A DNA stretch of 64,000 nt from a virus (IMGVR_UViG_3300031555_002005); one strand, 5' to 3'. Shown: positions 1 through 64,000, numbered from the stretch's first letter. The notes: generated from the letters alone by a model not told the origin. A program made the numbers and translations.

Positions 1-193
1 ATATTGAAGATTTCTTTGTTAATTTTGATGACTGTAATGGAAATGATCATGGAATTGGTTGGTGCGCCGACAATGTAAATAGCTCACAGTACAAAGTTAA
101 TATCCTTGACTTGTCTTTTGTAAATGTAGAAACCTATGATGAATATCCAGTATCAAAGGATACAATTAATAGATATAATCATGGGGTGATACA

Positions 194-400
194 ATGAGTA
201 AAAAATTTGTATTTGAAATTGAAGCATATGATGGCAATACAATGATGGCTTTTGAAGTCACAGTCAACGGAGACGAGCTTGAAGTAACCAAGACAATGGA
301 TTGTAGTCATGCAGATACAGACGCAGATTATATCTTTGATACAGAAGCAGACCTATATAGAATTCAATCAGACATATTGAGAATGGAGGGGTCTAATTAA
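194..400 (+). CDS. hypothetical protein (68 aa)
   Basis: ORF with upstream GGGGTG RBS; acidic small protein. Confidence 0.5.
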   Translation: MSKKFVFEIEAYDGNTMMAFEVTVNGDELEVTKTMDCSHADTDADYIFDTEADLYRIQSDILRMEGSN

Positions 401-561
401 TGAGAAAAATAACAGAAAAGGAATATAAGAAAATAAAGTCTTTAGAAAATGGTTTCTATAGAGGTGTTGAGAAATATTGCGAAGAACTGGAAGACACATG
501 GGATTTTGAGTATTACTTTCAAAAAATTATTGCGATTATTGATAGCGCAAGGAGGGAGTAA
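400..561 (+). CDS. hypothetical small protein (53 aa)
   Basis: ATG overlaps stop of the upstream ORF (TAATG); below the 60-aa track cut-off; weak RBS. Confidence 0.3.
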   Translation: MRKITEKEYKKIKSLENGFYRGVEKYCEELEDTWDFEYYFQKIIAIIDSARRE

Positions 562-563
562 GT

Positions 564-953
564 ATGGGAGCATGTTATAGTGTAAAAGTAAAAGTAAATG
601 TGCTTGATATGCCGGGAGCAATTAAGGCATTAAATGAGCATATTGTTAATGATACAAGTGCTGATTATTCTTTAGACGAGTATGCAGAACAAGGAATCAC
701 AACTGAAACATTTGATGGCTTGATGATGATTCTGTTGGCAAATCTTCAACAGGGAATTTTTGTTTACCAGGAAGGCAAGTTTACTATTTATGAAAGTGAC
801 TTTAATGCTTCTTATGGATGGGAGCGTATAATGATGGAGTGGTTTGAAGTGCTTGCGCCATTCCTTGCAAATGGTTCTCAGATGTTAATTTATCCTGATG
901 AAGATTATGATAAACTCGTAATTAGAAACGGGAAATGTGTGCAAATTCATTAG
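564..953 (+). CDS. hypothetical protein (129 aa)
   Basis: ORF preceded by AAGGAGGGAG RBS. Confidence 0.6.
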   Translation: MGACYSVKVKVNVLDMPGAIKALNEHIVNDTSADYSLDEYAEQGITTETFDGLMMILLANLQQGIFVYQEGKFTIYESDFNASYGWERIMMEWFEVLAPFLANGSQMLIYPDEDYDKLVIRNGKCVQIH

Positions 954-968
954 TTTGGAGGTATATGT

Positions 969-1178
969 ATGAAATACGTAGTTGTTGTAACAGAAAAACT
1001 TGAAAGAGGATATATTGTAGAAGCAGACAATCCAAAAGAAGCAGAAAAGAAAGTGTCGGAAGTATATAATAACCAGGAAATTACTCTTGATTATAGCGAC
1101 TATAATGGCTATGAGATTTCATGTGATAGAGAGGCAAGTGAATGTGACCTTGACCTTTATGACGATTTAGAAGATTAA
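969..1178 (+). CDS. hypothetical acidic protein (69 aa)
   Basis: ORF preceded by GGAGG RBS. Confidence 0.5.
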   Translation: MKYVVVVTEKLERGYIVEADNPKEAEKKVSEVYNNQEITLDYSDYNGYEISCDREASECDLDLYDDLED

Positions 1179-1207
1179 ACAATACAAAATTAACGGGAGG
1201 TGTAAAC

Positions 1208-2467
1208 ATGGATATTCTATTGAAGAAGTTCTTTGAAAAAGAACGATGGGAACAGGCACTTGAAACTGGTGTAGATAAGCACATTGACAAGGGAGAATTG
1301 AGAAAGCTTACATCTCCCGAAGTTAGACTTGCTTTGTATAGTGCAATTGTTAACGACAACTATGAGATTGCCCCGCCACATCAAGTACAGATTCCCAAAG
1401 ATAACGGAGACATGAGAATTGTATATGTCAATGAAAATGTTGACCGTATCTTCTTGTCTATTGTGAACAATCTTTTCTTTGAAATGTTCCCTGAGTTTGT
1501 GCATAAAAGCTGTAAGTCATATCAGTCTGGTATTGGCTGTGGCAAGATTGTACAGGAAGTTTCAAGAGAGATGGTTAAGGTAAACAGCAAGATTGTTGGC
1601 TTTAAGGCAGATTTAACTAAATACTTTGATACTGTTCCTATTAAGTACATAGATGAAATCTTTGACAGAATGGAAAGCAAAGTTGGTAAGTCCAAAATCA
1701 TTGATGTTGTGCGCAAGTATTATCATGCTGATTTATGCTTTGACTACAACGGAGAGCTTATTGAACATTATCAGTCTTTAAAGCAAGGTTGTGCAGTAGC
1801 AAGCTTCTTGGCTGATGCAGTGCTCTATCCAATCGATAAGGAAATCAGTGACATGGATGTTTACTATGTAAGATATTCTGATGATTTGCTTGTAGTTGGT
1901 AGGTGTTACGATGAAGCTTTTCAGATTTTAAAGGCAATGCTGAAAGAGATGGACATGACTTTGAATCCCAAGAAAGTAGAAACTGTTTGCAAAGACAGAT
2001 GGGTTAAATTCCTTGGTTTTAATATCAAAGGAAGCCAGATTACGCTTTCCAAGCAGCGTGTTAAGTCTTTCCAAAAGGAGATTGAAGCACGAACTATTAA
2101 GCAGCGCAAAACTTCTATGGAAAGAGCCATCAACCAAGTGAATAACTATCTCTATAAAGGAGATGGAACTTATTCTTGGGCGACATCTGTGTTACCTATT
2201 ATCAATGTAGAAAAAGACATTGATTCTTTGAATGAATTTGTCATGGATGCAATCAGAGCGTGTGCTACTGGTAAGAAAAAGATTGGAGGTCTGGGAAGTG
2301 TAAACAGCAAAGAAGACTATACAATTCTGCGTGGCACTGGCAAGAATGTGAGCGCAAACAGAGACAAGACTGAAAAGGAAATTGACGGTTTCCTAAGCTT
2401 AAGGTGCATGAGAAACGCTATTCTTACAAACCGAAGTGTATATGAGACTTTGGTAAGAAGTATGTAA
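1208..2467 (+). CDS. reverse transcriptase (retron/Abi/UG-DRT-like or DGR-like; class unresolved)
   Basis: RT motifs 1-7 read in the translation: IPKDNGDMRIV, SYQSGIGCGK, FKADLTKYFDTVP, QGCAVASFLADAVL, YVRYSDDLLVVG, LNPKKVE, FLGF. GGGAGG RBS. About 170-aa C-terminal extension. Confidence 0.85.
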   Translation: MDILLKKFFEKERWEQALETGVDKHIDKGELRKLTSPEVRLALYSAIVNDNYEIAPPHQVQIPKDNGDMRIVYVNENVDRIFLSIVNNLFFEMFPEFVHKSCKSYQSGIGCGKIVQEVSREMVKVNSKIVGFKADLTKYFDTVPIKYIDEIFDRMESKVGKSKIIDVVRKYYHADLCFDYNGELIEHYQSLKQGCAVASFLADAVLYPIDKEISDMDVYYVRYSDDLLVVGRCYDEAFQILKAMLKEMDMTLNPKKVETVCKDRWVKFLGFNIKGSQITLSKQRVKSFQKEIEARTIKQRKTSMERAINQVNNYLYKGDGTYSWATSVLPIINVEKDIDSLNEFVMDAIRACATGKKKIGGLGSVNSKEDYTILRGTGKNVSANRDKTEKEIDGFLSLRCMRNAILTNRSVYETLVRSM

Positions 2468-3018
2468 TCAAAGTTGTAATGCAGCAATAAATTGCAAGGC
2501 AACCGAATTCAACTATCTTCCGTCCACCGGCATATCAGAGGAGATACCCAGCTCGCTGTCGCTCCGCTGGAGTATCGCCTCGATCATGCAGGCGAACAGA
2601 AGCTAATATGAAGCAAATAAAGAAATGCATCGTGGTTGTGAGCAATTTAATTGGCAGTGCGGCCATAGATTGCAAGGTAATTAAATTCAATGACGCAGCA
2701 TACAATTCAGAAATTATGATCTTACTTGCGTGCTATCTCACGCCATAAGATCATAATCTTCTGGCCAATGCTGCATATATGAAGCTATTAAAGTAACGCA
2801 CCAATATTATGAGCAATCTACATTTGGAGTATACCAAAAGAAATGCAAGGCAGTTAAATTCAATACCCTGCAATTGATAAGCCCTAATATGAGGCTCCTT
2901 CAGGGTATCCCCTGAAGCTGCCTCATCTGATGGCTTCCAATCTCAGGGTTACATGAAACATCTAAAGTTATATACCGAAACTGTTGAGCATCTTATATTT
3001 TATAAAGGAGGTAAATCA
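2468..3018 (+). ncRNA. highly structured non-coding region downstream of the RT (candidate RT-associated ncRNA)
   Basis: No ORF. Three copies of TGCAAGG-N-TAAATTCAA (about 2493, 2670, 2844). Two ATATGAAGC-N-TAAAG boxes (2606, 2776). Perfect 12-bp hairpin 2713-2757. Nested hairpin 2888-2930. Confidence 0.45.
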
Positions 3019-3480
3019 ATGACTATCTATGAAGAGCTGATTAAGCGAGTTGAAGAGGGTGAGTCATTTTATATTAACTTTAAGAATCAGGCGCTCAAAA
3101 TTGGCAAGGAATTTATTGTTGCTGATGGTTTTTATGACGATGAACGCATTCTTTATACAACTTCTGAATTGGAAATGTCTGAGATTTTGGCATATATTGA
3201 AACGCTGTATGAAAACTACAAGTACTCTTTACCAAGCGAAAGAAGCGACAGTAGGCGCAGACAGTATTTTAAGGCACTGCCAGTGGACAAGCTTACTGAT
3301 AAGCAAATGGCAACTGGGCAAAGACGTGAGGTTGCAAGAGCGAGGCTTGAAGGTTTCATTCTTTGCATGATTGTTGATGGCTTCTTTGTATGGAACGAAG
3401 AAGAAATGGGCAAGTGGTTTTACCAGTCTAATAGAAATCCTGATTTAGTAATTCTGAGAAACTGGATTGAAAATAATTAA
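3019..3480 (+). CDS. hypothetical protein
   Basis: ATG at 3019 with AAAGGAGG RBS 7 nt upstream; the track ORF starts earlier at 2953 without an RBS. Confidence 0.55.
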   Translation: MTIYEELIKRVEEGESFYINFKNQALKIGKEFIVADGFYDDERILYTTSELEMSEILAYIETLYENYKYSLPSERSDSRRRQYFKALPVDKLTDKQMATGQRREVARARLEGFILCMIVDGFFVWNEEEMGKWFYQSNRNPDLVILRNWIENN

Positions 3481-3500
3481 TAGAAAAGGAGAATGATATT

Positions 3501-4424
3501 ATGATGCACAAAGAAAGAATGGAAAAGTTAAATAAGGCAGGTATAAACACTAGTAAGTATTTCACTGTTGATCTCGACAATGGAACTAAGATTCACCTTA
3601 TCATTGACGAGAATGGACAGCCTGTGGTTGTTAACAACAAGAACGATGAAATTGCTGAGCAGATTATTGCTGATGGCTATGTAAGAAACACCAAGCTTCA
3701 TAGAAGATTCGTTATGGCTCAGATGTTCCATATGCTTAACTATGTATCCTATGATGGAAAAGAGTCTGGCTATAATGCATACCTGAAGAATTACTATGGC
3801 TATCACTATACTCTCACCATGATGCTTGAAGAGGTTAGAGTGCTTGCTAAGCTGGAGGGTAGAGACAAGGAAAGTTTTGATGAGAGAAGCCACTTCTTTA
3901 CCAAGAGGGTTGTCATTGCTGTGCTTGAGGACTATGTGGAAAAGTTGAAGAAATATGTGGACAACCTGCCTGACCGCAAGTGCAAGGGTGTTCCTTATAA
4001 GAGAATTAAGGGTCAGGATATCTTTAATGCAGACCTTGACAAGAAGCTGTATGTTCCTTTGAGAAATAAGCTCAACTATGTTCGCTTTGCATCCAATTAT
4101 ACTGAAATCTATAATGCAATGCAGAAGTTTATGAATGATATGATTAAGCTTCCTTATGACACTCCTAAGAGTAAGATTTGGATTGATGCTTACAAGGGAG
4201 AAGGTGCTTACTATACTCTTAAGAATCTGATTATGTTCCATGAATGCAAGATTCTTGCTCGCTATGTGTTTTATACTACTAGTGAAAGTATGGACATTCT
4301 TAAGCAGAAACTTGATGAATACAAGGGAGAAGGCTGGAGAATGTTTGCTCTCATGAAGAAGGTAATTGAGGATAACAATTTTAACTTCAATGACAGAATG
4401 AAAGAAATATATTCTGACAAGTAA
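3501..4424 (+). CDS. hypothetical protein (307 aa)
   Basis: AAAAGGAGA RBS; no recognisable motifs. Confidence 0.6.
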   Translation: MMHKERMEKLNKAGINTSKYFTVDLDNGTKIHLIIDENGQPVVVNNKNDEIAEQIIADGYVRNTKLHRRFVMAQMFHMLNYVSYDGKESGYNAYLKNYYGYHYTLTMMLEEVRVLAKLEGRDKESFDERSHFFTKRVVIAVLEDYVEKLKKYVDNLPDRKCKGVPYKRIKGQDIFNADLDKKLYVPLRNKLNYVRFASNYTEIYNAMQKFMNDMIKLPYDTPKSKIWIDAYKGEGAYYTLKNLIMFHECKILARYVFYTTSESMDILKQKLDEYKGEGWRMFALMKKVIEDNNFNFNDRMKEIYSDK

Positions 4425-4803
4425 ACAACTGTCAGCAGATAGATACTGTTTAATGCACAAGGTATTTGTACTTCAATTTACCGTCTATTGATAACATCTT
4501 ACCAGCCAATTGGCGGCATATCTGCCGCCAGTTTCGCTGGTAATATGTCACATATACGGTATATATGAAACAGTTAAAGTAATATCTACAGAAATACAGA
4601 GTGCATTTGGTATAAGCGCCAATATACACAAGGGAATTGGTTCAATATAACCTGCGTAGACACCTGGTTACAGGATCCTTTATTCTGGATATCTCCCGAA
4701 ACAGGATCCTTTACCAGGTTAACGCAGGTTAAATATGAGACAGTTAAAGGGAGCTTGCGCAATTCATGAGTGTATATAATTTTATAAAAATGGAGGTTAA
4801 AAT
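4425..4803 (+). ncRNA. structured intergenic region with repeated boxes
   Basis: Hairpin GGCGGCATATCTGCCGCC near 4509. ATATGA[AG]ACAGTTAAAG boxes at 4561 and 4731 flank a roughly 80-nt perfect long hairpin (4649-4730). Confidence 0.4.
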
Positions 4804-5073
4804 ATGAGCAAAATGGCTTTTATTGAAAAACCAGAAGTTCCTAATTACATAATGAAAGATTTACGCCAGCGCAGAGAACTTGATGAAAATGACACATCTC
4901 AAGATGAAGAGATACTTGGGCTCAGTGGATTTGAGTTCTTTGATGAGTGGTTAAAGTGGAATGGGTTCCTTGGTTACACAAGAGATTTCATTGATGTAAT
5001 CTATTTTGCTTATGGAATTGATTTGACTGAATATCCGTTTTATGAAGAGATTGAAAGAAGCTTGATGGAATAA
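4804..5073 (+). CDS. hypothetical protein (89 aa)
   Basis: AATGGAGG RBS. Confidence 0.6.
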   Translation: MSKMAFIEKPEVPNYIMKDLRQRRELDENDTSQDEEILGLSGFEFFDEWLKWNGFLGYTRDFIDVIYFAYGIDLTEYPFYEEIERSLME

Positions 5074-5098
5074 AATATAAGATTTGGAGGTAATACAT

Positions 5099-5776
5099 AT
5101 GAAACAAGAAAAAGACTTTACAATGAGCAGACAGGAATACATAGATTTTCTTGCAAACAAAAGCAATGAAATCAATATGGGAAATAAGAACAGCAAGACT
5201 GGCGCAGCTTGTTTGAATCTTGCATTTCCTGTGGCTGTATGTCGTGAAGATGCACCTTGTAAGGCAACTTGCTATGCATGTAAAGGATGTCAGACTATGG
5301 CAAATGTGCAGGCAGCTTACTACAGAAATCTGAGACTGTATCATGATGATCCTGATAATTTCTTTGAACAGGTTTACTGCAAGGTAAAGTTCTCTGGACT
5401 ACCCAAAGTGAGACTGTTTGATAGTGGCGATTTTCCTGATGCAGACTTCTTGGTAAGGCTTGTGGATCTGTGTAAGAAAACTCCTGACACTAAGTATATG
5501 GCATTTACTAAGAAGTATGAGATTGTTAATGATTACATTGACAAGAATGGAGAGCTGCCTGAAAACCTTAACATTATATTCTCTGCATGGGACAAGCTTT
5601 GGGAAGTACCTAATCCTCATGGACTTGGTATGGCCTATGTGGATTTTAATGATAAGAGGTTGAATGCTGAATGGCCTAAAAACGCATTTATATGCCCCGG
5701 CAGAGCATCTACTTGTTCCGCTTGTGGCGCTTGCTGGTCTAAGAGACTTAAGGCAGTTGTGTTTCATCAGCACTAA
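5099..5776 (+). CDS. Cys-rich protein, possible Fe-S/radical-SAM-like phage protein
   Basis: TGGAGG RBS before the ATG at 5099; multiple CxxC/CxxxC clusters. Confidence 0.5.
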   Translation: MKQEKDFTMSRQEYIDFLANKSNEINMGNKNSKTGAACLNLAFPVAVCREDAPCKATCYACKGCQTMANVQAAYYRNLRLYHDDPDNFFEQVYCKVKFSGLPKVRLFDSGDFPDADFLVRLVDLCKKTPDTKYMAFTKKYEIVNDYIDKNGELPENLNIIFSAWDKLWEVPNPHGLGMAYVDFNDKRLNAEWPKNAFICPGRASTCSACGACWSKRLKAVVFHQH

Positions 5777-5857
5777 CAATACAAAATTAATGTAAATGTT
5801 TAAGTAGACCGTATCATTTCTTTTATAGTATAATATGAAGGAAATGAGGTGTATGTA

Positions 5858-6043
5858 ATGGGAAATAAAATCATTGAACTAACAAAAGTTAATGATGACC
5901 ATACTTGTCTTATTTGTTGCAAAAATGACGCAACAATTAAAATGAAAATCAATCGACTGGTGCTTGACGATAGTGTTACAAGTTTTTCAATTTGTGATGA
6001 TTGTCTTGCAAAGATGCAAAAGGATATTGAGACCTGCGAGTAA
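5858..6043 (+). CDS. zinc-ribbon small protein
   Basis: GAGGTG RBS; CLICC...CDDC. Confidence 0.5.
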   Translation: MGNKIIELTKVNDDHTCLICCKNDATIKMKINRLVLDDSVTSFSICDDCLAKMQKDIETCE

Positions 6044-6075
6044 GTGGGTCTCTTATTTTGTGATTACAATACAAA
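6044..6075 (+). terminator. rho-independent terminator
   Basis: GAGACC-TGCGAGTAAGT-GGGTCTC stem followed by TTATTTTG. Confidence 0.6.
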
Positions 6076-6108
6076 ATTAATGAAATGACGATTTGGTGAG
6101 GTAATAAA

Positions 6109-6309
6109 ATGGAATATAGATATGTGACTTGTCCTAATTGTGGTTTGAGTGATGGTAATGATGATAAGATTTTGTCTAGCAAAGTTATCGACAAATCATA
6201 CAATGGTGGGGAACTCGTGATTCTTGAAGAAAGAAAGTGTGATATCTGCCAAAAGATATACAGAGTGGAGATGCACTATACGCTCAAATACGAAGAGTTG
6301 AGAGTATAA
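6109..6309 (+). CDS. zinc-ribbon small protein
   Basis: GGTGAGG RBS; CPNCG...CDIC. Confidence 0.55.
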   Translation: MEYRYVTCPNCGLSDGNDDKILSSKVIDKSYNGGELVILEERKCDICQKIYRVEMHYTLKYEELRV

Positions 6310-6340
6310 AAGAGTGAGTGATTTTAAGTGAGGCAAATAT

Positions 6341-6946
6341 ATGATTATTGAACAGAAACGTTATGAAATTGCAGATGTCTTTGGCCTTTTAGGAGAAGAA
6401 TATCTTTGTAGAAATAATGATGGCGGTCAGTCTGGAAGTGATATTGTTGTAGATGGATTTAATGTACATCCAATTTCTCTTCGATATATGACATTCTATC
6501 AGAAAGGTACAAAGTGTGTTTGTTGTGGAAAAGAAGGAACCCACTTCAAGCTTTGTGGCGATGAAAATACAAATCGAAGACATTTTAATCTGTATGCAGA
6601 AGATGGAACTCTAATGACAAAAGATCATATTTTGCCTAAGAGTAAGGGTGGTCTTAATAGAGTATCTAATATGCAAACAATGTGTACAGACTGTAATAGC
6701 GCAAAAGGCTCTCACTGCCCTGGCTATGAAAAAGAATATATTGTTGGCCGAAATGCAGAGGGAAAAGAAATTGCATTTTCCTCAATTGAAAAGGCAGTTT
6801 ATCACTTGGTAAACAATCATATGAAGAAAAAGAATACCAAAGAGGATTGGGCAAGAAAAGCTATTAATATTACTTTGCAATTACTCAATGTAATTGAAAC
6901 AGGAGAGTGTTATCAAAATAGAATTTGGACAAAGGAAATGAGATAA
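6341..6946 (+). CDS. HNH homing endonuclease
   Basis: DHILPKSKGG...N...CTDCNSAKG HNH motif. Confidence 0.75.
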   Translation: MIIEQKRYEIADVFGLLGEEYLCRNNDGGQSGSDIVVDGFNVHPISLRYMTFYQKGTKCVCCGKEGTHFKLCGDENTNRRHFNLYAEDGTLMTKDHILPKSKGGLNRVSNMQTMCTDCNSAKGSHCPGYEKEYIVGRNAEGKEIAFSSIEKAVYHLVNNHMKKKNTKEDWARKAINITLQLLNVIETGECYQNRIWTKEMR

Positions 6947-6966
6947 ATATAAATGGAGGGATATTA

Positions 6967-7266
6967 ATGAGTAAAATTTCTCTTGAAAATGAATTTAACA
7001 TAAAGGAACTAAATCGTCTAAAGGAATTGGGATATCCAGAGTGTTGTACAACCCCATTAACTGCTGATGAAATTAAAAATTTAAAAATTGGCGCAGTTTG
7101 TTATGTCGCCACGCTGCAGTCCACATTCAAGCTCATGATGTTTACTGGCTATCTACAGAATGTAGATGAATTTAGTTTTTGCTGCTATCAGGGTACATAT
7201 TGGTATAAGGCAAGAAATGTTGCAAAAACATATAATGTATTTAATGCAAATATGAAGGAGGATTAA
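6967..7266 (+). CDS. hypothetical protein
   Basis: AATGGAGGGA RBS before the ATG at 6967. Confidence 0.5.
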   Translation: MSKISLENEFNIKELNRLKELGYPECCTTPLTADEIKNLKIGAVCYVATLQSTFKLMMFTGYLQNVDEFSFCCYQGTYWYKARNVAKTYNVFNANMKED

Positions 7267-7268
7267 CT

Positions 7269-7502
7269 ATGAAAGCTTTTACTATTAATGAAATGGAAAA
7301 TATTTTCGAGATTGGTCGTGCTATGCAGTGCGCAGCCGATGAAGGAGAAATTGAAATTGAAGATAGCAAGAATGCATTTCTTTTTGCAGCAAAACTTGCA
7401 ATGGAGTTTGAAGAAAAATATCCTGATTCTGAGGATTATTACTATGATCTGGATGAGTTCATTACAGAGAAAATTGTAAAGGAATTCAACAAAGGCAATT
7501 AA
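7269..7502 (+). CDS. hypothetical acidic protein
   Basis: AAGGAGG RBS. Confidence 0.6.
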   Translation: MKAFTINEMENIFEIGRAMQCAADEGEIEIEDSKNAFLFAAKLAMEFEEKYPDSEDYYYDLDEFITEKIVKEFNKGN

Positions 7503-7512
7503 ATAATAAATA

Positions 7513-7541
7513 GGGCCAGGGGTTTCCCTGGCCTTTTTTGT
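7513..7541 (+). terminator. rho-independent terminator
   Basis: GGGCCAGGGG-TTTC-CCCTGGCC followed by a T run. Confidence 0.7.
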
Positions 7542-7563
7542 ATTTAGAAAGGAGATTTAAATT

Positions 7564-8085
7564 ATGAGCACAAACTATGGATGGAAATTATTTGAGCAAG
7601 ATCCTGATGGTAACTTATATCCTTTGTTTCTGGACAAGAATACTGTATACCCCATTGATGAGTGGATTAATGCAGAAATTCACTATGGTGCAAAGTTCGC
7701 ACCGAGACCCGGTATTCATTGTGGAATCATTCCTGCGGCTCCTTGGCTCATGTCTGTTGATGCTCTTGGCAATGGATTTTATAAGGGAAGGCGCAAGGGC
7801 TGGAAGCGTGTTTGGGCATACATTGAATATAACTGCACTATCAATTATAACGATGAGGTGTCCAAGCTAAAGAAAAAGTGTTTTGAAGACAGAATTCCTG
7901 AGAATGGTTGGTATTACTTCAAGGAATATGGTAAGGCAACTTGGATTATTACTGATAAAATTAAGATCTTGAGAACTATTACCGAAGAAGAAAGACAGAA
8001 GATTCTTGGTAATGTTGGTTATGACGAAGCCAAGGAATTTATTCCATATAAAAATGCAATTCTGAAACGCAAAAAGATTGCATAA
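7564..8085 (+). CDS. hypothetical protein (173 aa)
   Basis: AAAGGAGA RBS. Confidence 0.6.
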   Translation: MSTNYGWKLFEQDPDGNLYPLFLDKNTVYPIDEWINAEIHYGAKFAPRPGIHCGIIPAAPWLMSVDALGNGFYKGRRKGWKRVWAYIEYNCTINYNDEVSKLKKKCFEDRIPENGWYYFKEYGKATWIITDKIKILRTITEEERQKILGNVGYDEAKEFIPYKNAILKRKKIA

Positions 8086-8111
8086 AATTGAACAAATATT
8101 CGAAATTAATT

Positions 8112-8140
8112 ATACTTGACAATCCAAAATTAATGTAGTA
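8112..8140 (+). promoter_or_regulatory. sigma-A-type promoter with the conserved element in the spacer
   Basis: TTGACA-atccaaaattaatgtag-TATAAT. Confidence 0.6.
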
Positions 8141-8164
8141 TAATGCAGAAAGGAAAAATTAAAA

Positions 8165-8410
8165 ATGAAACAGTGCTTATTTAATACTTGTTCTGACAAT
8201 TGCTGTGCATATTGTAAGTTGCATCATTGTTCTATGACAGTAAAGCAGATGAAGGCAAAGAACTGTCTTCAGAAACAGTGCTGGCATTTGGCAAAGAATG
8301 AAGAACATCCGTATTGGCGACAGAGAGACAATACAAAACAGAAGAGAAAGAATAGAAAGCAAGCTATTAATGATTATGTAAATTCTGTAAGTGGAGGTAT
8401 TTCTGTATGA
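8165..8410 (+). CDS. Cys-rich small protein
   Basis: ORF downstream of the promoter. Confidence 0.5.
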   Translation: MKQCLFNTCSDNCCAYCKLHHCSMTVKQMKAKNCLQKQCWHLAKNEEHPYWRQRDNTKQKRKNRKQAINDYVNSVSGGISV

Positions 8411-8625
8411 ACAAGGCAAGACGTAAGGCAATTCAGGATGCAGTAAGAAAAATTGAAGATCTTGTGCAAAATATTTTAGACGATGAACAGGAAGCATACG
8501 ACAACATGCCCGAAAGTTTGCAAGAATCTGAAAACGGATTGAATTCAGCAGAAGCGCAGGAAAATCTTGAAGCAGCTATTGACGCACTTGAAGAGGCAAT
8601 TTCTTATCTGGAGGATATTTGCTAA
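8407..8625 (+). CDS. hypothetical acidic helical protein
   Basis: ORF with GGAGG RBS. Confidence 0.5.
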   Translation: MNKARRKAIQDAVRKIEDLVQNILDDEQEAYDNMPESLQESENGLNSAEAQENLEAAIDALEEAISYLEDIC

Positions 8626-9044
8626 TGAGCGAAAGAGAGAATTTTATTGTCGTCAATGGTCAAAAATATTATACCGGAACTGTTTTTCTGATTGATTTTC
8701 ATGGTAAGGTACAAGAGGCATCTTTTGTCTGCACTGTTGTCAAGACAAATAGAGTTCGATGTAAACTTGCTAACTCTTACTGGTTTATACATGCTGACGA
8801 TTTTCGCAAAAGAATTGTTGAGATCACAGATAAGGTTGATTCCAGTGTGCACATGCCCGTTACCAAAACAATGAAAGACACTGAGATTGGCAGCCTGTTT
8901 ATTGGCTGGCTGTGGTATATTTTTCTTATGGCAATTAGCACGATTTTTAAAAATGCAATTGGACTGTGGTGTTTTATTTCTTGGGTGTTTTTTACTTGGA
9001 GAGCTAAGAAAATAAAAGAGGAGGGGACTTACATTGAGTGGTAG
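8619..9044 (+). CDS. membrane protein (C-terminal TM helices)
   Basis: Hydrophobic C-terminus. Confidence 0.5.
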   Translation: MLMSERENFIVVNGQKYYTGTVFLIDFHGKVQEASFVCTVVKTNRVRCKLANSYWFIHADDFRKRIVEITDKVDSSVHMPVTKTMKDTEIGSLFIGWLWYIFLMAISTIFKNAIGLWCFISWVFFTWRAKKIKEEGTYIEW

Positions 9045-10008
9045 ACTTGAAAAAGAAAGACAAATCGAACAGCAGGTCATGAAAAAACTTGACTCTATGC
9101 CTTCTATCTTAACAGACTATTATTATAGTTTAATTGGTGCAGGCAAATCATATAGAACTGCAAAAGTATATATAGAAAATGTAATTCAGTTTGTAAAATT
9201 TACATTTGGAAAAAATATTAAAGAAGACTTTTATTCTAGTGTGAACGCAATCCATATCAATAGATATATTGCTTCTCTGAGAACAAAGACTGTAAAAGGA
9301 AAAACGGAGCGCACATCTGATAGTCACAAAACATTAAATTGGTCTTCTTTAAATTCGTTTTTTCAATTCTTGGTTCCAGATTATATTTCCACAAACCCTG
9401 TGGCAAATACAAAAAGACCCAAAATGAAAGATAATCCAAATGTTACATTCTTGGACACGGAAGAAATGGCAAAAATCTTTAAAAATGTTAAAGAAAAAGC
9501 GAATCCACGAATGTTAAATAGAGATATGTGCCTTTTAAAACTTGGGTTTGCTACGGGCTTACGTATTTCTGCAATAGTACAAATTGATATTGATGATTTA
9601 GATTTAAAACGTAATCAAATCAGAATTACAGAAAAGGGAGATCATGACGATTATGTGATTATAGGAGATAATCTTAAAGCGCAAGTTGAACTGTGGCTAA
9701 AAGACAGAGAGGAATATTTTAGTGATGTAAACAGTAATGCTCTGTTTGTTTCGCAAGAAAAGAATAGACTTAGCGCACGATCTGTTAAGGATTTAATGGA
9801 TAAATATACACTTGGCGCAACTGATAAAAAGGTTACACCTCATGTAATGCGTCACTCTTGTGCGACAAATTTGTATGAAAAAACTGGAGATATTTATCTG
9901 TGTGCAAGACAGTTACATCATAAAAATGTATCTACAACACAGAGATATGCTGAGCTGTCTAAAGAGAAACAGAAAAAGGCGGCGAATATTCTTGATGACA
10001 TGATTTGA
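9034..10008 (+). CDS. tyrosine recombinase/integrase (XerD-like)
   Basis: R...HxxR...Y catalytic residues (GLRISA, HVMRHSCAT, TQRYAE); GAGGAGGGG RBS; TTG start. Confidence 0.75.
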   Translation: MSGRLEKERQIEQQVMKKLDSMPSILTDYYYSLIGAGKSYRTAKVYIENVIQFVKFTFGKNIKEDFYSSVNAIHINRYIASLRTKTVKGKTERTSDSHKTLNWSSLNSFFQFLVPDYISTNPVANTKRPKMKDNPNVTFLDTEEMAKIFKNVKEKANPRMLNRDMCLLKLGFATGLRISAIVQIDIDDLDLKRNQIRITEKGDHDDYVIIGDNLKAQVELWLKDREEYFSDVNSNALFVSQEKNRLSARSVKDLMDKYTLGATDKKVTPHVMRHSCATNLYEKTGDIYLCARQLHHKNVSTTQRYAELSKEKQKKAANILDDMI

Positions 10009-10042
10009 CAAGAATATGATTATTCCAACAATTACAAATTGA

Positions 10043-10071
10043 CAAACACGTGTTCGCAATGTATAATATTC
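10043..10071 (+). promoter_or_regulatory. sigma-A-type promoter
   Basis: TTGACA-N17-TATAAT. Confidence 0.55.
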
Positions 10072-10090
10072 CACGAAGGGGTGGCAAACA

Positions 10091-11005
10091 ATGTATCAAT
10101 CTGAAATGAAAGAGGGTTTTATAAAAGACTATATGAGATCAAGGGTGGTTGCTCGAACGTCTTTATATAGTTTATTCAGAAAAACAGAACCATTTGAAGA
10201 AGAGAATAAAAAGGATTGCAGTCAGTTCAATCAAGATGAAGCTTTATCTATGTACACAAAATTTAAAGCAAAATCAATTTATGTGCTTCTTAATTATAAT
10301 ACAATTTTAAAAGCTTATTGTGCATGGAGACACTATTACCATAAAGAAAAAGTTACGGACTCATATGACAATACTACTATAGAATTACTGAAACCATGTG
10401 TCCCAGAAGATAGTAATAAGTTTTTATCAAGAGAAGAAATAATAGAAATAGAAGATCAATTATATAATTGGACCGACAAGGCAATTGTAGAGTGTTTATG
10501 GGAAGGTATTTCTGGACCAAGTATGATTGACTTGGTGAATATCAATAGATCTATGGTCGATTTTAAGGAAAAGGAAATGTACTTTTCAGACGGAAGAATA
10601 ATTGAATTAACTGATAGGTTATGTGAGCTTTTAAACAAGACATTTGATGAAATTGAGTATATGTGCTACGGAGAATCATTAAGAGTTAAAAAGCTTGTTG
10701 GAATTGGCAATCTATACAAAGAAAGAGATAATGCGCATGCAACAGATTCAAATGATAAATATTTCAGATGGGTGTATAGGAAAGTACAAAATTTTAGAGA
10801 TCATGTTGGTATCCCCGGACTAACCATGAAAAATATACACATATCTGGTATGTATCATTATTTGTGTCAAGGGATGCAAGAAACTGGGCTTGACCTGAAA
10901 AGCTTCTTGAAATCTCAAGATGGTGCGGAATTGGCTTGTAAATATGGTTTTCATTCAGATAGTTACGTAGATAATTTAACACACCGCTTTAAAGATTTTG
11001 TTTAA
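10091..11005 (+). CDS. hypothetical protein (304 aa)
   Basis: GAAGGGG RBS. Confidence 0.55.
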   Translation: MYQSEMKEGFIKDYMRSRVVARTSLYSLFRKTEPFEEENKKDCSQFNQDEALSMYTKFKAKSIYVLLNYNTILKAYCAWRHYYHKEKVTDSYDNTTIELLKPCVPEDSNKFLSREEIIEIEDQLYNWTDKAIVECLWEGISGPSMIDLVNINRSMVDFKEKEMYFSDGRIIELTDRLCELLNKTFDEIEYMCYGESLRVKKLVGIGNLYKERDNAHATDSNDKYFRWVYRKVQNFRDHVGIPGLTMKNIHISGMYHYLCQGMQETGLDLKSFLKSQDGAELACKYGFHSDSYVDNLTHRFKDFV

Positions 11006-11035
11006 GTTATTGACATTATTAAGGGGGATTTAGAA

Positions 11036-11305
11036 TTGTTTCAGACTATTACTACAGAATTTACGAGAAAATTTAATGAATTGAACGGAAAAAATGCAGA
11101 TGTCCAAATTAAGCATGCTCTTTATGGATCTCAAAAAATTAAAAGATGTGTTCTCCATCCTTTTGTTGATGGGGAACGCATTGGATTAAATATTAATGAG
11201 GAAGATATTTACATTACAACTGAAGAGCTAAGGGAGACTAGGGTGGGGGCAAATCAATATGTTATTAAAGGGGAATTGATGGAATTATATATTAGTTTAT
11301 TATAA
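11036..11305 (+). CDS. hypothetical protein (TTG start)
   Basis: AAGGGGGA RBS. Confidence 0.45.
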   Translation: MFQTITTEFTRKFNELNGKNADVQIKHALYGSQKIKRCVLHPFVDGERIGLNINEEDIYITTEELRETRVGANQYVIKGELMELYISLL

Positions 11306-11327
11306 GAAAAGTATGGCGGCGAGGGAG

Positions 11328-11356
11328 GGCTTGACAAAATAGAAAAAATATGTTAT
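11328..11356 (+). promoter_or_regulatory. sigma-A-type promoter
   Basis: TTGACA-N17-TATACT, followed by the conserved element. Confidence 0.5.
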
Positions 11357-11389
11357 ACTATCACTAGCAAAAGAAACAATACAAAATGA

Positions 11390-11635
11390 ATGTGTGTTTT
11401 ACAGCTGGTGAAGGGAGGTTACATATGTTTGGAAGGCAGGGGAAAAGAGCGCACGTGGATTCAGTGCCAAAGTTGTGGGCATATATACCAAACAAACAAA
11501 AAAGTTTCTATTGAGAAATCGATAATTGAATCAGTTTGTCCAGAATGTGAGGGACATGTTGGGTTAAACTGCGGAGATAAAGAAGAAGATATTTATGTTT
11601 ATATGAATCCAAATTTAGATAATAGATACTACTAA
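11390..11635 (+). CDS. zinc-ribbon protein (start uncertain; possible TTG at 11429)
   Basis: CQSCGH...CPECEGH. Confidence 0.45.
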   Translation: MCVLQLVKGGYICLEGRGKERTWIQCQSCGHIYQTNKKVSIEKSIIESVCPECEGHVGLNCGDKEEDIYVYMNPNLDNRYY

Positions 11636-11693
11636 GGAAATTATATTTTTATAATTAACAATACAAAATTTATGACAAAAAGAGAGGTACTAT

Positions 11694-12047
11694 ATGGTTT
11701 ATTACGGAACTAGTAAAATTGAAACTCTATGGGTTGGGCCAGAGAACGACATGGATGATGTTTGCTGCATTGACATGACTAAGGCATATGATGAGAATAT
11801 GTTTTATGTTAGTACATGCTGTAATACTGATTGGGTGTGGAAGTTCAAGATGGAGGGAGAAACCAACTATGAAATGGTAAAGTACACCATTATTGATGAA
11901 ATTTTTGAATGCGAGAATATGATTGAACTGATGGATCATCTTGATGACATTTTTGGAGAACTTTTTGATGATATTGTTGCGTATGAAGATGAGGCACATG
12001 ATGAGCTGTGTTGTGAAAATTGCAACCATAGAAGTTGCTTGAATTAA
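11694..12047 (+). CDS. hypothetical acidic Cys-containing protein
   Basis: AGAGAGG RBS. Confidence 0.55.
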   Translation: MVYYGTSKIETLWVGPENDMDDVCCIDMTKAYDENMFYVSTCCNTDWVWKFKMEGETNYEMVKYTIIDEIFECENMIELMDHLDDIFGELFDDIVAYEDEAHDELCCENCNHRSCLN

Positions 12048-12071
12048 TAAATAGAAAAGTGTGTTGGTAAA

Positions 12072-12944
12072 ATGGAGGAAATTAATAATGGCGTTTTAAC
12101 AATACAAAAAATTTCAAATGAAAAACAAAATTGGTGTGTTTATTTACATACAAACAAAATAAATGGGAAGAAATATGTTGGTATCACTGGCCAAAATCCA
12201 GAAGATAGATGGAGAAGAGATGGTAAAGGATACAGAACTCAAAAGTATTTTTGGAGAGCAATTCAGAAATATGGATGGAACAACTTTAAACATGAAGTTG
12301 TTTTATATAACGAAACTTTTAAATACGCATGTGCCGTAGAAAAATGTTTAATAAAGCATTATAAATCTAATGATCCAAGGTATGGTTATAATCTTACTGA
12401 TGGTGGCGAAGGCGTTTCTGGTAGAACTCCATGGAATTATGGAATACCAATGTCTGACGAAATGAAAGAAATAATACGGAAAGCAAATACTGGGAGAAAA
12501 ATATCCGAAGAAACACGTAAAAAATTAATTAATGCAAAAAAGGGTAAGCCTCCCAATAACGCAGGGCGTCCAATGTCAGACGAAACAAAAAGAAAATTGT
12601 CAATGTCGCTTATTGGACGAGTGTTTGATGATGAGACAAAACAAAAAATTAGCAATTCCAAAAAAGGAAAATACACAGGCGTAGATAGCTCTAGACATCA
12701 CCCAATTTATTGCGTTGAATTAAATGAAATTTTTTGGGGTGCAAAGGCTGTGAAAGATAAGTATGGTTTTACCACATGTAATATTGGAGCATGTTGTAGA
12801 GGAGAGCGAAATTATGCCAATAAACATCCAGACACCGGAGAGAAGCTTCATTGGATCTATTGTGATGATGCAATAAAAAATGGATATATTACATCATTTC
12901 AACTTGATAATTACTATAAAGGATTAATGGACAAAGGAGATTAA
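12072..12944 (+). CDS. GIY-YIG homing endonuclease (I-TevI-like)
   Basis: NWCVYLHTN...KKYVGIT GIY-YIG motif plus NUMOD-like repeats; start codon uncertain. Confidence 0.75.
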   Translation: MEEINNGVLTIQKISNEKQNWCVYLHTNKINGKKYVGITGQNPEDRWRRDGKGYRTQKYFWRAIQKYGWNNFKHEVVLYNETFKYACAVEKCLIKHYKSNDPRYGYNLTDGGEGVSGRTPWNYGIPMSDEMKEIIRKANTGRKISEETRKKLINAKKGKPPNNAGRPMSDETKRKLSMSLIGRVFDDETKQKISNSKKGKYTGVDSSRHHPIYCVELNEIFWGAKAVKDKYGFTTCNIGACCRGERNYANKHPDTGEKLHWIYCDDAIKNGYITSFQLDNYYKGLMDKGD

Positions 12945-12948
12945 CAAA

Positions 12949-14016
12949 ATGAGCAACAGGGTATTTGATTTGCAGGAAACCAAGGGAACCTTTCAGGTGA
13001 GAGGTATTATTAATGGTGTAGAAAAGGATCGCTTCTATACTGATAAGAAGACTAAGACTGGCAAGGATTTTAGAGCAGTAAATTTTGGCTGCGAATATGA
13101 TGATAAGCAGACTATTTATCTAAATCTGAATGGTATGCCCCAGCAGAAGGTTTATTTTTCTAAGAGAAATCAGGCAACTGGCAAGACTGAAACTAAGGAC
13201 GTGCCTTGGGCAAATAGAAACAAGTTTAACGAAGAGGGCTTCCGCATGATTGGCGTTGGTCTTGGACTAACTAAGACTAGAGATAATAGTGGCAAGGAAG
13301 TTAATGACAAGAAGACTATGGCACCCTTTGATGCATGTGAGTATATCAATGCAAATCTAAAGGATGATATGTCTACTTTTATTAAGGGCAATGTCGAATT
13401 TAGCAGCTATACTGATAACGAAGGTAATATTCGTAGAAGTGTAAAGTATATTCCTAGCCAGATTTCTCTGTGTAAGGAAGTAGATTTCAGTAAGTATGAT
13501 GATGCAGATAATAAGCCTGCACATGATTTCACTCAGACCATTGTGTTTATGGGCGTAGATCAGGAAAAGGTAGATGATAAGGCAACTGGTAGATTCATTG
13601 TTTCTGCTAAGATTGTAACTTATTCTGATATTGTTGATACTGAATTCTATATTCTTGATAAGAGCCTAGCGAACCTATTTAAGAAGAATCTAAAGCCCTA
13701 TACTGCTATTACTGTACATGGTAAGATTGAAGTATCTCATAGCGTTCAGGAAGTTGAGGAAGAGGATTCTTGGGGTGAAGCAAATGCAATGAATAGAGTT
13801 TCTAATCCTACTAAGGCTGAAATGATTATTACGGGTGCCACTCCTAGTACTATTGATCGTGAGACTTATAATGAGAAGAATGTTGCAGAGGCGGTTGCAA
13901 AGGTAAAGGCATCTAAGACTGCCGAGCAGAATTTCTCTGGCAAGACAACTGAGAGTTCTGATGATAGTTGGGGCGATAGTTATGATGATACAGACGATGA
14001 GTCTGATCCATGGTAA
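12949..14016 (+). CDS. single-stranded DNA-binding protein-like
   Basis: Acidic C-terminal tail ending DDESDPW as in SSB/gp2.5; sits in the recombination module. Confidence 0.45.
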   Translation: MSNRVFDLQETKGTFQVRGIINGVEKDRFYTDKKTKTGKDFRAVNFGCEYDDKQTIYLNLNGMPQQKVYFSKRNQATGKTETKDVPWANRNKFNEEGFRMIGVGLGLTKTRDNSGKEVNDKKTMAPFDACEYINANLKDDMSTFIKGNVEFSSYTDNEGNIRRSVKYIPSQISLCKEVDFSKYDDADNKPAHDFTQTIVFMGVDQEKVDDKATGRFIVSAKIVTYSDIVDTEFYILDKSLANLFKKNLKPYTAITVHGKIEVSHSVQEVEEEDSWGEANAMNRVSNPTKAEMIITGATPSTIDRETYNEKNVAEAVAKVKASKTAEQNFSGKTTESSDDSWGDSYDDTDDESDPW

Positions 14017-14049
14017 TTAACATTTGACATAAAAGGAGATTAAAGATAT

Positions 14050-15198
14050 ATGGCAATAGCAAGAAGTGGAAGCACAATTAAACCAAAGCTAAACATGTTA
14101 TTTTATGGTGAGCCAGGTGTTGGTAAGTCAACTATGGCGCTACAGCTGGCTTATTTTAAGAGAGAGGATGGAACTCCTTTTAGATTACTAGTTCTAGATG
14201 CAGAGAGTGGCGGCTGTGAAGAATGCCTAGCTGAACTAGAAGAGAACGGTATTGATTTGAGAAACGTATATATTGTATATAGCCAGTCTCAGAAGGAAAT
14301 TAAGGAATACATTGCAAAGGTAAGAGATCACGAGCCATTCTACGAATTGGATGAAGATGGTAATGAAACTGATGAGATCGTTAAGGATGCTTATGGTGAA
14401 GACTTCTACCCTGATGCGCTAGTTCTAGATGGTACTTCTGTTCTAAAGCTAGTTAGCTCTCAGAGCCTACTGGATCTATCTAGAAAGAGAAATAAGATTA
14501 AGGCTGAAAAGTCTGGCGCAACTGCAGAAGAGAAGTTTGTTGCAGTAAGTAATGCAAACCTAGAGCTAAAGGACTACTCCCAGCTGAATTACTCAGGACA
14601 GGATCTAGTTCTTTCTCTGATGGCATGTGGTGTGCATGTTATTATCACTGCAAGAGAAAAGGACGAGACTGTTTCCGTCAAAGGAGACGATGGTAAGATT
14701 ACTAGCGTTGCTACTGGCAAGCGTGTGTATGATTCCTTTAAGGGAATGGATTACAACACTAAGACTCTAGTCAGATTGTATAGAGATGATCTAGGTCAGG
14801 TGTGTGCCGAAGTTATTAAGGATAGAACTCGTGTTTACTCTGCAGGTGAGATTATTGAGAATCCTTCCTTGCTTGCTTGGGAAAGTGTTATTCAGAAGGG
14901 TAAGGGCAAGGCAGATTTTACTTTGAGAAATGACTTGGACAAGGCAATTGACACCGATCAGGCAATCTTTGAAAAGCAGATGATGGGTAGTAATGCTGCG
15001 GAAGCAGAGGATAAATCTGTAGCTGCTGGTTCAGCTGATAGTTTGAGAGCAACAATCAAGAGTGCTGTTGCAAAGCTAAGTAATGAAGGTAAGCAGGAAA
15101 TGAAAAAGAAGCTGACTGAAGCAAATCTTCCTACGAATTTTACAAAGGTAACTGATGTAAATGTCCTTCAGCAGATTCTAAATATTGTTTCTGAATAA
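14050..15198 (+). CDS. RecA-fold ATPase (Sak4/RecA-like recombination protein)
   Basis: Walker A GEPGVGKST; Walker B LLVLDAESG. Confidence 0.5.
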   Translation: MAIARSGSTIKPKLNMLFYGEPGVGKSTMALQLAYFKREDGTPFRLLVLDAESGGCEECLAELEENGIDLRNVYIVYSQSQKEIKEYIAKVRDHEPFYELDEDGNETDEIVKDAYGEDFYPDALVLDGTSVLKLVSSQSLLDLSRKRNKIKAEKSGATAEEKFVAVSNANLELKDYSQLNYSGQDLVLSLMACGVHVIITAREKDETVSVKGDDGKITSVATGKRVYDSFKGMDYNTKTLVRLYRDDLGQVCAEVIKDRTRVYSAGEIIENPSLLAWESVIQKGKGKADFTLRNDLDKAIDTDQAIFEKQMMGSNAAEAEDKSVAAGSADSLRATIKSAVAKLSNEGKQEMKKKLTEANLPTNFTKVTDVNVLQQILNIVSE

Positions 15199-15217
15199 CA
15201 GTATGAAATTAATGTAG

Positions 15218-15240
15218 GGAGGCTTAGTCCTCCCTATCTT
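15218..15240 (+). terminator. rho-independent terminator
   Basis: GGGAGG-CTTAGT-CCTCCC followed by a T-rich run. Confidence 0.55.
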
Positions 15241-15272
15241 TATATATGCATTGGCAGAAATGGAGATCTAAA

Positions 15273-15929
15273 ATGGCTAATTCTACAGTAAGAAAGTGTG
15301 AGCATTGTAAGGACAGTATACTTATTGACAGAAATAATGTTCATGATGTAACACTGTTTAAAAATAAATATTATCATAGCAAGTGCTTTAAAGAACGTGT
15401 AGAACAAAGACTTGCAGGTAAAAATCCACATAAGATGTGGAAGGATGCATTGAGCCACGTGGGCGAGTATGAAAATGACGCAAAGGAAGCAATAGAATTT
15501 TGGTTCAATAGAGATGATATATACAATCACTTGTTAGACAACTATGATATTGTAGAGGTTCCAGGTACAGTATTTACACGTCTTGATGCGGTTATTACTG
15601 GTACATATGGACGTAAGTCAAAGCCAATTGACTATGCAGATTTTGTGTCATGTTGGCGTGATGGTCAAACAACTCTTAATAGGATTAACAGAAATAATAG
15701 GGTGAATGGTAAAAATATCGATGGAGTTCATAGAATAAATTATGACTTGGCAGTTGTTCTCAAGAAGTTTCCGCAGTGGAGAAAGCATCAAGAGAAATTG
15801 AAAGCTGAGCGCATTGAAGCTGAAAGAGCGCAAAGGGAAGCTGTGCGCATTAATTATGATAGCATGATCAGAACAGAAATCAAGCATGAAGGTTTGGATG
15901 ACATTTCTGATTTACTAGATGAATTTTAA
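15273..15929 (+). CDS. hypothetical protein with N-terminal zinc finger
   Basis: ATGGAGAT RBS before the ATG at 15273. Confidence 0.5.
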   Translation: MANSTVRKCEHCKDSILIDRNNVHDVTLFKNKYYHSKCFKERVEQRLAGKNPHKMWKDALSHVGEYENDAKEAIEFWFNRDDIYNHLLDNYDIVEVPGTVFTRLDAVITGTYGRKSKPIDYADFVSCWRDGQTTLNRINRNNRVNGKNIDGVHRINYDLAVVLKKFPQWRKHQEKLKAERIEAERAQREAVRINYDSMIRTEIKHEGLDDISDLLDEF

Positions 15930-15933
15930 GTAG

Positions 15934-17490
15934 GTGACAGAATTGCAAAATGAAAATAATGCAGTGAAATTTGATAAAACAAATGTACAGTCGGAGCTAT
16001 TGTTTTGCGGCTGTATGTATAAAGAACCAGATTTATATCTAAGTTATGGTGAATCTACAAAGTCTAAGTATGACTTGTCTGATCCTGCGACAAGATTTTT
16101 TTATGACTTGTTTGAAGATTACTATTTAACTTTCAGTCAGGATATTTCTCAGAACAAAATCAATAATTTTGTAACGCAAAACTCTGAAAGATTGAAGTCA
16201 TACAAGAGTTATGGTGGATGGAAAACCATTCAGAACATGATGGATTTAGCAGATCCTAATGATTTTAAGAACGTATTTAATACGGTCAAGAAGTATTCAT
16301 TGATTCGTGAATATGACAAGCAAGGATTCCCTGCTGAAAAAATGCTGTCAATGAAGAACTTCCAGTACATGACGGCTCATGATGTGTATCGTATGATGCG
16401 CAGTAAGGCAGATAAAATTAATACTAAAATTAATGTTATTGAAGAGCCTGTATTGCTTACTAAGGGAGTTTCTAAAGTTGTTGATTCTTATTTGTTGGCT
16501 CCGCAATTTGGCATTCAGACGCACTGGAAGGGATACAATGAATATTTTAGAGGTCTATTGCCTGGAAATGTTTTATTCCAAGGTTTTCTTTCCAATGAAG
16601 GTAAGTCAAGAAATCTTGTTAATCTAATTGCATATGTTACTCTTGTTAAAAAACAAAAGTTTATGCTGCTAAGTAATGAGATGACTGAAGATGCAATGAA
16701 GAACTGCTTGATTACTACTGTACTAAACTGCAAGGAATTTAAGGAACTTCATGGTGTTGAGCTTATGAAGCCTGAAAAAGAAATCACCATGGGCATGTAC
16801 AGAGATGATGTTACAGGTGAGTTTATAGAAAGAAAAAATGATGGCAAGGGAAACTTCACAGAAAGCGAAGAAGATTTCCTTAACAGAATTAAAAGCACAA
16901 AGGAATATCAGGACGTAATTAAGGTTGCCAACTGGATGGAAGAACAGCTGGAAGGCAAATTCTATTTTAATGATATTACCTCTGATTATAGCGATGAAGC
17001 AATTGAGTTGGAAGTCAGAAGAGCAAAGCTTGTTTATAATTGTAATTGCTTTGCGGTTGATACATTGAAAGCTTGGGGCGCTGAGGACTGGGTTAAGGTT
17101 AAGGCAACTGCTACCAAGATTGTTGAGCTTGGAAAGGAATTGAAGTTATTCGGTATGTGCACATTCCAGCTGACTGACGCAACAGTATTTGATAGTGTGT
17201 TTGATCTGTCGAGTAATAATATTGGTGCGGCTAAGGGCATAAAGCATCCAGTCGATTTATTGACGCTTGGTAAAAGAATTACACCAGAAGAATATCCGTC
17301 GTTGCAATATTTGGCTTATGACGATAATTGGGGCGAAGAGGTAGCACATGACCTTGATCCTCAGAAGCAATATTTTGGCCTGCGAATCGACAAGAACCGT
17401 CTAAATGAGAAGGGTAAGATACTATTGTTTTCCTACGATTTAAATTTCAATTTTTGGTACAACGAGGGAATTTTGATTAAAAAGAAATAA
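15934..17490 (+). CDS. DnaB-like replicative helicase (divergent)
   Basis: GxLxxxxxxxGKS pattern resembling the DnaB C-terminal domain; size 518 aa; non-ATG start. Confidence 0.4.
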   Translation: MTELQNENNAVKFDKTNVQSELLFCGCMYKEPDLYLSYGESTKSKYDLSDPATRFFYDLFEDYYLTFSQDISQNKINNFVTQNSERLKSYKSYGGWKTIQNMMDLADPNDFKNVFNTVKKYSLIREYDKQGFPAEKMLSMKNFQYMTAHDVYRMMRSKADKINTKINVIEEPVLLTKGVSKVVDSYLLAPQFGIQTHWKGYNEYFRGLLPGNVLFQGFLSNEGKSRNLVNLIAYVTLVKKQKFMLLSNEMTEDAMKNCLITTVLNCKEFKELHGVELMKPEKEITMGMYRDDVTGEFIERKNDGKGNFTESEEDFLNRIKSTKEYQDVIKVANWMEEQLEGKFYFNDITSDYSDEAIELEVRRAKLVYNCNCFAVDTLKAWGAEDWVKVKATATKIVELGKELKLFGMCTFQLTDATVFDSVFDLSSNNIGAAKGIKHPVDLLTLGKRITPEEYPSLQYLAYDDNWGEEVAHDLDPQKQYFGLRIDKNRLNEKGKILLFSYDLNFNFWYNEGILIKKK

Positions 17491-17547
17491 AAGCGAAACA
17501 AAAAGCTCAAAAAGAAAGGAATTTGACAACATGGAAGTGACTTAATA

Positions 17548-18603
17548 TTGGAACAAATCAATAATAATTGGTGTGTTTATATGCACACCAATATCATAAA
17601 TAATAAAAAATATATTGGAATTACGTGCAAGAAGCCAGAACATAGGTGGAATGAAGGCAAAGGATATAAACATAATAGATATTTTTGGAATGCAATTCAA
17701 AAATATGGTTGGGAAAATTTTAAACATGAAATTGTTTCATTTAACCTCTCTCACGATGATGCTTGTAAAATGGAAAAATATTTAATCGCTTATTATAGCT
17801 CGAATAATTCGATATATGGTTATAATCTTACAAGTGGTGGAGATAGTGGGTTTTTACATACTGAAGAAACAAAAGAGAGAATAAGACAAGCTAATAGTGG
17901 TATAAGCAATGCAATGTACGGTATTTCTCCAAAAGAACGAATGGATGAAGATACGTACAAACAATGGCTTTATAAGCAACAGACAAATAAACCACACGGT
18001 GAAGATAATCCACAATATGGTGTATCTCCAAAAGAGAGAATGGATGAAACAACATACCAAGAATGGTTGTACAAACAGAAAAATAACAAGCCAAAAGGGA
18101 AAGACCATCCTATGTATGGAGTGTCGCCACAGGAGCGAATGGACGAAGATACATACAAAAATTGGTTGGAAAAAATGAAAAATCCAGCCAAAAGCATATC
18201 TGTTAAGTGCATTGAAACAGATAAAATATATAAAAGTGCAAGAGAAGCAGAAAGAGAAACAGGAATTGCACACAGTTCAATTGTGAAGTCTTGTATGTCA
18301 GAAGATCATTCGGTAATTGCTGGCGGATTTCATTGGTGTTTGGGCAGCGATAATTTTTCTATGGAGGATCTTGGCTTAGAATATAAAGGTAAGAGGTACA
18401 TTAGGTGCATAGAGACTAATCGTATTTATAAAACAGCCAGAGAAGTTAAGAGAGAAACAGGTTTGGATGACTCATCCATTAACAAATGTTGCAAGGGATA
18501 TTATTTCAAAACAGTTGGTGGCCTTCATTGGGAATATATTTATTTGCTTCCAGAACAATACGAAGAATGGTGCAAAACCAACAACTTAACAACACAAAAT
18601 TAA
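17548..18603 (+). CDS. GIY-YIG homing endonuclease
   Basis: NWCVYMHTN...KKYIGIT; three tandem 32-aa linker repeats. Confidence 0.75.
   Translation: MEQINNNWCVYMHTNIINNKKYIGITCKKPEHRWNEGKGYKHNRYFWNAIQKYGWENFKHEIVSFNLSHDDACKMEKYLIAYYSSNNSIYGYNLTSGGDSGFLHTEETKERIRQANSGISNAMYGISPKERMDEDTYKQWLYKQQTNKPHGEDNPQYGVSPKERMDETTYQEWLYKQKNNKPKGKDHPMYGVSPQERMDEDTYKNWLEKMKNPAKSISVKCIETDKIYKSAREAERETGIAHSSIVKSCMSEDHSVIAGGFHWCLGSDNFSMEDLGLEYKGKRYIRCIETNRIYKTAREVKRETGLDDSSINKCCKGYYFKTVGGLHWEYIYLLPEQYEEWCKTNNLTTQN
17917..18190 (+). repeat. three tandem roughly 96-nt repeats within the GIY-YIG endonuclease gene
   Basis: YG(I/V)SPKERMDE(D/T)TY..WLYKQ repeated three times. Confidence 0.6.
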
Positions 18604-18624
18604 TAAACGAAAGAAGGGAAGTTC

Positions 18625-18885
18625 ATGGCAGTAAACCTACAATTACGTGCCGAACTCCCAGAGGATGCAATAGTCTTTGACAACATGTCATATGATGGTT
18701 CAATAGTGGGAGTAACGACAGATGGTAGAGTAGTTTATGACTACGATAAAATGGTAGAAGAATTAATGCATGATGAAGAATGGAGCTATGAAGAGGCCGC
18801 AGAGTGGATCGACTATAACACAATTAGAGCGCTTCCATATGCAGGCGAGAATGGTCCAATTATTATGTTTAGTATACTAGAATAA
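18625..18885 (+). CDS. hypothetical protein
   Basis: GAAGGGAAG RBS. Confidence 0.55.
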   Translation: MAVNLQLRAELPEDAIVFDNMSYDGSIVGVTTDGRVVYDYDKMVEELMHDEEWSYEEAAEWIDYNTIRALPYAGENGPIIMFSILE

Positions 18886-18892
18886 CCAGTTA

Positions 18893-18926
18893 GGCAGGGT
18901 AAAATTTGTTTATCCTGCCTAATTGA
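18893..18926 (+). terminator. rho-independent terminator
   Basis: TTAGGCAGG...CCTGCCTAA stem. Confidence 0.5.
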
Positions 18927-18980
18927 CATATGGAAAATTTTTGGTATAATAACAATACAAAATTAATAGGAGTGAATATT

Positions 18981-19118
18981 ATGGTAAATAAAGATAATTG
19001 TGATGCTTACGATAGTGGTTATTGTTATCGTTTAGGCAGACCTTTAACGGATGAAGAAGATGATATGTGCGAACATTGTTGTTGTGAAGATATTAAACAA
19101 ATAAAAGCAGAGTTTTAA
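18981..19118 (+). CDS. Cys-rich small protein
   Basis: AGGAGTG RBS; the track's earlier start overlaps promoter and motif. Confidence 0.45.
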   Translation: MVNKDNCDAYDSGYCYRLGRPLTDEEDDMCEHCCCEDIKQIKAEF

Positions 19119-19129
19119 GAGGTAAGAAT

Positions 19130-19486
19130 ATGATTAAAGTTATATATAGTAAAGACGGACAACCTATTTCTGACTTTAAGGTATACGATGCTGTTGACGA
19201 TATGATTGAAGTTTATAACACCCATAGAAACACAATCACACAAGATATTCCTATTAAAACTTCTAGTGAACTTTATCTATCGGTTTTTTCTCTGCGTGTA
19301 ATGGAAGGGAAAATTTCAGCGGACGAAGTAGAGTTTTACTGTGAAGACGAAAAGTTAGAATTCGATATCTATTTCGGAGTTTCAATATCAAAAAATCACG
19401 CTATGGGATTTTTTGCGGAAGTTACTGAGAAAGCCGTTGTAACTGGATATAAAAATATGAAACGAGATAGATGTTACGACATATAA
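19130..19486 (+). CDS. hypothetical protein
   Basis: AAGAGGTAAG RBS. Confidence 0.55.
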   Translation: MIKVIYSKDGQPISDFKVYDAVDDMIEVYNTHRNTITQDIPIKTSSELYLSVFSLRVMEGKISADEVEFYCEDEKLEFDIYFGVSISKNHAMGFFAEVTEKAVVTGYKNMKRDRCYDI

Positions 19487-19517
19487 AAGAAGATTTTTAA
19501 ATGGAGAAGATAAACTA

Positions 19518-19724
19518 ATGGAACAGAATGCAAAGATTAAACCCTTTAAATGGGCAGATCTTACACTAGTTGTGCAATTTGAACATTGCACAAAGTGCAA
19601 ATATTTTTCTAGTTGTTATGATATAAAAGAATTGGCATGTGAATATGATGGACGTTCACGTGTTGTTAAAAAAGTGCCAAATTATATAAGTCAAGATTGT
19701 TTTAAGGAAGGAAGCGAAGATTAG
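19518..19724 (+). CDS. hypothetical protein
   Basis: AATGGAGAAG RBS. Confidence 0.5.
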   Translation: MEQNAKIKPFKWADLTLVVQFEHCTKCKYFSSCYDIKELACEYDGRSRVVKKVPNYISQDCFKEGSED

Positions 19725-19726
19725 AA

Positions 19727-20254
19727 ATGAACCTAACAAAAGTAAGTAAATATATTAGTTTAATTTTGCGCCATAAGCCAGAAACAATTGGCATCAGCCT
19801 TGATGAGCATGGCTGGGCCAATGTAAAGGATCTTATTGATGGCGTAAATAAAACTCACAAGCTAGATATGAAAATGCTTGAAGAGATTGTAGCAACAGAT
19901 GATAAGCAGCGCTATTCTTTCAATGAAGATAAGACTATGATTCGTGCCAATCAGGGGCATTCTATTGATGTAGACGTGGAACTTGAAGAAGCTGTGCCTC
20001 CTGAGATGCTTTGGCATGGAACTGGTGTTAAATACATGAAGAGCATTGATACAGAGGGGCTTATTCCTAAGTCCAGATTGTATGTGCATTTGTCTACTGA
20101 TCCTAATACGGCAATGGAGGTCGGTAAGAGACATGGTGCACCTATGATTTACTGCATTGATGCGCTAAGAATGCATGAAGATGGATATAAGTTTTACAAA
20201 TCCAAGAACGGTGTGTGGTTAACTAAACATGTGCCTGCGGAGTATTTTAGGTAA
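19727..20254 (+). CDS. kptA: RNA 2'-phosphotransferase (Tpt1/KptA family)
   Basis: Strong similarity to E. coli KptA: LRHKPE, GW..V..L, RANQGHS, LWHGT, YVHLS, NGVWLT motifs. Confidence 0.85.
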   Translation: MNLTKVSKYISLILRHKPETIGISLDEHGWANVKDLIDGVNKTHKLDMKMLEEIVATDDKQRYSFNEDKTMIRANQGHSIDVDVELEEAVPPEMLWHGTGVKYMKSIDTEGLIPKSRLYVHLSTDPNTAMEVGKRHGAPMIYCIDALRMHEDGYKFYKSKNGVWLTKHVPAEYFR

Positions 20255-20265
20255 GGGAAAAGCGA

Positions 20266-20448
20266 ATGAAATGGATACATAAGGAAAATATAATTGGAGA
20301 GACAGTCAGTCATGAATGCTGTTGTTCTAAGTGTGGGTATGTAACCATAAGATACTCGCATTTAATTTATGATTTGAGAGCGGGAAAGCCATATAGTGCG
20401 CCTAAGTATAATTATTGCCCAAATTGTGGAGAGGGAGTGGAAGCATGA
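20266..20448 (+). CDS. zinc-ribbon small protein
   Basis: CCCSKCG...CPNCG. Confidence 0.45.
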   Translation: MKWIHKENIIGETVSHECCCSKCGYVTIRYSHLIYDLRAGKPYSAPKYNYCPNCGEGVEA

Positions 20449-20702
20449 ATATTAATCAAAAGTGTAACGGTAGAAATAATGTAATGATTGGTAGCTGCAA
20501 TGTAATTAAGGGAAGCAACATTATTAGTGGGTCTGCTATTATTGACGGAACTGTTATTGTTAATGGCGTAGAATTGCCACCGCCTCCTACTAAGTGCCGT
20601 AGCACTACAATTATTAATAATAAAGTATATATTGACGGCTATGAATTTAAGAATGGCAAATGGAAGAAGACGCTACGGGCGTGGTGGCATTTGTGGTTTT
20701 AA
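20445..20702 (+). CDS. hypothetical protein
   Basis: GGAGAGGGAG RBS before the ATG at 20445. Confidence 0.45.
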   Translation: MNINQKCNGRNNVMIGSCNVIKGSNIISGSAIIDGTVIVNGVELPPPPTKCRSTTIINNKVYIDGYEFKNGKWKKTLRAWWHLWF

Positions 20703-20714
20703 GGAGGTGTAAGT

Positions 20715-21509
20715 ATGCCCAAATTTTTTGTAAGTTCTGATATTCATAGTGCATATACTCCGTGGATGAAGGCATTAAAAGAAGCGGGTTTTGATGAAAA
20801 CAATCCTAGTCACAAAATTGTCGTATGCGGAGATTTGTTCGATAGACTGGATGAATCTATTCAGGTGTACGATTTTGTTAAGGACATGCTTGAAAAAGAT
20901 AAGTTAATTTACGTAAAAGGAAATCACGAAAGTCTAATGGAAGAATGCCTTGAAAGAGGATACCCTGGAAGGCATGATTGGTCAAATGGTACGGCAAAAT
21001 CTATTATTGACCTCGTTCCCCATGCAGAGAATTTTTATGATGGTTGCGCCGTCGTACGTGAAAAAATGAAATCTTTGTGGGGCAAGACTGTCAATTATTT
21101 TGAGACTAAGAATTATATTTTTGTACATGGCTGGATCCCGGTTATTTGCAAGGATAATTTGCCTAGCTATTATACTAGAAATAGAAAGTTTGAATTTAAC
21201 CCAGAGTGGCGTCATGCGCACTTTTCTGAGTGGGAACAGGCTAGATGGTTAAACGGTATGGATATGGCCAGAAAAGGCTTTGTGGAGCCTGAGAAGACTA
21301 TTGTATGCGGACACTGGCATTGCAGCTATGGTCATATGATGGATGATATGGCTAAGAATGGCCCATTTGATTGTATTGATGAATTTGGAGAAACTGCAAT
21401 TTGGGAACCTTATTATGGAAATGGTATAATTGCAATTGATCGCTGCACTGCACATACTGGAGAGGTTAATGTTCTTGTCATTGAGGATGAACTGTTGGAG
21501 GAATTATGA
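20715..21509 (+). CDS. calcineurin-like metallophosphoesterase (candidate 2',3'-cyclic phosphodiesterase/phosphatase)
   Basis: GDLFDR and GNHE motifs; AAGGAGG RBS. Confidence 0.7.
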   Translation: MPKFFVSSDIHSAYTPWMKALKEAGFDENNPSHKIVVCGDLFDRLDESIQVYDFVKDMLEKDKLIYVKGNHESLMEECLERGYPGRHDWSNGTAKSIIDLVPHAENFYDGCAVVREKMKSLWGKTVNYFETKNYIFVHGWIPVICKDNLPSYYTRNRKFEFNPEWRHAHFSEWEQARWLNGMDMARKGFVEPEKTIVCGHWHCSYGHMMDDMAKNGPFDCIDEFGETAIWEPYYGNGIIAIDRCTAHTGEVNVLVIEDELLEEL

Positions 21510-21661
21510 AAAAGTTAACAGCAAAGCAATGAGCAAACATACAATGGGCAAAGGGGAAAAATCCAATTCACTTATTTGGTAACGTATATTTGGTACGCTA
21601 TAAGTCTACACAGCTCTCTAAAATCCCATTTTATTTGATCAAAATTTTTAAAGAATACCCT

Positions 21662-21690
21662 CTTGACAAATAGAAATAAATATGCTATAA
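21662..21690 (+). promoter_or_regulatory. sigma-A-type promoter
   Basis: TTGACA-N17-TATAAT. Confidence 0.6.
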
Positions 21691-21738
21691 TACAGACACT
21701 TCAGAGATACAATACAAAATTAACGAAGGAGTAAAGAT

Positions 21739-22071
21739 ATGAGCAAGAATTACTTTGCCATTGAAAGAAACGAACAGTGTTGGACTCCCGTAATCCTGGC
21801 GGATAGAAACGGAAATCCCGCATTTGAAGAGTTTTTTGACATGAGCTATGATGAAATGAAGAACAGTGCGCTGCTTGAGGATTTCGTTGTTGCCGCTATG
21901 GAGGCAGCGGATATAGTTTGTGGTGTAGAAGATGATCAGACTATCATGACGCTTGTGGGCAGCGATGATGTTTTCATTTGGAGTATCATTATGGGATATG
22001 AAAATGATGATATTCGATATTGCCTTGTTGACTGGAAGAAAGATGGTCATTCTTACAGATATGCAACTTAA
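21739..22071 (+). CDS. hypothetical acidic protein
   Basis: AAGGAG RBS. Confidence 0.6.
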   Translation: MSKNYFAIERNEQCWTPVILADRNGNPAFEEFFDMSYDEMKNSALLEDFVVAAMEAADIVCGVEDDQTIMTLVGSDDVFIWSIIMGYENDDIRYCLVDWKKDGHSYRYAT

Positions 22072-22079
22072 ATACCCCC

Positions 22080-22108
22080 TTGACAAATAATGGAAAGTGT
22101 GCTATAAT
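22080..22108 (+). promoter_or_regulatory. sigma-A-type promoter (first of a tandem pair)
   Basis: CCCCTTGACAAAT-N-GTGCTATAATAC. Confidence 0.6.
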
Positions 22109-22158
22109 ACAGATACTTCAAAGGAGAGCGGCCTTGAATCGGGAGATTACAAAGGGGC

Positions 22159-22187
22159 TTGACAAATGAAGAAAGATGTGCTATAAT
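22159..22187 (+). promoter_or_regulatory. sigma-A-type promoter (second of a tandem pair)
   Basis: GGCTTGACAAAT-N-GTGCTATAATAT. Confidence 0.6.
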
Positions 22188-22233
22188 ATTTACAGCTTAA
22201 AACAATACAAAATTAATGAGAGGAACAAAAAAT

Positions 22234-22578
22234 ATGGCAATTAAGTATTTTGTAAACGAAGAGAAGCGACAGGTTATTGGTCTGCTGGAAAACACTCGGT
22301 GGGACGCACTGAATAAGATTTGTAAGACTGTTGCGGATACTGATTTTTGTGTAGTGCCCAATGAAAAGTACATGATGCCCTCTGAATTCAGAACTGTTGT
22401 CACCTGTGATCCTAGAGATGAGTTTGATGTAGAGATTGGTAAGAAGATTGCCAAGGAGCGTCTACTAAAGAATTATTACGCATCTCTTGATAAGCGTGTG
22501 AACAAGTTCTTGGACGCTGCGCTGATCTTCAATGGAAAGGTATTCAAGACTCCTGAAACGCTTGAAAATAACACTTGA
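22234..22578 (+). CDS. hypothetical protein
   Basis: GAGAGGAAC RBS before the ATG at 22234. Confidence 0.55.
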   Translation: MAIKYFVNEEKRQVIGLLENTRWDALNKICKTVADTDFCVVPNEKYMMPSEFRTVVTCDPRDEFDVEIGKKIAKERLLKNYYASLDKRVNKFLDAALIFNGKVFKTPETLENNT

Positions 22579-22603
22579 CAAAATGTAAGATGTATGATAT
22601 AAT
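22575..22603 (+). promoter_or_regulatory. sigma-A-type promoter driving the tRNA array
   Basis: TTGACA-N17-TATAAT followed by the conserved element. Confidence 0.55.
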
Positions 22604-22697
22604 ACATACACTTAATCACAATACAAAATTAATGGAAAGTTACGATTGAATAATGGGTAACGAGTCAGCTGATGAGGTTTAGAGCTGGCATGAATTT

Positions 22698-22774
22698 GGT
22701 TCCGTGGCTCAGTGGTCTAGAGCAGCGGGCTCATAATCCGTCAGACTTCGGTTCGAATCCGAACGGAACCACCA
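22698..22774 (+). tRNA. tRNA-Met/Ile2 (anticodon CAU), CCA encoded
   Basis: Cloverleaf folded by hand: acceptor GGTTCCG/CGGAACC, T-loop TTCGAAT. Confidence 0.75.
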
Positions 22775-22777
22775 AAT

Positions 22778-22854
22778 GCTCTAGTAGCTCAGTTGGTTAG
22801 AGTATTCGCCTGATAAGCGAAAGGTCGGCTGTTCAAGTCAGCCCTAGAGCACCA
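22778..22854 (+). tRNA. tRNA-Ile (GAU), CCA encoded
   Basis: Acceptor GCTCTAG/CTAGAGC; anticodon loop CTGATAA. Confidence 0.8.
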
Positions 22855-22857
22855 AAT

Positions 22858-22983
22858 GACGGTGTAGCTCAGTTGGAAGAGCAATAGCCTTTGTCAGATG
22901 CAGGCTTGCACTAATTCAGTTCGATTCTGAAGTTTGGCACCATAAGCTATGGGTCGAGAGTTCGAGCCTCTCCACCGTCACCA
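22858..22983 (+). tRNA. interrupted tRNA. A 57-nt anticodon loop (about 50 extra nt) contains a tRNA-like minihelix ending in CCA. Would be tRNA-Lys (UUU) if the insert is excised.
   Basis: Acceptor GACGGTG/CACCGTC; D-arm; anticodon stem ATAGC/GCTAT separated by 57 nt; T-arm GAGAG-TTCGAGC-CTCTC; CCA encoded. Confidence 0.55.
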
Positions 22984-23009
22984 AAAGAAATGGAGTTTAT
23001 TATGTATCA

Positions 23010-23265
23010 TTCTTATTCTTGGAAGAAACATCATGATTGGGTTAAAGCGATAAGGAAAAGAAAAGTTGCAAAAGACATTTTCCCTTTTTATGACGAATGC
23101 CCCGAATTACATAAGCTCCATCATTATTCTAAAAATAAATTTCATTGTGTTTGGACTTATTCTCCGAAAACAAAGCAGAATGGAATTTATAACTACAAAG
23201 TAAGTGACATGCGAAAAATCCAAAGATTATTTGATTCTAAAAAAGAATATGATATGGTCCCTTAG
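23010..23265 (+). CDS. hypothetical protein inside the tRNA array
   Basis: AAATGGAG RBS; stop overlaps the start of tRNA-Asn. Confidence 0.4.
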
Positions 23266-23331
23266 CTCAGTTGGCAGAGCAATAGGCTGTTAACCTATGT
23301 GTCGCTGGTTCGAGCCCAGCAGGGATCGCCA
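23256..23331 (+). tRNA. tRNA-Asn (GUU), CCA encoded
   Basis: Anticodon loop CTGTTAA; good cloverleaf. Confidence 0.8.
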
Positions 23332-23450
23332 AGCCTAGTTAGTTATCTGCGCAGATACGGCACATCCCATGGTTAAGGCGGCTGACCTTATAAAAGCCAC
23401 CCTGGTACGGTGATAATGCTTGCTAACGGCAAAACAACCGTACAACATAT

Positions 23451-23604
23451 ATCCCAGTAGCTCAGCTGGATAGAGCAACGGTCTTCGGGGAGTTCGTTAA
23501 AAGGTAAGATACTTTAGGATAAAACCTAAGGAGATTACAGTTCGAGTCTGTTGCTCCCCACCATAAACCGTAGGTCGGGGGTTCGAGTCCCTCCTGGGAT
23601 ACCA
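23451..23604 (+). tRNA. interrupted tRNA. An 87-nt anticodon loop (23483-23569) contains a nested tRNA-like element (23487-23563). Would be tRNA-Arg (UCU) if the element is excised.
   Basis: Acceptor ATCCCAG/CTGGGAT; D-arm GCTC..GAGC; anticodon stem ACGGT/ACCGT separated by 87 nt; T-arm GGGGG-TTCGAGT-CCCTC; CCA encoded. Confidence 0.55.
23487..23563 (+). ncRNA. nested tRNA-like element inside the anticodon loop (acceptor GGGGAGT/GCTCCCC, anticodon arm TTAGG-ATAAAAC-CCTAA, T-arm, CCA)
   Basis: Folded by hand; ends ACCA; flanked by CTTC and TAA, which would join into a 7-nt loop CTTCTAA. Confidence 0.4.
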
Positions 23605-23610
23605 AAATAT

Positions 23611-23745
23611 CGGGAACAGGTGGAATGGTATACACATCGGAACCATAACTGAGTTTTGATAAAAACTTGCCAACAGCAAATACGTGGACGTAAAATCCGA
23701 CGCTTTTGCAAGCATCCTTGGTTCGAATCCAAGGGTTCCCGACCA
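23611..23745 (+). tRNA. class-II-like tRNA with an extra stretch of about 47 nt (a 54-nt segment between the anticodon-stem strands)
   Basis: Acceptor CGGGAAC/GTTCCCG; anticodon stem TCGGA/TCCGA separated by 54 nt; long variable hairpin; T-arm CCTTGG-TTCGAAT-CCAAGG; CCA encoded. Confidence 0.4.
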
Positions 23746-23748
23746 AAT

Positions 23749-23823
23749 GGTCCCGTCGTCTAGTGGCTAGGACTCAGGATTTTCATTCCTGCAACAGGGT
23801 TTCGAATACCCTCGGGATCACCA
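23749..23823 (+). tRNA. tRNA-Glu (UUC), CCA encoded
   Basis: Anticodon loop TTTTCAT; T-arm AGGGT-TTCGAAT-ACCCT. Confidence 0.8.
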
Positions 23824-23896
23824 ATAAAGTAATTCTTGTCAAACGATACACAAAAGATGCTAAAGAATTACCTAATTTTAAAAGTTAGGTGATAGC

Positions 23897-24541
23897 ATGG
23901 AACAGAAGAAAAAAGATTATTCCAAGTATAGAAAAAAGTATTGGAGAGAACAAATAAAACATAGAGGTGTTCAATTTCTAGGTGGTGTGTGTCGTAATTG
24001 CGGAGGCGCTTTTGAAGATTGTTGCTATGATTTTCATCATTTAAATCCAAAAGAAAAAGACTTCACGATTGGAAATGTACAAACTAACGGAGCAAAAAGT
24101 TGGTTTAAAGTACGTGACGAATTAAAGAAGTGTGTACTATTATGTGCGAACTGTCATCGTCTTGCTCATGCAGGACTAATTGAAACAGATCTTCAGTTAT
24201 ATTTTAATGATGAATACTATGAATGGGATTTGACAAAATTTAAACTAATTGATTCATCAACTGGTTTGCCCAAGGATGCAAATATTACATGTCCTATATG
24301 CGGACAATACAAATCTCCAAATGCAAATAAATGTTCAGAGTGTGCAATGAAAGAGCAAATAAGATTTGAAGTCTCACGAGAAGAATTAAAAGAAATGATA
24401 TACACTATGGCATTTACTGATATTGGTAAAAAATATGGGGTTTCTGATAATTCTATTAGAAAAAGATGTGAAAAATTTGGATTACCATCTTACAAGAAAG
24501 ATATTCTAAAATACTCACCAGAAGAGTGGGCATCTATTTAG
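23897..24541 (+). CDS. HNH homing endonuclease
   Basis: HHLNPKEKD...CANCHRLAH. Confidence 0.75.
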   Translation: MEQKKKDYSKYRKKYWREQIKHRGVQFLGGVCRNCGGAFEDCCYDFHHLNPKEKDFTIGNVQTNGAKSWFKVRDELKKCVLLCANCHRLAHAGLIETDLQLYFNDEYYEWDLTKFKLIDSSTGLPKDANITCPICGQYKSPNANKCSECAMKEQIRFEVSREELKEMIYTMAFTDIGKKYGVSDNSIRKRCEKFGLPSYKKDILKYSPEEWASI

Positions 24542-24611
24542 ATATTATTCTATAAAACATAGACAATAAGTTTTAAGAATGTATATTCTGTTTTAAAGTT
24601 GTCATTTATAC

Positions 24612-24687
24612 GGTGGTGTAGCATAGTGGCTAATGCGCTGGACTGTCTCTCCAGTTACCGTGGGTTCGAGTCCCATCACCATCGCCA
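24612..24687 (+). tRNA. tRNA-Asp (GUC), CCA encoded
   Basis: Anticodon loop CTGTCTC. Confidence 0.75.
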
Positions 24688-24690
24688 TAT

Positions 24691-24775
24691 CGGTGAGTCG
24701 CCTAGTTGGTTAGGGCAGCAGACTGTAAATCTGCCGGTTTTACCATCGTTGGTTCAAATCCAACCTCACCGACCA
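24691..24775 (+). tRNA. tRNA-Tyr (GUA), CCA encoded
   Basis: Anticodon loop CTGTAAA; long variable arm. Confidence 0.8.
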
Positions 24776-24917
24776 GTCCTCTTGATGCAGCGAGAGTAAG
24801 ATAATTTCAGCCGATGACAAGGCTATACATTGGTACTGCATTACCGATTCACGACGTAAATACGGATATAACAACGTATTTGAAGGACAGTGCCAACTAC
24901 TGGTTAGTTGGAGATCT

Positions 24918-24992
24918 GCGGTAGTAGCTCAATGGTAGAGTTCCAGATTTCCAATCTGGCTGTTGCGAGTTCGAGTCTCGTCTACCGCTCCA
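24918..24992 (+). tRNA. tRNA-Gly (UCC), CCA encoded
   Basis: Acceptor GCGGTAG/CTACCGC; anticodon loop TTTCCAA. Confidence 0.8.
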
Positions 24993-25214
24993 TGCTATAT
25001 GGAGTATGCAACTTTAATTAAATGAATTTAGTAATAAAGACTTCGGGCCTTGATGCGTACGACAGGGCTTTATGTAAAGGTGGATTAATAAGCTTAGAAG
25101 TACAAAAAGCTAAATGAGTTTAATTCATTGGGGGTTGTGCATAGCTCCGCTTCATATAGCAACCACCTGAACAAATGACATAGTGTTATGTGTGGCTGAC
25201 CAACCTTAAGGTCA

Positions 25215-25700
25215 ATGAATATTGAACAAGTAATTCTTTATAAAAGAATCGAAAAAGTACTTAAGAATTACCTAATAAATGACTTGGGTGATTCACAAAT
25301 GAAGAAAAAGGAAAGCTATTGTTTGAATTGTGGAGTTTCTATACCAAATAGAAATAAATATTGCTCAAACAAATGCCAACTAGATTTCCAATATAAAGAG
25401 TATATACAGAGATGGAAAAATGGGCTTGAAGATGGTATGAGAGGTGAATATCTTATATCAGTACACATTAGAAAATATTTAATGGAAAAGTTTGATAACA
25501 AATGCTCAAAATGTGGATGGGGAGAAATAAATCCTTATACCAAAAATGTACCACTAGAAGTCCATCATAAAGATGGAGATTATACCAATAATTCAGAAGA
25601 CAATCTTGACTTACTATGTCCAAATTGTCACTCATTAACAGAAACATATAAAGCTGCAAATAAAGGCAATGGAAGAAAAGATCGTAAAAAATACACATAA
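25215..25700 (+). CDS. HNH homing endonuclease
   Basis: EVHHKDGD...NLDLLCPNCH. Confidence 0.7.
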   Translation: MNIEQVILYKRIEKVLKNYLINDLGDSQMKKKESYCLNCGVSIPNRNKYCSNKCQLDFQYKEYIQRWKNGLEDGMRGEYLISVHIRKYLMEKFDNKCSKCGWGEINPYTKNVPLEVHHKDGDYTNNSEDNLDLLCPNCHSLTETYKAANKGNGRKDRKKYT

Positions 25701-25703
25701 TAT

Positions 25704-25777
25704 GCCCCGATAGTTCAACGGTAAAACGGTGGATTTGTAATCCTCTGTTCTCGGTTCAAGTCCGGGTCGGGGCTCCA
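25704..25777 (+). tRNA. tRNA-Thr (UGU), CCA encoded
   Basis: Acceptor GCCCCGA/TCGGGGC; anticodon loop TTTGTAA. Confidence 0.65.
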
Positions 25778-25914
25778 TATTAAAAGCACAAGTGGATAAG
25801 TACTTTATAGTCAACTGACTAGTCATGTCACGAAAGGTAAGACGAGTTTGCACAAAAATGGCCATGGACATTTAGTGATGAATCCGCAAATCTACGAAAC
25901 GGAGGATATTGCCT

Positions 25915-25962
25915 ATGATTGTTTGTAGTGAATCCAGTGTGGGGGACACCCCACCCGCTTAG
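25915..25962 (+). CDS. conserved 15-codon mini-ORF (MIVCSESSVGDTPPA), copy A
   Basis: GGAGGA RBS; homologous copy at 30959; followed by hairpin 25971-25998 and then the next gene. Confidence 0.4.
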   Translation: MIVCSESSVGDTPPA

Positions 25963-26017
25963 TAGTGGGTTTCGCCGTTCCCACCAAAAACGGCGAACTT
26001 AATTAAGAGGTAATAAA

Positions 26018-26200
26018 ATGTGTAAACACCAAAACGGAAGTATATCAAGTATGTTTGGCATTCCAGTAGATCCTTGTGTGTACAAGGATATTGAAGCATA
26101 CAAGAATGTAACAGTAATTGTTAGCAAATGTATTCACTGTGGTGCTATTAATATCAGTTGGAAGCGTCAGGAAGATACTGAAGAAATTGAAGTTGAGTAA
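26018..26200 (+). CDS. Cys-containing small protein
   Basis: AGAGGTAA RBS. Confidence 0.5.
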   Translation: MCKHQNGSISSMFGIPVDPCVYKDIEAYKNVTVIVSKCIHCGAINISWKRQEDTEEIEVE

Positions 26201-26208
26201 TTAAATAT

Positions 26209-26299
26209 GGGGAATTGGCCGAGTGGTCGAAGGCAGCTGACTTGAAATCAGTAGACGGTGCTGAGCCGTCCGTGGGTTCGAATCCTACATTCCCCGCCA
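26209..26299 (+). tRNA. tRNA-Ser (UGA), CCA encoded
   Basis: Class II; anticodon loop CTTGAAA. Confidence 0.75.
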
Positions 26300-26344
26300 C
26301 AAAATGGGCTTACGGCTTCACCCAACCAAAGAAGCCGACGATAT

Positions 26345-26436
26345 GGAGCAGTACCCAAGTGGCTATAAGGGGACGCCCTGCTAAGGCGTTAGACCGAGCA
26401 ATCGGTGCGAGAGTTCGAATCTCTCCTGCTCCGCCA
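26345..26436 (+). tRNA. tRNA-Ser (GCU), CCA encoded
   Basis: Class II; anticodon loop CTGCTAA. Confidence 0.75.
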
Positions 26437-27064
26437 TGCACTCAAGGGCACTACAGATGTTACCGATATTAGAAAACTCATATCGCCCTCGTAAATACTA
26501 AGAATGGTGCGAAGTATTTACACAAATCTCACGCAACACTACTTATTGCAGTAAGTTGATTGAATAAAGGTGTTGCTTATATAGGGGAGTCGTTCAAAGG
26601 AAGGACTGTAGTCTCCAAAACTACCAATGGGATATCGTGATTCTCCTCCCCTGCCAAGTAAGTGATACTTAAATACTGCAGAATAAAGGATTTGCCTTCC
26701 AGGGAACTGTGCCTGCATAGATCCCGTTTACTGGTGTTGATGCCAAAGTACACGGTGCAGTAGCCAGCTGATAAAGCCAACAACAAAGATTGGCCGCTTG
26801 TTTCGTGCGGCATATAAAAGTGAAACTCGCTAGTCACAGTGTGAACCTGAAAAAGATGCTTCGTCAAAAGCTTAAAATGGCATCGCTCTTCAATAATTGG
26901 CGGTTGTTGGAAATCTAAAGAAAGGAAATTATGTATCATGTGGAAGACTTTTAAAAAGAGACTTTTTGATGCTATTGTTGAATACGGTAAGTTTGTTCAG
27001 TTTATGTATTCCTAATAGCGTTATTAAGTGGATCATTGAGCCTAAAAAGCTTAATGATTCCCTC

Positions 27065-27093
27065 TTGACAAATCTTAAAACATGTGATATAAT
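27065..27093 (+). promoter_or_regulatory. sigma-A-type promoter
   Basis: TTGACA-N17-TATAAT, followed by the conserved element and tRNAs. Confidence 0.55.
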
Positions 27094-27128
27094 TCCTTCA
27101 GTTCAAAGGAACAATACAAAATTAATAT

Positions 27129-27216
27129 TGGGGATTCGCCTAGAGGCTAAGGGCGGCGGGCTTTGACCCCGTTTGGAGAAATCCTATCGTGTGTTCGAAT
27201 CACACATCCCCAACCA
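27129..27216 (+). tRNA. tRNA (anticodon UUG, Gln-like) with an atypically long variable arm
   Basis: Acceptor TGGGGAT/ATCCCCA; anticodon loop CTTTGAC; T-arm GTGTG-TTCGAAT-CACAC. Confidence 0.5.
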
Positions 27217-27219
27217 TAT

Positions 27220-27296
27220 AGAGCCGTAGCCAAGCGGTTAAGGCATCAGACTCTGACTCTGACATTTCATTGGTTCAAATCCAATCGGCTCTACCA
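27220..27296 (+). tRNA. tRNA-Gln (CUG), CCA encoded
   Basis: Acceptor AGAGCCG/CGGCTCT; anticodon loop CTCTGAC. Confidence 0.7.
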
Positions 27297-27322
27297 TTAT
27301 TTATTTGACATTAAAGAAGTGA

Positions 27323-27922
27323 TTGACATTGGCGAAACATGTAACTACAGAAGAAATAGCAACAAGAATAAAAAATACTTTTAAACAAAATGTTTCATTA
27401 GTTGGAGAATATAAGAATAAACGATCAAAATTAACATTACATTGTAATGATTGTGGACATGAATGGGAATCTCCATCAAGTAGTGTTATATATGGAGATA
27501 GACACGAGTGTCCTCGGTGTGGAAGACATGCAAAACAATTGAATGAATTTCAATGTACAAACTGTGGACAAGTTGTGTATCGTAAAGATTCAGACATTAA
27601 AAAGAATCAAACAGGTAATTTCTTTTGTTCTCAACAATGTGGAAATGAGTTTAAAAATCGAATACGAAAAGAAAGTGGAGAATGGGATAACTCGTTAAGC
27701 TATAGACGGAAAGCATTTGAAACTTATGAACATTTATGTTGTGTATGCGGTTGGAATGAAGATGAAAGAATTTTAGAAGTTCATCATAAAGATGAAGATC
27801 GTACAAACAATATGGTAAATAATCTATGTATTCTATGTCCTACATGTCATAGAAAAATAACATTAGGATATTATGAATTAACAGATGATTTCAAGCTAGT
27901 TGATAAAAATCAAAAGAATTAA
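27323..27922 (+). CDS. HNH homing endonuclease (start uncertain)
   Basis: EVHHKDEDRTNN...CPTCHRK; N-terminal CxxC pairs. Confidence 0.65.
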   Translation: MTLAKHVTTEEIATRIKNTFKQNVSLVGEYKNKRSKLTLHCNDCGHEWESPSSSVIYGDRHECPRCGRHAKQLNEFQCTNCGQVVYRKDSDIKKNQTGNFFCSQQCGNEFKNRIRKESGEWDNSLSYRRKAFETYEHLCCVCGWNEDERILEVHHKDEDRTNNMVNNLCILCPTCHRKITLGYYELTDDFKLVDKNQKN

Positions 27923-27925
27923 TAT

Positions 27926-28003
27926 CCGGTAGTGGCCAAATTTGGTAAGGCTCTTGATTTGGGTTCAAGAAATTTGCACGTTCGAGTCGTGTCTACCGGA
28001 CCA
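27926..28003 (+). tRNA. tRNA-Pro (UGG), CCA encoded
   Basis: Acceptor CCGGTAG/CTACCGG; anticodon loop TTTGGGT. Confidence 0.75.
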
Positions 28004-28028
28004 CAAAAAATAACAAAAGGAGATTTTT

Positions 28029-28202
28029 ATGCTAGAATTTGGAACAACTGTAACCGATACCAACACTGGATATTCAGGTAAGATCACCGCACGTGCAGAG
28101 TATAATATTGGTACAATTTTGTATCTGGTCGAAAGCGTTGATACAACTGGTAGACCGATTGAACAGTGGATTAACTCTGAAAGAATTGAAGTAGAAATTT
28201 AA
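28029..28202 (+). CDS. hypothetical small protein (57 aa)
   Basis: AAGGAGA RBS. Confidence 0.5.
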   Translation: MLEFGTTVTDTNTGYSGKITARAEYNIGTILYLVESVDTTGRPIEQWINSERIEVEI

Positions 28203-28212
28203 AAAATACCCC

Positions 28213-28240
28213 TTGACAAATCAGAATTATATGATATAAT
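28213..28240 (+). promoter_or_regulatory. sigma-A-type promoter for the tRNA-like cluster
   Basis: TTGACA-N16-TATAAT, then the conserved element. Confidence 0.5.
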
Positions 28241-28269
28241 ACAAGCAGTTCAAGGGAACAGTACAAAAT

Positions 28270-28560
28270 TAATAAAGGCGCACACAGCAAATTTACTATA
28301 TGGTTAAAATTTTTTATGTTTGTGTTAAAAAATGAGAAGGTTCAAATCCTTTAAAAATTTCATGCGCCTTGACAAAAAAAGACACTAACAGCAACTTTAT
28401 TAACTATACAATTTGGGCTTGTAAATATTGTTAATAGTGTCTTGAATATGGGAACGTCCGGTGGCAGTAAATAAGTGCATGGAGTGGGCAGCACACACAG
28501 CAATTTTACTTAACAATTTCTGGAAAAAATTGACTCCTTGGTTCAACTCCGAGGGTTCCC
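28270..28560 (+). ncRNA. three hairpin-enclosed RNA units, each carrying a CACANACAGCAA(A)TTT motif
   Basis: 8-bp closing stems AAGGCGCA/TGCGCCTT, AAGACACT/AGTGTCTT, AGTGGG/CCCACT. T-arm-like GGTTCAAATCC inside unit 1. Confidence 0.35.
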
Positions 28561-28582
28561 AAAAATCCCACTAACTTAATAT

Positions 28583-28712
28583 GCGGAAGTAGCTCAGCTG
28601 GGAGAGCAATAGTATTTATTTAAAAATGTGTTTAGATTAACACTAACAGCAATTTTTATTTAAAGAAGAAGTTGGGGACTATGGGTCGTAGGTTCGAGCC
28701 CTACCTTCCGCA
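28583..28712 (+). tRNA. interrupted tRNA: 64-nt anticodon loop carrying the ACAGCAATTTTTA motif
   Basis: Acceptor GCGGAAG/CTTCCGC; D-arm GCTC-AGCTGGGA-GAGC; anticodon stem ATAGT/ACTAT separated by 64 nt; T-arm GTAGG-TTCGAGC-CCTAC. Confidence 0.5.
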
Positions 28713-28724
28713 TCAACTAAATAT

Positions 28725-28852
28725 GCCAGAGTAGCTCAGTTGGTAGAGCACGTATATATCAACCAACGTGGTATGAAAATTTCACGCACAGCAATTTTAA
28801 TGATTCTTGCCTTTTAAGCACGTTGTCGTGGGTTCGAGTCCCATCTCTGGCA
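28725..28852 (+). tRNA. interrupted tRNA: about 55 extra nt between the D- and T-arms carrying the ACAGCAATTTTA motif
   Basis: Acceptor GCCAGAG/CTCTGGC; D-arm GCTC-AGTTGGTA-GAGC; T-arm GTGGG-TTCGAGT-CCCAT. Confidence 0.45.
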
Positions 28853-28862
28853 AACTTTATAT

Positions 28863-28981
28863 GGCGCAATGGTGTAATGGTAGCACAACGTAATAATTGA
28901 GGTTTGTTAAAATCTTAAACTGCAATTTTACAATGCATGATCACGCCGTAGGTTGAAGTTCGATTCTTCATTGCGTCTCCA
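28863..28981 (+). tRNA. interrupted tRNA-like: about 45 extra nt carrying a CTGCAATTTTA motif; CCA encoded
   Basis: Acceptor GGCGCAA/TTGCGTC; D-arm GTGT-AATGGTA-GCAC; T-arm TGAAG-TTCGATT-CTTCA. Confidence 0.4.
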
Positions 28982-28997
28982 AATTAACAATTAAATA

Positions 28998-29118
28998 AAG
29001 GCACATACAGCAATTTTAAATTCTGAAGCAGCCATTTTGCTTTGTAGTATAACTGGTTAGTACGCAGGACTGATAATCCTGAAATGCTGGTTCGAGTCCA
29101 GTCTTTAAAAATGTGCCT
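28998..29118 (+). ncRNA. 9-bp-stem-enclosed unit: the motif plus a tRNA-like 3' three-quarter (anticodon arm CAGGA-CTGATAA-TCCTG, T-arm)
   Basis: Outer stem AAGGCACAT/ATGTGCCTT; no canonical acceptor pairing found. Confidence 0.35.
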
Positions 29119-29353
29119 TGCAATTAAAAGAGAGACGAACAGCAAATTGATTGAATTAAAGAAGATAGAAAACTTATTTACTAATTATTGTTGTTTTATT
29201 TATGTATTAGATTATTTATCACTTTTAAGTCTCTCGAATAAATAAAATCTCCAAAGACGCTAACAGCAATGTACGACTTGACTGCAAATCAATAATCGTA
29301 AAATGCGTCTTGGATTTTAGTAATAAAATCAAAACTTTTAGGAGGAACAAAAA

Positions 29354-30907
29354 ATGGAATTTATGAGTGCAGTTAGACAGACTCTCAATAATGAGTACAA
29401 TGTGTCTATCACTGAGAACGGCGCAGTTGGTTATAGAACCACTGGCAAGGAGCTGCTTGACCTGAACTTTGCAGTAGCATCTCTTCGTAAGATGACCGAT
29501 GCAGAAGTCGCAAAGAGATTCAAGAAGGCTTTTTGTGAAGATCAGGTTCTCGCAATGAAGTGGCTGTTCTACGCAAGAGACGTTCGTGGTGGTTTGGGTG
29601 AGCGTAGACTGTTCAGAGTTGTTCTGGCAGATCTGGTACAGTCCAATCCTGAAATGGTTATTCCTGTCATGAATCTGATTCCTGAGTATGGTCGCTACGA
29701 TGACCTGTGGTGTCTGTTAGATGACAAGGAAGCAGCTAATGTGATTTATCAGATTGTTGATAATCAGCTGAAGCGTGACTGGGAAAACATGGCTTCAAAG
29801 AAGCCTATTTCTATTCTGGCAAAGTGGATGCCTTCTATCAATGCATCTTCTGCTAAGACCAAGGAATACGGAAAGAAGCTGTGCAAGGCTCTGAAGATGA
29901 CTGAGCGTGAATACCGCAAGGCTCTGAGCAAGCTTCGTGCATATCTGGATGTTGTTGAAGTTAAGATGTCCGATAAGAACTGGTCTGCAATTAAGTATGA
30001 AGCAGTTCCTTCTCGTGCAAATCTGATTTACAACAGCGCATTCCTGAGAAATGACGAAGCAAGACGTAGAGAATATCTTGGCCAGCTTGAAAAGGGCGAG
30101 ACTAAGATTAACGCATCTACTCTGTTCCCTCACGATATTGCTCATAAGTATACTAACAACTCATGGGGTCGTGGTCTAAAGGCAAAGGATGCAACCATTG
30201 AAGCTCTGTGGAAGGCGCTACCTGACACTGTAAATGGCTGTGGTAATACTATTGTTGTTGCTGACGGCTCTGGTAGTATGACTTGCACTGTTGACAATCA
30301 CTCTCGTGTTACTGCACTTGAAGTTGCAAACGCACTGGCAATTTACTTTGCTGAGCACTCTTCTGGTCAGTTCAAGGATAAGTACATTACTTTCTCTGAA
30401 AGACCTCAGTTTGTTGACTTCAGCAATTGTAAGACTCTGCATGACAAGCTACACACTGCACTAATGCATAATGAAGTTGCAAATACTAACATCGAAAAGG
30501 TGTTTGATTTGATTCTGACTTCTGCGGTCAATAACCATATGCATCAGGAAGATCTTCCTCAGAACATCCTGATCATCTCTGATATGGAGTTTGATAGCTG
30601 TGCAACTTCTGGCAATGTTGATCGTTGGAGCTACCGTAACAGACCTACTCAGAAGCTATTCGATGTTATCGCTCAGAAGTACGCAAGAGCAGGTTACAAG
30701 ATGCCTCGTCTGGTATTCTGGAATGTAAACTCTCGCACTGGTACTATTCCTGTAAAGGAAAATGACCTTGGTGTGGCACTGGTCAGCGGTTTCTCTGTAA
30801 ACGTTGCCAAGATGGTCATGAGTGGCAAGACTGATCCTTTCGAGTGTCTGCTTGAAACTCTGAACTCTGAGAGATATGCTCCTGTTGAGGAAGCTTTAAA
30901 TCAGTAA
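29354..30907 (+). CDS. vWA-domain protein (DUF2828-like; possibly a Ro60/TROVE-related RNA-binding protein)
   Basis: MIDAS motif VVADGSGSM in the C-terminal half; helical N-terminal domain; GGAGG RBS. The family assignment is from memory. Confidence 0.5.
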   Translation: MEFMSAVRQTLNNEYNVSITENGAVGYRTTGKELLDLNFAVASLRKMTDAEVAKRFKKAFCEDQVLAMKWLFYARDVRGGLGERRLFRVVLADLVQSNPEMVIPVMNLIPEYGRYDDLWCLLDDKEAANVIYQIVDNQLKRDWENMASKKPISILAKWMPSINASSAKTKEYGKKLCKALKMTEREYRKALSKLRAYLDVVEVKMSDKNWSAIKYEAVPSRANLIYNSAFLRNDEARRREYLGQLEKGETKINASTLFPHDIAHKYTNNSWGRGLKAKDATIEALWKALPDTVNGCGNTIVVADGSGSMTCTVDNHSRVTALEVANALAIYFAEHSSGQFKDKYITFSERPQFVDFSNCKTLHDKLHTALMHNEVANTNIEKVFDLILTSAVNNHMHQEDLPQNILIISDMEFDSCATSGNVDRWSYRNRPTQKLFDVIAQKYARAGYKMPRLVFWNVNSRTGTIPVKENDLGVALVSGFSVNVAKMVMSGKTDPFECLLETLNSERYAPVEEALNQ

Positions 30908-30958
30908 ACTGGTACACGCAAGTGTCTTGTTTAAATAATCCAAAGGAGGACTTTGCCT

Positions 30959-31006
30959 ATGATTGTATCAGCTAATTCCAACTTGGAGGATTGTCCACCA
31001 GCTTAG
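30959..31006 (+). CDS. conserved 15-codon mini-ORF (MIVSANSNLEDCPPA), copy B
   Basis: GGAGGA RBS; about 75-nt conserved element shared with 25893-25975. Confidence 0.4.
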   Translation: MIVSANSNLEDCPPA

Positions 31007-31073
31007 GTGGAGTCCTGGGTAAGACTTAAAACTGCCCATTCAGACATTAACAGCAAACAATAATTACTTGGTT

Positions 31074-31148
31074 GCGAGGTTAGCTTAGCTGGTCTAAAGC
31101 AATAGATGTGAAAATCTATGATCACTGGTTCGAACCCAGTACCTTGTG
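31074..31148 (+). tRNA. tRNA-like with a non-canonical (6- or 8-nt) anticodon loop; identity undetermined; no CCA
   Basis: Acceptor GCGAGGT/ACCTTGT with G-U pairs; D-arm GCTT..AAGC; ATAGA-TGTGAAAA-TCTAT; T-arm ACTGG-TTCGAAC-CCAGT. Confidence 0.4.
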
Positions 31149-31176
31149 TTTAAGTGATAATGTCTAGTTTCTATAT

Positions 31177-31254
31177 TGCGGAGTGGACAAGAGGTCTAAG
31201 TCGCCAGCCTCATAAGCTGGAGGTCGCTGGTTCGAATCCAGCCTCACGCAACCA
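31177..31254 (+). tRNA. tRNA-like with CAU anticodon arm; acceptor stem imperfect (possible pseudo-tRNA or mis-parse)
   Basis: CCAGC-CTCATAA-GCTGG; T-arm GCTGG-TTCGAAT-CCAGC; acceptor pairs only 5 of 7. Confidence 0.3.
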
Positions 31255-31257
31255 TAT

Positions 31258-31344
31258 GCCGCTGTGGTGGAATCGGTAGACACCAGGGACTTAAAATCCC
31301 TTGCTGACAACAGCGTACGAGTTCGAGTCTCGTCAGCGGCACCA
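31258..31344 (+). tRNA. tRNA-Leu (UAA), CCA encoded
   Basis: Acceptor GCCGCTG/CAGCGGC; anticodon loop CTTAAAA; long variable arm. Confidence 0.8.
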
Positions 31345-31379
31345 TAAAAAATATTGGCACTTTGAAAGGAGAAATTAAA

Positions 31380-31538
31380 ATGCCTGTATTTTATATTTTA
31401 GTCATTCTCGCAGCGTGTCTGTTGTGGTTCTTACTAGCTTTTATGTTTAAGCCAATGGGAAAGCTTGGACATAGAATCTGGAAAGATGCAGTAGATGCAA
31501 TGAATGAGGATGATGAAAACGAAAACAAAAAGGAGTAA
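31380..31538 (+). CDS. small membrane protein (52 aa)
   Basis: AAGGAGAAA RBS; hydrophobic N-terminus. Confidence 0.5.
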   Translation: MPVFYILVILAACLLWFLLAFMFKPMGKLGHRIWKDAVDAMNEDDENENKKE

Positions 31539-31544
31539 AAACAA

Positions 31545-32465
31545 ATGAGAAAAGGTAGTATTGGCGCAATTCTTCTGGCATTTCTGATCTTTGGTGGACT
31601 GCTTCTATGTCTAGCATGCACAGAAAAGATTCCGACTGGTTATGTTGGTGTTGTTTACAACATGAGCGGTGGCGTAGATGGTGAAGTGCTTTCCCAGGGC
31701 TTCCATATCGTAGCACCCACTAAGAAGGTAACCACTTATTCTGTAGGACTAGAGCAGAGTTATCTGTCTTCTGAAGATGTTGGCGACTCCCCGAAGGATG
31801 AAAGTTTCAACATTCCTACTTCTGATGGTAAGACTGTCCGTGTAAATCTAGAATTCTCTTATCGTTTTGATTCCGAGCGTGTTGCAGAAACCTTTACTAT
31901 GTTTAAGGGTAAGTCTGGTGAAAACATTAAGGAAACCTTTATTAAGCCCAAGGTAATGGCATGGACTCAGGAAGTTTCCGCAAAGTATCCTGTTACAGAC
32001 ATTTTTGGTGACAAGCGTACTGCTATCAATGCAGAGCTAGACATTTATCTGCGTGAAAAGTTTGCACCTTATGGCATTATTATTGACACTGTAAACTTTA
32101 CTGACATTTCTGTTGACAATGAAACTGCCGCAGCAATTCAGAAGAAGGTTAATGCACAGCAGGAACTAGAGCTTGCAAACATTGAAGCAGAAACTGCAAA
32201 GATTCAGGCCCAGAAGGACAAAGAGGTTGCACGTGTTCAGGCAGAAAAGGACAAGGAAGTTGCCGCTATTAAGGCAGAGCAGAAGATTATTGCAGCCGAA
32301 GCAGATGCCGAGGCACTAAGAATTGCATCTGAAGCAGAAGCAGAAGCAAACCGTGAGATCGCAGCTTCTCTGACTCCTCAGCTAATCGAGAAGATTAAGT
32401 ATGAGCAGTGGAATGGTCAGATGCCCAAGGTCACTGGTGGCAGTTCTATTGTAAGTATTGATTAA
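31545..32465 (+). CDS. SPFH/band-7 (prohibitin/HflK-like) membrane protein
   Basis: N-terminal TM; SPFH core; Ala/Glu-rich coiled-coil repeats. Confidence 0.7.
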   Translation: MRKGSIGAILLAFLIFGGLLLCLACTEKIPTGYVGVVYNMSGGVDGEVLSQGFHIVAPTKKVTTYSVGLEQSYLSSEDVGDSPKDESFNIPTSDGKTVRVNLEFSYRFDSERVAETFTMFKGKSGENIKETFIKPKVMAWTQEVSAKYPVTDIFGDKRTAINAELDIYLREKFAPYGIIIDTVNFTDISVDNETAAAIQKKVNAQQELELANIEAETAKIQAQKDKEVARVQAEKDKEVAAIKAEQKIIAAEADAEALRIASEAEAEANREIAASLTPQLIEKIKYEQWNGQMPKVTGGSSIVSID

Positions 32466-32485
32466 AACTAAATTGAGGTAACACA

Positions 32486-32749
32486 ATGAAGAAGAACAAG
32501 CAGGATATTCTCACTCTAAAGACTCAGGAATATGCATCTGCGGCAAAGGAAGCAGAAAATGCAGTGTCTATGGTTTCTACTGCTATGAATCGTCTAAAGG
32601 CAGCAAACCATAGAATGGAAAGCAACATGAAGGACATTCGAGAGTATTGTACCAACATGATGGCTATTCATGATCAGATGGGCAAGGATCATGCCCACAA
32701 TGAAGCAGTTATTTCCAACTTTTCTAAGCTGCTATGCATTGAAGAGTAA
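32486..32749 (+). CDS. hypothetical protein
   Basis: GAGGTAA RBS. Confidence 0.55.
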   Translation: MKKNKQDILTLKTQEYASAAKEAENAVSMVSTAMNRLKAANHRMESNMKDIREYCTNMMAIHDQMGKDHAHNEAVISNFSKLLCIEE

Positions 32750-32756
32750 TTAAATA

Positions 32757-32780
32757 TAGGGGTGTTTTACACCCCTAAAA
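32757..32780 (+). terminator. rho-independent terminator
   Basis: AGGGGTG-TTTTA-CACCCCT. Confidence 0.6.
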
Positions 32781-32858
32781 TATTAATAACAGGCTCATAT
32801 TATTTACAACAAAATGCAAGTTCGAGTCTTAAATAAATTTTAAGCGGGTGACAAGAAC

Positions 32859-33704
32859 TTGAAAAAATTTCATATCATTTGTGCACTAATATTGATTATT
32901 ACATTAATTATTGGTTGTGCACATGTACCAAATAATAATAACATTTCAAATAATATAATAGAAACAACAGTTGTTGAAACTGAAATTCCAGCAACAACAG
33001 AAGCAGAATACACTTTCTTTAATCCAGATAGCATATTTTCATATGAATATATTTATGATGGAGAAATTATTCCACATATTTTATTTACGCCTTCAATAAG
33101 TGATGAAAGTAGACCAAAGCCATTAATTGTATGGCTACATGGAACTGGCGAAAGAAATGCAAATAAGCTAGATTTTTTACTATCTGGTCTACCTTTAACA
33201 ATCAACATGTGGTTAACTGATGGATTTGATGCTTATGTTCTATGTCCACATCTAACTGGTAAATGGAATATTAGCGTTTGGAATTACATTTATTCAGCAG
33301 ATAATTTAAAATTATTATTGGATAAATTTATCAGTGAACATAATGTAGACACAGGCAATATTGTTATTGTTGGTCACAGCTTAGGCGGTCAAGGCGCACT
33401 ATATATGGCACATCAGTTGCCAGAGTATTTTTCTAAATGCGTTGTTCTTAGTGGATATCCAGCAGGAATAGATATTTCAGAAATCAAAATACCTACTATC
33501 GGATATGTTGGACAATATAACTGTGGAGAAAGCCGTGACAGCATTAATTATATGATGAACTATTTCGCCCCAGTTTTCGGAGAAGAAAATACATTTAGCA
33601 TTCCAACTTCTCATGGTAAATTACCATTTGTAGTTTTCAATCAGGATGTTGATGATAATAATAGATCAGATGTTATTGAATGGATGTTTGATGGCATTGA
33701 TTAA
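32859..33704 (+). CDS. lipoprotein alpha/beta-hydrolase (esterase-like)
   Basis: Lipobox LIIGC; GHSLGG nucleophile elbow; TTG start. Confidence 0.6.
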   Translation: MKKFHIICALILIITLIIGCAHVPNNNNISNNIIETTVVETEIPATTEAEYTFFNPDSIFSYEYIYDGEIIPHILFTPSISDESRPKPLIVWLHGTGERNANKLDFLLSGLPLTINMWLTDGFDAYVLCPHLTGKWNISVWNYIYSADNLKLLLDKFISEHNVDTGNIVIVGHSLGGQGALYMAHQLPEYFSKCVVLSGYPAGIDISEIKIPTIGYVGQYNCGESRDSINYMMNYFAPVFGEENTFSIPTSHGKLPFVVFNQDVDDNNRSDVIEWMFDGID

Positions 33705-33707
33705 TAT

Positions 33708-33792
33708 GCAGGTGTGTATGGAATGGTAGACAGGGTAGACTCAAAATCTACTGGCATATGCCGTGTGGGTTCGAATCCCACCACCTGCACCA
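33708..33792 (+). tRNA. tRNA-Leu (CAA), CCA encoded
   Basis: Acceptor GCAGGTG/CACCTGC; anticodon loop CTCAAAA; long variable arm. Confidence 0.75.
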
Positions 33793-33957
33793 AATCCCAA
33801 AGCTGACAGAGCGCAGGGGTGAACTTGATGATCCCGTCAGCAGGGCCCGAGCTAAGCCGGGAAGGAAAGCGGCGCTTTTCGGTGAAGTGCGACGCCAAGG
33901 ATATATCTGGAGAACTGTGTTCTCAATTTAAGGGTTATATCAAACCGAATTAAATAT

Positions 33958-34049
33958 CCAGCAATGGCGAAAATGGTAAACGCAGTCCGCAGTAGGATTG
34001 CCTGATAGCGCAGTCGGGCATGATAGTTCAAGTCTATCTTGCTGGGCCA
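33958..34049 (+). tRNA. tRNA-like with an enlarged 25-nt anticodon loop; CCA encoded
   Basis: Acceptor CCAGCAA/TTGCTGG; D-arm GCG..CGC; stem GTCCG/CGGGC separated by 25 nt; T-arm GATAG-TTCAAGT-CTATC. Confidence 0.35.
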
Positions 34050-34089
34050 GAATTAAATTAAAAAAAACAAAAAAGGACGGTAACAAATT

Positions 34090-34290
34090 ATGCATTACGA
34101 ACTACCCGCAATGGAGCGACATGCCATGGAAGAACGAATTAATGAGCTTGAATCTATGCTCAAAGCTATGCAGTCTGATTTTGCAAAGAGCGCAAGAGGA
34201 ATTTCTCCGTGTTTCTTCTGTGCCAAAGATGATAGTTGTCAGTGTGTAGACGATAAAAAGTGTGAGTTTGTATGGGAAAAGCATAATTAA
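34090..34290 (+). CDS. hypothetical Cys-containing protein
   Basis: ORF with a weak RBS. Confidence 0.35.
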   Translation: MHYELPAMERHAMEERINELESMLKAMQSDFAKSARGISPCFFCAKDDSCQCVDDKKCEFVWEKHN

Positions 34291-34306
34291 TTAGGAGGAA
34301 ACAAAA

Positions 34307-34429
34307 ATGTTTAACACTATTGATTCACTAAAGACTCGTATTCATAATCTGCAGCAGCGTGACCCTGTTGCTAATGCAAAGATTATTGCAAAGCTGAAGC
34401 GAAGAATCCGTGCACTAGAAAATAAGTAA
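34307..34429 (+). CDS. small basic helical protein (40 aa)
   Basis: AGGAGGAAAC RBS. Confidence 0.5.
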   Translation: MFNTIDSLKTRIHNLQQRDPVANAKIIAKLKRRIRALENK

Positions 34430-34439
34430 AAAATATAAA

Positions 34440-34470
34440 GCCAGGGGTCTTCCCTGGCTTATTTTTTTTG
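34440..34470 (+). terminator. rho-independent terminator
   Basis: GCCAGGGG-TCTT-CCCTGGC followed by a T8 run. Confidence 0.75.
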
Positions 34471-34476
34471 TTACTT

Positions 34477-34505
34477 GACAAAATGGTAAAATGTGTTATA
34501 ATAAC
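34477..34505 (+). promoter_or_regulatory. sigma-A-type promoter
   Basis: TTGACA-N16-TATAAT, then the conserved element. Confidence 0.55.
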
Positions 34506-34535
34506 AATACAAATTTAATGAAGGGAGTATACATA

Positions 34536-35630
34536 GTGACATATCTTGACTACGCTGCCACAACGCCAATATGTGATGCAGCACAGCAAACAATAATTAA
34601 GTATTTAAATTACTTTGGCAACCCATCAAGTTCTCATGAGTTTGGAAGACAATCCAGACTGTTAATCGAAGATGCACGTGAAAGAATTGCCCAATGTATC
34701 AACGCAGATCCTAGTGAAATTTACTTCACGTCTGGAGGTTCTGAAGCAAATACACTTGCGTTAAACAATAGGAGATATTCAGCGTCTTCAAAATTTGAGC
34801 ATCATTCTGTGGTGTCAAATTGGCCAAAAATTTCTATTACAAAAGATGGATTTATCAAGGTACATAAACTAAATAATATGATCTCAGAATGGTGGGAGGT
34901 TCCATTTGATGTTATGTCTTGCATGTATGTGAACAATGAAATTGGAACAATACAGCCAGTAAAAGAGCTATCTACTGTAGCGCATAGATATGGTATTTTA
35001 CTTCACACTGACGCAGTTCAGGCAATGCCTTATGTACACATAGACGTTAAAGATTTGGGTTGCGATATGTTATCTGCAAGTGGGCATAAGTTTGGTGCAC
35101 CAAAAGGCATAGGATTTTTATATGCAAATTCTCGTTCAAGAATCAAGCCGATCATTAATGGAGGCAAGCAAGAAAACTCTATGCGCCCAGGTACTGAAAA
35201 TATTTTAGGCATTCTGGCCATGGCTTCGGCGCTTGAAGACGCTGTGGAACATATGGATGAACGTAATGAGCGCATTAAATCTTTAAGAGACAGTCTGCTT
35301 GATAAGTTACTTAAAATTGATGGAGCGCATCTTAATGGCTCACTTGAAAATCGCATTCCAGGCAACATCAATATCAGATTTGATGGGGTTTACGGTTCAA
35401 GACTAGTTACATTGTGCAGTTTATATGGAGTTTATATTTCCGCAGGATCTGCATGCAACGAAGGCACCACTGAGCCAAGCCACGTGCTTAAAGCAATTAA
35501 TCTATCAGACGAAGAAGCATTAAGTAGCGTAAGAATTACTTTGGGGCATCAAACTACCGAAGAAGATGTTAACATAGCAGCAGATATTATTACAGCACTA
35601 GTTAAAAGGATTCGTTCAGATGAATCTTAA
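34536..35630 (+). CDS. cysteine desulfurase (NifS/IscS-like, class V aminotransferase)
   Basis: SGHKFGAPKG PLP-lysine motif; GAAGGGAG RBS with GTG start at 34536. The track start at 34491 overlaps the promoter. Confidence 0.75.
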   Translation: MTYLDYAATTPICDAAQQTIIKYLNYFGNPSSSHEFGRQSRLLIEDARERIAQCINADPSEIYFTSGGSEANTLALNNRRYSASSKFEHHSVVSNWPKISITKDGFIKVHKLNNMISEWWEVPFDVMSCMYVNNEIGTIQPVKELSTVAHRYGILLHTDAVQAMPYVHIDVKDLGCDMLSASGHKFGAPKGIGFLYANSRSRIKPIINGGKQENSMRPGTENILGILAMASALEDAVEHMDERNERIKSLRDSLLDKLLKIDGAHLNGSLENRIPGNINIRFDGVYGSRLVTLCSLYGVYISAGSACNEGTTEPSHVLKAINLSDEEALSSVRITLGHQTTEEDVNIAADIITALVKRIRSDES

Positions 35631-35694
35631 GACATTTGTTATAATGTGCGCTATTATGCTTTCAGCAATGTTTATTAGCTGGTGTATAATACTC

Positions 35695-35723
35695 TTGACA
35701 ATACAAAATTAATGTGTTATAAT
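35695..35723 (+). promoter_or_regulatory. sigma-A-type promoter with the conserved element as spacer
   Basis: TTGACA-atacaaaattaatgtgt-TATAAT. Confidence 0.6.
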
Positions 35724-35755
35724 GATGGCACATTAAGAACTAACAGGTGAGCAGA

Positions 35756-36790
35756 ATGGATATCAGAGATCTGAAAGAAGAAATTTTGAATAGAGAGCTC
35801 ATTTCTGATATCTTGACAGAGCTTGGATGTCATCATGTCAGAGATAAAGGCGATTATATCCAAGCAGGCAATCGTGATGGAGATAACCCAAGCAGTATTG
35901 TAGTTTATAAGAATGAATATATCAGCTGTATCAACTATACAAGACAGATAACTAAAAATGGTAGAACAGCTGATATTTTTGACTTGGTTGCTTATGTAGA
36001 GGATTGTTCCTTCGCTGAGGCAATGAAATTTGTATGCGGAGTTGCAGGAATTGATTATTACGGTGAAAGAGAAGATTTGCCTGAGTCATTGCAAATTCTT
36101 CGTATGCTAAAAGATATGAGCATCAATGATGATGATGAAGATAATAGCCAAGTGAAGCCAATATCTGAAAAAATATTGAGCTACTATCTTCATTGTGGCA
36201 ATAAGATGTTTGAAGATGACAATATCTCTCTTGAAACCCAAAAAGAATTTGAGATTGGGTATGATCCTCAAAGCAATTATATTACTATCCCTATTCGTGA
36301 CAGTCTAGGAACGCTTTGTGGTATCAAGGGGCGCTATTTTGGTGAGCCTGACGAGTCACACACCAAATATACGTATTTGGAAAAGTGCAATAAGTCTAAA
36401 ATTTTATACGGATATTGGCAAAATCGAGAGCATATCAAGCAAAATAAGTATATATATGTGTTAGAAAGCGAAAAGGCAGTTCAGCAATTAGCTACTATTG
36501 GAGTGCGTTCATGCGTATCGACTGGCGGCAAAACTATTTCTAAGTACCAAGTTGAAGAGATTATACGAACTGGATGCACTCCAATTCTTGCACTTGATAA
36601 GGATGTTGATGAAGAAGAGTTAAAAAAAATAGCATCAATGTTTATGGATGGCATCACCGTTTATGCTGTTATAGATAAAGAAAACATTCTTGATGAAAAA
36701 GAAAGCCCATCTGATTGCCCCGAGAAATGGGCAAAGCTTGTTAATAATCATATCTATGATATTAGCAAAGGGGGTGAGTCAGATGGTTAG
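35756..36790 (+). CDS. DNA primase (Toprim domain)
   Basis: N-terminal zinc-binding region; Toprim E...DxD (YVLESEKAV ... LDKDVDEEE). Confidence 0.55.
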   Translation: MDIRDLKEEILNRELISDILTELGCHHVRDKGDYIQAGNRDGDNPSSIVVYKNEYISCINYTRQITKNGRTADIFDLVAYVEDCSFAEAMKFVCGVAGIDYYGEREDLPESLQILRMLKDMSINDDDEDNSQVKPISEKILSYYLHCGNKMFEDDNISLETQKEFEIGYDPQSNYITIPIRDSLGTLCGIKGRYFGEPDESHTKYTYLEKCNKSKILYGYWQNREHIKQNKYIYVLESEKAVQQLATIGVRSCVSTGGKTISKYQVEEIIRTGCTPILALDKDVDEEELKKIASMFMDGITVYAVIDKENILDEKESPSDCPEKWAKLVNNHIYDISKGGESDG

Positions 36791-36983
36791 GTTTGAAGAT
36801 GAGTGTGTTGGATGCCCTCCAGAAATTGGATGTATGGGAGAATATTGCCCTTATAAAAACGTCCCTACATTATATTGCGATGAATGCGAGGAAGAGAATC
36901 AACTTTATTGGTTTGATGGCCAACAGCTTTGTCTTGGTTGTATAGAGGCACGATTGGAAAGGGTTGAATACGACGATGATTGA
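36783..36983 (+). CDS. zinc-ribbon small protein
   Basis: GGGGGTGAG RBS; CVGC...CDEC...CLGC. Confidence 0.45.
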   Translation: MVRFEDECVGCPPEIGCMGEYCPYKNVPTLYCDECEEENQLYWFDGQQLCLGCIEARLERVEYDDD

Positions 36984-37133
36984 TAAAAATAAGAAAAAAG
37001 AAGAGGCTAAACAGCAGCGCAATCTGTGGCCAATGAGTCCAGTAACAAGAATTGTTGAGAGCCGAAAAAAGTATAACAGGCAAAAAGATCGCAAGAATAA
37101 GAAATTGTATGATTAAAAAAGAGGTAGAGTGTT

Positions 37134-37550
37134 GTGGATTTGACAAAGAAAGACAGAGCATATTTTAATATTGCAAAAGAAGTATCTAAGCTGTCTGATT
37201 TTCCTAGAGTTCAAATTGGTGCGTGTGCAGTATACAAGCATAAAGTAATCAGCACAGGTTGTAACTCTATGCGCACAAGCCCTCTTCAGAAGAAATATAA
37301 TCAGTACAGATTTACGGTGGAAACTCCACACACTTGCCACGCCGAAACAAGTTGCCTTAAGCCGCTTATTGGGCGCAAGGATATCGATTTTAGAAATGTA
37401 GATATTTACATATTCAGGTCTTATAAAAACGGCGAACTGGGGCTTGCACGGCCTTGTGAGAGCTGTTTTAACTTGATAAAAGACCTTGGAATCAGAAATA
37501 TTTATTACTCTAATGAGGGCGGGTTCTCTCATGAAGAGATTATATATTAA
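37134..37550 (+). CDS. dCMP/cytidine deaminase
   Basis: HAE...PCESC zinc-binding motifs; GTG start with AGAGG RBS. Confidence 0.75.
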   Translation: MDLTKKDRAYFNIAKEVSKLSDFPRVQIGACAVYKHKVISTGCNSMRTSPLQKKYNQYRFTVETPHTCHAETSCLKPLIGRKDIDFRNVDIYIFRSYKNGELGLARPCESCFNLIKDLGIRNIYYSNEGGFSHEEIIY

Positions 37551-37579
37551 CAATACAAAATTAATAAGGAGAGTTATTA

Positions 37580-37741
37580 ATGAGTCAACAGGATATATAC
37601 GAATCTCTTTGTAAGAAGTGTTATATTCGTATTATGAAGCCGACCAAGAAGGAAATTAAGAAGATTGTTATGAGTGACGAAGAGTATCAGTGTGATTGTT
37701 GTAATAAGACTGATTACATTGTTGAGTATGTGGAGGATTAA
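37580..37741 (+). CDS. zinc-ribbon small protein (53 aa)
   Basis: AAGGAGAG RBS; CKKC...CDCC. Confidence 0.5.
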   Translation: MSQQDIYESLCKKCYIRIMKPTKKEIKKIVMSDEEYQCDCCNKTDYIVEYVED

Positions 37742-37743
37742 CA

Positions 37744-38520
37744 ATGACAGAAGAAAGACTGAAATTCATTCAGCCAATTTTAGACACATTTGAGAATGAA
37801 GATATTAAAGAATTTGCAGTTGTTTTGCTTGGCGATTTGCCTGATTATATTTGGCATGTAGGCGCAAGCTCCACTGGCAAATATCACCCAGCATATTCGC
37901 TTGGAGAAATGGGTTTGATGAGACATCAAGTTGCAGTAGTTAGATTTTTAAATTTCTTTTTGGAGTTAGAACAATATAATAGCAAGTTAACAAGCAGAGA
38001 AAGGGATCTTATTAGACTTTCTGGACTTGTGCACGATGGGCGCAAATCAGGATCTCAGGAAGATTATGAAAAGTCCAAGTACACCAGATTTAATCATCCT
38101 ATTCTGATGGCAGACGTAATTAGAAGTTTTGATGGAAAGTATTTAACTCATGAAGAAATTGAAATGGTAGCCGATACCATTAGCAAACATATGGGACAAT
38201 GGAACGAAGACAAAAAAACTGGTGTTGAGCTTCCTAAGCCTAATAATAAGTTTGCCAGAATGGTTCATGTTGCAGACTATCTTGCATCTAGAAAATGCTT
38301 GACTATGGACTTTGATGGATATTTCATGGTGCAAGAAAATGTTGAATTTGATGAGAATTATACACTACCATTCGGTAAGCATTCAGGTAAACGTCTAATT
38401 GATGTGTATAGATCTGCGCCTGACTATATTGCGTGGATGGAAGAAAACATTAAAAAGCCTGATATTTTGAATATGATTAAGGCAATGAAAGAACATTTGA
38501 ATAAGGAGAATAAAGAATGA
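37744..38520 (+). CDS. HD-domain phosphohydrolase-like protein
   Basis: H...HD (GLVHDGRK) pattern. Confidence 0.45.
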   Translation: MTEERLKFIQPILDTFENEDIKEFAVVLLGDLPDYIWHVGASSTGKYHPAYSLGEMGLMRHQVAVVRFLNFFLELEQYNSKLTSRERDLIRLSGLVHDGRKSGSQEDYEKSKYTRFNHPILMADVIRSFDGKYLTHEEIEMVADTISKHMGQWNEDKKTGVELPKPNNKFARMVHVADYLASRKCLTMDFDGYFMVQENVEFDENYTLPFGKHSGKRLIDVYRSAPDYIAWMEENIKKPDILNMIKAMKEHLNKENKE

Positions 38521-38939
38521 AGGTTGAAGTGCTAACTGGTGGAGAATTTCGTGATGTCGTAAGTCATCTACATATTGCAGCAAAGCGTACATATAGATGT
38601 CCGCATGATCCATACAATGACCATCCTTATTATGAAGTTTGGAAAGTAGAAAAGTGTGACCTAGGCAATATTGAATCATTCTGTATGAATGAAGAAATTT
38701 TCTGCTGCTTTTCAAATGGCGAGCACAGAGGAACCGCATATGATTTCCTAACCATTAATGGTGTTGGAGTAATTGCTTGGCAAGAGGGAAGCAAGAAAGA
38801 TACATTTAATTGTCTAAGTGATTACTTTAAGGATTGTATTGGTGTAACTGATAGCTATAAGATTGGCGCTTATTCTGTGTATCTGGCAAAGACTAACGGT
38901 TGGTCTTTGAGTGATATGTGGAAGAAATTGGAGGGCTAA
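38517..38939 (+). CDS. hypothetical protein
   Basis: ORF overlapping the upstream stop. Confidence 0.5.
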   Translation: MKVEVLTGGEFRDVVSHLHIAAKRTYRCPHDPYNDHPYYEVWKVEKCDLGNIESFCMNEEIFCCFSNGEHRGTAYDFLTINGVGVIAWQEGSKKDTFNCLSDYFKDCIGVTDSYKIGAYSVYLAKTNGWSLSDMWKKLEG

Positions 38940-38943
38940 GAGA

Positions 38944-39399
38944 ATGACTGTAACAGAGTGCAAGGTAGAAACGATTAAGCACATTGAAAATGTAAGAATG
39001 TATATTAGAATGTTTACAGATGCACTTACAACTCGTGGAGTTAAACATGATGCTTCTAAGCTAGAAAGTCCAGAAGTAGAAGCATTTACTAAATGCACTC
39101 CAAAGTTGGCAAAACTGACTTACGGAACACCAGAATATAACGAGTCACTAAAGGAACTTAATACAGCACTTCAACATCACTATGCGTGTAATCGTCATCA
39201 TCCTGAGCATTTTAGCAAAGGTATTAACGATATGACTCTTGTTGATGTTGTGGAAATGTTATGTGATTGGAAGGCTGCTAGTATGAGGCAACATGATGGC
39301 AATCTGCTCAAATCAATTGAAATTAACGCAACAAGATTTGGATATGATGACCAGCTAAAGCAGATCTTTATTAATACTGCAAAAATGCTTGATGAATAA
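38944..39399 (+). CDS. hypothetical protein (His-rich motif RHHPEH)
   Basis: GAGGGCTAAGAGA RBS. Confidence 0.45.
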   Translation: MTVTECKVETIKHIENVRMYIRMFTDALTTRGVKHDASKLESPEVEAFTKCTPKLAKLTYGTPEYNESLKELNTALQHHYACNRHHPEHFSKGINDMTLVDVVEMLCDWKAASMRQHDGNLLKSIEINATRFGYDDQLKQIFINTAKMLDE

Positions 39400-39426
39400 A
39401 TGTTGATTTTATTTGAGGTATGAAAA

Positions 39427-39834
39427 ATGAGTAATGAATGGAAAGATTATCAGCATGATATTCGGACAGATTTTGAATATAACTTTGAATCTTCAATTGA
39501 TGGTATTCCAGATGGCTGGATTAAGTCATTTTTCCCTCAATTAAAAGACGAATTGTTTAAAGCGTGCGGCGCATATGCGGACGAGATAATGTTTTATCAG
39601 ATTAAAGAAAAGTACGGGCAGTTAACTGTGTACTGGAATTTCCCCGATAAAGATTATTATACAGATATAGACAATAAAGATATTGAAGAGATCATTCCGA
39701 CTGTCCAAGATATTATTAAGAGGTATACTGAAATTAGCAGACATACCTGTATAATCTGTGGCAAAGAAACAGCACATATGACGTATGGACATATCATTGT
39801 GCCGCTTTGTGGTAGTTGCGAAGATAAACTTTAA
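39427..39834 (+). CDS. hypothetical protein
   Basis: GAGGTA RBS. Confidence 0.5.
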   Translation: MSNEWKDYQHDIRTDFEYNFESSIDGIPDGWIKSFFPQLKDELFKACGAYADEIMFYQIKEKYGQLTVYWNFPDKDYYTDIDNKDIEEIIPTVQDIIKRYTEISRHTCIICGKETAHMTYGHIIVPLCGSCEDKL

Positions 39835-39848
39835 CTAAAATAAACAAA

Positions 39849-39880
39849 TGGCCGAAGTGATCTTTGGCCATTTTGCCATA
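39849..39880 (+). terminator. rho-independent terminator
   Basis: GGCCGAAGTGATCTTTGGCC followed by ATTTTG. Confidence 0.65.
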
Positions 39881-39939
39881 TTGATTTCTGGAAAATATAT
39901 GATATACTAACAGTACAAAATGAATGGAGGTACAAAACA

Positions 39940-40104
39940 ATGCTTGATCTAAAATATGAACTGAAGAAATGTAAGGAATGTAGCTGCTCTAGATGCAGTC
40001 TAAATGGAACAAATGGATGCTTTATTGAAGTTGCTATTAAAGAGCTTGATAGATATGAGCAGGCTTTTGATTCCATGGAAAAACATAAGAATGATGAAGA
40101 TTAA
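39940..40104 (+). CDS. Cys-rich small protein (54 aa)
   Basis: AATGGAGGTA RBS. Confidence 0.5.
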   Translation: MLDLKYELKKCKECSCSRCSLNGTNGCFIEVAIKELDRYEQAFDSMEKHKNDED

Positions 40105-40123
40105 TTAGAAAGGACAATAAGAA

Positions 40124-41509
40124 ATGGCTTATACAGCATTTATTACAAGAATTAAGAATCTGCGTACACACCCTAAGGCGGATCGACTGCAGATGGGTGA
40201 GTGCTTTGGTAACACTGTAATTGTCTCTCTGGAATACGAGGACAACCAGCTTGGCATTTACTTCCCTTCTGATGGACAGATTAGCACTGCATTTGCAGAA
40301 GCAAATAACCTGCTTCGCAAGAAGGATGAAAACGGCAATAACATTGGCGGTTACATGGATCCCGACAAGCGCAACGTCACTGCTATTAAGCTTCGTGGAG
40401 AAAAGTCTGATGGCCTGTTCCTGCCTCTGAAGTCTCTTGAGCCTTTTGGTGACATTACCACTCTGCGTGAGGGTGACCGAATTGATAACTTTAATGGACA
40501 TGAGATTTGCTGCAAGTATGTACCTTTTAAGCGTGAACGTACTGCCGCAGGTGGAGCAGGAAAGCGCATTAAGCGTAGAGCTAAGAGAAGCATTGCACCT
40601 CTGTTTTATGAGCATATGGACACTGAGCAGCTCGCCTACAATCTGGCAGCTTTTAAGCCCGGTGACGAGATTGAAATCACTCTAAAGATGCATGGCACTT
40701 CTCAGCGAACTGCACACCTACCTGTGTTTAAGGACTACAAGCGCACAATCTGGGACAAACTATTCCGTCGTGAAGGTACTCCTGTTTATGATTGGGGTTA
40801 CGTCTCTGGCACTCGTCGTACTGTTCTAGAGAATTTTGAAGGTGGATATTATGGATCTAACGAGTTCCGTGAAGCACATTCTAAGTTCTTTGAGGGCAAG
40901 CTGTGGAAGGGCGAAGAGGTCTACTACGAGGTGGTTGGTTTCACTCATACTGGCGCACCTATTATGTCTACGGCAGACAATAAGAAGCTGAACGACAAGG
41001 AGTTTGTTAAGCAGTATGGAAAGACTACTACTTTCTCTTATGGTTGTGCCCCTGATGGTGTAAATTCCGCAGATGGAGTTATTCCTCAGTCTGATATCTA
41101 CGTTTACCGTATGACAATGACCAATGAAGATGGTGATGTTGTCGAGTACACTCCTGATTTCATGCGCTATCGTTGTGAGCAGATGGGTGTTAAGACTGTC
41201 CCTGTGATGTGGAAGGGCACTATTCCTTACGCAGATTGGCTTGAAGCTAACACGTGGGAAAGCGCAGGGCATTATGCAATTACTCGTGCAGAAAAGTACT
41301 ATGATGGTCCCGACCCTATTGGCAAGACTCATGTCCGTGAAGGCGTTGTAGTTCGTATTCTGAACCGTCCTAAATTCTGTGCATACAAGCATAAGAACTG
41401 GTCTTTCAAGGCTCTTGAAGGAATTGTTAAGGTTGAAGCTGAGGCTCCTGATATGGAAGAAGCCGATGGCATTAATGAGGAAGTGATGACTGATGAATTT
41501 TCACAGTGA
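40124..41509 (+). CDS. RNA ligase (Rnl2/Rnl5-type nucleotidyltransferase) fused to an N-terminal EMAP/Trbp111-type tRNA-binding OB domain
   Basis: N-terminus HPKADRL...SDGLF resembles a tRNA-binding OB fold. Ligase motif I LKMHGTS (KxHG), motif IV EGVVVR, motif V KHKNWSFK. Confidence 0.7.
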   Translation: MAYTAFITRIKNLRTHPKADRLQMGECFGNTVIVSLEYEDNQLGIYFPSDGQISTAFAEANNLLRKKDENGNNIGGYMDPDKRNVTAIKLRGEKSDGLFLPLKSLEPFGDITTLREGDRIDNFNGHEICCKYVPFKRERTAAGGAGKRIKRRAKRSIAPLFYEHMDTEQLAYNLAAFKPGDEIEITLKMHGTSQRTAHLPVFKDYKRTIWDKLFRREGTPVYDWGYVSGTRRTVLENFEGGYYGSNEFREAHSKFFEGKLWKGEEVYYEVVGFTHTGAPIMSTADNKKLNDKEFVKQYGKTTTFSYGCAPDGVNSADGVIPQSDIYVYRMTMTNEDGDVVEYTPDFMRYRCEQMGVKTVPVMWKGTIPYADWLEANTWESAGHYAITRAEKYYDGPDPIGKTHVREGVVVRILNRPKFCAYKHKNWSFKALEGIVKVEAEAPDMEEADGINEEVMTDEFSQ

Positions 41510-42302
41510 TGAATGGATCATGCGGAATGTTCGAGAGCACTACAACGAGGCTCTCGAACACTTCCCCGAAGATAGAATTGTAGGTATCTTTTATCAGGGC
41601 AGCGGTAACTACGGCCTTGACTATGAAGGTTCTGATGTAGACACCAAGCTGATTGTCACGCCAACCTTTGAAGATATTGCAATGAATAAAAAGGCAGTAA
41701 GTACAACTCATATCAGAGAGAATGAAGAGCACATCGATTTTAAGGATATTAGACTCTATATCCAGACTTTCAGAAAGCAAAACTTGAACTTCCTAGAAAT
41801 CCTGTTTACTAAATATGCAATTATCAATCCTATGTATAAAGATGAATGGGATAGACTTGTAAAGGCTCGTGAGAAAATTGCACGCTATGCACCTGTACAG
41901 GCTATTAAGTCTATGAAGGGCATTGCAAAAGAAAAGTATCATGCAATGGAACATCACTATCCTGCACGAATGGCATGGATTGAGAAGTTTTCTTACGATC
42001 CGAAACAACTGCATCATCTACTGAGAGTTAATGAATATATCAGCAGATACATTGACGGCGAATCATATGAAGATTGCTTGATTTCAAAAATGCCAGACTA
42101 TTTACAGTCAGTAAAACTTGGTTTTCACAACCTGGATGATGCTCGCATGATTGCTAATTGGGCTATTGGCTGTATTGATAAAATGTGCGATAAGTATCTA
42201 GAGACTTGTTCAACTGAAGTTGATAAAGATGTTGATGTTCTACTTGATGATGTGCAGTACAACATTATGAAGATTGCTATTAAGAAAGAAATTGGTGATT
42301 AA
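41493..42302 (+). CDS. Pol-beta-superfamily nucleotidyltransferase
   Basis: GSGNYGLDYEGSDVDTKL NTase signature. Confidence 0.6.
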   Translation: MNFHSDEWIMRNVREHYNEALEHFPEDRIVGIFYQGSGNYGLDYEGSDVDTKLIVTPTFEDIAMNKKAVSTTHIRENEEHIDFKDIRLYIQTFRKQNLNFLEILFTKYAIINPMYKDEWDRLVKAREKIARYAPVQAIKSMKGIAKEKYHAMEHHYPARMAWIEKFSYDPKQLHHLLRVNEYISRYIDGESYEDCLISKMPDYLQSVKLGFHNLDDARMIANWAIGCIDKMCDKYLETCSTEVDKDVDVLLDDVQYNIMKIAIKKEIGD

Positions 42303-42303
42303 A

Positions 42304-43200
42304 ATGAACAGACCTAGTTTAATTTTACTTGTCGGAATTCCCGGCTCAGGCAAAACTACATACGCAGAAAAATATATTAAAGAGAATCCCAATACAGTAC
42401 ATCTTTCCTCCGACAAGATTCGTGAAGAACTTTGGGGTAATGAAGCTACTCAGGGCGACAACAACAAAGTGTTTTCTCTGATGCAGTCTAGAGCAATTGA
42501 AGCACTGAATAACGGACAGTCTGTGGTATATGACGCTACGAACATTACAAGAAAAGACAGATCTTACATTATCACTCTTTGCCCTAAGTTTGCTAAGATT
42601 GAGTGCCATATTATTTGGGCACCTATTGAGACTTGCATCGAGAGAGACGCTGCCAGAGAACGCACTGTTGGCAAGGAAGTCATTGATAGAATGCTTAAGC
42701 GATTCCAGGCACCTTATTATGATGAAGGGTTTGATGGTATCTATATTCGTTATTCTGATGACAATTTTAATGCAAAAGAATACAGTAAAAAGATAGTTAT
42801 GAACATGGATATCCCTCATGATAACCCTCATCACACTTTGAATATTTTAGATCATTGTGCTGAAGCAGGATCATATTTTTATGAAAGAGGTCAGTATGAC
42901 GAAGTGTGGGTGGCAGCTATGTATCATGACATAGGAAAACCATACGTAAAAGCATTTGTTGATAGCAAAGGTAATCCTTGTGAGAATGCTCATTACTACC
43001 AGCATCAATGTTTGGGTTCATATATGTATTATGGAATGACTAGTGAAATTGGTGGTACTAGTGACACATGGGTAAAAATTGCTTGGCTGATTTCCACACA
43101 TATGGATCCTTATCTAAATACGAAATATTACAATAGACTTCCTGCTTATCTAAAGAAACAGGTAGATTTGCTTCACGAGGCGGACAGGAATGCACATTAA
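42304..43200 (+). CDS. pnk: polynucleotide 5'-kinase fused to a C-terminal HD-domain phosphoesterase (RNA end-healing enzyme)
   Basis: Walker A LLVGIPGSGKTTYA as in T4 Pnk; C-terminal H...HD motifs (HHTLNILDH, MYHDIGK). Confidence 0.7.
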   Translation: MNRPSLILLVGIPGSGKTTYAEKYIKENPNTVHLSSDKIREELWGNEATQGDNNKVFSLMQSRAIEALNNGQSVVYDATNITRKDRSYIITLCPKFAKIECHIIWAPIETCIERDAARERTVGKEVIDRMLKRFQAPYYDEGFDGIYIRYSDDNFNAKEYSKKIVMNMDIPHDNPHHTLNILDHCAEAGSYFYERGQYDEVWVAAMYHDIGKPYVKAFVDSKGNPCENAHYYQHQCLGSYMYYGMTSEIGGTSDTWVKIAWLISTHMDPYLNTKYYNRLPAYLKKQVDLLHEADRNAH

Positions 43201-43260
43201 GTAATTAAAAATAAAAGATGCATAGACGATACAAAATTAATGTAAAATTGGAGTGGTTCT

Positions 43261-44049
43261 ATGCCAAATAAAATTGATAAAAAAACAGAAAAAGATATAA
43301 TTGATTTATATAATAATGGATACGGGACTATGGAAATATCACAAAAATGTGAAATTCATAGAGCAACTGTTCAAAGAATTTTAAAAAGAAATAATATAGA
43401 TTTACGTAAACGTACACCTGTACATTATGACATTCATTTCTTTGACGAATACAATGAAAATAGTTGTTATTGGGCAGGGTTTATTGCAGCAGATGGATAT
43501 GTGAGATCCGACAGAGCAGCTGTAACAATACATTTAGCAAGTGTAGATTATGAGCATTTGTTAAAACTTGCCAAATTAACCAATTATGAAGGGAACGTCA
43601 AACTCAATAAGAATGATTGTTATATTACATTTGCTGGCAAATGGTTTCAAGATGCTCTAGATAAAAATTTTAATATACGTCCAAATAAAACATTTGATAT
43701 TACAATTCCAGACAAAATTCCAGAAGATATGGTTAAACATTTTATTCGTGGTTACTTTGATGGCGATGGTAGTGTAACTCATACAAACAATTATTTACGC
43801 ATTAATTTCACTTCTGGATCTGAAACTATGCTTCAACAGATTATGAATTTTGTATATAACAATAATATATTAGTTCGAAATAATACTGGAATGCCACCAA
43901 TCCATCAATATGTAATTAACTATTCTTGTAGTGTTGCATATAAAATTCTAGACATATTATATGGATGTTCATCAGACTTAACAAGACTGGATAGAAAATA
44001 TCAATTATATTTAAGTTATAAAAAATCTAAAAGTCCATTGGCAAATTAA
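43261..44049 (+). CDS. LAGLIDADG homing endonuclease with N-terminal HTH
   Basis: GFIAADGYV and GYFDGDGSV motifs. Confidence 0.75.
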   Translation: MPNKIDKKTEKDIIDLYNNGYGTMEISQKCEIHRATVQRILKRNNIDLRKRTPVHYDIHFFDEYNENSCYWAGFIAADGYVRSDRAAVTIHLASVDYEHLLKLAKLTNYEGNVKLNKNDCYITFAGKWFQDALDKNFNIRPNKTFDITIPDKIPEDMVKHFIRGYFDGDGSVTHTNNYLRINFTSGSETMLQQIMNFVYNNNILVRNNTGMPPIHQYVINYSCSVAYKILDILYGCSSDLTRLDRKYQLYLSYKKSKSPLAN

Positions 44050-44069
44050 TTTGATTGGAGAATAATATT

Positions 44070-44903
44070 ATGGATACAAGTGAACTAGCAAAAAGAATGA
44101 AAGACTATGAGTCTGTGCCAAAAGCAAGGCTGATGAGGCGTTGTCCCGTGGCATGTCGTATTGACGGAAAGGCTCACCATAGCTTTACAAAAGGATTCAA
44201 AAGACCGTTTGACGAAGTTTATATTAAGTCGATGCAGAAAACAGCAAAATATTTATGTGAAAATGTACAAGGTGTTGTGCTGTCATATCAGCAGTCAGAT
44301 GAAATTACTTTGATTTTAATTGACTATAAAGAATTCAACACATCTCCATATTTTGACTACGAAATTCAAAAGCTGTGTTCAATTCTAGCTTCTATGGCAA
44401 CTATGGCGTTCAATAAGTTTTTTGCAAACGAATGTTGTCAGTGGTTTGAAAATAACATTGATTGGAGTGACCTAGACGTTGTCGCAGCAGATGAAGATAT
44501 CAAGAAGTTGTTTAATGCCTATACCAAGGCTTGTGAAAAAGGTGCAATGTTCGATGCTAGAGTATTTAATATCCCTAAGGAAGAAGTCATGAACCTTCTA
44601 TATTGGAGACAGTTAGATGCTACTAGAAACAGCATTCAAATGGTTGGGCAGGCAAACTTCTCTCATAATCAGCTTCACGGTAAGAACTGTAGCGATATTC
44701 AGGATATGTTAATGTTCGAAAAGGGCATCAACTGGAACGATTATCCGACTCACCTAAAGCGTGGCAGCTGTTGTATTAAGAAACCTTTCAAGATTAATGA
44801 GGGCACCGAGCAGGAAACAGTTCGTAACAAATGGGTAATTGACACTGAGATACCTATTTTCACGCAAGATAAAGATTATGTAAATAAATTGATTTTTATT
44901 TAA
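44070..44903 (+). CDS. Thg1-like protein (tRNA 3'-5' nucleotidyltransferase / tRNA 5'-end repair)
   Basis: RIDGKAHHSFTKGFKRPFD matches the Thg1 signature RIDGRNFHKFT...FEKPND. Confidence 0.65.
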   Translation: MDTSELAKRMKDYESVPKARLMRRCPVACRIDGKAHHSFTKGFKRPFDEVYIKSMQKTAKYLCENVQGVVLSYQQSDEITLILIDYKEFNTSPYFDYEIQKLCSILASMATMAFNKFFANECCQWFENNIDWSDLDVVAADEDIKKLFNAYTKACEKGAMFDARVFNIPKEEVMNLLYWRQLDATRNSIQMVGQANFSHNQLHGKNCSDIQDMLMFEKGINWNDYPTHLKRGSCCIKKPFKINEGTEQETVRNKWVIDTEIPIFTQDKDYVNKLIFI

Positions 44904-44986
44904 AAAAGTTCTTGACAAACAAAGAATATATGATATAATACACACAGTTAAATAACAACACAAAATTAATTAAGGAGAAAAACATT

Positions 44987-45595
44987 GTGGGTAAATATCA
45001 GAAAAAAGTAAATCGCTTTTCTCAAATTCAAAAAGTAGTGATTTACGTAATCATTTTTGCTATTGTGATTATGACTCCCGTTGTAAGTCAACGAGTCAAG
45101 TACGAAAAGCAAATTGCAGAAATTAATGCCAATCACGAAGAAGAGATGGTTGCTCTTCGTGCAGAATTACAGAGTGATTACGAATCCAAAGTCTCTGAAC
45201 TTGAACAATACTATGAATATGGTGGAGATGTTTCTCAGATCGAACGAGAAGCAGAATACATCGCAAAGGTTATTTATGGCACTGCTCGCAATCATGTGGA
45301 TTCCGATAAGAAAGCTGTTGTGTGGTGTATCTTAAATCGAGTTGAACATTATGCCCACCCTGACACTATTGCAGAAGTTTGTGAACAGCCTAAACAGTGG
45401 ATGGGCTACTCTAGTGACAATCCAGTTTTAACTGAGAATTATGATTTAGCTCTAGCTGAATTAAAGACCTGGTATAACGATGGTCATCGCCCTATGAGTA
45501 GTGACTACATCTATTTATCTTGGTCTTCCAAGGAAATTCTGTTGCGAGATACTTTTGAAGAAAACAAGAACACCCATTATTGGCGTATGAGATAA
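44987..45595 (+). CDS. SleB-like cell-wall hydrolase with N-terminal membrane anchor
   Basis: VVWCILNRVEH..HPDTIAEVCEQPKQW Hydrolase_2 motif; GTG start with AAGGAG RBS. Confidence 0.6.
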   Translation: MGKYQKKVNRFSQIQKVVIYVIIFAIVIMTPVVSQRVKYEKQIAEINANHEEEMVALRAELQSDYESKVSELEQYYEYGGDVSQIEREAEYIAKVIYGTARNHVDSDKKAVVWCILNRVEHYAHPDTIAEVCEQPKQWMGYSSDNPVLTENYDLALAELKTWYNDGHRPMSSDYIYLSWSSKEILLRDTFEENKNTHYWRMR

Positions 45596-45607
45596 AGGAG
45601 ACTTTAA

Positions 45608-46156
45608 ATGAAGAGTTCAAAGATTGTATTAATTACTATTGCAATTATTATTGCAACTATTCTACTGGGTGTATTTGCATTCCAGGGTGTGCAGAATAAA
45701 GCAATTTCCCTAGAGGAGCAGATTTACACTGCATACTCTGACATTGATGTTCAGCAGAAGCGCAGAGCAGACCTTATTCCCAATCTGGTAGACTGCGTTA
45801 AAGCATATGACAAGCATGAATATCAGACTCTGATGGACGTTGTGAGCGCAAGAGGCACTGATTCTGACCAGTCTGTAGCAGAAATCCAGACTATGATTCA
45901 GGCGGTTGCAGAAGCGTATCCTGACCTGAAGAGCAATGAGAACTATAAGGAGCTTATGAATGAGCTTGCAACCACAGAGAATCTAATTGCAAACTACCGT
46001 AGCAACTATAATAAATGGATCAAGAGCTATAATCAGTATGTTCGCAAGTTCCCTAACAAGCAGATTCTAAGTATGCTTGGCTATGAAGCAGTTGCCTATA
46101 CTTATTTGGACTATAATACGTCTGCCGATGCCCCTACTAATTTGTTTGGTGATTAA
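45608..46156 (+). CDS. lemA: LemA family membrane protein
   Basis: N-terminal TM plus the LemA-like motif RADLIPNLV. Confidence 0.65.
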   Translation: MKSSKIVLITIAIIIATILLGVFAFQGVQNKAISLEEQIYTAYSDIDVQQKRRADLIPNLVDCVKAYDKHEYQTLMDVVSARGTDSDQSVAEIQTMIQAVAEAYPDLKSNENYKELMNELATTENLIANYRSNYNKWIKSYNQYVRKFPNKQILSMLGYEAVAYTYLDYNTSADAPTNLFGD

Positions 46157-46158
46157 TA

Positions 46159-46911
46159 ATGAAAGTTACAAAACGAGAAGTTCTGTTTAGCATTGTTATT
46201 GTTTGTGCCATGCTCATCATTGGTATTGTTATTGCTGGCAATATCAATGATGCAGTTATGGAAAAGCAGCAAGAATATATTACTGCATTGCAAATTAATA
46301 ATGATAAAGACCTATTTGAATATGGTATGAGAACGAACGTTGGTAATGCATTTGTATATGGTGAGCTAAAAGCTGTTGACACCGTGACGTTCGATGAAAT
46401 TGGTGGAGAATATTCATATGTTGAAAAAGTCAAAGAGAGATACACAAGACACACCAGAACCGTAACAAAAACTAGAACTGTTAATGGCAAGACTCAAACA
46501 TATACTGAAACAGAAGTGTATTGGACCTGGGATGAAGTAGATAGTTGGGATAAACATTCTGAGAAAATTACATTTTTAGACGTTGAGTTTGATTATGGTA
46601 AAATTAATTTTCCCAGTGAACGTCATATTGACACACAAGATGGCGGATATCATATTAGATATGTATACTATGGTGCACCAACATACAGCATTGGTACAAT
46701 TTATACAAATTTAAAAGATGATACAATTTCTAACTATACCACTATGTATCATAACTGCACAATTGAAGAAACTCTTGAGATTAAAACAAACGATTTTGGA
46801 ATTATATTCTTTTGGATTTGTTGGGTTTTCCTAACTGGCGTAGTTGTTTATGGATTCTATTATATCGACAATAGGTGGCTCGAAGACAACTATAGAAGAA
46901 GATATTATTAA
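46159..46911 (+). CDS. membrane protein (N- and C-terminal TM helices)
   Basis: Hydrophobic termini. Confidence 0.5.
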   Translation: MKVTKREVLFSIVIVCAMLIIGIVIAGNINDAVMEKQQEYITALQINNDKDLFEYGMRTNVGNAFVYGELKAVDTVTFDEIGGEYSYVEKVKERYTRHTRTVTKTRTVNGKTQTYTETEVYWTWDEVDSWDKHSEKITFLDVEFDYGKINFPSERHIDTQDGGYHIRYVYYGAPTYSIGTIYTNLKDDTISNYTTMYHNCTIEETLEIKTNDFGIIFFWICWVFLTGVVVYGFYYIDNRWLEDNYRRRYY

Positions 46912-46917
46912 TTTATA

Positions 46918-46950
46918 CGGGTCACGGCAAAACTGTGGCCCGTTTTTTGT
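46918..46950 (+). terminator. rho-independent terminator
   Basis: CGGGTCAC...GTGGCCCG followed by a T6 run. Confidence 0.6.
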
Positions 46951-46964
46951 ATATATTGTCAATA

Positions 46965-46993
46965 TTGACAATACAAAATTAATGTGGTATAAT
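46965..46993 (+). promoter_or_regulatory. sigma-A-type promoter with the conserved element as spacer
   Basis: TTGACA-atacaaaattaatgtgg-TATAAT. Confidence 0.6.
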
Positions 46994-47021
46994 AGCGATG
47001 CTAGAAAGGAGTTGGAATTAT

Positions 47022-48749
47022 TTGAAATATAAACTAATAGGAAGCAATGATACAAATAATATAATTAAAACAATATTAAACAACAGAGGAATAGAAGACT
47101 GGAATGGGTACATTAACCTTAGTAAAGCTCCACGAGACACATATGATAACTTGGATAATATTGCAAAAGCTGTTTTTGCGTTTGATTTGCACTATGTACA
47201 GAAACATCCAATTGCAATTCTTGTGGACAATGACGTTGATGGTGTTTGTAGTAGTACATTAATGTACAGGTTTATTAAGACACTTGATCCAGATTACGAT
47301 GTTAGAATGTATGTTCACAGAAAAAATAAGAGTCATGGACTAGATGGAGACTTCGACATTGACAGTGATATTAAGTTGTTAATTGTGCCAGATGCAGGAT
47401 CCAACGATGTTGCAGAGCATAAAAGACTGTATTACGAGCTTGGAATTGATTGTTTGTGTTTAGACCATCACCAAGTAACTGTTGATACAAGCAAGAGCCC
47501 AGCGATCATTGTTAACAATCAAACAAGTGATAGATATGAAAACAAAGGATGCTGTGGCGCATCAGTGACACTAGAATTCTGCAGAGCACTAGAAGAATTT
47601 TATTGGGAAGACGTATGCGACGATCTGTTAGACCTTGCCGCTGTGGCAAATGTATGTGACATTATGCCAATCACTGAATTTGAAACTAGAGCAGTAATTA
47701 ATGAGGGCTTGTCTAATATAAACAACAAGATGCTACAAGAAATCATTAAAGCTCAAGACTTCTCCATGAAAGGTATTGTGAGTCCACATACAGTAGGTTT
47801 TTATGTTGGCCCTCTAATCAATGCTTTTATTCGCATGGCAACTTTTGAAGAGCGTCAACTACTTGTTCGAGCATTTTGCGAAGATGAGTCTGAAACTTTT
47901 TCGTACACAAAACGTGGAGAATCACTACCAACTGAAGAGAACATTTATGAACATGTTGTTCGACTAATGAAGTCATATAAGGGCAAACAAGACCGACAGA
48001 GACAAAATACTTTACCTACGCTTGTAAACAAGGGTAAAGAGTGTGATGGTAACGTTGCACTTATTGATGCCACTGGCATTATTGACACATCTCTAACAGG
48101 AGTTGTGGCAATCAAGGTTTCAGAATCTTTAAACAAGCCAACATTACTTTTACAACAAAGAAATGACAAAGTGTATGGAGGAAGTGGCAGAGTATTTGAT
48201 AACTGTCCAATAGAAGACTTCAGAGCACTTGTTGATGAATGTCCTTACACCACCTTGGCACAAGGGCACCCAGGTGCATTCGGAATTGAGATTCCAGTTG
48301 AGAATATAGGACTTGCAAGAGATTGGCTTAACGAGCGGCTTGCGAATGTTGATATGGATAAAGTCTACAACGTTGACTTCGAAATCAACGCAGAAAATCT
48401 TTCTATTCCAATGTTCCAAGCGCTTGACCAAAACAAAACACTTTGGGGACATAACGTTAACGAACCTTTGTTCGCAATTAATAATCTACACATATCTTCT
48501 GAGAACTCTAGAATCTGTGGCAAAAGTCAAAATACAATTCAGATTTATGATGAAGTAGCAAACGTAAAGTATGTTATGTTCTTCTGCAATGGAGCAGAGG
48601 AACTGTATCAATGGATTAGTAATAACTGGGGAGATGATAAAGCAGTTATTACTGTTATTGGTACACTTGGATTGAGCTTGTATGAAGGTAAGCTAGATAG
48701 TCAAGTTATTATTAAGGATGCAAGAATAGAAAAAACAATACAAAATTAA
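47022..48749 (+). CDS. DHH-family phosphoesterase (RecJ-like ssDNA exonuclease)
   Basis: DNDVDG and CLDHHQ DHH motifs; probable TTG start after AAAGGAG. Confidence 0.65.
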   Translation: MKYKLIGSNDTNNIIKTILNNRGIEDWNGYINLSKAPRDTYDNLDNIAKAVFAFDLHYVQKHPIAILVDNDVDGVCSSTLMYRFIKTLDPDYDVRMYVHRKNKSHGLDGDFDIDSDIKLLIVPDAGSNDVAEHKRLYYELGIDCLCLDHHQVTVDTSKSPAIIVNNQTSDRYENKGCCGASVTLEFCRALEEFYWEDVCDDLLDLAAVANVCDIMPITEFETRAVINEGLSNINNKMLQEIIKAQDFSMKGIVSPHTVGFYVGPLINAFIRMATFEERQLLVRAFCEDESETFSYTKRGESLPTEENIYEHVVRLMKSYKGKQDRQRQNTLPTLVNKGKECDGNVALIDATGIIDTSLTGVVAIKVSESLNKPTLLLQQRNDKVYGGSGRVFDNCPIEDFRALVDECPYTTLAQGHPGAFGIEIPVENIGLARDWLNERLANVDMDKVYNVDFEINAENLSIPMFQALDQNKTLWGHNVNEPLFAINNLHISSENSRICGKSQNTIQIYDEVANVKYVMFFCNGAEELYQWISNNWGDDKAVITVIGTLGLSLYEGKLDSQVIIKDARIEKTIQN

Positions 48750-48767
48750 TATAAAAGGAGCAATAAA

Positions 48768-49937
48768 ATGATTCATTCTTATCAGAAACCTTTGAGTGGC
48801 AAAAGTGTTGGTGTAGTATTTGGCTCTTTTGCCCCTCTACACCAAGGTCATCTGGACTGCATTATGAGGGCAAAGAAAGAAAATGATGGCGGCGCAATTG
48901 TAATCGTTTGCGGATTCGACGGTGACAAGGGTGGTAAAATGATGCCACTAAAGCGAAGATACAGATATGTTAGAGAGTTCTTCTCTGATGATGATTTGGT
49001 TGCTGTATATGCAATTGATGACGGTGAGATTGGCGCAGAGCCTTATCCTAATGGTTGGGAAAAGTGGCTCGACGAGTTTTGGAATATTTGGGAAAAGGCC
49101 ACTGAGCTATCTTGGAAAGAAACAGATGGTCCAGAAGGTTTTGAAACTAGTGTTAGTTTGGAACGTCCTAAGCGCCACTGGTATGCAGGTGACCCTAATT
49201 ATGTGAGTGACCTCGTTGAACGTGGCGAAGAAGCAACTCTGCTTGACCGTGTAGCAGACAATCCTATTTGTGCAACAATGATTCGTCAGAATCCTATTAA
49301 GCACTGGGATAAAATTACTTTCCCCTTCCGTCGTCTGTTTAGCCACAACATTCTAATTTGTGGCACAGCATCTGAAGGTAAATCAACTCTTACAACGGAT
49401 CTTGGTAAGTATTTCAATGCGCCTTATAGCTATGAATGGGCACGTGACTATATGAGAGAAAGTTGCGTTATTGACTGGGAACTAGATGGCGCAGATTATA
49501 TGGCTTTCCTTGAAGGCCAGTACAACCTAAACAAGCAGATGATTAATTCTCCTGGCAATCATGGCATTTTCTTTGCTGATTCTGACTCTATGGTAACTAG
49601 AATGTATGCAGAGTATTATGCTCAGGATGAAACTTGTGCGCTTACTCAAGAAGAATTTGAACGAGTAGCAGTAATGGCCGATGAAATTACACGTAAATCT
49701 CGTTGGGACAAGATCTTCTTACTGGCACCGCATGGTGTATTTGTTGACGACCATGAAAGATATATGGCTCATTCTGGCATGAAGGAACGGCAAGAGCTAT
49801 TTGAAATCCTATGCAGAAACATTAAGGAATCTGGAAACTGGGACAAGGTTACAATTCTAACTGGAAACTATTACGAAAATTTCATGGCAATTGTAAGTTA
49901 TGTAAAAGATCGAATTGAGAAAGGCATGGCTGATTAA
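48768..49937 (+). CDS. nadR: NadR-like bifunctional NMN adenylyltransferase / ribosylnicotinamide kinase
   Basis: GSFAPLHQGH (HxGH nucleotidyltransferase) N-terminal domain; C-terminal P-loop GTASEGKST. Confidence 0.7.
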   Translation: MIHSYQKPLSGKSVGVVFGSFAPLHQGHLDCIMRAKKENDGGAIVIVCGFDGDKGGKMMPLKRRYRYVREFFSDDDLVAVYAIDDGEIGAEPYPNGWEKWLDEFWNIWEKATELSWKETDGPEGFETSVSLERPKRHWYAGDPNYVSDLVERGEEATLLDRVADNPICATMIRQNPIKHWDKITFPFRRLFSHNILICGTASEGKSTLTTDLGKYFNAPYSYEWARDYMRESCVIDWELDGADYMAFLEGQYNLNKQMINSPGNHGIFFADSDSMVTRMYAEYYAQDETCALTQEEFERVAVMADEITRKSRWDKIFLLAPHGVFVDDHERYMAHSGMKERQELFEILCRNIKESGNWDKVTILTGNYYENFMAIVSYVKDRIEKGMAD

Positions 49938-50429
49938 ATGGCTAAAATGTATTTAATGTGCGGTTGCAGTGGCGCAGGAAAGACAACATTTGCAAAAGAG
50001 TTTGCCAAGAAAAATAGCCTTAAGTATTTAGGTATTGATGATTTCTACGCACTAGTCAATGGTGATGAATGTATACACACTAATTCATTTGAAGTGTGGA
50101 TTGAATTTTATAAAGCAATTCATGAAGCAGAGATTAATAATCTTGACGTAGTTATTGATACAAATGCAATTACTCGTTCTCATCGTGAACAGTTTATTGA
50201 TTGGTTTCCAACTTTTGAACATCATCTAATTTACATTAAAGCTACACATGACCTAAGAAAGCAGAACAATAAATCTCGTCGCAGACAAGTTCCAGACGAT
50301 GTAATGGATAAAATGCGTGACCAATTTCAAATACCTTTGTTGAGTGAAAAGTTTAAAACAATCACAATAATTAGAAACGTTGATAATAATTTTAGAGTAC
50401 CTATTGTATTAAAAGGAGAAGCAAAATGA
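49938..50429 (+). CDS. P-loop kinase (AAA_33/zeta-like)
   Basis: MCGCSGAGKTT Walker A. Confidence 0.5.
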   Translation: MAKMYLMCGCSGAGKTTFAKEFAKKNSLKYLGIDDFYALVNGDECIHTNSFEVWIEFYKAIHEAEINNLDVVIDTNAITRSHREQFIDWFPTFEHHLIYIKATHDLRKQNNKSRRRQVPDDVMDKMRDQFQIPLLSEKFKTITIIRNVDNNFRVPIVLKGEAK

Positions 50430-51118
50430 AGAATTGGGTATTGAAGAATTTTTGGAATGGATACACTCTTTTCGAGAAGCTGTTTATGCTAGTAGCAGTA
50501 GCAATGCAGGTGATTGTCTTTATGATTACACCTGATAGTTGGCTAAATATCGTAGCTGGCCTTGCTGGTGTAGTGTCTGTTATTATGTGCGCCAAGGGTA
50601 GAACCATGTTCTATTTTATTGGCTTTATTCAGACGGTAACGTATCTGGTTCTTGCATGGCAGAATAGATTTTATGGCGAAGTGCTTGAAAACATTTTCTA
50701 CTTTGTAACTATGATTTTGGGCATTTTTGAGTGGAAGAAGAATGAAGTCACCAATGCTGACGGTACTGAGGATGTTATTGCCAAGAAGTTCAGTCCCACT
50801 CAGTGGATTCTGTCTATTGCTGGCACTGTAATTGCAACGATGGCTATGGGTTACTGGTTAGACGGTATTGGTAGCGCACAGGCATATACAGATGCAGCTA
50901 CTAATGTTATGGCTATCTTTGCTCAGCTTTTAATGGTTTGGAGATTCCGTGAGCAGTGGATTTGGTGGATCGTAATTGATCTGTTCTGCATCAAGATGTG
51001 GTTCGTTGCAGGTAATTGGTCCATGGTTGCAATGTACATTGTTTGGACTGTAAATGCAATTTATGGTTGGATTAATTGGAGTAAGTTGAACAAGATTCAG
51101 AGCGTTAAGGAGGCTTAA
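50426..51118 (+). CDS. pnuC: PnuC nicotinamide riboside transporter
   Basis: About 230-aa polytopic membrane protein, Trp-rich, with PnuC-like layout, immediately after NadR. Confidence 0.6.
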   Translation: MKNWVLKNFWNGYTLFEKLFMLVAVAMQVIVFMITPDSWLNIVAGLAGVVSVIMCAKGRTMFYFIGFIQTVTYLVLAWQNRFYGEVLENIFYFVTMILGIFEWKKNEVTNADGTEDVIAKKFSPTQWILSIAGTVIATMAMGYWLDGIGSAQAYTDAATNVMAIFAQLLMVWRFREQWIWWIVIDLFCIKMWFVAGNWSMVAMYIVWTVNAIYGWINWSKLNKIQSVKEA

Positions 51119-51120
51119 AT

Positions 51121-51567
51121 ATGACACTAGAAAAGCTACAGTCTGAAATGGTTCAGGCTATGAAGGACAAAGATAAACTACGCAAGTCCGTACTTTCTGG
51201 ACTTGTGGACGCAGTAAAGAAAGCATCTATGACCAATAATGGTCGTATTGAAATTACAGAGCAGCTTGTTGATGAAGTTCTGTTAAAGTATAAGAAAATG
51301 GTTCAAGAACAGATTGACACTTGTCCTGCAAAGCGCATTGAAACTCTTGAAGAGTATAAGGCGCAGATGGCAGTTGTTACCGAATTTGCACCTACTCTGA
51401 TCACTGATGAAACTGAGATTCATTATCTCATTCTTGACATTGTTAATAATGAACATGAATTCTCAAAATCAAATAGAGGCGTTCTTATGAAGATTCTTGC
51501 TCCTGTACTGAAGGGTAAGGCAGATATGAGTATTGTTAATAAGGTACTTGGAGGAATGTTGCAGTGA
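51121..51567 (+). CDS. GatB/YqeY-domain protein
   Basis: N-terminal LQSEMVQAMKDKDKLRKSVL resembles the YqeY family. Confidence 0.55.
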   Translation: MTLEKLQSEMVQAMKDKDKLRKSVLSGLVDAVKKASMTNNGRIEITEQLVDEVLLKYKKMVQEQIDTCPAKRIETLEEYKAQMAVVTEFAPTLITDETEIHYLILDIVNNEHEFSKSNRGVLMKILAPVLKGKADMSIVNKVLGGMLQ

Positions 51568-52841
51568 ACACTAATATATTTGTGCCAAAGCAAATCAATG
51601 TTGGTTTTCAAAATCGCAAAGATACATATTCTGGCAAGCTCGCATATGTAATTTACTTTGACGAAAAAGGAAAACTTCGCAAAGAAACTTCATGGAATAG
51701 TTGGAGAGATGAGAACATCCCCAATGAAATCTATGACAATGAGCCAACTGAAGGATTTGTTTTAAACAAAAAGGTTGGCGGTGTGGAAGAATGTTGGGGC
51801 TGGGATCCAAGAAAAACATACACAAGAGTCTATGATCCAAGAGGATTTGAATTTGAAATTACAATTCCTAATCTGCTATGGATTCTAGAAAACGCCAATT
51901 GTATTAAGGGCAAGGGTCTTGAAGGTGAGTTTGTTTATGGTTGGGATGGAAAGGAACTATTGCTAGTTCCTGTAGACTCTGCAGACTATAAAGAAATTGA
52001 AAGAAAGAATAAGATTTTCCACAATAACGAATTTATTAAAGCAAAAGACTTAAAAGTTGGCGCAACATATTTAAGTAAAAACGACGGTAAATACGTATAT
52101 ATGGGAAAGTTTGATAAATATGAACAAGGTTATTGGAAAAATGGTTTGTTCTTTACAACTCGCAAAAAGATGATTAAATATTGTGAAGAAAACAATATTC
52201 CGCCAACAAAAACATATAATGGTTATTGGACTACAAGCTGTTATGAAGCAGATAAGTGGGATTATGGCCCTGTTGGTAAACAGCATTGTTTCTATTACTC
52301 ATGGACAGACAGTAATGGTGCAGAGCGTTCTACATTTGAATGGAAAGCTTCAATTAGTAAATTTTTAATTAATGTAATTGATGAAAATTGTAATGCAAAT
52401 TATGCAACATATTTTGATTCATTGGAGCGCAAGCCAAGCTATTCTATGCCAGATAACGATAAAGTAACATACCACGAAGAGTTACTTGAAGACTTCTCTA
52501 AAAGAGCATATACTCCAAATTATTATTGGCCATATGCAACAGTTTATTTTTATTCAAATATAAATGGCAAAATTGAACGTTTTAAAATTGTTCCTAAAAA
52601 TAGTAATGTTAATGAATATGTGTTATATAAATGCAAAGTAGATAATAATTATGCAGAAAAAGAAGTTCTAGATATTTTTCCTGTAATAAGTGAAGAAAAA
52701 ACTGAATATCGTTGGCCATATAAAAAGTACACAGAACATCACATGATTCCAGCAACATGGCAGGAAATATATAATAAAATGAAACCAATGTACAAGCAAA
52801 CTTATTTAACTAATGGAAAAGAATATACAAAGGGGTATTAA
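51564..52841 (+). CDS. hypothetical protein (425 aa)
   Basis: GTG start overlapping the upstream stop. Confidence 0.5.
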   Translation: MNTNIFVPKQINVGFQNRKDTYSGKLAYVIYFDEKGKLRKETSWNSWRDENIPNEIYDNEPTEGFVLNKKVGGVEECWGWDPRKTYTRVYDPRGFEFEITIPNLLWILENANCIKGKGLEGEFVYGWDGKELLLVPVDSADYKEIERKNKIFHNNEFIKAKDLKVGATYLSKNDGKYVYMGKFDKYEQGYWKNGLFFTTRKKMIKYCEENNIPPTKTYNGYWTTSCYEADKWDYGPVGKQHCFYYSWTDSNGAERSTFEWKASISKFLINVIDENCNANYATYFDSLERKPSYSMPDNDKVTYHEELLEDFSKRAYTPNYYWPYATVYFYSNINGKIERFKIVPKNSNVNEYVLYKCKVDNNYAEKEVLDIFPVISEEKTEYRWPYKKYTEHHMIPATWQEIYNKMKPMYKQTYLTNGKEYTKGY

Positions 52842-52843
52842 TT

Positions 52844-53257
52844 ATGAGCAAGAATGATGATAGAATTTTAACTCTCAAGAAACAGATTGAAGACAAGAAG
52901 AAGGAGCTAGGTAAGCAGCCTAGATTCACTCCTGTAACCACATGTATGTTTACTTATAACGGCAATAGAGTGAATATTCACACTCTAACATCTGTTAAGG
53001 ATATTAATGCAATGTTAGTTTATTTTAATATCTACGCCATGTCTGCAGAGAACCTTGGCATTAACCTAGAAGATGTTGCTTTTGATGGTTTTTCTGTTGC
53101 TGATTGGATGGAAGACCTACATTCTAAGAAGACAGTTATTGAATATACCGCAAAGAAGTCTCAGCTAACTGTAATGGAAAAGAAGTTGGACAAGCTACTA
53201 TCTGACGATAAGAAGACAGAGCTAGAAATTGATGCAATTGCTGACCTGTTGGGGTGA
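52844..53257 (+). CDS. hypothetical protein
   Basis: ORF. Confidence 0.5.
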   Translation: MSKNDDRILTLKKQIEDKKKELGKQPRFTPVTTCMFTYNGNRVNIHTLTSVKDINAMLVYFNIYAMSAENLGINLEDVAFDGFSVADWMEDLHSKKTVIEYTAKKSQLTVMEKKLDKLLSDDKKTELEIDAIADLLG

Positions 53258-53262
53258 TAAAT

Positions 53263-53616
53263 ATGTTTGGTTTTAACAAAAATAATAGCTTTAGTCGAAT
53301 TGTTATTAATGGAAAATCCATTGACTGTGTTGGTAATAACATTACTGTACAAAACGGCAAAGTCATCGTTGATGGCAAGGTAATTCAGTCCAACATTGGA
53401 TATGATATCAAGGTTGTTGTATATGGTGACGTAAATAAGCTTGATTGCGCTGGCTCTGTTGAAGTGCATGGCAATTGTGGTTCCATTGATTGTAGCGGCA
53501 GCTGTAAAGTAGATGGTAATGTTAATGGTGACATTGACGCAAGTGGATCTGTGACTTGTGGTAATGTCTCAGGTGATATTGATTGCAGTGGAAGTGTAAG
53601 ATGTAGAAGGGGATAA
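53263..53616 (+). CDS. Gly/Asp/Cys-rich repeat (beta-helix-like) small protein
   Basis: GGGGTGA RBS; repeats DCxGSV. Confidence 0.45.
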   Translation: MFGFNKNNSFSRIVINGKSIDCVGNNITVQNGKVIVDGKVIQSNIGYDIKVVVYGDVNKLDCAGSVEVHGNCGSIDCSGSCKVDGNVNGDIDASGSVTCGNVSGDIDCSGSVRCRRG

Positions 53617-53617
53617 A

Positions 53618-55573
53618 GTGAATAAAATTGATAGAATTAAAGAACTCGTAGAGCTGCTAAATCATTATCGAAATGAATATTATAACAACTCTCGCAGTGA
53701 AATCTCAGATTTTGAATATGACCAGTTATTTGACGAACTTGTTAGTCTAGAATCAGAAACTGGTTTTATTATGGCAGTGTCACCAACACAAACAGTTGGT
53801 TATGAGGTTAAGTCAGAACTGAAAAAAGTGAAACATAATCATCCTATGTTGTCACTTGATAAAACCAAAAGCGTAGATGATGTACTTTCATTCCTTGATG
53901 GAAAAGATGGCGCAATTATGGCCAAGATGGATGGGCTGACATGTTCGCTACGATATTTGAATGGAGAGCTTGTTTCTGCTGAAACGAGAGGCAATGGTGA
54001 GGTCGGAGAGGATATTTTGCACTGTGCAAAAACTATTAAAAATATTCCTCTTAAAATTAATTGCACAGAAGAAATCATTATTGATGGCGAAGTGATTATT
54101 ACATATGATGACTTTGAAAAAATCAATTCCACATTACCAGACGATCAAAAATACAAACATCCACGAAACCTTGCGTCAGGATCTATTAGACAGCTTGATA
54201 GCAATATTGCCGCACAAAGAAACATGAAGTTCATTGCGTGGAAAGTTATTAAAGGTTGTAGTAATAATTCTTTTATACGTAGGTTGATGTTTGCAAGTGG
54301 ACTTGGGTTTAGCACTACTCCACTAATTCCACTGCCGACGATTTTTCAAAATAAAGAGCAGATTCAAATTGCGATTGAACAAATTAAGATTTGGTCTAAA
54401 GAAGAAGGATATCCTATTGACGGATGTGTGTTTGGATATGACGATGTAGCTTATGGTAAATCACTTGGTGCAACAGGACACCATCTGCGTAGCCAACTTG
54501 CTTTTAAGTTTTATGATGAGTTATATCCTACAAGATTACAATATATTGATTGGACAATTGGTAAGTCTTCTCAGCTAACACCAACAGCAGTATTTGATAC
54601 TGTAGAAATTGATGGAGCCGATGTGTCACGTGCATCACTACATAATATCAGTATTATTAAAAATCTTGGACTGACTAATGGTTGTACTGTAAATGTATTT
54701 AAGGCCAATCAAATTATCCCACAGATTGACTCTTGTGAAAATGATGGCAGTGGTGATATTGAAATCCCTATGACTTGCCCGATTTGTGGAGGAGCAACTG
54801 CTATTAAAAGAGATAATGAATCTGAGGTGCTAATCTGTACAAATTCTGAGTGTGCGGGCAAGAAGCTTGCGCAGTTTACTCACTTTGTTTCTAAGAAAGG
54901 TATGGATATTAAAAATTTATCTGAGGCAACACTTCAAGATTTGATCTCACATGGATTTATCCACAACTTCAAAGACATTTACCATCTTGCTGACCATAAA
55001 CAGCAACTTATTCGTCTAGATGGATTTGGCAAAAAATCAGTGGAAAATCTGCTAAAATCTATTGAAGATTCGAGGAATGTGAAGCTTGAGAATTTTATTG
55101 CTGCACTAGGCATTCCAAACATTGGACTATCAGCGTCTAAAACTATATCAAAACACTTCAGTGGCAGCTATAAAGAATTAATGAATACATATTTTTACTG
55201 GCGTTTTGATTGGACAGCTCTTGAAGACTTTGGAGATGTTATGGCAGAAAGTATCAATAAGTATTTGTGTAATCATTTTGAAGAAATTAATGAATTGGCC
55301 GATGAAATGAATTTTATACTTCCAGAGGAGCATAATGATAATTCTCTTGAAGGATTAAAGTTTTGCATAACTGGCAGTTTCAGTCAGCCTAGAGATGGCC
55401 TCAAGAAGCAGTTAGAGAGCCGTGGAGCCAAGTTTATCAGCTCCGTGAGCAAGAATCTGGACATTCTTTTCGCAGGAGAGAAGGCTGGCAGCAAGCTTAC
55501 AAAGGCACAACAGCTTGGTGTTAGAGTTGCAAATGAAGAAGAATTAATGAAGATGCTTGGAGAACATATATGA
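53618..55573 (+). CDS. ligA: NAD-dependent DNA ligase
   Basis: KMDGL adenylation motif; CPICGG zinc finger; HhH; C-terminal BRCT-like; GTG start. Confidence 0.85.
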   Translation: MNKIDRIKELVELLNHYRNEYYNNSRSEISDFEYDQLFDELVSLESETGFIMAVSPTQTVGYEVKSELKKVKHNHPMLSLDKTKSVDDVLSFLDGKDGAIMAKMDGLTCSLRYLNGELVSAETRGNGEVGEDILHCAKTIKNIPLKINCTEEIIIDGEVIITYDDFEKINSTLPDDQKYKHPRNLASGSIRQLDSNIAAQRNMKFIAWKVIKGCSNNSFIRRLMFASGLGFSTTPLIPLPTIFQNKEQIQIAIEQIKIWSKEEGYPIDGCVFGYDDVAYGKSLGATGHHLRSQLAFKFYDELYPTRLQYIDWTIGKSSQLTPTAVFDTVEIDGADVSRASLHNISIIKNLGLTNGCTVNVFKANQIIPQIDSCENDGSGDIEIPMTCPICGGATAIKRDNESEVLICTNSECAGKKLAQFTHFVSKKGMDIKNLSEATLQDLISHGFIHNFKDIYHLADHKQQLIRLDGFGKKSVENLLKSIEDSRNVKLENFIAALGIPNIGLSASKTISKHFSGSYKELMNTYFYWRFDWTALEDFGDVMAESINKYLCNHFEEINELADEMNFILPEEHNDNSLEGLKFCITGSFSQPRDGLKKQLESRGAKFISSVSKNLDILFAGEKAGSKLTKAQQLGVRVANEEELMKMLGEHI

Positions 55574-55893
55574 TAAATATGGCGCCAATAGTATTAAACT
55601 TAATTAACGCATCAAGGCGTCCTACTGCAAGTAAAAGACAGCCTAATCCAAATTACAAGCATCCTGCATCAGTAGCTAATCGAGATATTCTTGATGGTAG
55701 AGGTTTAAAACCACTTGGGCACACAAATATTCCTATGTCACCAGTGAAACCGTCTGTCAAACATAATATACATATCAAAATGACTTATGATAATGTATGG
55801 CATATTTATGTTAATAATAAGCTAACATTTAGTACTACTTCAAACAAGAATTTACTAAAACATTTAGCAACAATTATTAATAATAAAAATTAA
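55570..55893 (+). CDS. hypothetical basic protein
   Basis: ORF. Confidence 0.45.
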   Translation: MINMAPIVLNLINASRRPTASKRQPNPNYKHPASVANRDILDGRGLKPLGHTNIPMSPVKPSVKHNIHIKMTYDNVWHIYVNNKLTFSTTSNKNLLKHLATIINNKN

Positions 55894-55894
55894 T

Positions 55895-55927
55895 TGAAAA
55901 GGGCACATGGGCTATCTATGTGCCCTT
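55895..55927 (+). terminator. rho-independent terminator
   Basis: GGGCACAT-GGGCTATCT-ATGTGCCC followed by TTAATTTG. Confidence 0.65.
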
Positions 55928-55936
55928 AATTTGCAC

Positions 55937-55964
55937 TTGACAAACTAGAAATTTCTGCTATAAT
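55937..55964 (+). promoter_or_regulatory. sigma-A-type promoter
   Basis: TTGACA-N16-TATAAT, then the conserved element. Confidence 0.55.
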
Positions 55965-55997
55965 AACAGTACAAAATTAATGAAAGGAATAACCAAT

Positions 55998-56483
55998 ATG
56001 GCAAGTAACAATATTGTCAACAATTACTGTAGCACTCTTATTCAGATTGCAACTGACGTGGTAAAAAAGTACGAAAGCAACGTAGAAATTATCAAGAAGA
56101 CTGAAGATGAGCTGAATGACGTTTATCACGAAATTGAGCTTGGTAAACCTCAGGATCTTTATGGCGGATATAAACTGTATAAACAAGTGAAGGATTTGCG
56201 TATGCAGAGAAGACAGGCCAAGGATGAGAATGATTTGCTCAAAGACATGTATGACTATATTAAGAGTCAGCCAGGACAGTCTTTCAAGAGTAAGATTCAG
56301 TCTATTCAGGGAAGCTCTGCAAAGGTTTATGAAGCACAGAATCGTAGAACTTATAATCCTCGACAAAGAAGTGATTTGACTATTACGAATAAGACTTGTG
56401 AGGTAAATAGACCGTTTGAGGATTTGATGAAGGAATTTAAGCAGACGAAGGTAACAATGCAGGGTGGCAAGTTAAGGAAGTGA
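55998..56483 (+). CDS. hypothetical protein
   Basis: AAAGGAATAA RBS before the ATG at 55998. Confidence 0.5.
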   Translation: MASNNIVNNYCSTLIQIATDVVKKYESNVEIIKKTEDELNDVYHEIELGKPQDLYGGYKLYKQVKDLRMQRRQAKDENDLLKDMYDYIKSQPGQSFKSKIQSIQGSSAKVYEAQNRRTYNPRQRSDLTITNKTCEVNRPFEDLMKEFKQTKVTMQGGKLRK

Positions 56484-56487
56484 ATTA

Positions 56488-57627
56488 ATGGTTTTAACTA
56501 ATGGACAAGAAAAAGGATTAAAGATAGCGGTTGAAAGATATAAAAAAGGAAAGCCGTACACAACTATTGTCGGGTACGCTGGAACTGGTAAAACGACACT
56601 TGTTAGATTTATTGTGGATGAACTCAAGCTACATGACTCTAAAGTTGTATACATTGCATACACAGGAAAGGCTGCATTAGTTCTACGTAACAAAGGATGT
56701 ACTAATGCTATGACCGCCCATAGGCTATTATATAAATCAGAAGAGCTTCCAGACGGAACATTTATTCATACGCCAAAAAAGAAGCTGGACAGAAATTATG
56801 ATCTAATTGTTTGTGATGAGGCGTCAATGCTGCCACAGGAGATGATAGACCTATTGTTGTCACACAGTGTTCATGTATTATTTCTTGGTGATAATGCACA
56901 GCTCCCTCCAATTGAAGGCAAGCAGACTATTCTCAATAATCCAAATGTATTTTTAACAGAGGTTACGAGGCAAGCACTTGATAATCCTATTATTCAATTA
57001 TCTATGGATGTGCGAGAAGGAAAACGGCTTGAATATGGCGGTGACAAGCGATGCAGAGTAATGCAGAATGACAAAGTTACAGATGCGTTGTTGCTTGGTG
57101 CAGATCAAATTATTGTTGGTAAAAATATTACCAGACATAAGATTAATGAGTATATGCGTCAATTAAAATGGGGAGAAAAATATTCTAAAGATCCCCTAGA
57201 AGGAGAAAAGTGTATTTGTCTTAAAAATAACTGGAACGAAACCGCATCAAATGGAGATCCATTAATTAATGGGCAAATTGGGCAGTTAACAAACATTCAC
57301 ATAATTGAAATGCCCCCTTATGAGAAAGTTATTGTTGCAGATTTTATATCTGATGATGGTGGAGTTTATGAAGATTTATTAATTGACTATAAGTTAATGG
57401 TTGAGGGAAAATCCACTGTAAATAAAGATAATTGGAAACAATATGCCGGTGCGCCAAAATTGCTTGAATTTGCATATGCATATGCGATCACTTGTCATAA
57501 GAGCCAAGGTTCTGAGTTTAATCGTGTGATTTTATTTGAAGAGTGGCTAGGAGATTATGAACAGCATCAGAAGTGGTTATATACCGGAATCACGAGAGCT
57601 TCAAAACAATTAGTAATTGTTAAATAA
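56488..57627 (+). CDS. RecD/Dda-like superfamily-1 DNA helicase
   Basis: Walker A GYAGTGKTT; LIVCDEASML; C-terminal motifs. Confidence 0.75.
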   Translation: MVLTNGQEKGLKIAVERYKKGKPYTTIVGYAGTGKTTLVRFIVDELKLHDSKVVYIAYTGKAALVLRNKGCTNAMTAHRLLYKSEELPDGTFIHTPKKKLDRNYDLIVCDEASMLPQEMIDLLLSHSVHVLFLGDNAQLPPIEGKQTILNNPNVFLTEVTRQALDNPIIQLSMDVREGKRLEYGGDKRCRVMQNDKVTDALLLGADQIIVGKNITRHKINEYMRQLKWGEKYSKDPLEGEKCICLKNNWNETASNGDPLINGQIGQLTNIHIIEMPPYEKVIVADFISDDGGVYEDLLIDYKLMVEGKSTVNKDNWKQYAGAPKLLEFAYAYAITCHKSQGSEFNRVILFEEWLGDYEQHQKWLYTGITRASKQLVIVK

Positions 57628-57660
57628 ACAATACAAAATTAATATAAGTGAGGTGAGAGT

Positions 57661-58314
57661 ATGGGAAAAATAATTGATATGACCGGATGGGTTATGAGTG
57701 AACATGGTGTTCCTGATAGCAAATGGAAAGTTATAGAGCGGTCTAAATCTTTAGACGGGAAAAATAGTTTTTGGTTATGCGAATGCTCCTGTGATAATCA
57801 TACAAGAAAAATTATAGCACGGCATAGTCTTGTAAGCGGAAATAGTAAGTCTTGTGGGTGTTTGTCAGCAGAAGAAACAAGTAAGAGAATAAGTACTCAT
57901 AAAATGTCTGGATCTCGCCTTCATAATATATGGAAAAGCATGAAAGAAAGATGCTATAACATTAATCACAACCAATATAAAGACTATGGCGGAAGAGGAA
58001 TTGCTATATGCGAAGAATGGAAAGATGATTTTATTTCTTTTTATAACTGGGCAACAAGTAATGGTTATAGTGACAATTTGACAATAGATAGGATTGATAA
58101 TAATAAAAATTACTGTCCTGAAAATTGTAAATGGAGCACAAGAAAAGAACAAAATAATAATCAGCGAACTAATCATTTGCTTACATATAACAATAAAACA
58201 CAAACAATGGCGCAGTGGGCGGAAGAGATTGGATTGAATCCACGTACATTGCAAACACGTATTTCAAGAGGATGGAATGTACAAGATGCATTGTTCGGAA
58301 AAGCACAAAATTAA
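57661..58314 (+). CDS. HNH (HNH_3/AP2-type) homing endonuclease
   Basis: NLTIDRIDNNKNYCPENC...NQRTNH. Confidence 0.65.
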   Translation: MGKIIDMTGWVMSEHGVPDSKWKVIERSKSLDGKNSFWLCECSCDNHTRKIIARHSLVSGNSKSCGCLSAEETSKRISTHKMSGSRLHNIWKSMKERCYNINHNQYKDYGGRGIAICEEWKDDFISFYNWATSNGYSDNLTIDRIDNNKNYCPENCKWSTRKEQNNNQRTNHLLTYNNKTQTMAQWAEEIGLNPRTLQTRISRGWNVQDALFGKAQN

Positions 58315-58333
58315 TGAGAGGGAGTGATATAAA

Positions 58334-61300
58334 TTGAGTTTTGTGAATCTTCATGTTCACTCAGCACAAGGTTCATTACTAGATTCAATTTTAACTATTG
58401 ACCAAATGGTCAAGTATGCTGTAGATAATAAACAACCAGCTATTGCACTGTCTGACCATGGAACAATGCATGGTTTTGTGGACCAAGTAGAGCTGTGTAA
58501 TAAACATGGCATTAAGCCCATTGTTGCTTGTGAAATTTATGAGGTAGATAACTACCTTGAAAAGCAAGATACTAAAGAATATAAACAGCCAAGATATCAC
58601 TTGCTTCTTATTGTCAAAACACAGCAAGGTCTAAAAAATCTATTTAAAATTGTAAGTGAAGCATCGACGACTGGTTTTTATGGCAAGCCAAGAATTTCAA
58701 TTCCTTGGATAAAAGATAATAATCTTGGTGATGGCATTATTTGCCTTACCGCATGTCAAGCAGGTCGTGTTAGTAGATATCTTGAAGCAGAAAGATATAA
58801 AGAAGCAGAAGAATATGTTAAGCTTCTTAAAGATACTTTCGATTATGTATCTCTTGAAATTCAATCTCACCCCACAGAACAGCAGTTGGCATGCAATACT
58901 TTAATTTTTAATTTTGCAAGATATATGAAAATGCCTTATGTCATTACTACTGATGCACATATGTTAAGCGCCGATCAGCTTGATTCTCATTCCATTTTTG
59001 TTGAAATCGGTGAAGGTCGTGAAGCCGGTGAGATTTATTCAGGATGTCATTTGCAAAATGAAAAAGATGTCTACAAATATTTAGGCAACTGGAATCTAGA
59101 CAGAGTAATTCAGGCGGGAATTGACGAAACAATTAAAATCACAAATATGATTGATGATGGTATTGATTATGGTCTAGGACATGGTAGTATTACTCCTGTA
59201 GTTGATGTTCCTGCAGAATATTCATCTCATGCAGACTATTTGCACTATCTTGTTTTCCAAACGTTTAATGAAAAGTTTGGATGGATGAGTAAAGAAGAGC
59301 AAGAAATTAGACGAGAGAGACTTGAAAGAGAGCTTCCTGTTATTAACGCTCTAGATTACACAGACTATTTTATTATGCTTTATATGATTGCAAAAGAAGC
59401 AGATAAACGTGGACTTCCTAGAGGGTATTCTAGAGGTTCTGGCGCAAACTGCTTGTGTCTATTTATGCTAAATGTCACTCAGGTTGACAGTGTAAGATGG
59501 ACGCTTGATTTTTCTCGTTTTGCTAATATGGGTCGTATTGGTAGTCTAGCAGACTTCGACTGGGATATTTCTAAGCGTAGACGTAAAGAAATTATTGAAA
59601 TTACAGAAGAGTTATTTGGCAAAGAAAACGTGGCACCAATTGCTACATTTAATACATTGTCTACAAAGGTTGCAATCAAAGATATTGGTAAGGTTCTTAA
59701 TGAAAAAGAAAGTAGCCCATATTTTGGTCAGATTCCATATTCAGTACGTGATGAAGTTGCAAAAATGATTCCTACTGTAAAAACATTAAGCGACCTTGGT
59801 GAAGCCGAAGAAAAAGATGTCTTGCTACGAGAACTCGTTGGTAAAAATGAAAAGCTTGACACAATTCACAAACAATTCCCTATGTGGTTTAAGTATGTTA
59901 TGGATCTTGAAGGACTTCCTAAGAGTAGGGGTAGACATGCAAGTGCAACATTGATTACGCCACATCCAGTTATTGAGCATATGCCATTATGTCTTGATAA
60001 CGACAAAAATGTTATGGCTCAGCTTGAAATGCATGCCGCTATGGACAAGCTGGGTTATTGTAAAATGGACTATCTTGGTCTTGAAAATCTTGACATTATT
60101 GATGATGCTTTAAAAAATGCAGGCTTGACATGGGATAATGTTAACATCAACCATCTAAACATTGATGACAAAAAAGTCTTTGATGAAGTATACAATTCTG
60201 GCAATACAATTGGAATTTTCCAGTTTGAATCTGCCGAAGCTAGAGCGATGAGTATTGCTGCGCATGTTGACAATATTGAAGATGTTATTGCAGTGAATGC
60301 AAGTAATCGTCCTGGCACTAAAAATAGTTTTCCTGACTACTGCAAGAATAAGCTACATCCAGAAAGTATAGAAAGCATCCATAAAGACCTTGATACTTTA
60401 TTTAAAACTACTCATAGTATTCTTTTGTACCAAGAAGATGCACTTCATTTATTTGCATATGCAGGTTTTCCCGAGGAAAAACAAGATGTTGCAAGAAGAG
60501 CAATTGGTAAGAAGAAAAAAGATGTCATGGCTTCTTTGTACGAAGAATTTAAAAATGGATTAGTTGCAAAGCAATGGTCAGAAAAGCAGATTCAAGATGT
60601 ATGGGCATTGCTTGCTAAGCAGGCAGAATATTCTTTTAACCGTGGGCATGCAGTTGCATACAGTTTGTTATCTTATTTGACAGCTTGGTTAAAAGTTTAT
60701 TATCCTGTTCAGTTTATGACTGCACTATTGACTGCAAAATCAGACCGTACTGAAAAGCTGAGCGCAATTATTAATGATTGTAATCGAATGGGTATCCAAG
60801 TGCTTCCTCCGAAGATCAATGAATCAAAGCAGTCATTTACGGGCAATGCCGCTAAGCGTGAGATTCTATTTGGATTTGGCGCAGTTAAAGGCATTGGAGA
60901 TTCAGTTATCTCTAAGATTATTGAAAATCAGCCATATAAAAGCTTTGATGATTATGTTGATAAAGTTCAAGATAAAACTGCAACTATTGCTCTCATTAAA
61001 GCAAATGCGTTTCCAACCAAAGATAGAATGAAACTTATGCAGAAATATGCAAAGAGTTTGTATCCTGAAAAAGAATATAAACCAGTTTCTTCTTTGCCCA
61101 CTAAAGCCAGGCTTCTACTTGATTGGGATATTGACACTTCCGATTATATGATTGGCAAAAAGGTCGATAAAGAAAGAGTGCTTAATATTTATAATCAAAA
61201 GCGCAAAGAAATATTTGATGCAGATCAAAAGCAAAAGTTTAAAGCTTTTATGGCAGAGTTTAAATGTAAATATGCGGAAGATGAATTCTTGTGGGAATTC

Positions 61301-61675
61301 CAGAGTCTATCTATGTTTATCACATTTAATCCTTTGAAAGAAGCCTATGATCTTATTGGCACCGAGTGGGATGATGTTCCAAGTGGCAACAAAGCAGTTG
61401 TGCCATGTGTTATTGTAGATATCAAACGTAAAAAGGATAGAAATAATAATCAGTTTGCATATTTAGATTTGTGTATTAATGACCGCATTCTAGAAGCAAC
61501 TATTTGGAGTAAACAGCTTAAAGAATATGCTGAGCTTATCACAAAGGGTAGTTGTATTTGCATTCTTGGTAAAAAAGAAGAAGAACATTTATTTGTTGAG
61601 AAGATTAAGCCGTATCAGGTTTGGCTTAACAAGATCAAAAAGCTTAAAGCAAAAGCTAATATTTATAACTATTAA
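58334..61675 (+). CDS. dnaE: DNA polymerase III alpha subunit (DnaE-type) with N-terminal PHP domain
   Basis: MSFVNLHVHSAQGSLLDS PHP motif; 1113 aa; polymerase core motifs; TTG start with GAGGGAG RBS. Confidence 0.85.
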   Translation: MSFVNLHVHSAQGSLLDSILTIDQMVKYAVDNKQPAIALSDHGTMHGFVDQVELCNKHGIKPIVACEIYEVDNYLEKQDTKEYKQPRYHLLLIVKTQQGLKNLFKIVSEASTTGFYGKPRISIPWIKDNNLGDGIICLTACQAGRVSRYLEAERYKEAEEYVKLLKDTFDYVSLEIQSHPTEQQLACNTLIFNFARYMKMPYVITTDAHMLSADQLDSHSIFVEIGEGREAGEIYSGCHLQNEKDVYKYLGNWNLDRVIQAGIDETIKITNMIDDGIDYGLGHGSITPVVDVPAEYSSHADYLHYLVFQTFNEKFGWMSKEEQEIRRERLERELPVINALDYTDYFIMLYMIAKEADKRGLPRGYSRGSGANCLCLFMLNVTQVDSVRWTLDFSRFANMGRIGSLADFDWDISKRRRKEIIEITEELFGKENVAPIATFNTLSTKVAIKDIGKVLNEKESSPYFGQIPYSVRDEVAKMIPTVKTLSDLGEAEEKDVLLRELVGKNEKLDTIHKQFPMWFKYVMDLEGLPKSRGRHASATLITPHPVIEHMPLCLDNDKNVMAQLEMHAAMDKLGYCKMDYLGLENLDIIDDALKNAGLTWDNVNINHLNIDDKKVFDEVYNSGNTIGIFQFESAEARAMSIAAHVDNIEDVIAVNASNRPGTKNSFPDYCKNKLHPESIESIHKDLDTLFKTTHSILLYQEDALHLFAYAGFPEEKQDVARRAIGKKKKDVMASLYEEFKNGLVAKQWSEKQIQDVWALLAKQAEYSFNRGHAVAYSLLSYLTAWLKVYYPVQFMTALLTAKSDRTEKLSAIINDCNRMGIQVLPPKINESKQSFTGNAAKREILFGFGAVKGIGDSVISKIIENQPYKSFDDYVDKVQDKTATIALIKANAFPTKDRMKLMQKYAKSLYPEKEYKPVSSLPTKARLLLDWDIDTSDYMIGKKVDKERVLNIYNQKRKEIFDADQKQKFKAFMAEFKCKYAEDEFLWEFQSLSMFITFNPLKEAYDLIGTEWDDVPSGNKAVVPCVIVDIKRKKDRNNNQFAYLDLCINDRILEATIWSKQLKEYAELITKGSCICILGKKEEEHLFVEKIKPYQVWLNKIKKLKAKANIYNY

Positions 61676-61680
61676 TTGTT

Positions 61681-61734
61681 AAGTCAAGAGGGAATTACCA
61701 CCCTCTTGACAATACAAAATTAATGTGATATAAT
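61681..61734 (+). promoter_or_regulatory. terminator-like hairpin overlapping a sigma-A promoter
   Basis: GTCAAGAGGG...CCCTCTTGAC hairpin whose 3' arm contains TTGACA; atacaaaattaatgtga spacer; TATAAT. Confidence 0.55.
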
Positions 61735-61766
61735 ATATCCGACTACAATGAAAGGAAGGTATTACA

Positions 61767-62090
61767 ATGGAAGATGAAATGAAGACCATTGAAGATCAGG
61801 AAAATGATAAGCCCGTTCTAGACGACGATGCTCTAAAGGGAGCAATTGAGGAACAGCTTTCTAAGATTCGAAGACAGTCTATGATTTTAGGCTTTAGAGT
61901 AAGCTGTCAGACTGTTCTAGACAAGATCACCGCATTTGAAAGATCCCCTGGCAGCAAGTCTAACAATGATCATAAGAGACTTATTAAGGATATTAAAAAG
62001 TTTGTAGAAACTGGACTTGCTCGTAAGATGAATGAGAATGGTGAAATCGAAGTTCCAGAAGAAACTGAATCTGAAACAGTACAAAATTAA
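61767..62090 (+). CDS. hypothetical acidic protein
   Basis: GAAAGGAAGG RBS. Confidence 0.55.
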   Translation: MEDEMKTIEDQENDKPVLDDDALKGAIEEQLSKIRRQSMILGFRVSCQTVLDKITAFERSPGSKSNNDHKRLIKDIKKFVETGLARKMNENGEIEVPEETESETVQN

Positions 62091-62104
62091 TGGAGGGCAA
62101 ATAC

Positions 62105-62818
62105 ATGAAAGTAACAATTTTAAACCCTGAAGAAACTACAAGACTTTTTGAGTATTGGGGAAAAGCAAGCTGTGTATGTTATGATACTGAAACCGACACT
62201 CCTGCAAATGTTGGTAAGCATTGTATGAATAGTGGCCATTTCTCTGGAAGTCGTGGAAGATTTATCTTATTCAAAGTAGAGGGCTGCCCCAGATTTACAA
62301 TTGATCAAGCCGTCAGACATGAAGTTGGCGTAATGAAAAATGTACAGTCATTTAGATACGTAAGTAAAGATGCGTTTGTCTATGAAATCCCTGTAGAAAT
62401 TACTGACAATCATGAGCTATTAGAAAAGTACCATGTACATATGATGGCTGCTAGAGATCTTTACTGTGAAATTCAGGAGTATGTTCTGAATAAAACTGGT
62501 TCTCATGAAAGAGCAAATGAACAGGCGAGACATGTTATTCCTATTTCTACTCATGCAGATTTTGTTATTGGCATGACTGTAGAAGCACTTATTCATTTTG
62601 AAAATTCTAGACTGTGCATCAGAGCAGAAGATAAAATTAGAGAACTGGCTTTAGGATTTAAAAATGCGACACTTGAACTTCTCCCTGAACTAAAAGAAAA
62701 GCTAGTTCCTAACTGTCAGGAGTTGCTGTGGTGCCCTGAGGGCAAAGCATCTTGCGGTGCATATCCTACCAAGAAACAGCTTAAGCAAATGATTGCAGAG
62801 GTGAGGGTTCGTGGATAA
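62105..62818 (+). CDS. thyX: flavin-dependent thymidylate synthase (ThyX-like)
   Basis: RHEVGVMKNVQSFRY resembles the ThyX RHR-x7-S motif; AATGGAGGG RBS before the ATG at 62105. Confidence 0.55.
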   Translation: MKVTILNPEETTRLFEYWGKASCVCYDTETDTPANVGKHCMNSGHFSGSRGRFILFKVEGCPRFTIDQAVRHEVGVMKNVQSFRYVSKDAFVYEIPVEITDNHELLEKYHVHMMAARDLYCEIQEYVLNKTGSHERANEQARHVIPISTHADFVIGMTVEALIHFENSRLCIRAEDKIRELALGFKNATLELLPELKEKLVPNCQELLWCPEGKASCGAYPTKKQLKQMIAEVRVRG

Positions 62819-63374
62819 TACTCTTTATTTATTCGTGGGCAAAAGTGCATCAGGCAAAACAACTGTGGCAAATTTTCTAGAACAAAAACATGGTTTTAAA
62901 CAGGTAAATTCCTACACCACAAGACCTCCTAGATATGAAGGTGAAATTGGTCACATCTTTGTAAGTGATGAAGAGTTTGATGATCTTGGAGAGATGGTGG
63001 CGTATACAGAATACAATGGTCATCGCTACGGCACAACAGCAGAACAGCTAGATCAGTGCCAGATGTATGTAGTTGATGTGCCTGGAGTGGAAACACTACT
63101 AGAAAGATATGAAGCAGATAGGCAAATTGCGATTTTATATTTTAGCACCAATGTTTGCACTCGCATTAATCGAATGATAGATAGAGGTGATAGCGATATG
63201 GCTATTATTTCTAGGCTTTTGCAAGACGAGAAAGAAGATTGGCATGACAAACTAGATGATGTTGTTTGGCGATATAGAGCTTATTATAACCGTCGAATTT
63301 TTTTGTTTGACATGTATGCAGATGATGATCTAGCATCTGTAGTCACTAGAGCTGAGCGCCACATGGGGGTGTAA
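62811..63374 (+). CDS. guanylate kinase-like (d)NMP kinase
   Basis: GKSASGKTT P-loop and the SYTTRPPRxxE guanylate kinase signature. Confidence 0.7.
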   Translation: MDNTLYLFVGKSASGKTTVANFLEQKHGFKQVNSYTTRPPRYEGEIGHIFVSDEEFDDLGEMVAYTEYNGHRYGTTAEQLDQCQMYVVDVPGVETLLERYEADRQIAILYFSTNVCTRINRMIDRGDSDMAIISRLLQDEKEDWHDKLDDVVWRYRAYYNRRIFLFDMYADDDLASVVTRAERHMGV

Positions 63375-63376
63375 AC

Positions 63377-63928
63377 ATGGTGATTGTATGTGATGTAGAC
63401 AATGTGATATGTAATCTTCAAGAAGTTGTAGTTAACTTATTTAATGAGCGCAATGGCACACATTATACACTTAATCATTTTACTGAGTATGATGTAATGA
63501 ATGTTTTACCTACATCTGATGCAATTAAAATGCGAGATATATACAGCGAAACAGGCTTATACAATATTGTAAAGCCGCTTATTGGGGCACAAGATTCATT
63601 ACAAAAATTAATTAGTGACGGTCATCAAGTATATTTGGTGACCGACGCAATTCCAAAAACATATGGAGAAAAAGTTGAATTTATTCATCGGTATTTTCCA
63701 TTCATCGATGATGGGCATATTGTTGCCATGAAACACAAGCATTTATTTAGATGTGATGTACTTATTGAAGATAATTTAGCTAATCTTCTTGCGAAGCCTT
63801 ATTATCATCGAATCTGTTTCAACTATCCTTGGAACGAATCAAAAAAGGATTATGTTTACGGCATTCATCGTTGTTACAACTGGGATGATGTTGTTGCAGC
63901 GATTAATAAAATTAATGATTTGGAGTGA
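63377..63928 (+). CDS. HAD-superfamily 5'(3')-deoxyribonucleotidase
   Basis: N-terminal DVDNV (DxDx[TV]) motif. Confidence 0.6.
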   Translation: MVIVCDVDNVICNLQEVVVNLFNERNGTHYTLNHFTEYDVMNVLPTSDAIKMRDIYSETGLYNIVKPLIGAQDSLQKLISDGHQVYLVTDAIPKTYGEKVEFIHRYFPFIDDGHIVAMKHKHLFRCDVLIEDNLANLLAKPYYHRICFNYPWNESKKDYVYGIHRCYNWDDVVAAINKINDLE

Positions 63929-64000
63929 TGAATATTGAACGTTCAAGAATGGCTTGGAGAAGATAATCAGTTAGGAATTGATATCTGGGAAAAAAAGTAC

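Follow-up and report, generated by a model that had tools for sequence, protein, structure and literature searches.

The window, a 64,000-nucleotide stretch of phage DNA, carries an already-described NARP3-type pair of genes, encoding a NadR-like enzyme and a PnuC-type transporter, and the only new feature of the region is a small phage-specific kinase gene between the two. We consider it probable that the region is a nicotinamide riboside (NR) salvage module of this type in a large, tRNA-rich phage, with the kinase serving as a second trap and the adjoining YqeY gene lying outside the module. Phage NadR-PnuC operons were predicted to be a NAD+ reconstitution route by Osterman et al. in 2024 (bioRxiv 10.1101/2024.02.11.579819) and were named and validated as NARP3 by Yan et al. 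(Sci Adv, August 2026; PMC13464706), so the combination is not unreported, as the initial annotation had supposed. NARP3 rescues phages from Sir2-HerA and DSR1, and homologous pairs make NAD+ from NR (PMC13464706). In the window, four tightly packed ORFs occupy positions 48768-51567 on the + strand, the same coordinates as first annotated, and profile scores far above chance bear out the proposed identities (NadR-like, P-loop kinase, PnuC, YqeY). Several independent metagenome contigs carry the four-gene block with proteins that are 100% identical, indicating that it is not an assembly oddity.

The first gene (48768-49937, + strand), with an AAAGGAG Shine-Dalgarno sequence upstream of its ATG, was assigned from profiles and motifs as an HTH-less, bifunctional NadR-like enzyme of 389 residues. 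Its N-terminal NMN adenylyltransferase (NMNAT) spans about residues 12-185 and its C-terminal ribosylnicotinamide kinase (RNK) about residues 186-389; the alignment to the trifunctional NadR model NF005988 begins only at profile position 60, in line with the missing HTH. The two Pfam families expected for such a protein, CTP_transf_like (27 bits, residues 17-82) and AAA_28 (62 bits, residues 195-367), both matched above their cutoffs. Against TIGR01526 (nadR_NMN_Atrans), the protein scored 191.3 bits (E = 2.4e-56, profile positions 1-317 of 325), which misses the curated equivalog cutoff of 341.15 bits and marks it as divergent, yet full length. It also matched phrog_3462 (E = 3e-60), and the matches to solved NadRs range from E = 4e-61 for L. 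lactis NadR (PDB 6GYE, residues 7-365) to 9e-19, with three further structures that include the 357-residue phage-type NMNAT entry 9x6f. Importantly, all five catalytic motifs are intact and align with the motif positions of L. lactis NadR (PMC7221760): GSFAPLHQGH (HxGH, residues 19-28) and ICATMIR (ISxTxxR, 167-173) in the NMNAT half, and the Walker A GTASEGKST (199-207), the Walker B IFFADSD (267-273) and the lid VDDHERYM (326-333) in the RNK half. The earlier description of an HxGH adenylyltransferase joined to a C-terminal Walker-A kinase is thus correct.

The third gene (50426-51118, + strand), whose start overlaps the stop of the kinase gene (ATGA), encodes a PnuC-type nicotinamide riboside transporter of 230 residues, as judged by HMMs, motifs and topology. 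It scored 152.1 bits against PF04973 (cutoff 27.3) and 141.8 bits against TIGR01528 (cutoff 42.45), and matched N. mucosa PnuC (PDB 4QTN) at E = 6e-41 across its full length. As hallmarks of PnuC, we took a seven-TM Pnu core, optionally preceded by an N-terminal helix, a WxxW(x)3[D/N] motif in TM6, and gate tryptophans ending TM3 and TM7. The protein has eight hydrophobic segments, corresponding to eight TM with the N-terminal extra helix, the motif WIWWIVID (WxxW(x)3D, residues 178-185), and both gate tryptophans, located in GIFEWKK and YGWINWSKL. By HMM and topology alike, the membrane protein is therefore PnuC-like, as first annotated. The NR-coordinating helix-5 Gln of N. mucosa PnuC (Q94 in Bas30_87) is replaced by Met in the window protein, in Lak phages and in close relatives, and thiamine and riboflavin carriers exist within the Pnu family, raising a possibility that the substrate is another vitamin or nucleoside and the module not an NR route. 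We regard this as distinctly improbable, given that the score against the PnuC-specific equivalog model TIGR01528 lies about 100 bits above the cutoff, that the gene invariably accompanies one for a NadR or NMNAT, and that the WxxW(x)3D motif and the gate residues are intact.

Transport through PnuC is facilitated diffusion and depends on a nucleoside kinase that traps the substrate (PMC5749112). In an NR route, external NR would diffuse in through PnuC, be trapped as NMN by the RNK half of the HTH-less NadR and be adenylated to NAD+ by the NMNAT half, a pathway that the initial annotation had proposed and that homology supports. The NARP3 pair of Escherichia phage TrudiRoth, NadR-like Bas30_86 and PnuC-like Bas30_87, resembles the window pair in the co-orientation of an HTH-less NadR (NMNAT plus RNK) and a PnuC-type NR transporter, in the predicted conversion of NR to NMN and then NAD+, in the canonical ISxTxxR, Walker A/B and lid motifs, and in its home in a tRNA-rich large phage. 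However, the identity to the T5-like versions is about 26% for NadR and about 30% for PnuC, the window NadR lies nearer to that of L. lactis, with a canonical HxGH in place of the TRGH of the T5-like protein, and the extra kinase gene separates NadR from PnuC. The host of the window phage is probably a member of the Bacillota rather than the Enterobacteriaceae.

The residues defined by mutagenesis in Bas30_86 (K10, F11, S37, E80, P84, G89, F110, S112, D115, V139, I141, E230, D275) and those defined by mutagenesis or NR contact in Bas30_87 (N45, Q94, N180) (PMC13464706) were mapped through the T5-like homolog bas26_0086/87, an alignment that is uncertain at about 26-30% identity. With this uncertainty (about 26% identity for NadR), F11, G89, I141 and D275 are identical in the window NadR, E80D and F110Y are conservative, and K10S, S37C, P84E, S112G, V139N, E230N and D115/gap differ; N45, Q94 and N180 correspond to G, M and D in the window PnuC, again in an uncertain alignment (about 30% identity). 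These residues vary among other functional homologs too. The best solved-structure matches, both full length, come from bacterial NR salvage, namely L. lactis NadR (6GYE; PMC7221760), which also lacks an HTH domain, and N. mucosa PnuC (4QTN), which shares the eight-TM topology with an N-terminal extra helix and the logic of facilitated diffusion plus kinase trapping. In contrast to these bacterial systems, the window module is phage-encoded, has an early-type consensus promoter and lies in one predicted unit with replication genes.

NadR-PnuC is the conserved core of the module. The two genes are paired in all 12 IMG/VR relatives sampled and are also adjacent in Lak-A1, Lactobacillus phage Bromius and a T5-like BASEL phage. 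NadR-like genes occur in 401 GenBank phage records and PnuC-like genes in 816, and the four records inspected all have them side by side. Because 10 of the 12 close relatives have NadR-PnuC without a kinase in between, the kinase is dispensable. The closest GenBank phage homologs (36-42% identity), from Bromius and the Prevotella Lak megaphage, likewise have NadR adjoining PnuC but no kinase between them; Bromius has a PnuC-NadR-Nudix cluster that adds an ADP-ribose pyrophosphatase, and the Lak records are unannotated. The window pair, in a gut/rumen-type phage probably infecting Bacillota, thus represents one more lineage with a proven anti-defence strategy, and NARP3-type modules are far wider spread than the "largely Enterobacteriaceae phages" of the defining paper (PMC13464706).

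The new element is the accessory P-loop kinase, an AAA_33 protein of 163 residues (49938-50429, + strand; 60.7 bits against AAA_33) assigned by profile, fold and neighbourhoods. Its AF2 model (pLDDT 95.4) has the fold of the polynucleotide-kinase (Pnk) clade with the catalytic Asp after strand 2. The protein shares a GxxGxGKT P-loop, a DTN motif and an RxR lid with the T4 PseT kinase domain, the C. thermocellum Pnkp kinase and PSTK, and its catalytic D34 is equivalent to D35 of T4 Pnk. In the T4 enzyme, R38, three residues past the catalytic Asp, binds the 3'-phosphate of the acceptor nucleotide. The clade of the window kinase departs from Pnk at this very position, as reflected in its signature D34-x-x-Y37...N41-G42-D43-E44: Tyr is invariant here in all 33 clade sequences of set A2 and all 20 of set A4, whereas Arg is found in kin308 (a paralog in the window), Bacillus phage Skywalker Pnk, RB18 PseT and PSTK. 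The window kinase further differs in an added invariant NGD[E/P] loop, in having no phosphatase or HD domain, and in neighbours that are NAD-salvage genes rather than RNA ligases. Its family is small and phage-only: a set of 1.84 billion proteins yields 57 representative clusters.

NAD-salvage genes were found within 3 kb of the kinase in 13 of the 18 well-flanked clusters of the clade, in at least six gene orders, and often the stop codon of one gene overlaps the start codon of the next. With K for the kinase, the architectures are NadR-K-PnuC, K-NadR-PnuC, K-NMNATonly-PnuC, NrtR-NMNAT-PnuC-K-PncA-NMNAT-PncB-NadE, NadE-HisPhos-K and PncA-K-kin2, and PnuC is the tightest and commonest partner (11 of 18 clusters). 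None of the 12 control kinases has NAD neighbours. When loci were collapsed to distinct architectures, the association was no stronger than suggestive (p = 0.09), and a search for fusion (Rosetta-stone) evidence found none. At the NMNAT-only loci, the NMNAT proteins are NadR-type N-terminal halves and no RNK domain was found within 5 kb, which suggests that the kinase can replace the kinase half of NadR. The initial annotation had counted the kinase in the module but stated no grounds for it; comparative genomics lends this placement real support, short of proof.

We then have to consider whether the kinase is simply a polynucleotide/tRNA 5'-OH kinase for RNA repair, countering anticodon nucleases, which has no NAD role and sits here through the packing of auxiliary genes in the phage early region. 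Its closest relatives by sequence and by structure are RNA/tRNA-end kinases, its best sequence matches being PSTK (E = 2e-8), T4 Pnk (7e-5) and CthPnkp (8e-4); its nearest GenBank phage homologs are annotated as polynucleotide kinases and lie beside tRNA/RNA ligases, and the phage is tRNA-rich. Some clade members adjoin the RNA-related genes cREC_REC, PTH2 or Thg1, and NAD genes are absent from the neighbourhoods of the sister D-x-x-Y subclades. We nevertheless find this explanation doubtful. The clade lacks the 3'-phosphate-binding Arg throughout, its recurrent position near NAD-salvage genes in different gene orders would be unexplained, and the K-NMNATonly-PnuC loci would otherwise have no NR kinase. 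In addition, the RNA-repair role would already be filled by kin308 (42274-43200, + strand; AAA_33 plus HD, assigned by profile and motif), which keeps D-x-x-R, adjoins an RNA-ligase-like gene and a Thg1-like gene, and is likely the phage's true RNA-repair kinase, outside the NAD module. Should the accessory protein be a mere RNA-end kinase after all, the finding would shrink to an ordinary NARP3 homolog.

Judging from the neighbourhood and the one exchanged residue, the most likely substrate of the 163-residue kinase is a free pyridine nucleoside, either NR or a close analogue, and the protein may be an alternative nicotinamide-riboside kinase. We tentatively propose that a phage-specific family evolved from the Pnk fold into an NR kinase, with loss of the 3'-phosphate-binding Arg and gain of the Tyr and the NGD[E/P] loop, and that kinase, NMNAT-only protein and PnuC form a "split NARP3" in some phages while the kinase supplements a complete NadR here. 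A second NR kinase seems redundant in the window, where the RNK half of NadR appears intact; perhaps it provides a trap insensitive to feedback. The kinase, a Pnk-fold offshoot that is optional in the lineage, would then act as a second, NadR-independent metabolic trap for PnuC. A precedent for such an accessory enzyme is NARP1-AP, in which NARP1 is associated with a Macro-domain ADPR-1''-phosphate phosphatase of proven role (bioRxiv 10.64898/2026.01.28.702374). There, too, some phages have added an accessory enzyme to a two-gene core operon for NAD+ reconstitution, although that pathway recycles ADPR, its accessory is a phosphatase, and for the window kinase we infer the role.

A substrate elsewhere in NAD metabolism was also considered, with the kinase converting NAD+ to NADP+, performing an AvrRxo1-like 3'-phosphorylation, or acting on nicotinic acid riboside or an ADP-ribose derivative. 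The kinase does occur inside clusters holding every other step of NAD synthesis, where NAD kinase, like NR kinase, is a missing step, and at locus L024 it accompanies NadE and a His_Phos_1 phosphatase with no PnuC nearby. This alternative is improbable, given that PnuC, the most frequent partner, needs a nucleoside-kinase trap, that K-NMNATonly-PnuC reads as a split NadR, and that the similarity to AvrRxo1 is far weaker than that to Pnk. If the protein is an NR kinase, it would be a new enzyme family in NAD metabolism and the third independent origin of NR kinases after NadR-RNK and eukaryotic Nrk1, and the module an extended NARP3 variant. It would explain how phages with just NMNAT and PnuC complete the NR route, illustrate the recruitment of an RNA-repair kinase fold into metabolite salvage amid the NAD+ arms race, and offer a compact cassette of three genes (kinase, NMNAT, PnuC) with which phages or NMN/NAD-producing strains could be engineered.

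The module is embedded in a predicted transcription unit of roughly 9 kb. An intrinsic-terminator-like hairpin with an 11-bp stem and a T-run (46917-46943, + strand) closes the upstream unit, and is followed by a perfect sigma-70/sigma-A consensus promoter, TTGACA-N17-TATAAT with an extended -10 TG (46965-46993, + strand), which is the predicted start of the unit. Perfect consensus promoters occur at 15 sites, all on the + strand, with 0.15 expected by chance; the next one (55937-55964, + strand) starts the following unit. The first gene encodes a RecJ-like ssDNA exonuclease (46998-48749, + strand; Pfam DHH and RecJ_OB; phrog_2484, E = 6e-144), which is context and outside the NAD module. Further downstream, profiles and motifs identify a LigA-type DNA ligase (53618-55573, + strand), whose NAD+ dependence, claimed in the initial annotation, is well founded: it matched DNA_ligase_aden (PF01653, 169.8 bits) as well as PF03120, PF12826 and PF00533 (OB, HhH and BRCT domains), the ligase Ia and Zn-finger models giving scores below cutoffs only, and its translation contains the KxDG motif (AKMDG) and a domain-Ia-like segment, 'EYYNNSRSEISDFEYD' ('YY...D..YD'; N-terminal, NMN-binding type). 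The NAD module, RecJ and the ligase are predicted to form one transcription unit, in which the ligase would be an NAD+ consumer. The module genes are translationally coupled and predicted to be driven by host RNA polymerase from the sigma-70-type promoter at 46965, and sharing a unit with RecJ and the ligase suggests NAD+ supply during replication.

By analogy with NARP3, the module may offset abortive-infection systems that deplete NAD+, and experiments published for homologous phage operons back the counter-defence logic put forward earlier (PMC13464706). Alternatively, it could be a housekeeping auxiliary metabolic module that provides NAD+ for LigA and other consumers of the phage in an NR-rich habitat, gut or rumen, with counter-defence not its main purpose. 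The common promoter with the ligase and RecJ fits this idea, as do the NAD gene clusters that are frequent in large gut phages regardless of known defences (PMC11662467) and the relatives at L037/L038, whose clusters span the whole Preiss-Handler and NR routes, include an NrtR-like regulator and resemble general metabolism. We consider a primarily housekeeping function unlikely, since homologous operons neutralise Sir2-HerA and DSR1 (PMC13464706) and NR salvage pays precisely while NAD+ is being destroyed; the two roles are compatible rather than exclusive, and sequence separates neither from the other.

The fourth ORF (51121-51567, + strand) encodes a YqeY/GatB-C-terminal-like protein of 148 residues, with 65.5 bits against PF09424 (cutoff 27; positions 2-139 of the 143-position profile) and no match in an NCBIfam search. 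The gene falls in the same predicted transcription unit. It had been placed with the module, a grouping that synteny does not sustain: the gene adjoins the module solely in near-identical contigs of this phage, lies about 0.8 kb off in one of the 12 IMG/VR relatives sampled and is missing from the other 11. YqeY is probably a neighbour unrelated to the NAD module and not a component of it. The phage itself is large, uncultured and of gut/rumen type, with contigs up to about 173 kb, and encodes 21 tRNAs, a phage-type RecJ, DnaE and homing endonucleases.

The four open reading frames of the module region are arranged back-to-back on the plus strand in the ORF listing of the window, exactly where the initial annotation had placed them. 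They encode a NadR-like protein (48768-49937, 389 aa; CTP_transf_like plus AAA_28), a P-loop kinase (49938-50429, 163 aa; AAA_33), a PnuC transporter (50426-51118, 230 aa; PF04973, 152 bits; TIGR01528, 141.8 bits, cutoff 42), and a YqeY protein (51121-51567, 148 aa; PF09424 at 65.5 bits). The NadR-like gene has an AAAGGAG Shine-Dalgarno (SD) sequence 5' of its ATG and its TAA stop is immediately followed by the ATG of the kinase gene, whose own stop overlaps the start of PnuC (GGAG-N9-ATGA); the YqeY ATG is preceded by AAGGAGG-N7. The identical block, at 100% protein identity, was found on several independent metagenome contigs.

In profile searches, the NadR-like protein matched phrog_3462 ("nicotinamide-nucleotide adenylyltransferase") with an E value of 3e-60 and scored 191 bits against TIGR01526, under the 341-bit equivalog cutoff. 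A PDB search aligned it over its full length to L. lactis NadR (6GYE, E 4e-61), 8X7F (E 7e-22), 9X6F (a 357-aa "nicotinamide-nucleotide adenylyltransferase", E 6e-20), and H. influenzae NadR (1LW7, E 9e-19). The protein lacks an HTH domain, and the trifunctional NadR model is matched from profile position 60 onward. The adenylyltransferase motifs GSFAPLHQGH and ICATMIR, the Walker A (GTASEGKST) and Walker B (IFFADSD) sequences, and the lid VDDHERYM are all intact and match the motif positions of L. lactis NadR (PMC7221760). Alignment with ten phage homologs showed that the canonical NadR motifs are conserved, so that the HxGH and kinase motifs first noticed by eye are indeed present. Like most other phage NadRs, the window protein retains the HxGH of HIGH-superfamily nucleotidyltransferases, whereas T5-like NadR proteins such as that of Escherichia phage GreteKellenberger (locus L040, 2489-3544) have TRGH in this position.

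PnuC aligns through residues 4-225 to residues 6-235 of N. mucosa PnuC (4QTN, E 6e-41). The protein contains eight hydrophobic segments together with the WxxW(x)3D motif of the Pnu family (residues 178-185) and both gate tryptophans, and its identity as PnuC is thus upheld by HMM and by topology; the profile searches likewise bore out the proposed domains of the NadR-like protein. The helix-5 Gln that contacts nicotinamide riboside (NR) in N. mucosa PnuC and in the phage transporter Bas30_87 is replaced by Met in the window protein.

The initial annotation regarded the NadR-PnuC combination as unreported, a claim that is out of date because the pair was proposed by Osterman et al. and demonstrated by Yan et al. 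NadR had been listed among phage NAD+ synthesis domains (Iyer et al. 2022), and Osterman et al. predicted in 2024 that phage NadR, usually in an operon with PnuC, maybe forms another NAD+ reconstitution pathway (bioRxiv 10.1101/2024.02.11.579819). Yan et al. (Sci Adv, 12 Aug 2026, PMC13464706) validated such a pair and named it NARP3: Bas30_87 imports NR, Bas30_86, whose structure was solved, converts NR to NAD+, and with both proteins NAD+ and phage plating recover in the face of Sir2-HerA and DSR1. GenBank phages include 401 records with NadR-like and 816 with PnuC-like genes, and the two genes lie side by side in Lactobacillus phage Bromius (PnuC-NadR-ADPR pyrophosphatase), Lak-A1, and the T5-like phage GreteKellenberger. 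The window locus is a divergent member of the NARP3 kind. Its lineage falls outside the Enterobacteriaceae phages stressed in the NARP3 paper, and the residues mutated in Bas30_86 and Bas30_87 appear only partly conserved in the window proteins, as far as alignments at just 26-30% identity can tell.

Which of the four genes belong together was examined in twelve IMG/VR relatives with NadR proteins 64-83% identical to that of the window. NadR is followed directly by PnuC in all twelve. YqeY adjoins the module only in the window phage; one relative has a 30%-identical copy some 0.8 kb further downstream, and YqeY homologs are rare in phages (13 records, mostly large tRNA-rich phages). This synteny and the sparse, unrelated phage distribution ruled YqeY out as a module component and left it as a neighbor; the link first drawn between it and the NAD module is unsupported. 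The kinase gene lies between NadR and PnuC in just one of the twelve relatives, which makes it optional, and 3 kb upstream in another.

The best sequence matches of this kinase are PSTK (E 2e-8), T4 Pnk (7e-5), and the kinase domain of C. thermocellum Pnkp (8e-4). Its AF2 model is confident (pLDDT 95.4), and it retains the P-loop, the catalytic Asp (D34, equivalent to T4 D35), a DTN motif, and an RxR lid. An alignment with RNA-repair kinases revealed a clean split: D-x-x-R is present in kin308 (the AAA_33 plus HD paralog in the window, 42274-43200), RB18 PseT, PSTK, and the Pnk of Bacillus phage Skywalker, whose gene adjoins a tRNA ligase, whereas every member of the clade of the 163-aa kinase has D-x-x-Y followed by NGD[E/P]. 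The Arg of D-x-x-R corresponds to R38 of T4 Pnk, which contacts the acceptor nucleotide at its 3'-phosphate. That the clade has lost this residue would suggest that its acceptor carries no phosphodiester and may, for instance, be a free nucleoside. The clade is small, since a search of 1.84 billion proteins gave 57 representative clusters at E ≤ 1e-30, and it is apparently phage-only: a scan of 185,579 cellular species genomes returned relatives only at ≤33% identity, none with the D-x-x-Y/NGD signature and none beside PnuC or NadR.

We surveyed the neighborhoods of the kinase in 15 IMG/VR and 80 metagenome loci, in addition to the earlier ones, using HMMs built from characterized sequences. 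Clustering at 90% identity grouped the 72 signature kinases into 39 clusters, and NAD-pathway genes were found within 3 kb in 23 of these. Flanks of 2.5 kb or more on each side were available for 18 clusters; of these, 13 were NAD-linked (11 with PnuC), one lay near an ADP-ribosylglycohydrolase, and four had nothing recognizable nearby. The same scans found NAD neighbors for none of 12 control kinases, namely sister D-x-x-Y subclades with NGS, FGD, or FGS and D-x-x-R kinases (Fisher test, p = 9e-5 counting any NAD gene and 6e-4 counting PnuC). These p-values overstate independence because the loci are phylogenetically related, and p is only 0.09 once loci are collapsed to distinct architectures. 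A functional link between the kinase and NAD is nevertheless argued, since the linkage survives at least six gene orders and PnuC identities down to ~25%.

Individual loci of more distant homologs illustrate this range. The kinase again lies within the NadR...PnuC interval in two of them (L021 and L022), even with additional small ORFs inserted, and it adjoins NadE and a His_Phos_1 phosphatase in another (L024). Loci of the L025/L028 type have the order kinase, 165-aa CTP_transf_like protein, PnuC, with overlapping stops and starts. The 165-aa proteins are the NMN adenylyltransferase (NMNAT) halves of NadR, best matching positions 2-145 of TIGR01526 and 3-150 of 346 of phrog_3462, and also residues 8-155 of 9X6F; no ribosylnicotinamide kinase (RNK) domain was found within 5 kb of them. 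Directly upstream of the trio in L025 (4668-5000) is a cREC_REC protein, a cyclic-phosphate-processing receiver whose domain is RNA-repair-associated and here adjoins an NAD module. A near-complete NAD cluster occupies 2341-8558 of L037 and its near-twin L038 (IMGVR_UViG_3300028591_000074, a 253.5 kb jumbo-phage contig), in the order NrtR-like regulator (Nudix plus winged-helix), radical-SAM-like protein, NMNAT-like protein, PnuC, kinase (D-x-x-Y type), PncA-like isochorismatase, a second NMNAT-like protein, PncB, and NadE. Both NMNAT-like proteins are NadR-type and NMNAT-only. In L038 a NUMOD3 homing endonuclease interrupts the cluster before PncB, and NadE, seen in L037, lies beyond the profiled stretch.

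Beside PnuC and an RNK-less NMNAT, the kinase may supply the NR-kinase step of a "split NadR", a tentative reading that we place somewhat short of probable. It is the simplest one because PnuC needs a trapping kinase, Pnu transporters being facilitators whose substrate is trapped by a cytoplasmic kinase (PMC5749112), and because the NMNAT-only partner comes without RNK. However, close relatives manage without the kinase, some clade members adjoin RNA-related genes (cREC_REC, PTH2, Thg1), and fusion searches gave no result: a Rosetta-stone search found no fusion partner, phrog_6931 does not have an NMNAT as its N-terminal half, and Pfam identified no additional domain in the long clade members P0245, P0265, P0272, and P0283. 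In the window phage the kinase would moreover be redundant, since NadR has an intact RNK half. A degenerate RNK half was considered as the reason for the extra kinase and rejected, its motifs being intact and the same in relatives with and without the kinase. The extra kinase might still be regulated differently or act on another substrate, such as nicotinic acid riboside. The NR-kinase hypothesis, drawn solely from context, is specific and cheaply testable. Accessory enzymes do get added to NARP operons (NARP1-AP preprint), and literature searches found no stand-alone kinase described in phage PnuC/NadR or NAD clusters. The NadR-PnuC core is ordinary; the novelty lies in an accessory D-x-x-Y kinase that recurs across loci and in the split architecture related to it.

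A pattern search found 15 perfect TTGACA-N16-18-TATAAT promoters in the window, all on the plus strand, versus 0.15 expected by chance. They start at 8116, 10039, 18923, 21663, 22080, 22159, 22575, 27065, 28213, 34475, 35695, 44912, 46965, 55937, and 61706, and all except that at 8116 have an extended -10 TG. The promoters at 35695, 46965, and 61706 have a common spacer stretch, ATACAAAATTAATGTG, with a two-base variant at 8116, which suggests a duplicated promoter cassette. The promoter at 46965-46993 (plus strand) comes after a strong terminator-like hairpin (46917-46943), and the next promoter is that at 55937; we therefore predict one unit comprising RecJ, NadR, the kinase, PnuC, YqeY, three unknowns, LigA, and one unknown. 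The RecJ-like exonuclease gene is directly upstream of NadR, and the ligase (53618-55573) is LigA-type by profile search, and hence NAD-dependent as first annotated. The RecJ ATG (46998) is only 4 nt past the -10 hexamer, with an SD-like AAAGGAG at ~47005-47011, so that within 46988-47020 either the mRNA is leaderless or the true RecJ start is a non-canonical codon further downstream. Of the mechanisms considered, NARP3-type NR salvage is the best supported; it would be co-expressed with the NAD-dependent ligase from a strong host-type promoter, would serve phage replication, and, by analogy, might counter NAD+-depleting defenses. This salvage function is the part of the initial interpretation that stands, without its novelty claim and YqeY link.

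Megablast of the region against GenBank phages gave no match, indicating no close sequenced isolate; related contigs reach ~160-173 kb. SD cores precede 56% of ORFs versus 11% background, and DnaE is closest to that of Clostridium innocuum phage Amboise (47.5%), the nearest phages being those of Clostridium, Alicyclobacillus, and Brevibacillus. Together with the perfect consensus promoters, these signals point to a Bacillota-type host. A Prevotella/Bacteroidota host, suggested by the nearest GenBank NadR and PnuC homologs, which are from Prevotella Lak megaphages, and by a related contig in a Prevotella MAG, was deemed unlikely against the promoters, SD frequency, and DnaE affinity. A 147 kb contig labeled 'uncultured Prevotella sp. 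UMGS1762' (L043, USJD01000001.1) encodes a kin308-like kinase and a Thg1 59% identical to that of the window; the contig probably comes from a related phage whose genome was placed in the bin of a Prevotella MAG, and its label conflicts with the Bacillota-type expression signals.

The window, one strand of a large phage, also encodes a DnaE-like polymerase and a UvrD/PIF1-like helicase. An apparent RNA/tRNA-repair set at 40124-44903 (genes at 40124-41509, 42274-43200, 43261-44049, and 44055-44903) includes an RNA-ligase-like protein (weak PF09414 plus PHA02142 OB), kin308 with its Pnk-type D-x-x-R, and a Thg1-like 3'-5' nucleotidyltransferase, with a LAGLIDADG homing endonuclease inserted between kin308 and the Thg1-like gene. 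This insertion and two GIY-YIG/NUMOD3 homing endonuclease genes (12072-12944 and 17548-18603) indicate heavy mobile-endonuclease traffic in the genome. A 419-aa ORF at 1208-2467 has a reverse-transcriptase domain (RVT_1, 78 bits) in this lytic-looking large phage and could belong to a DGR, a retron-like element, or a group II intron. Two adjacent tyrosine-recombinase-like genes (9034-10008 and 10091-11005; Phage_integrase, MrpR N-terminal core-binding domain) each have a perfect promoter close upstream. The tRNA array (22698-34049) comprises 21 ARAGORN calls among ORFs, three of them with anomalous two-base 'anticodons' (23487-23563, 31073-31149, and 33958-34049), and contains a 517-aa DUF2828 plus DUF7788 protein (29354-30907). 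Just past the array, a cysteine-desulfurase-like class-V aminotransferase (34491-35630; PF00266, 215 bits) may be linked to tRNA thiolation.
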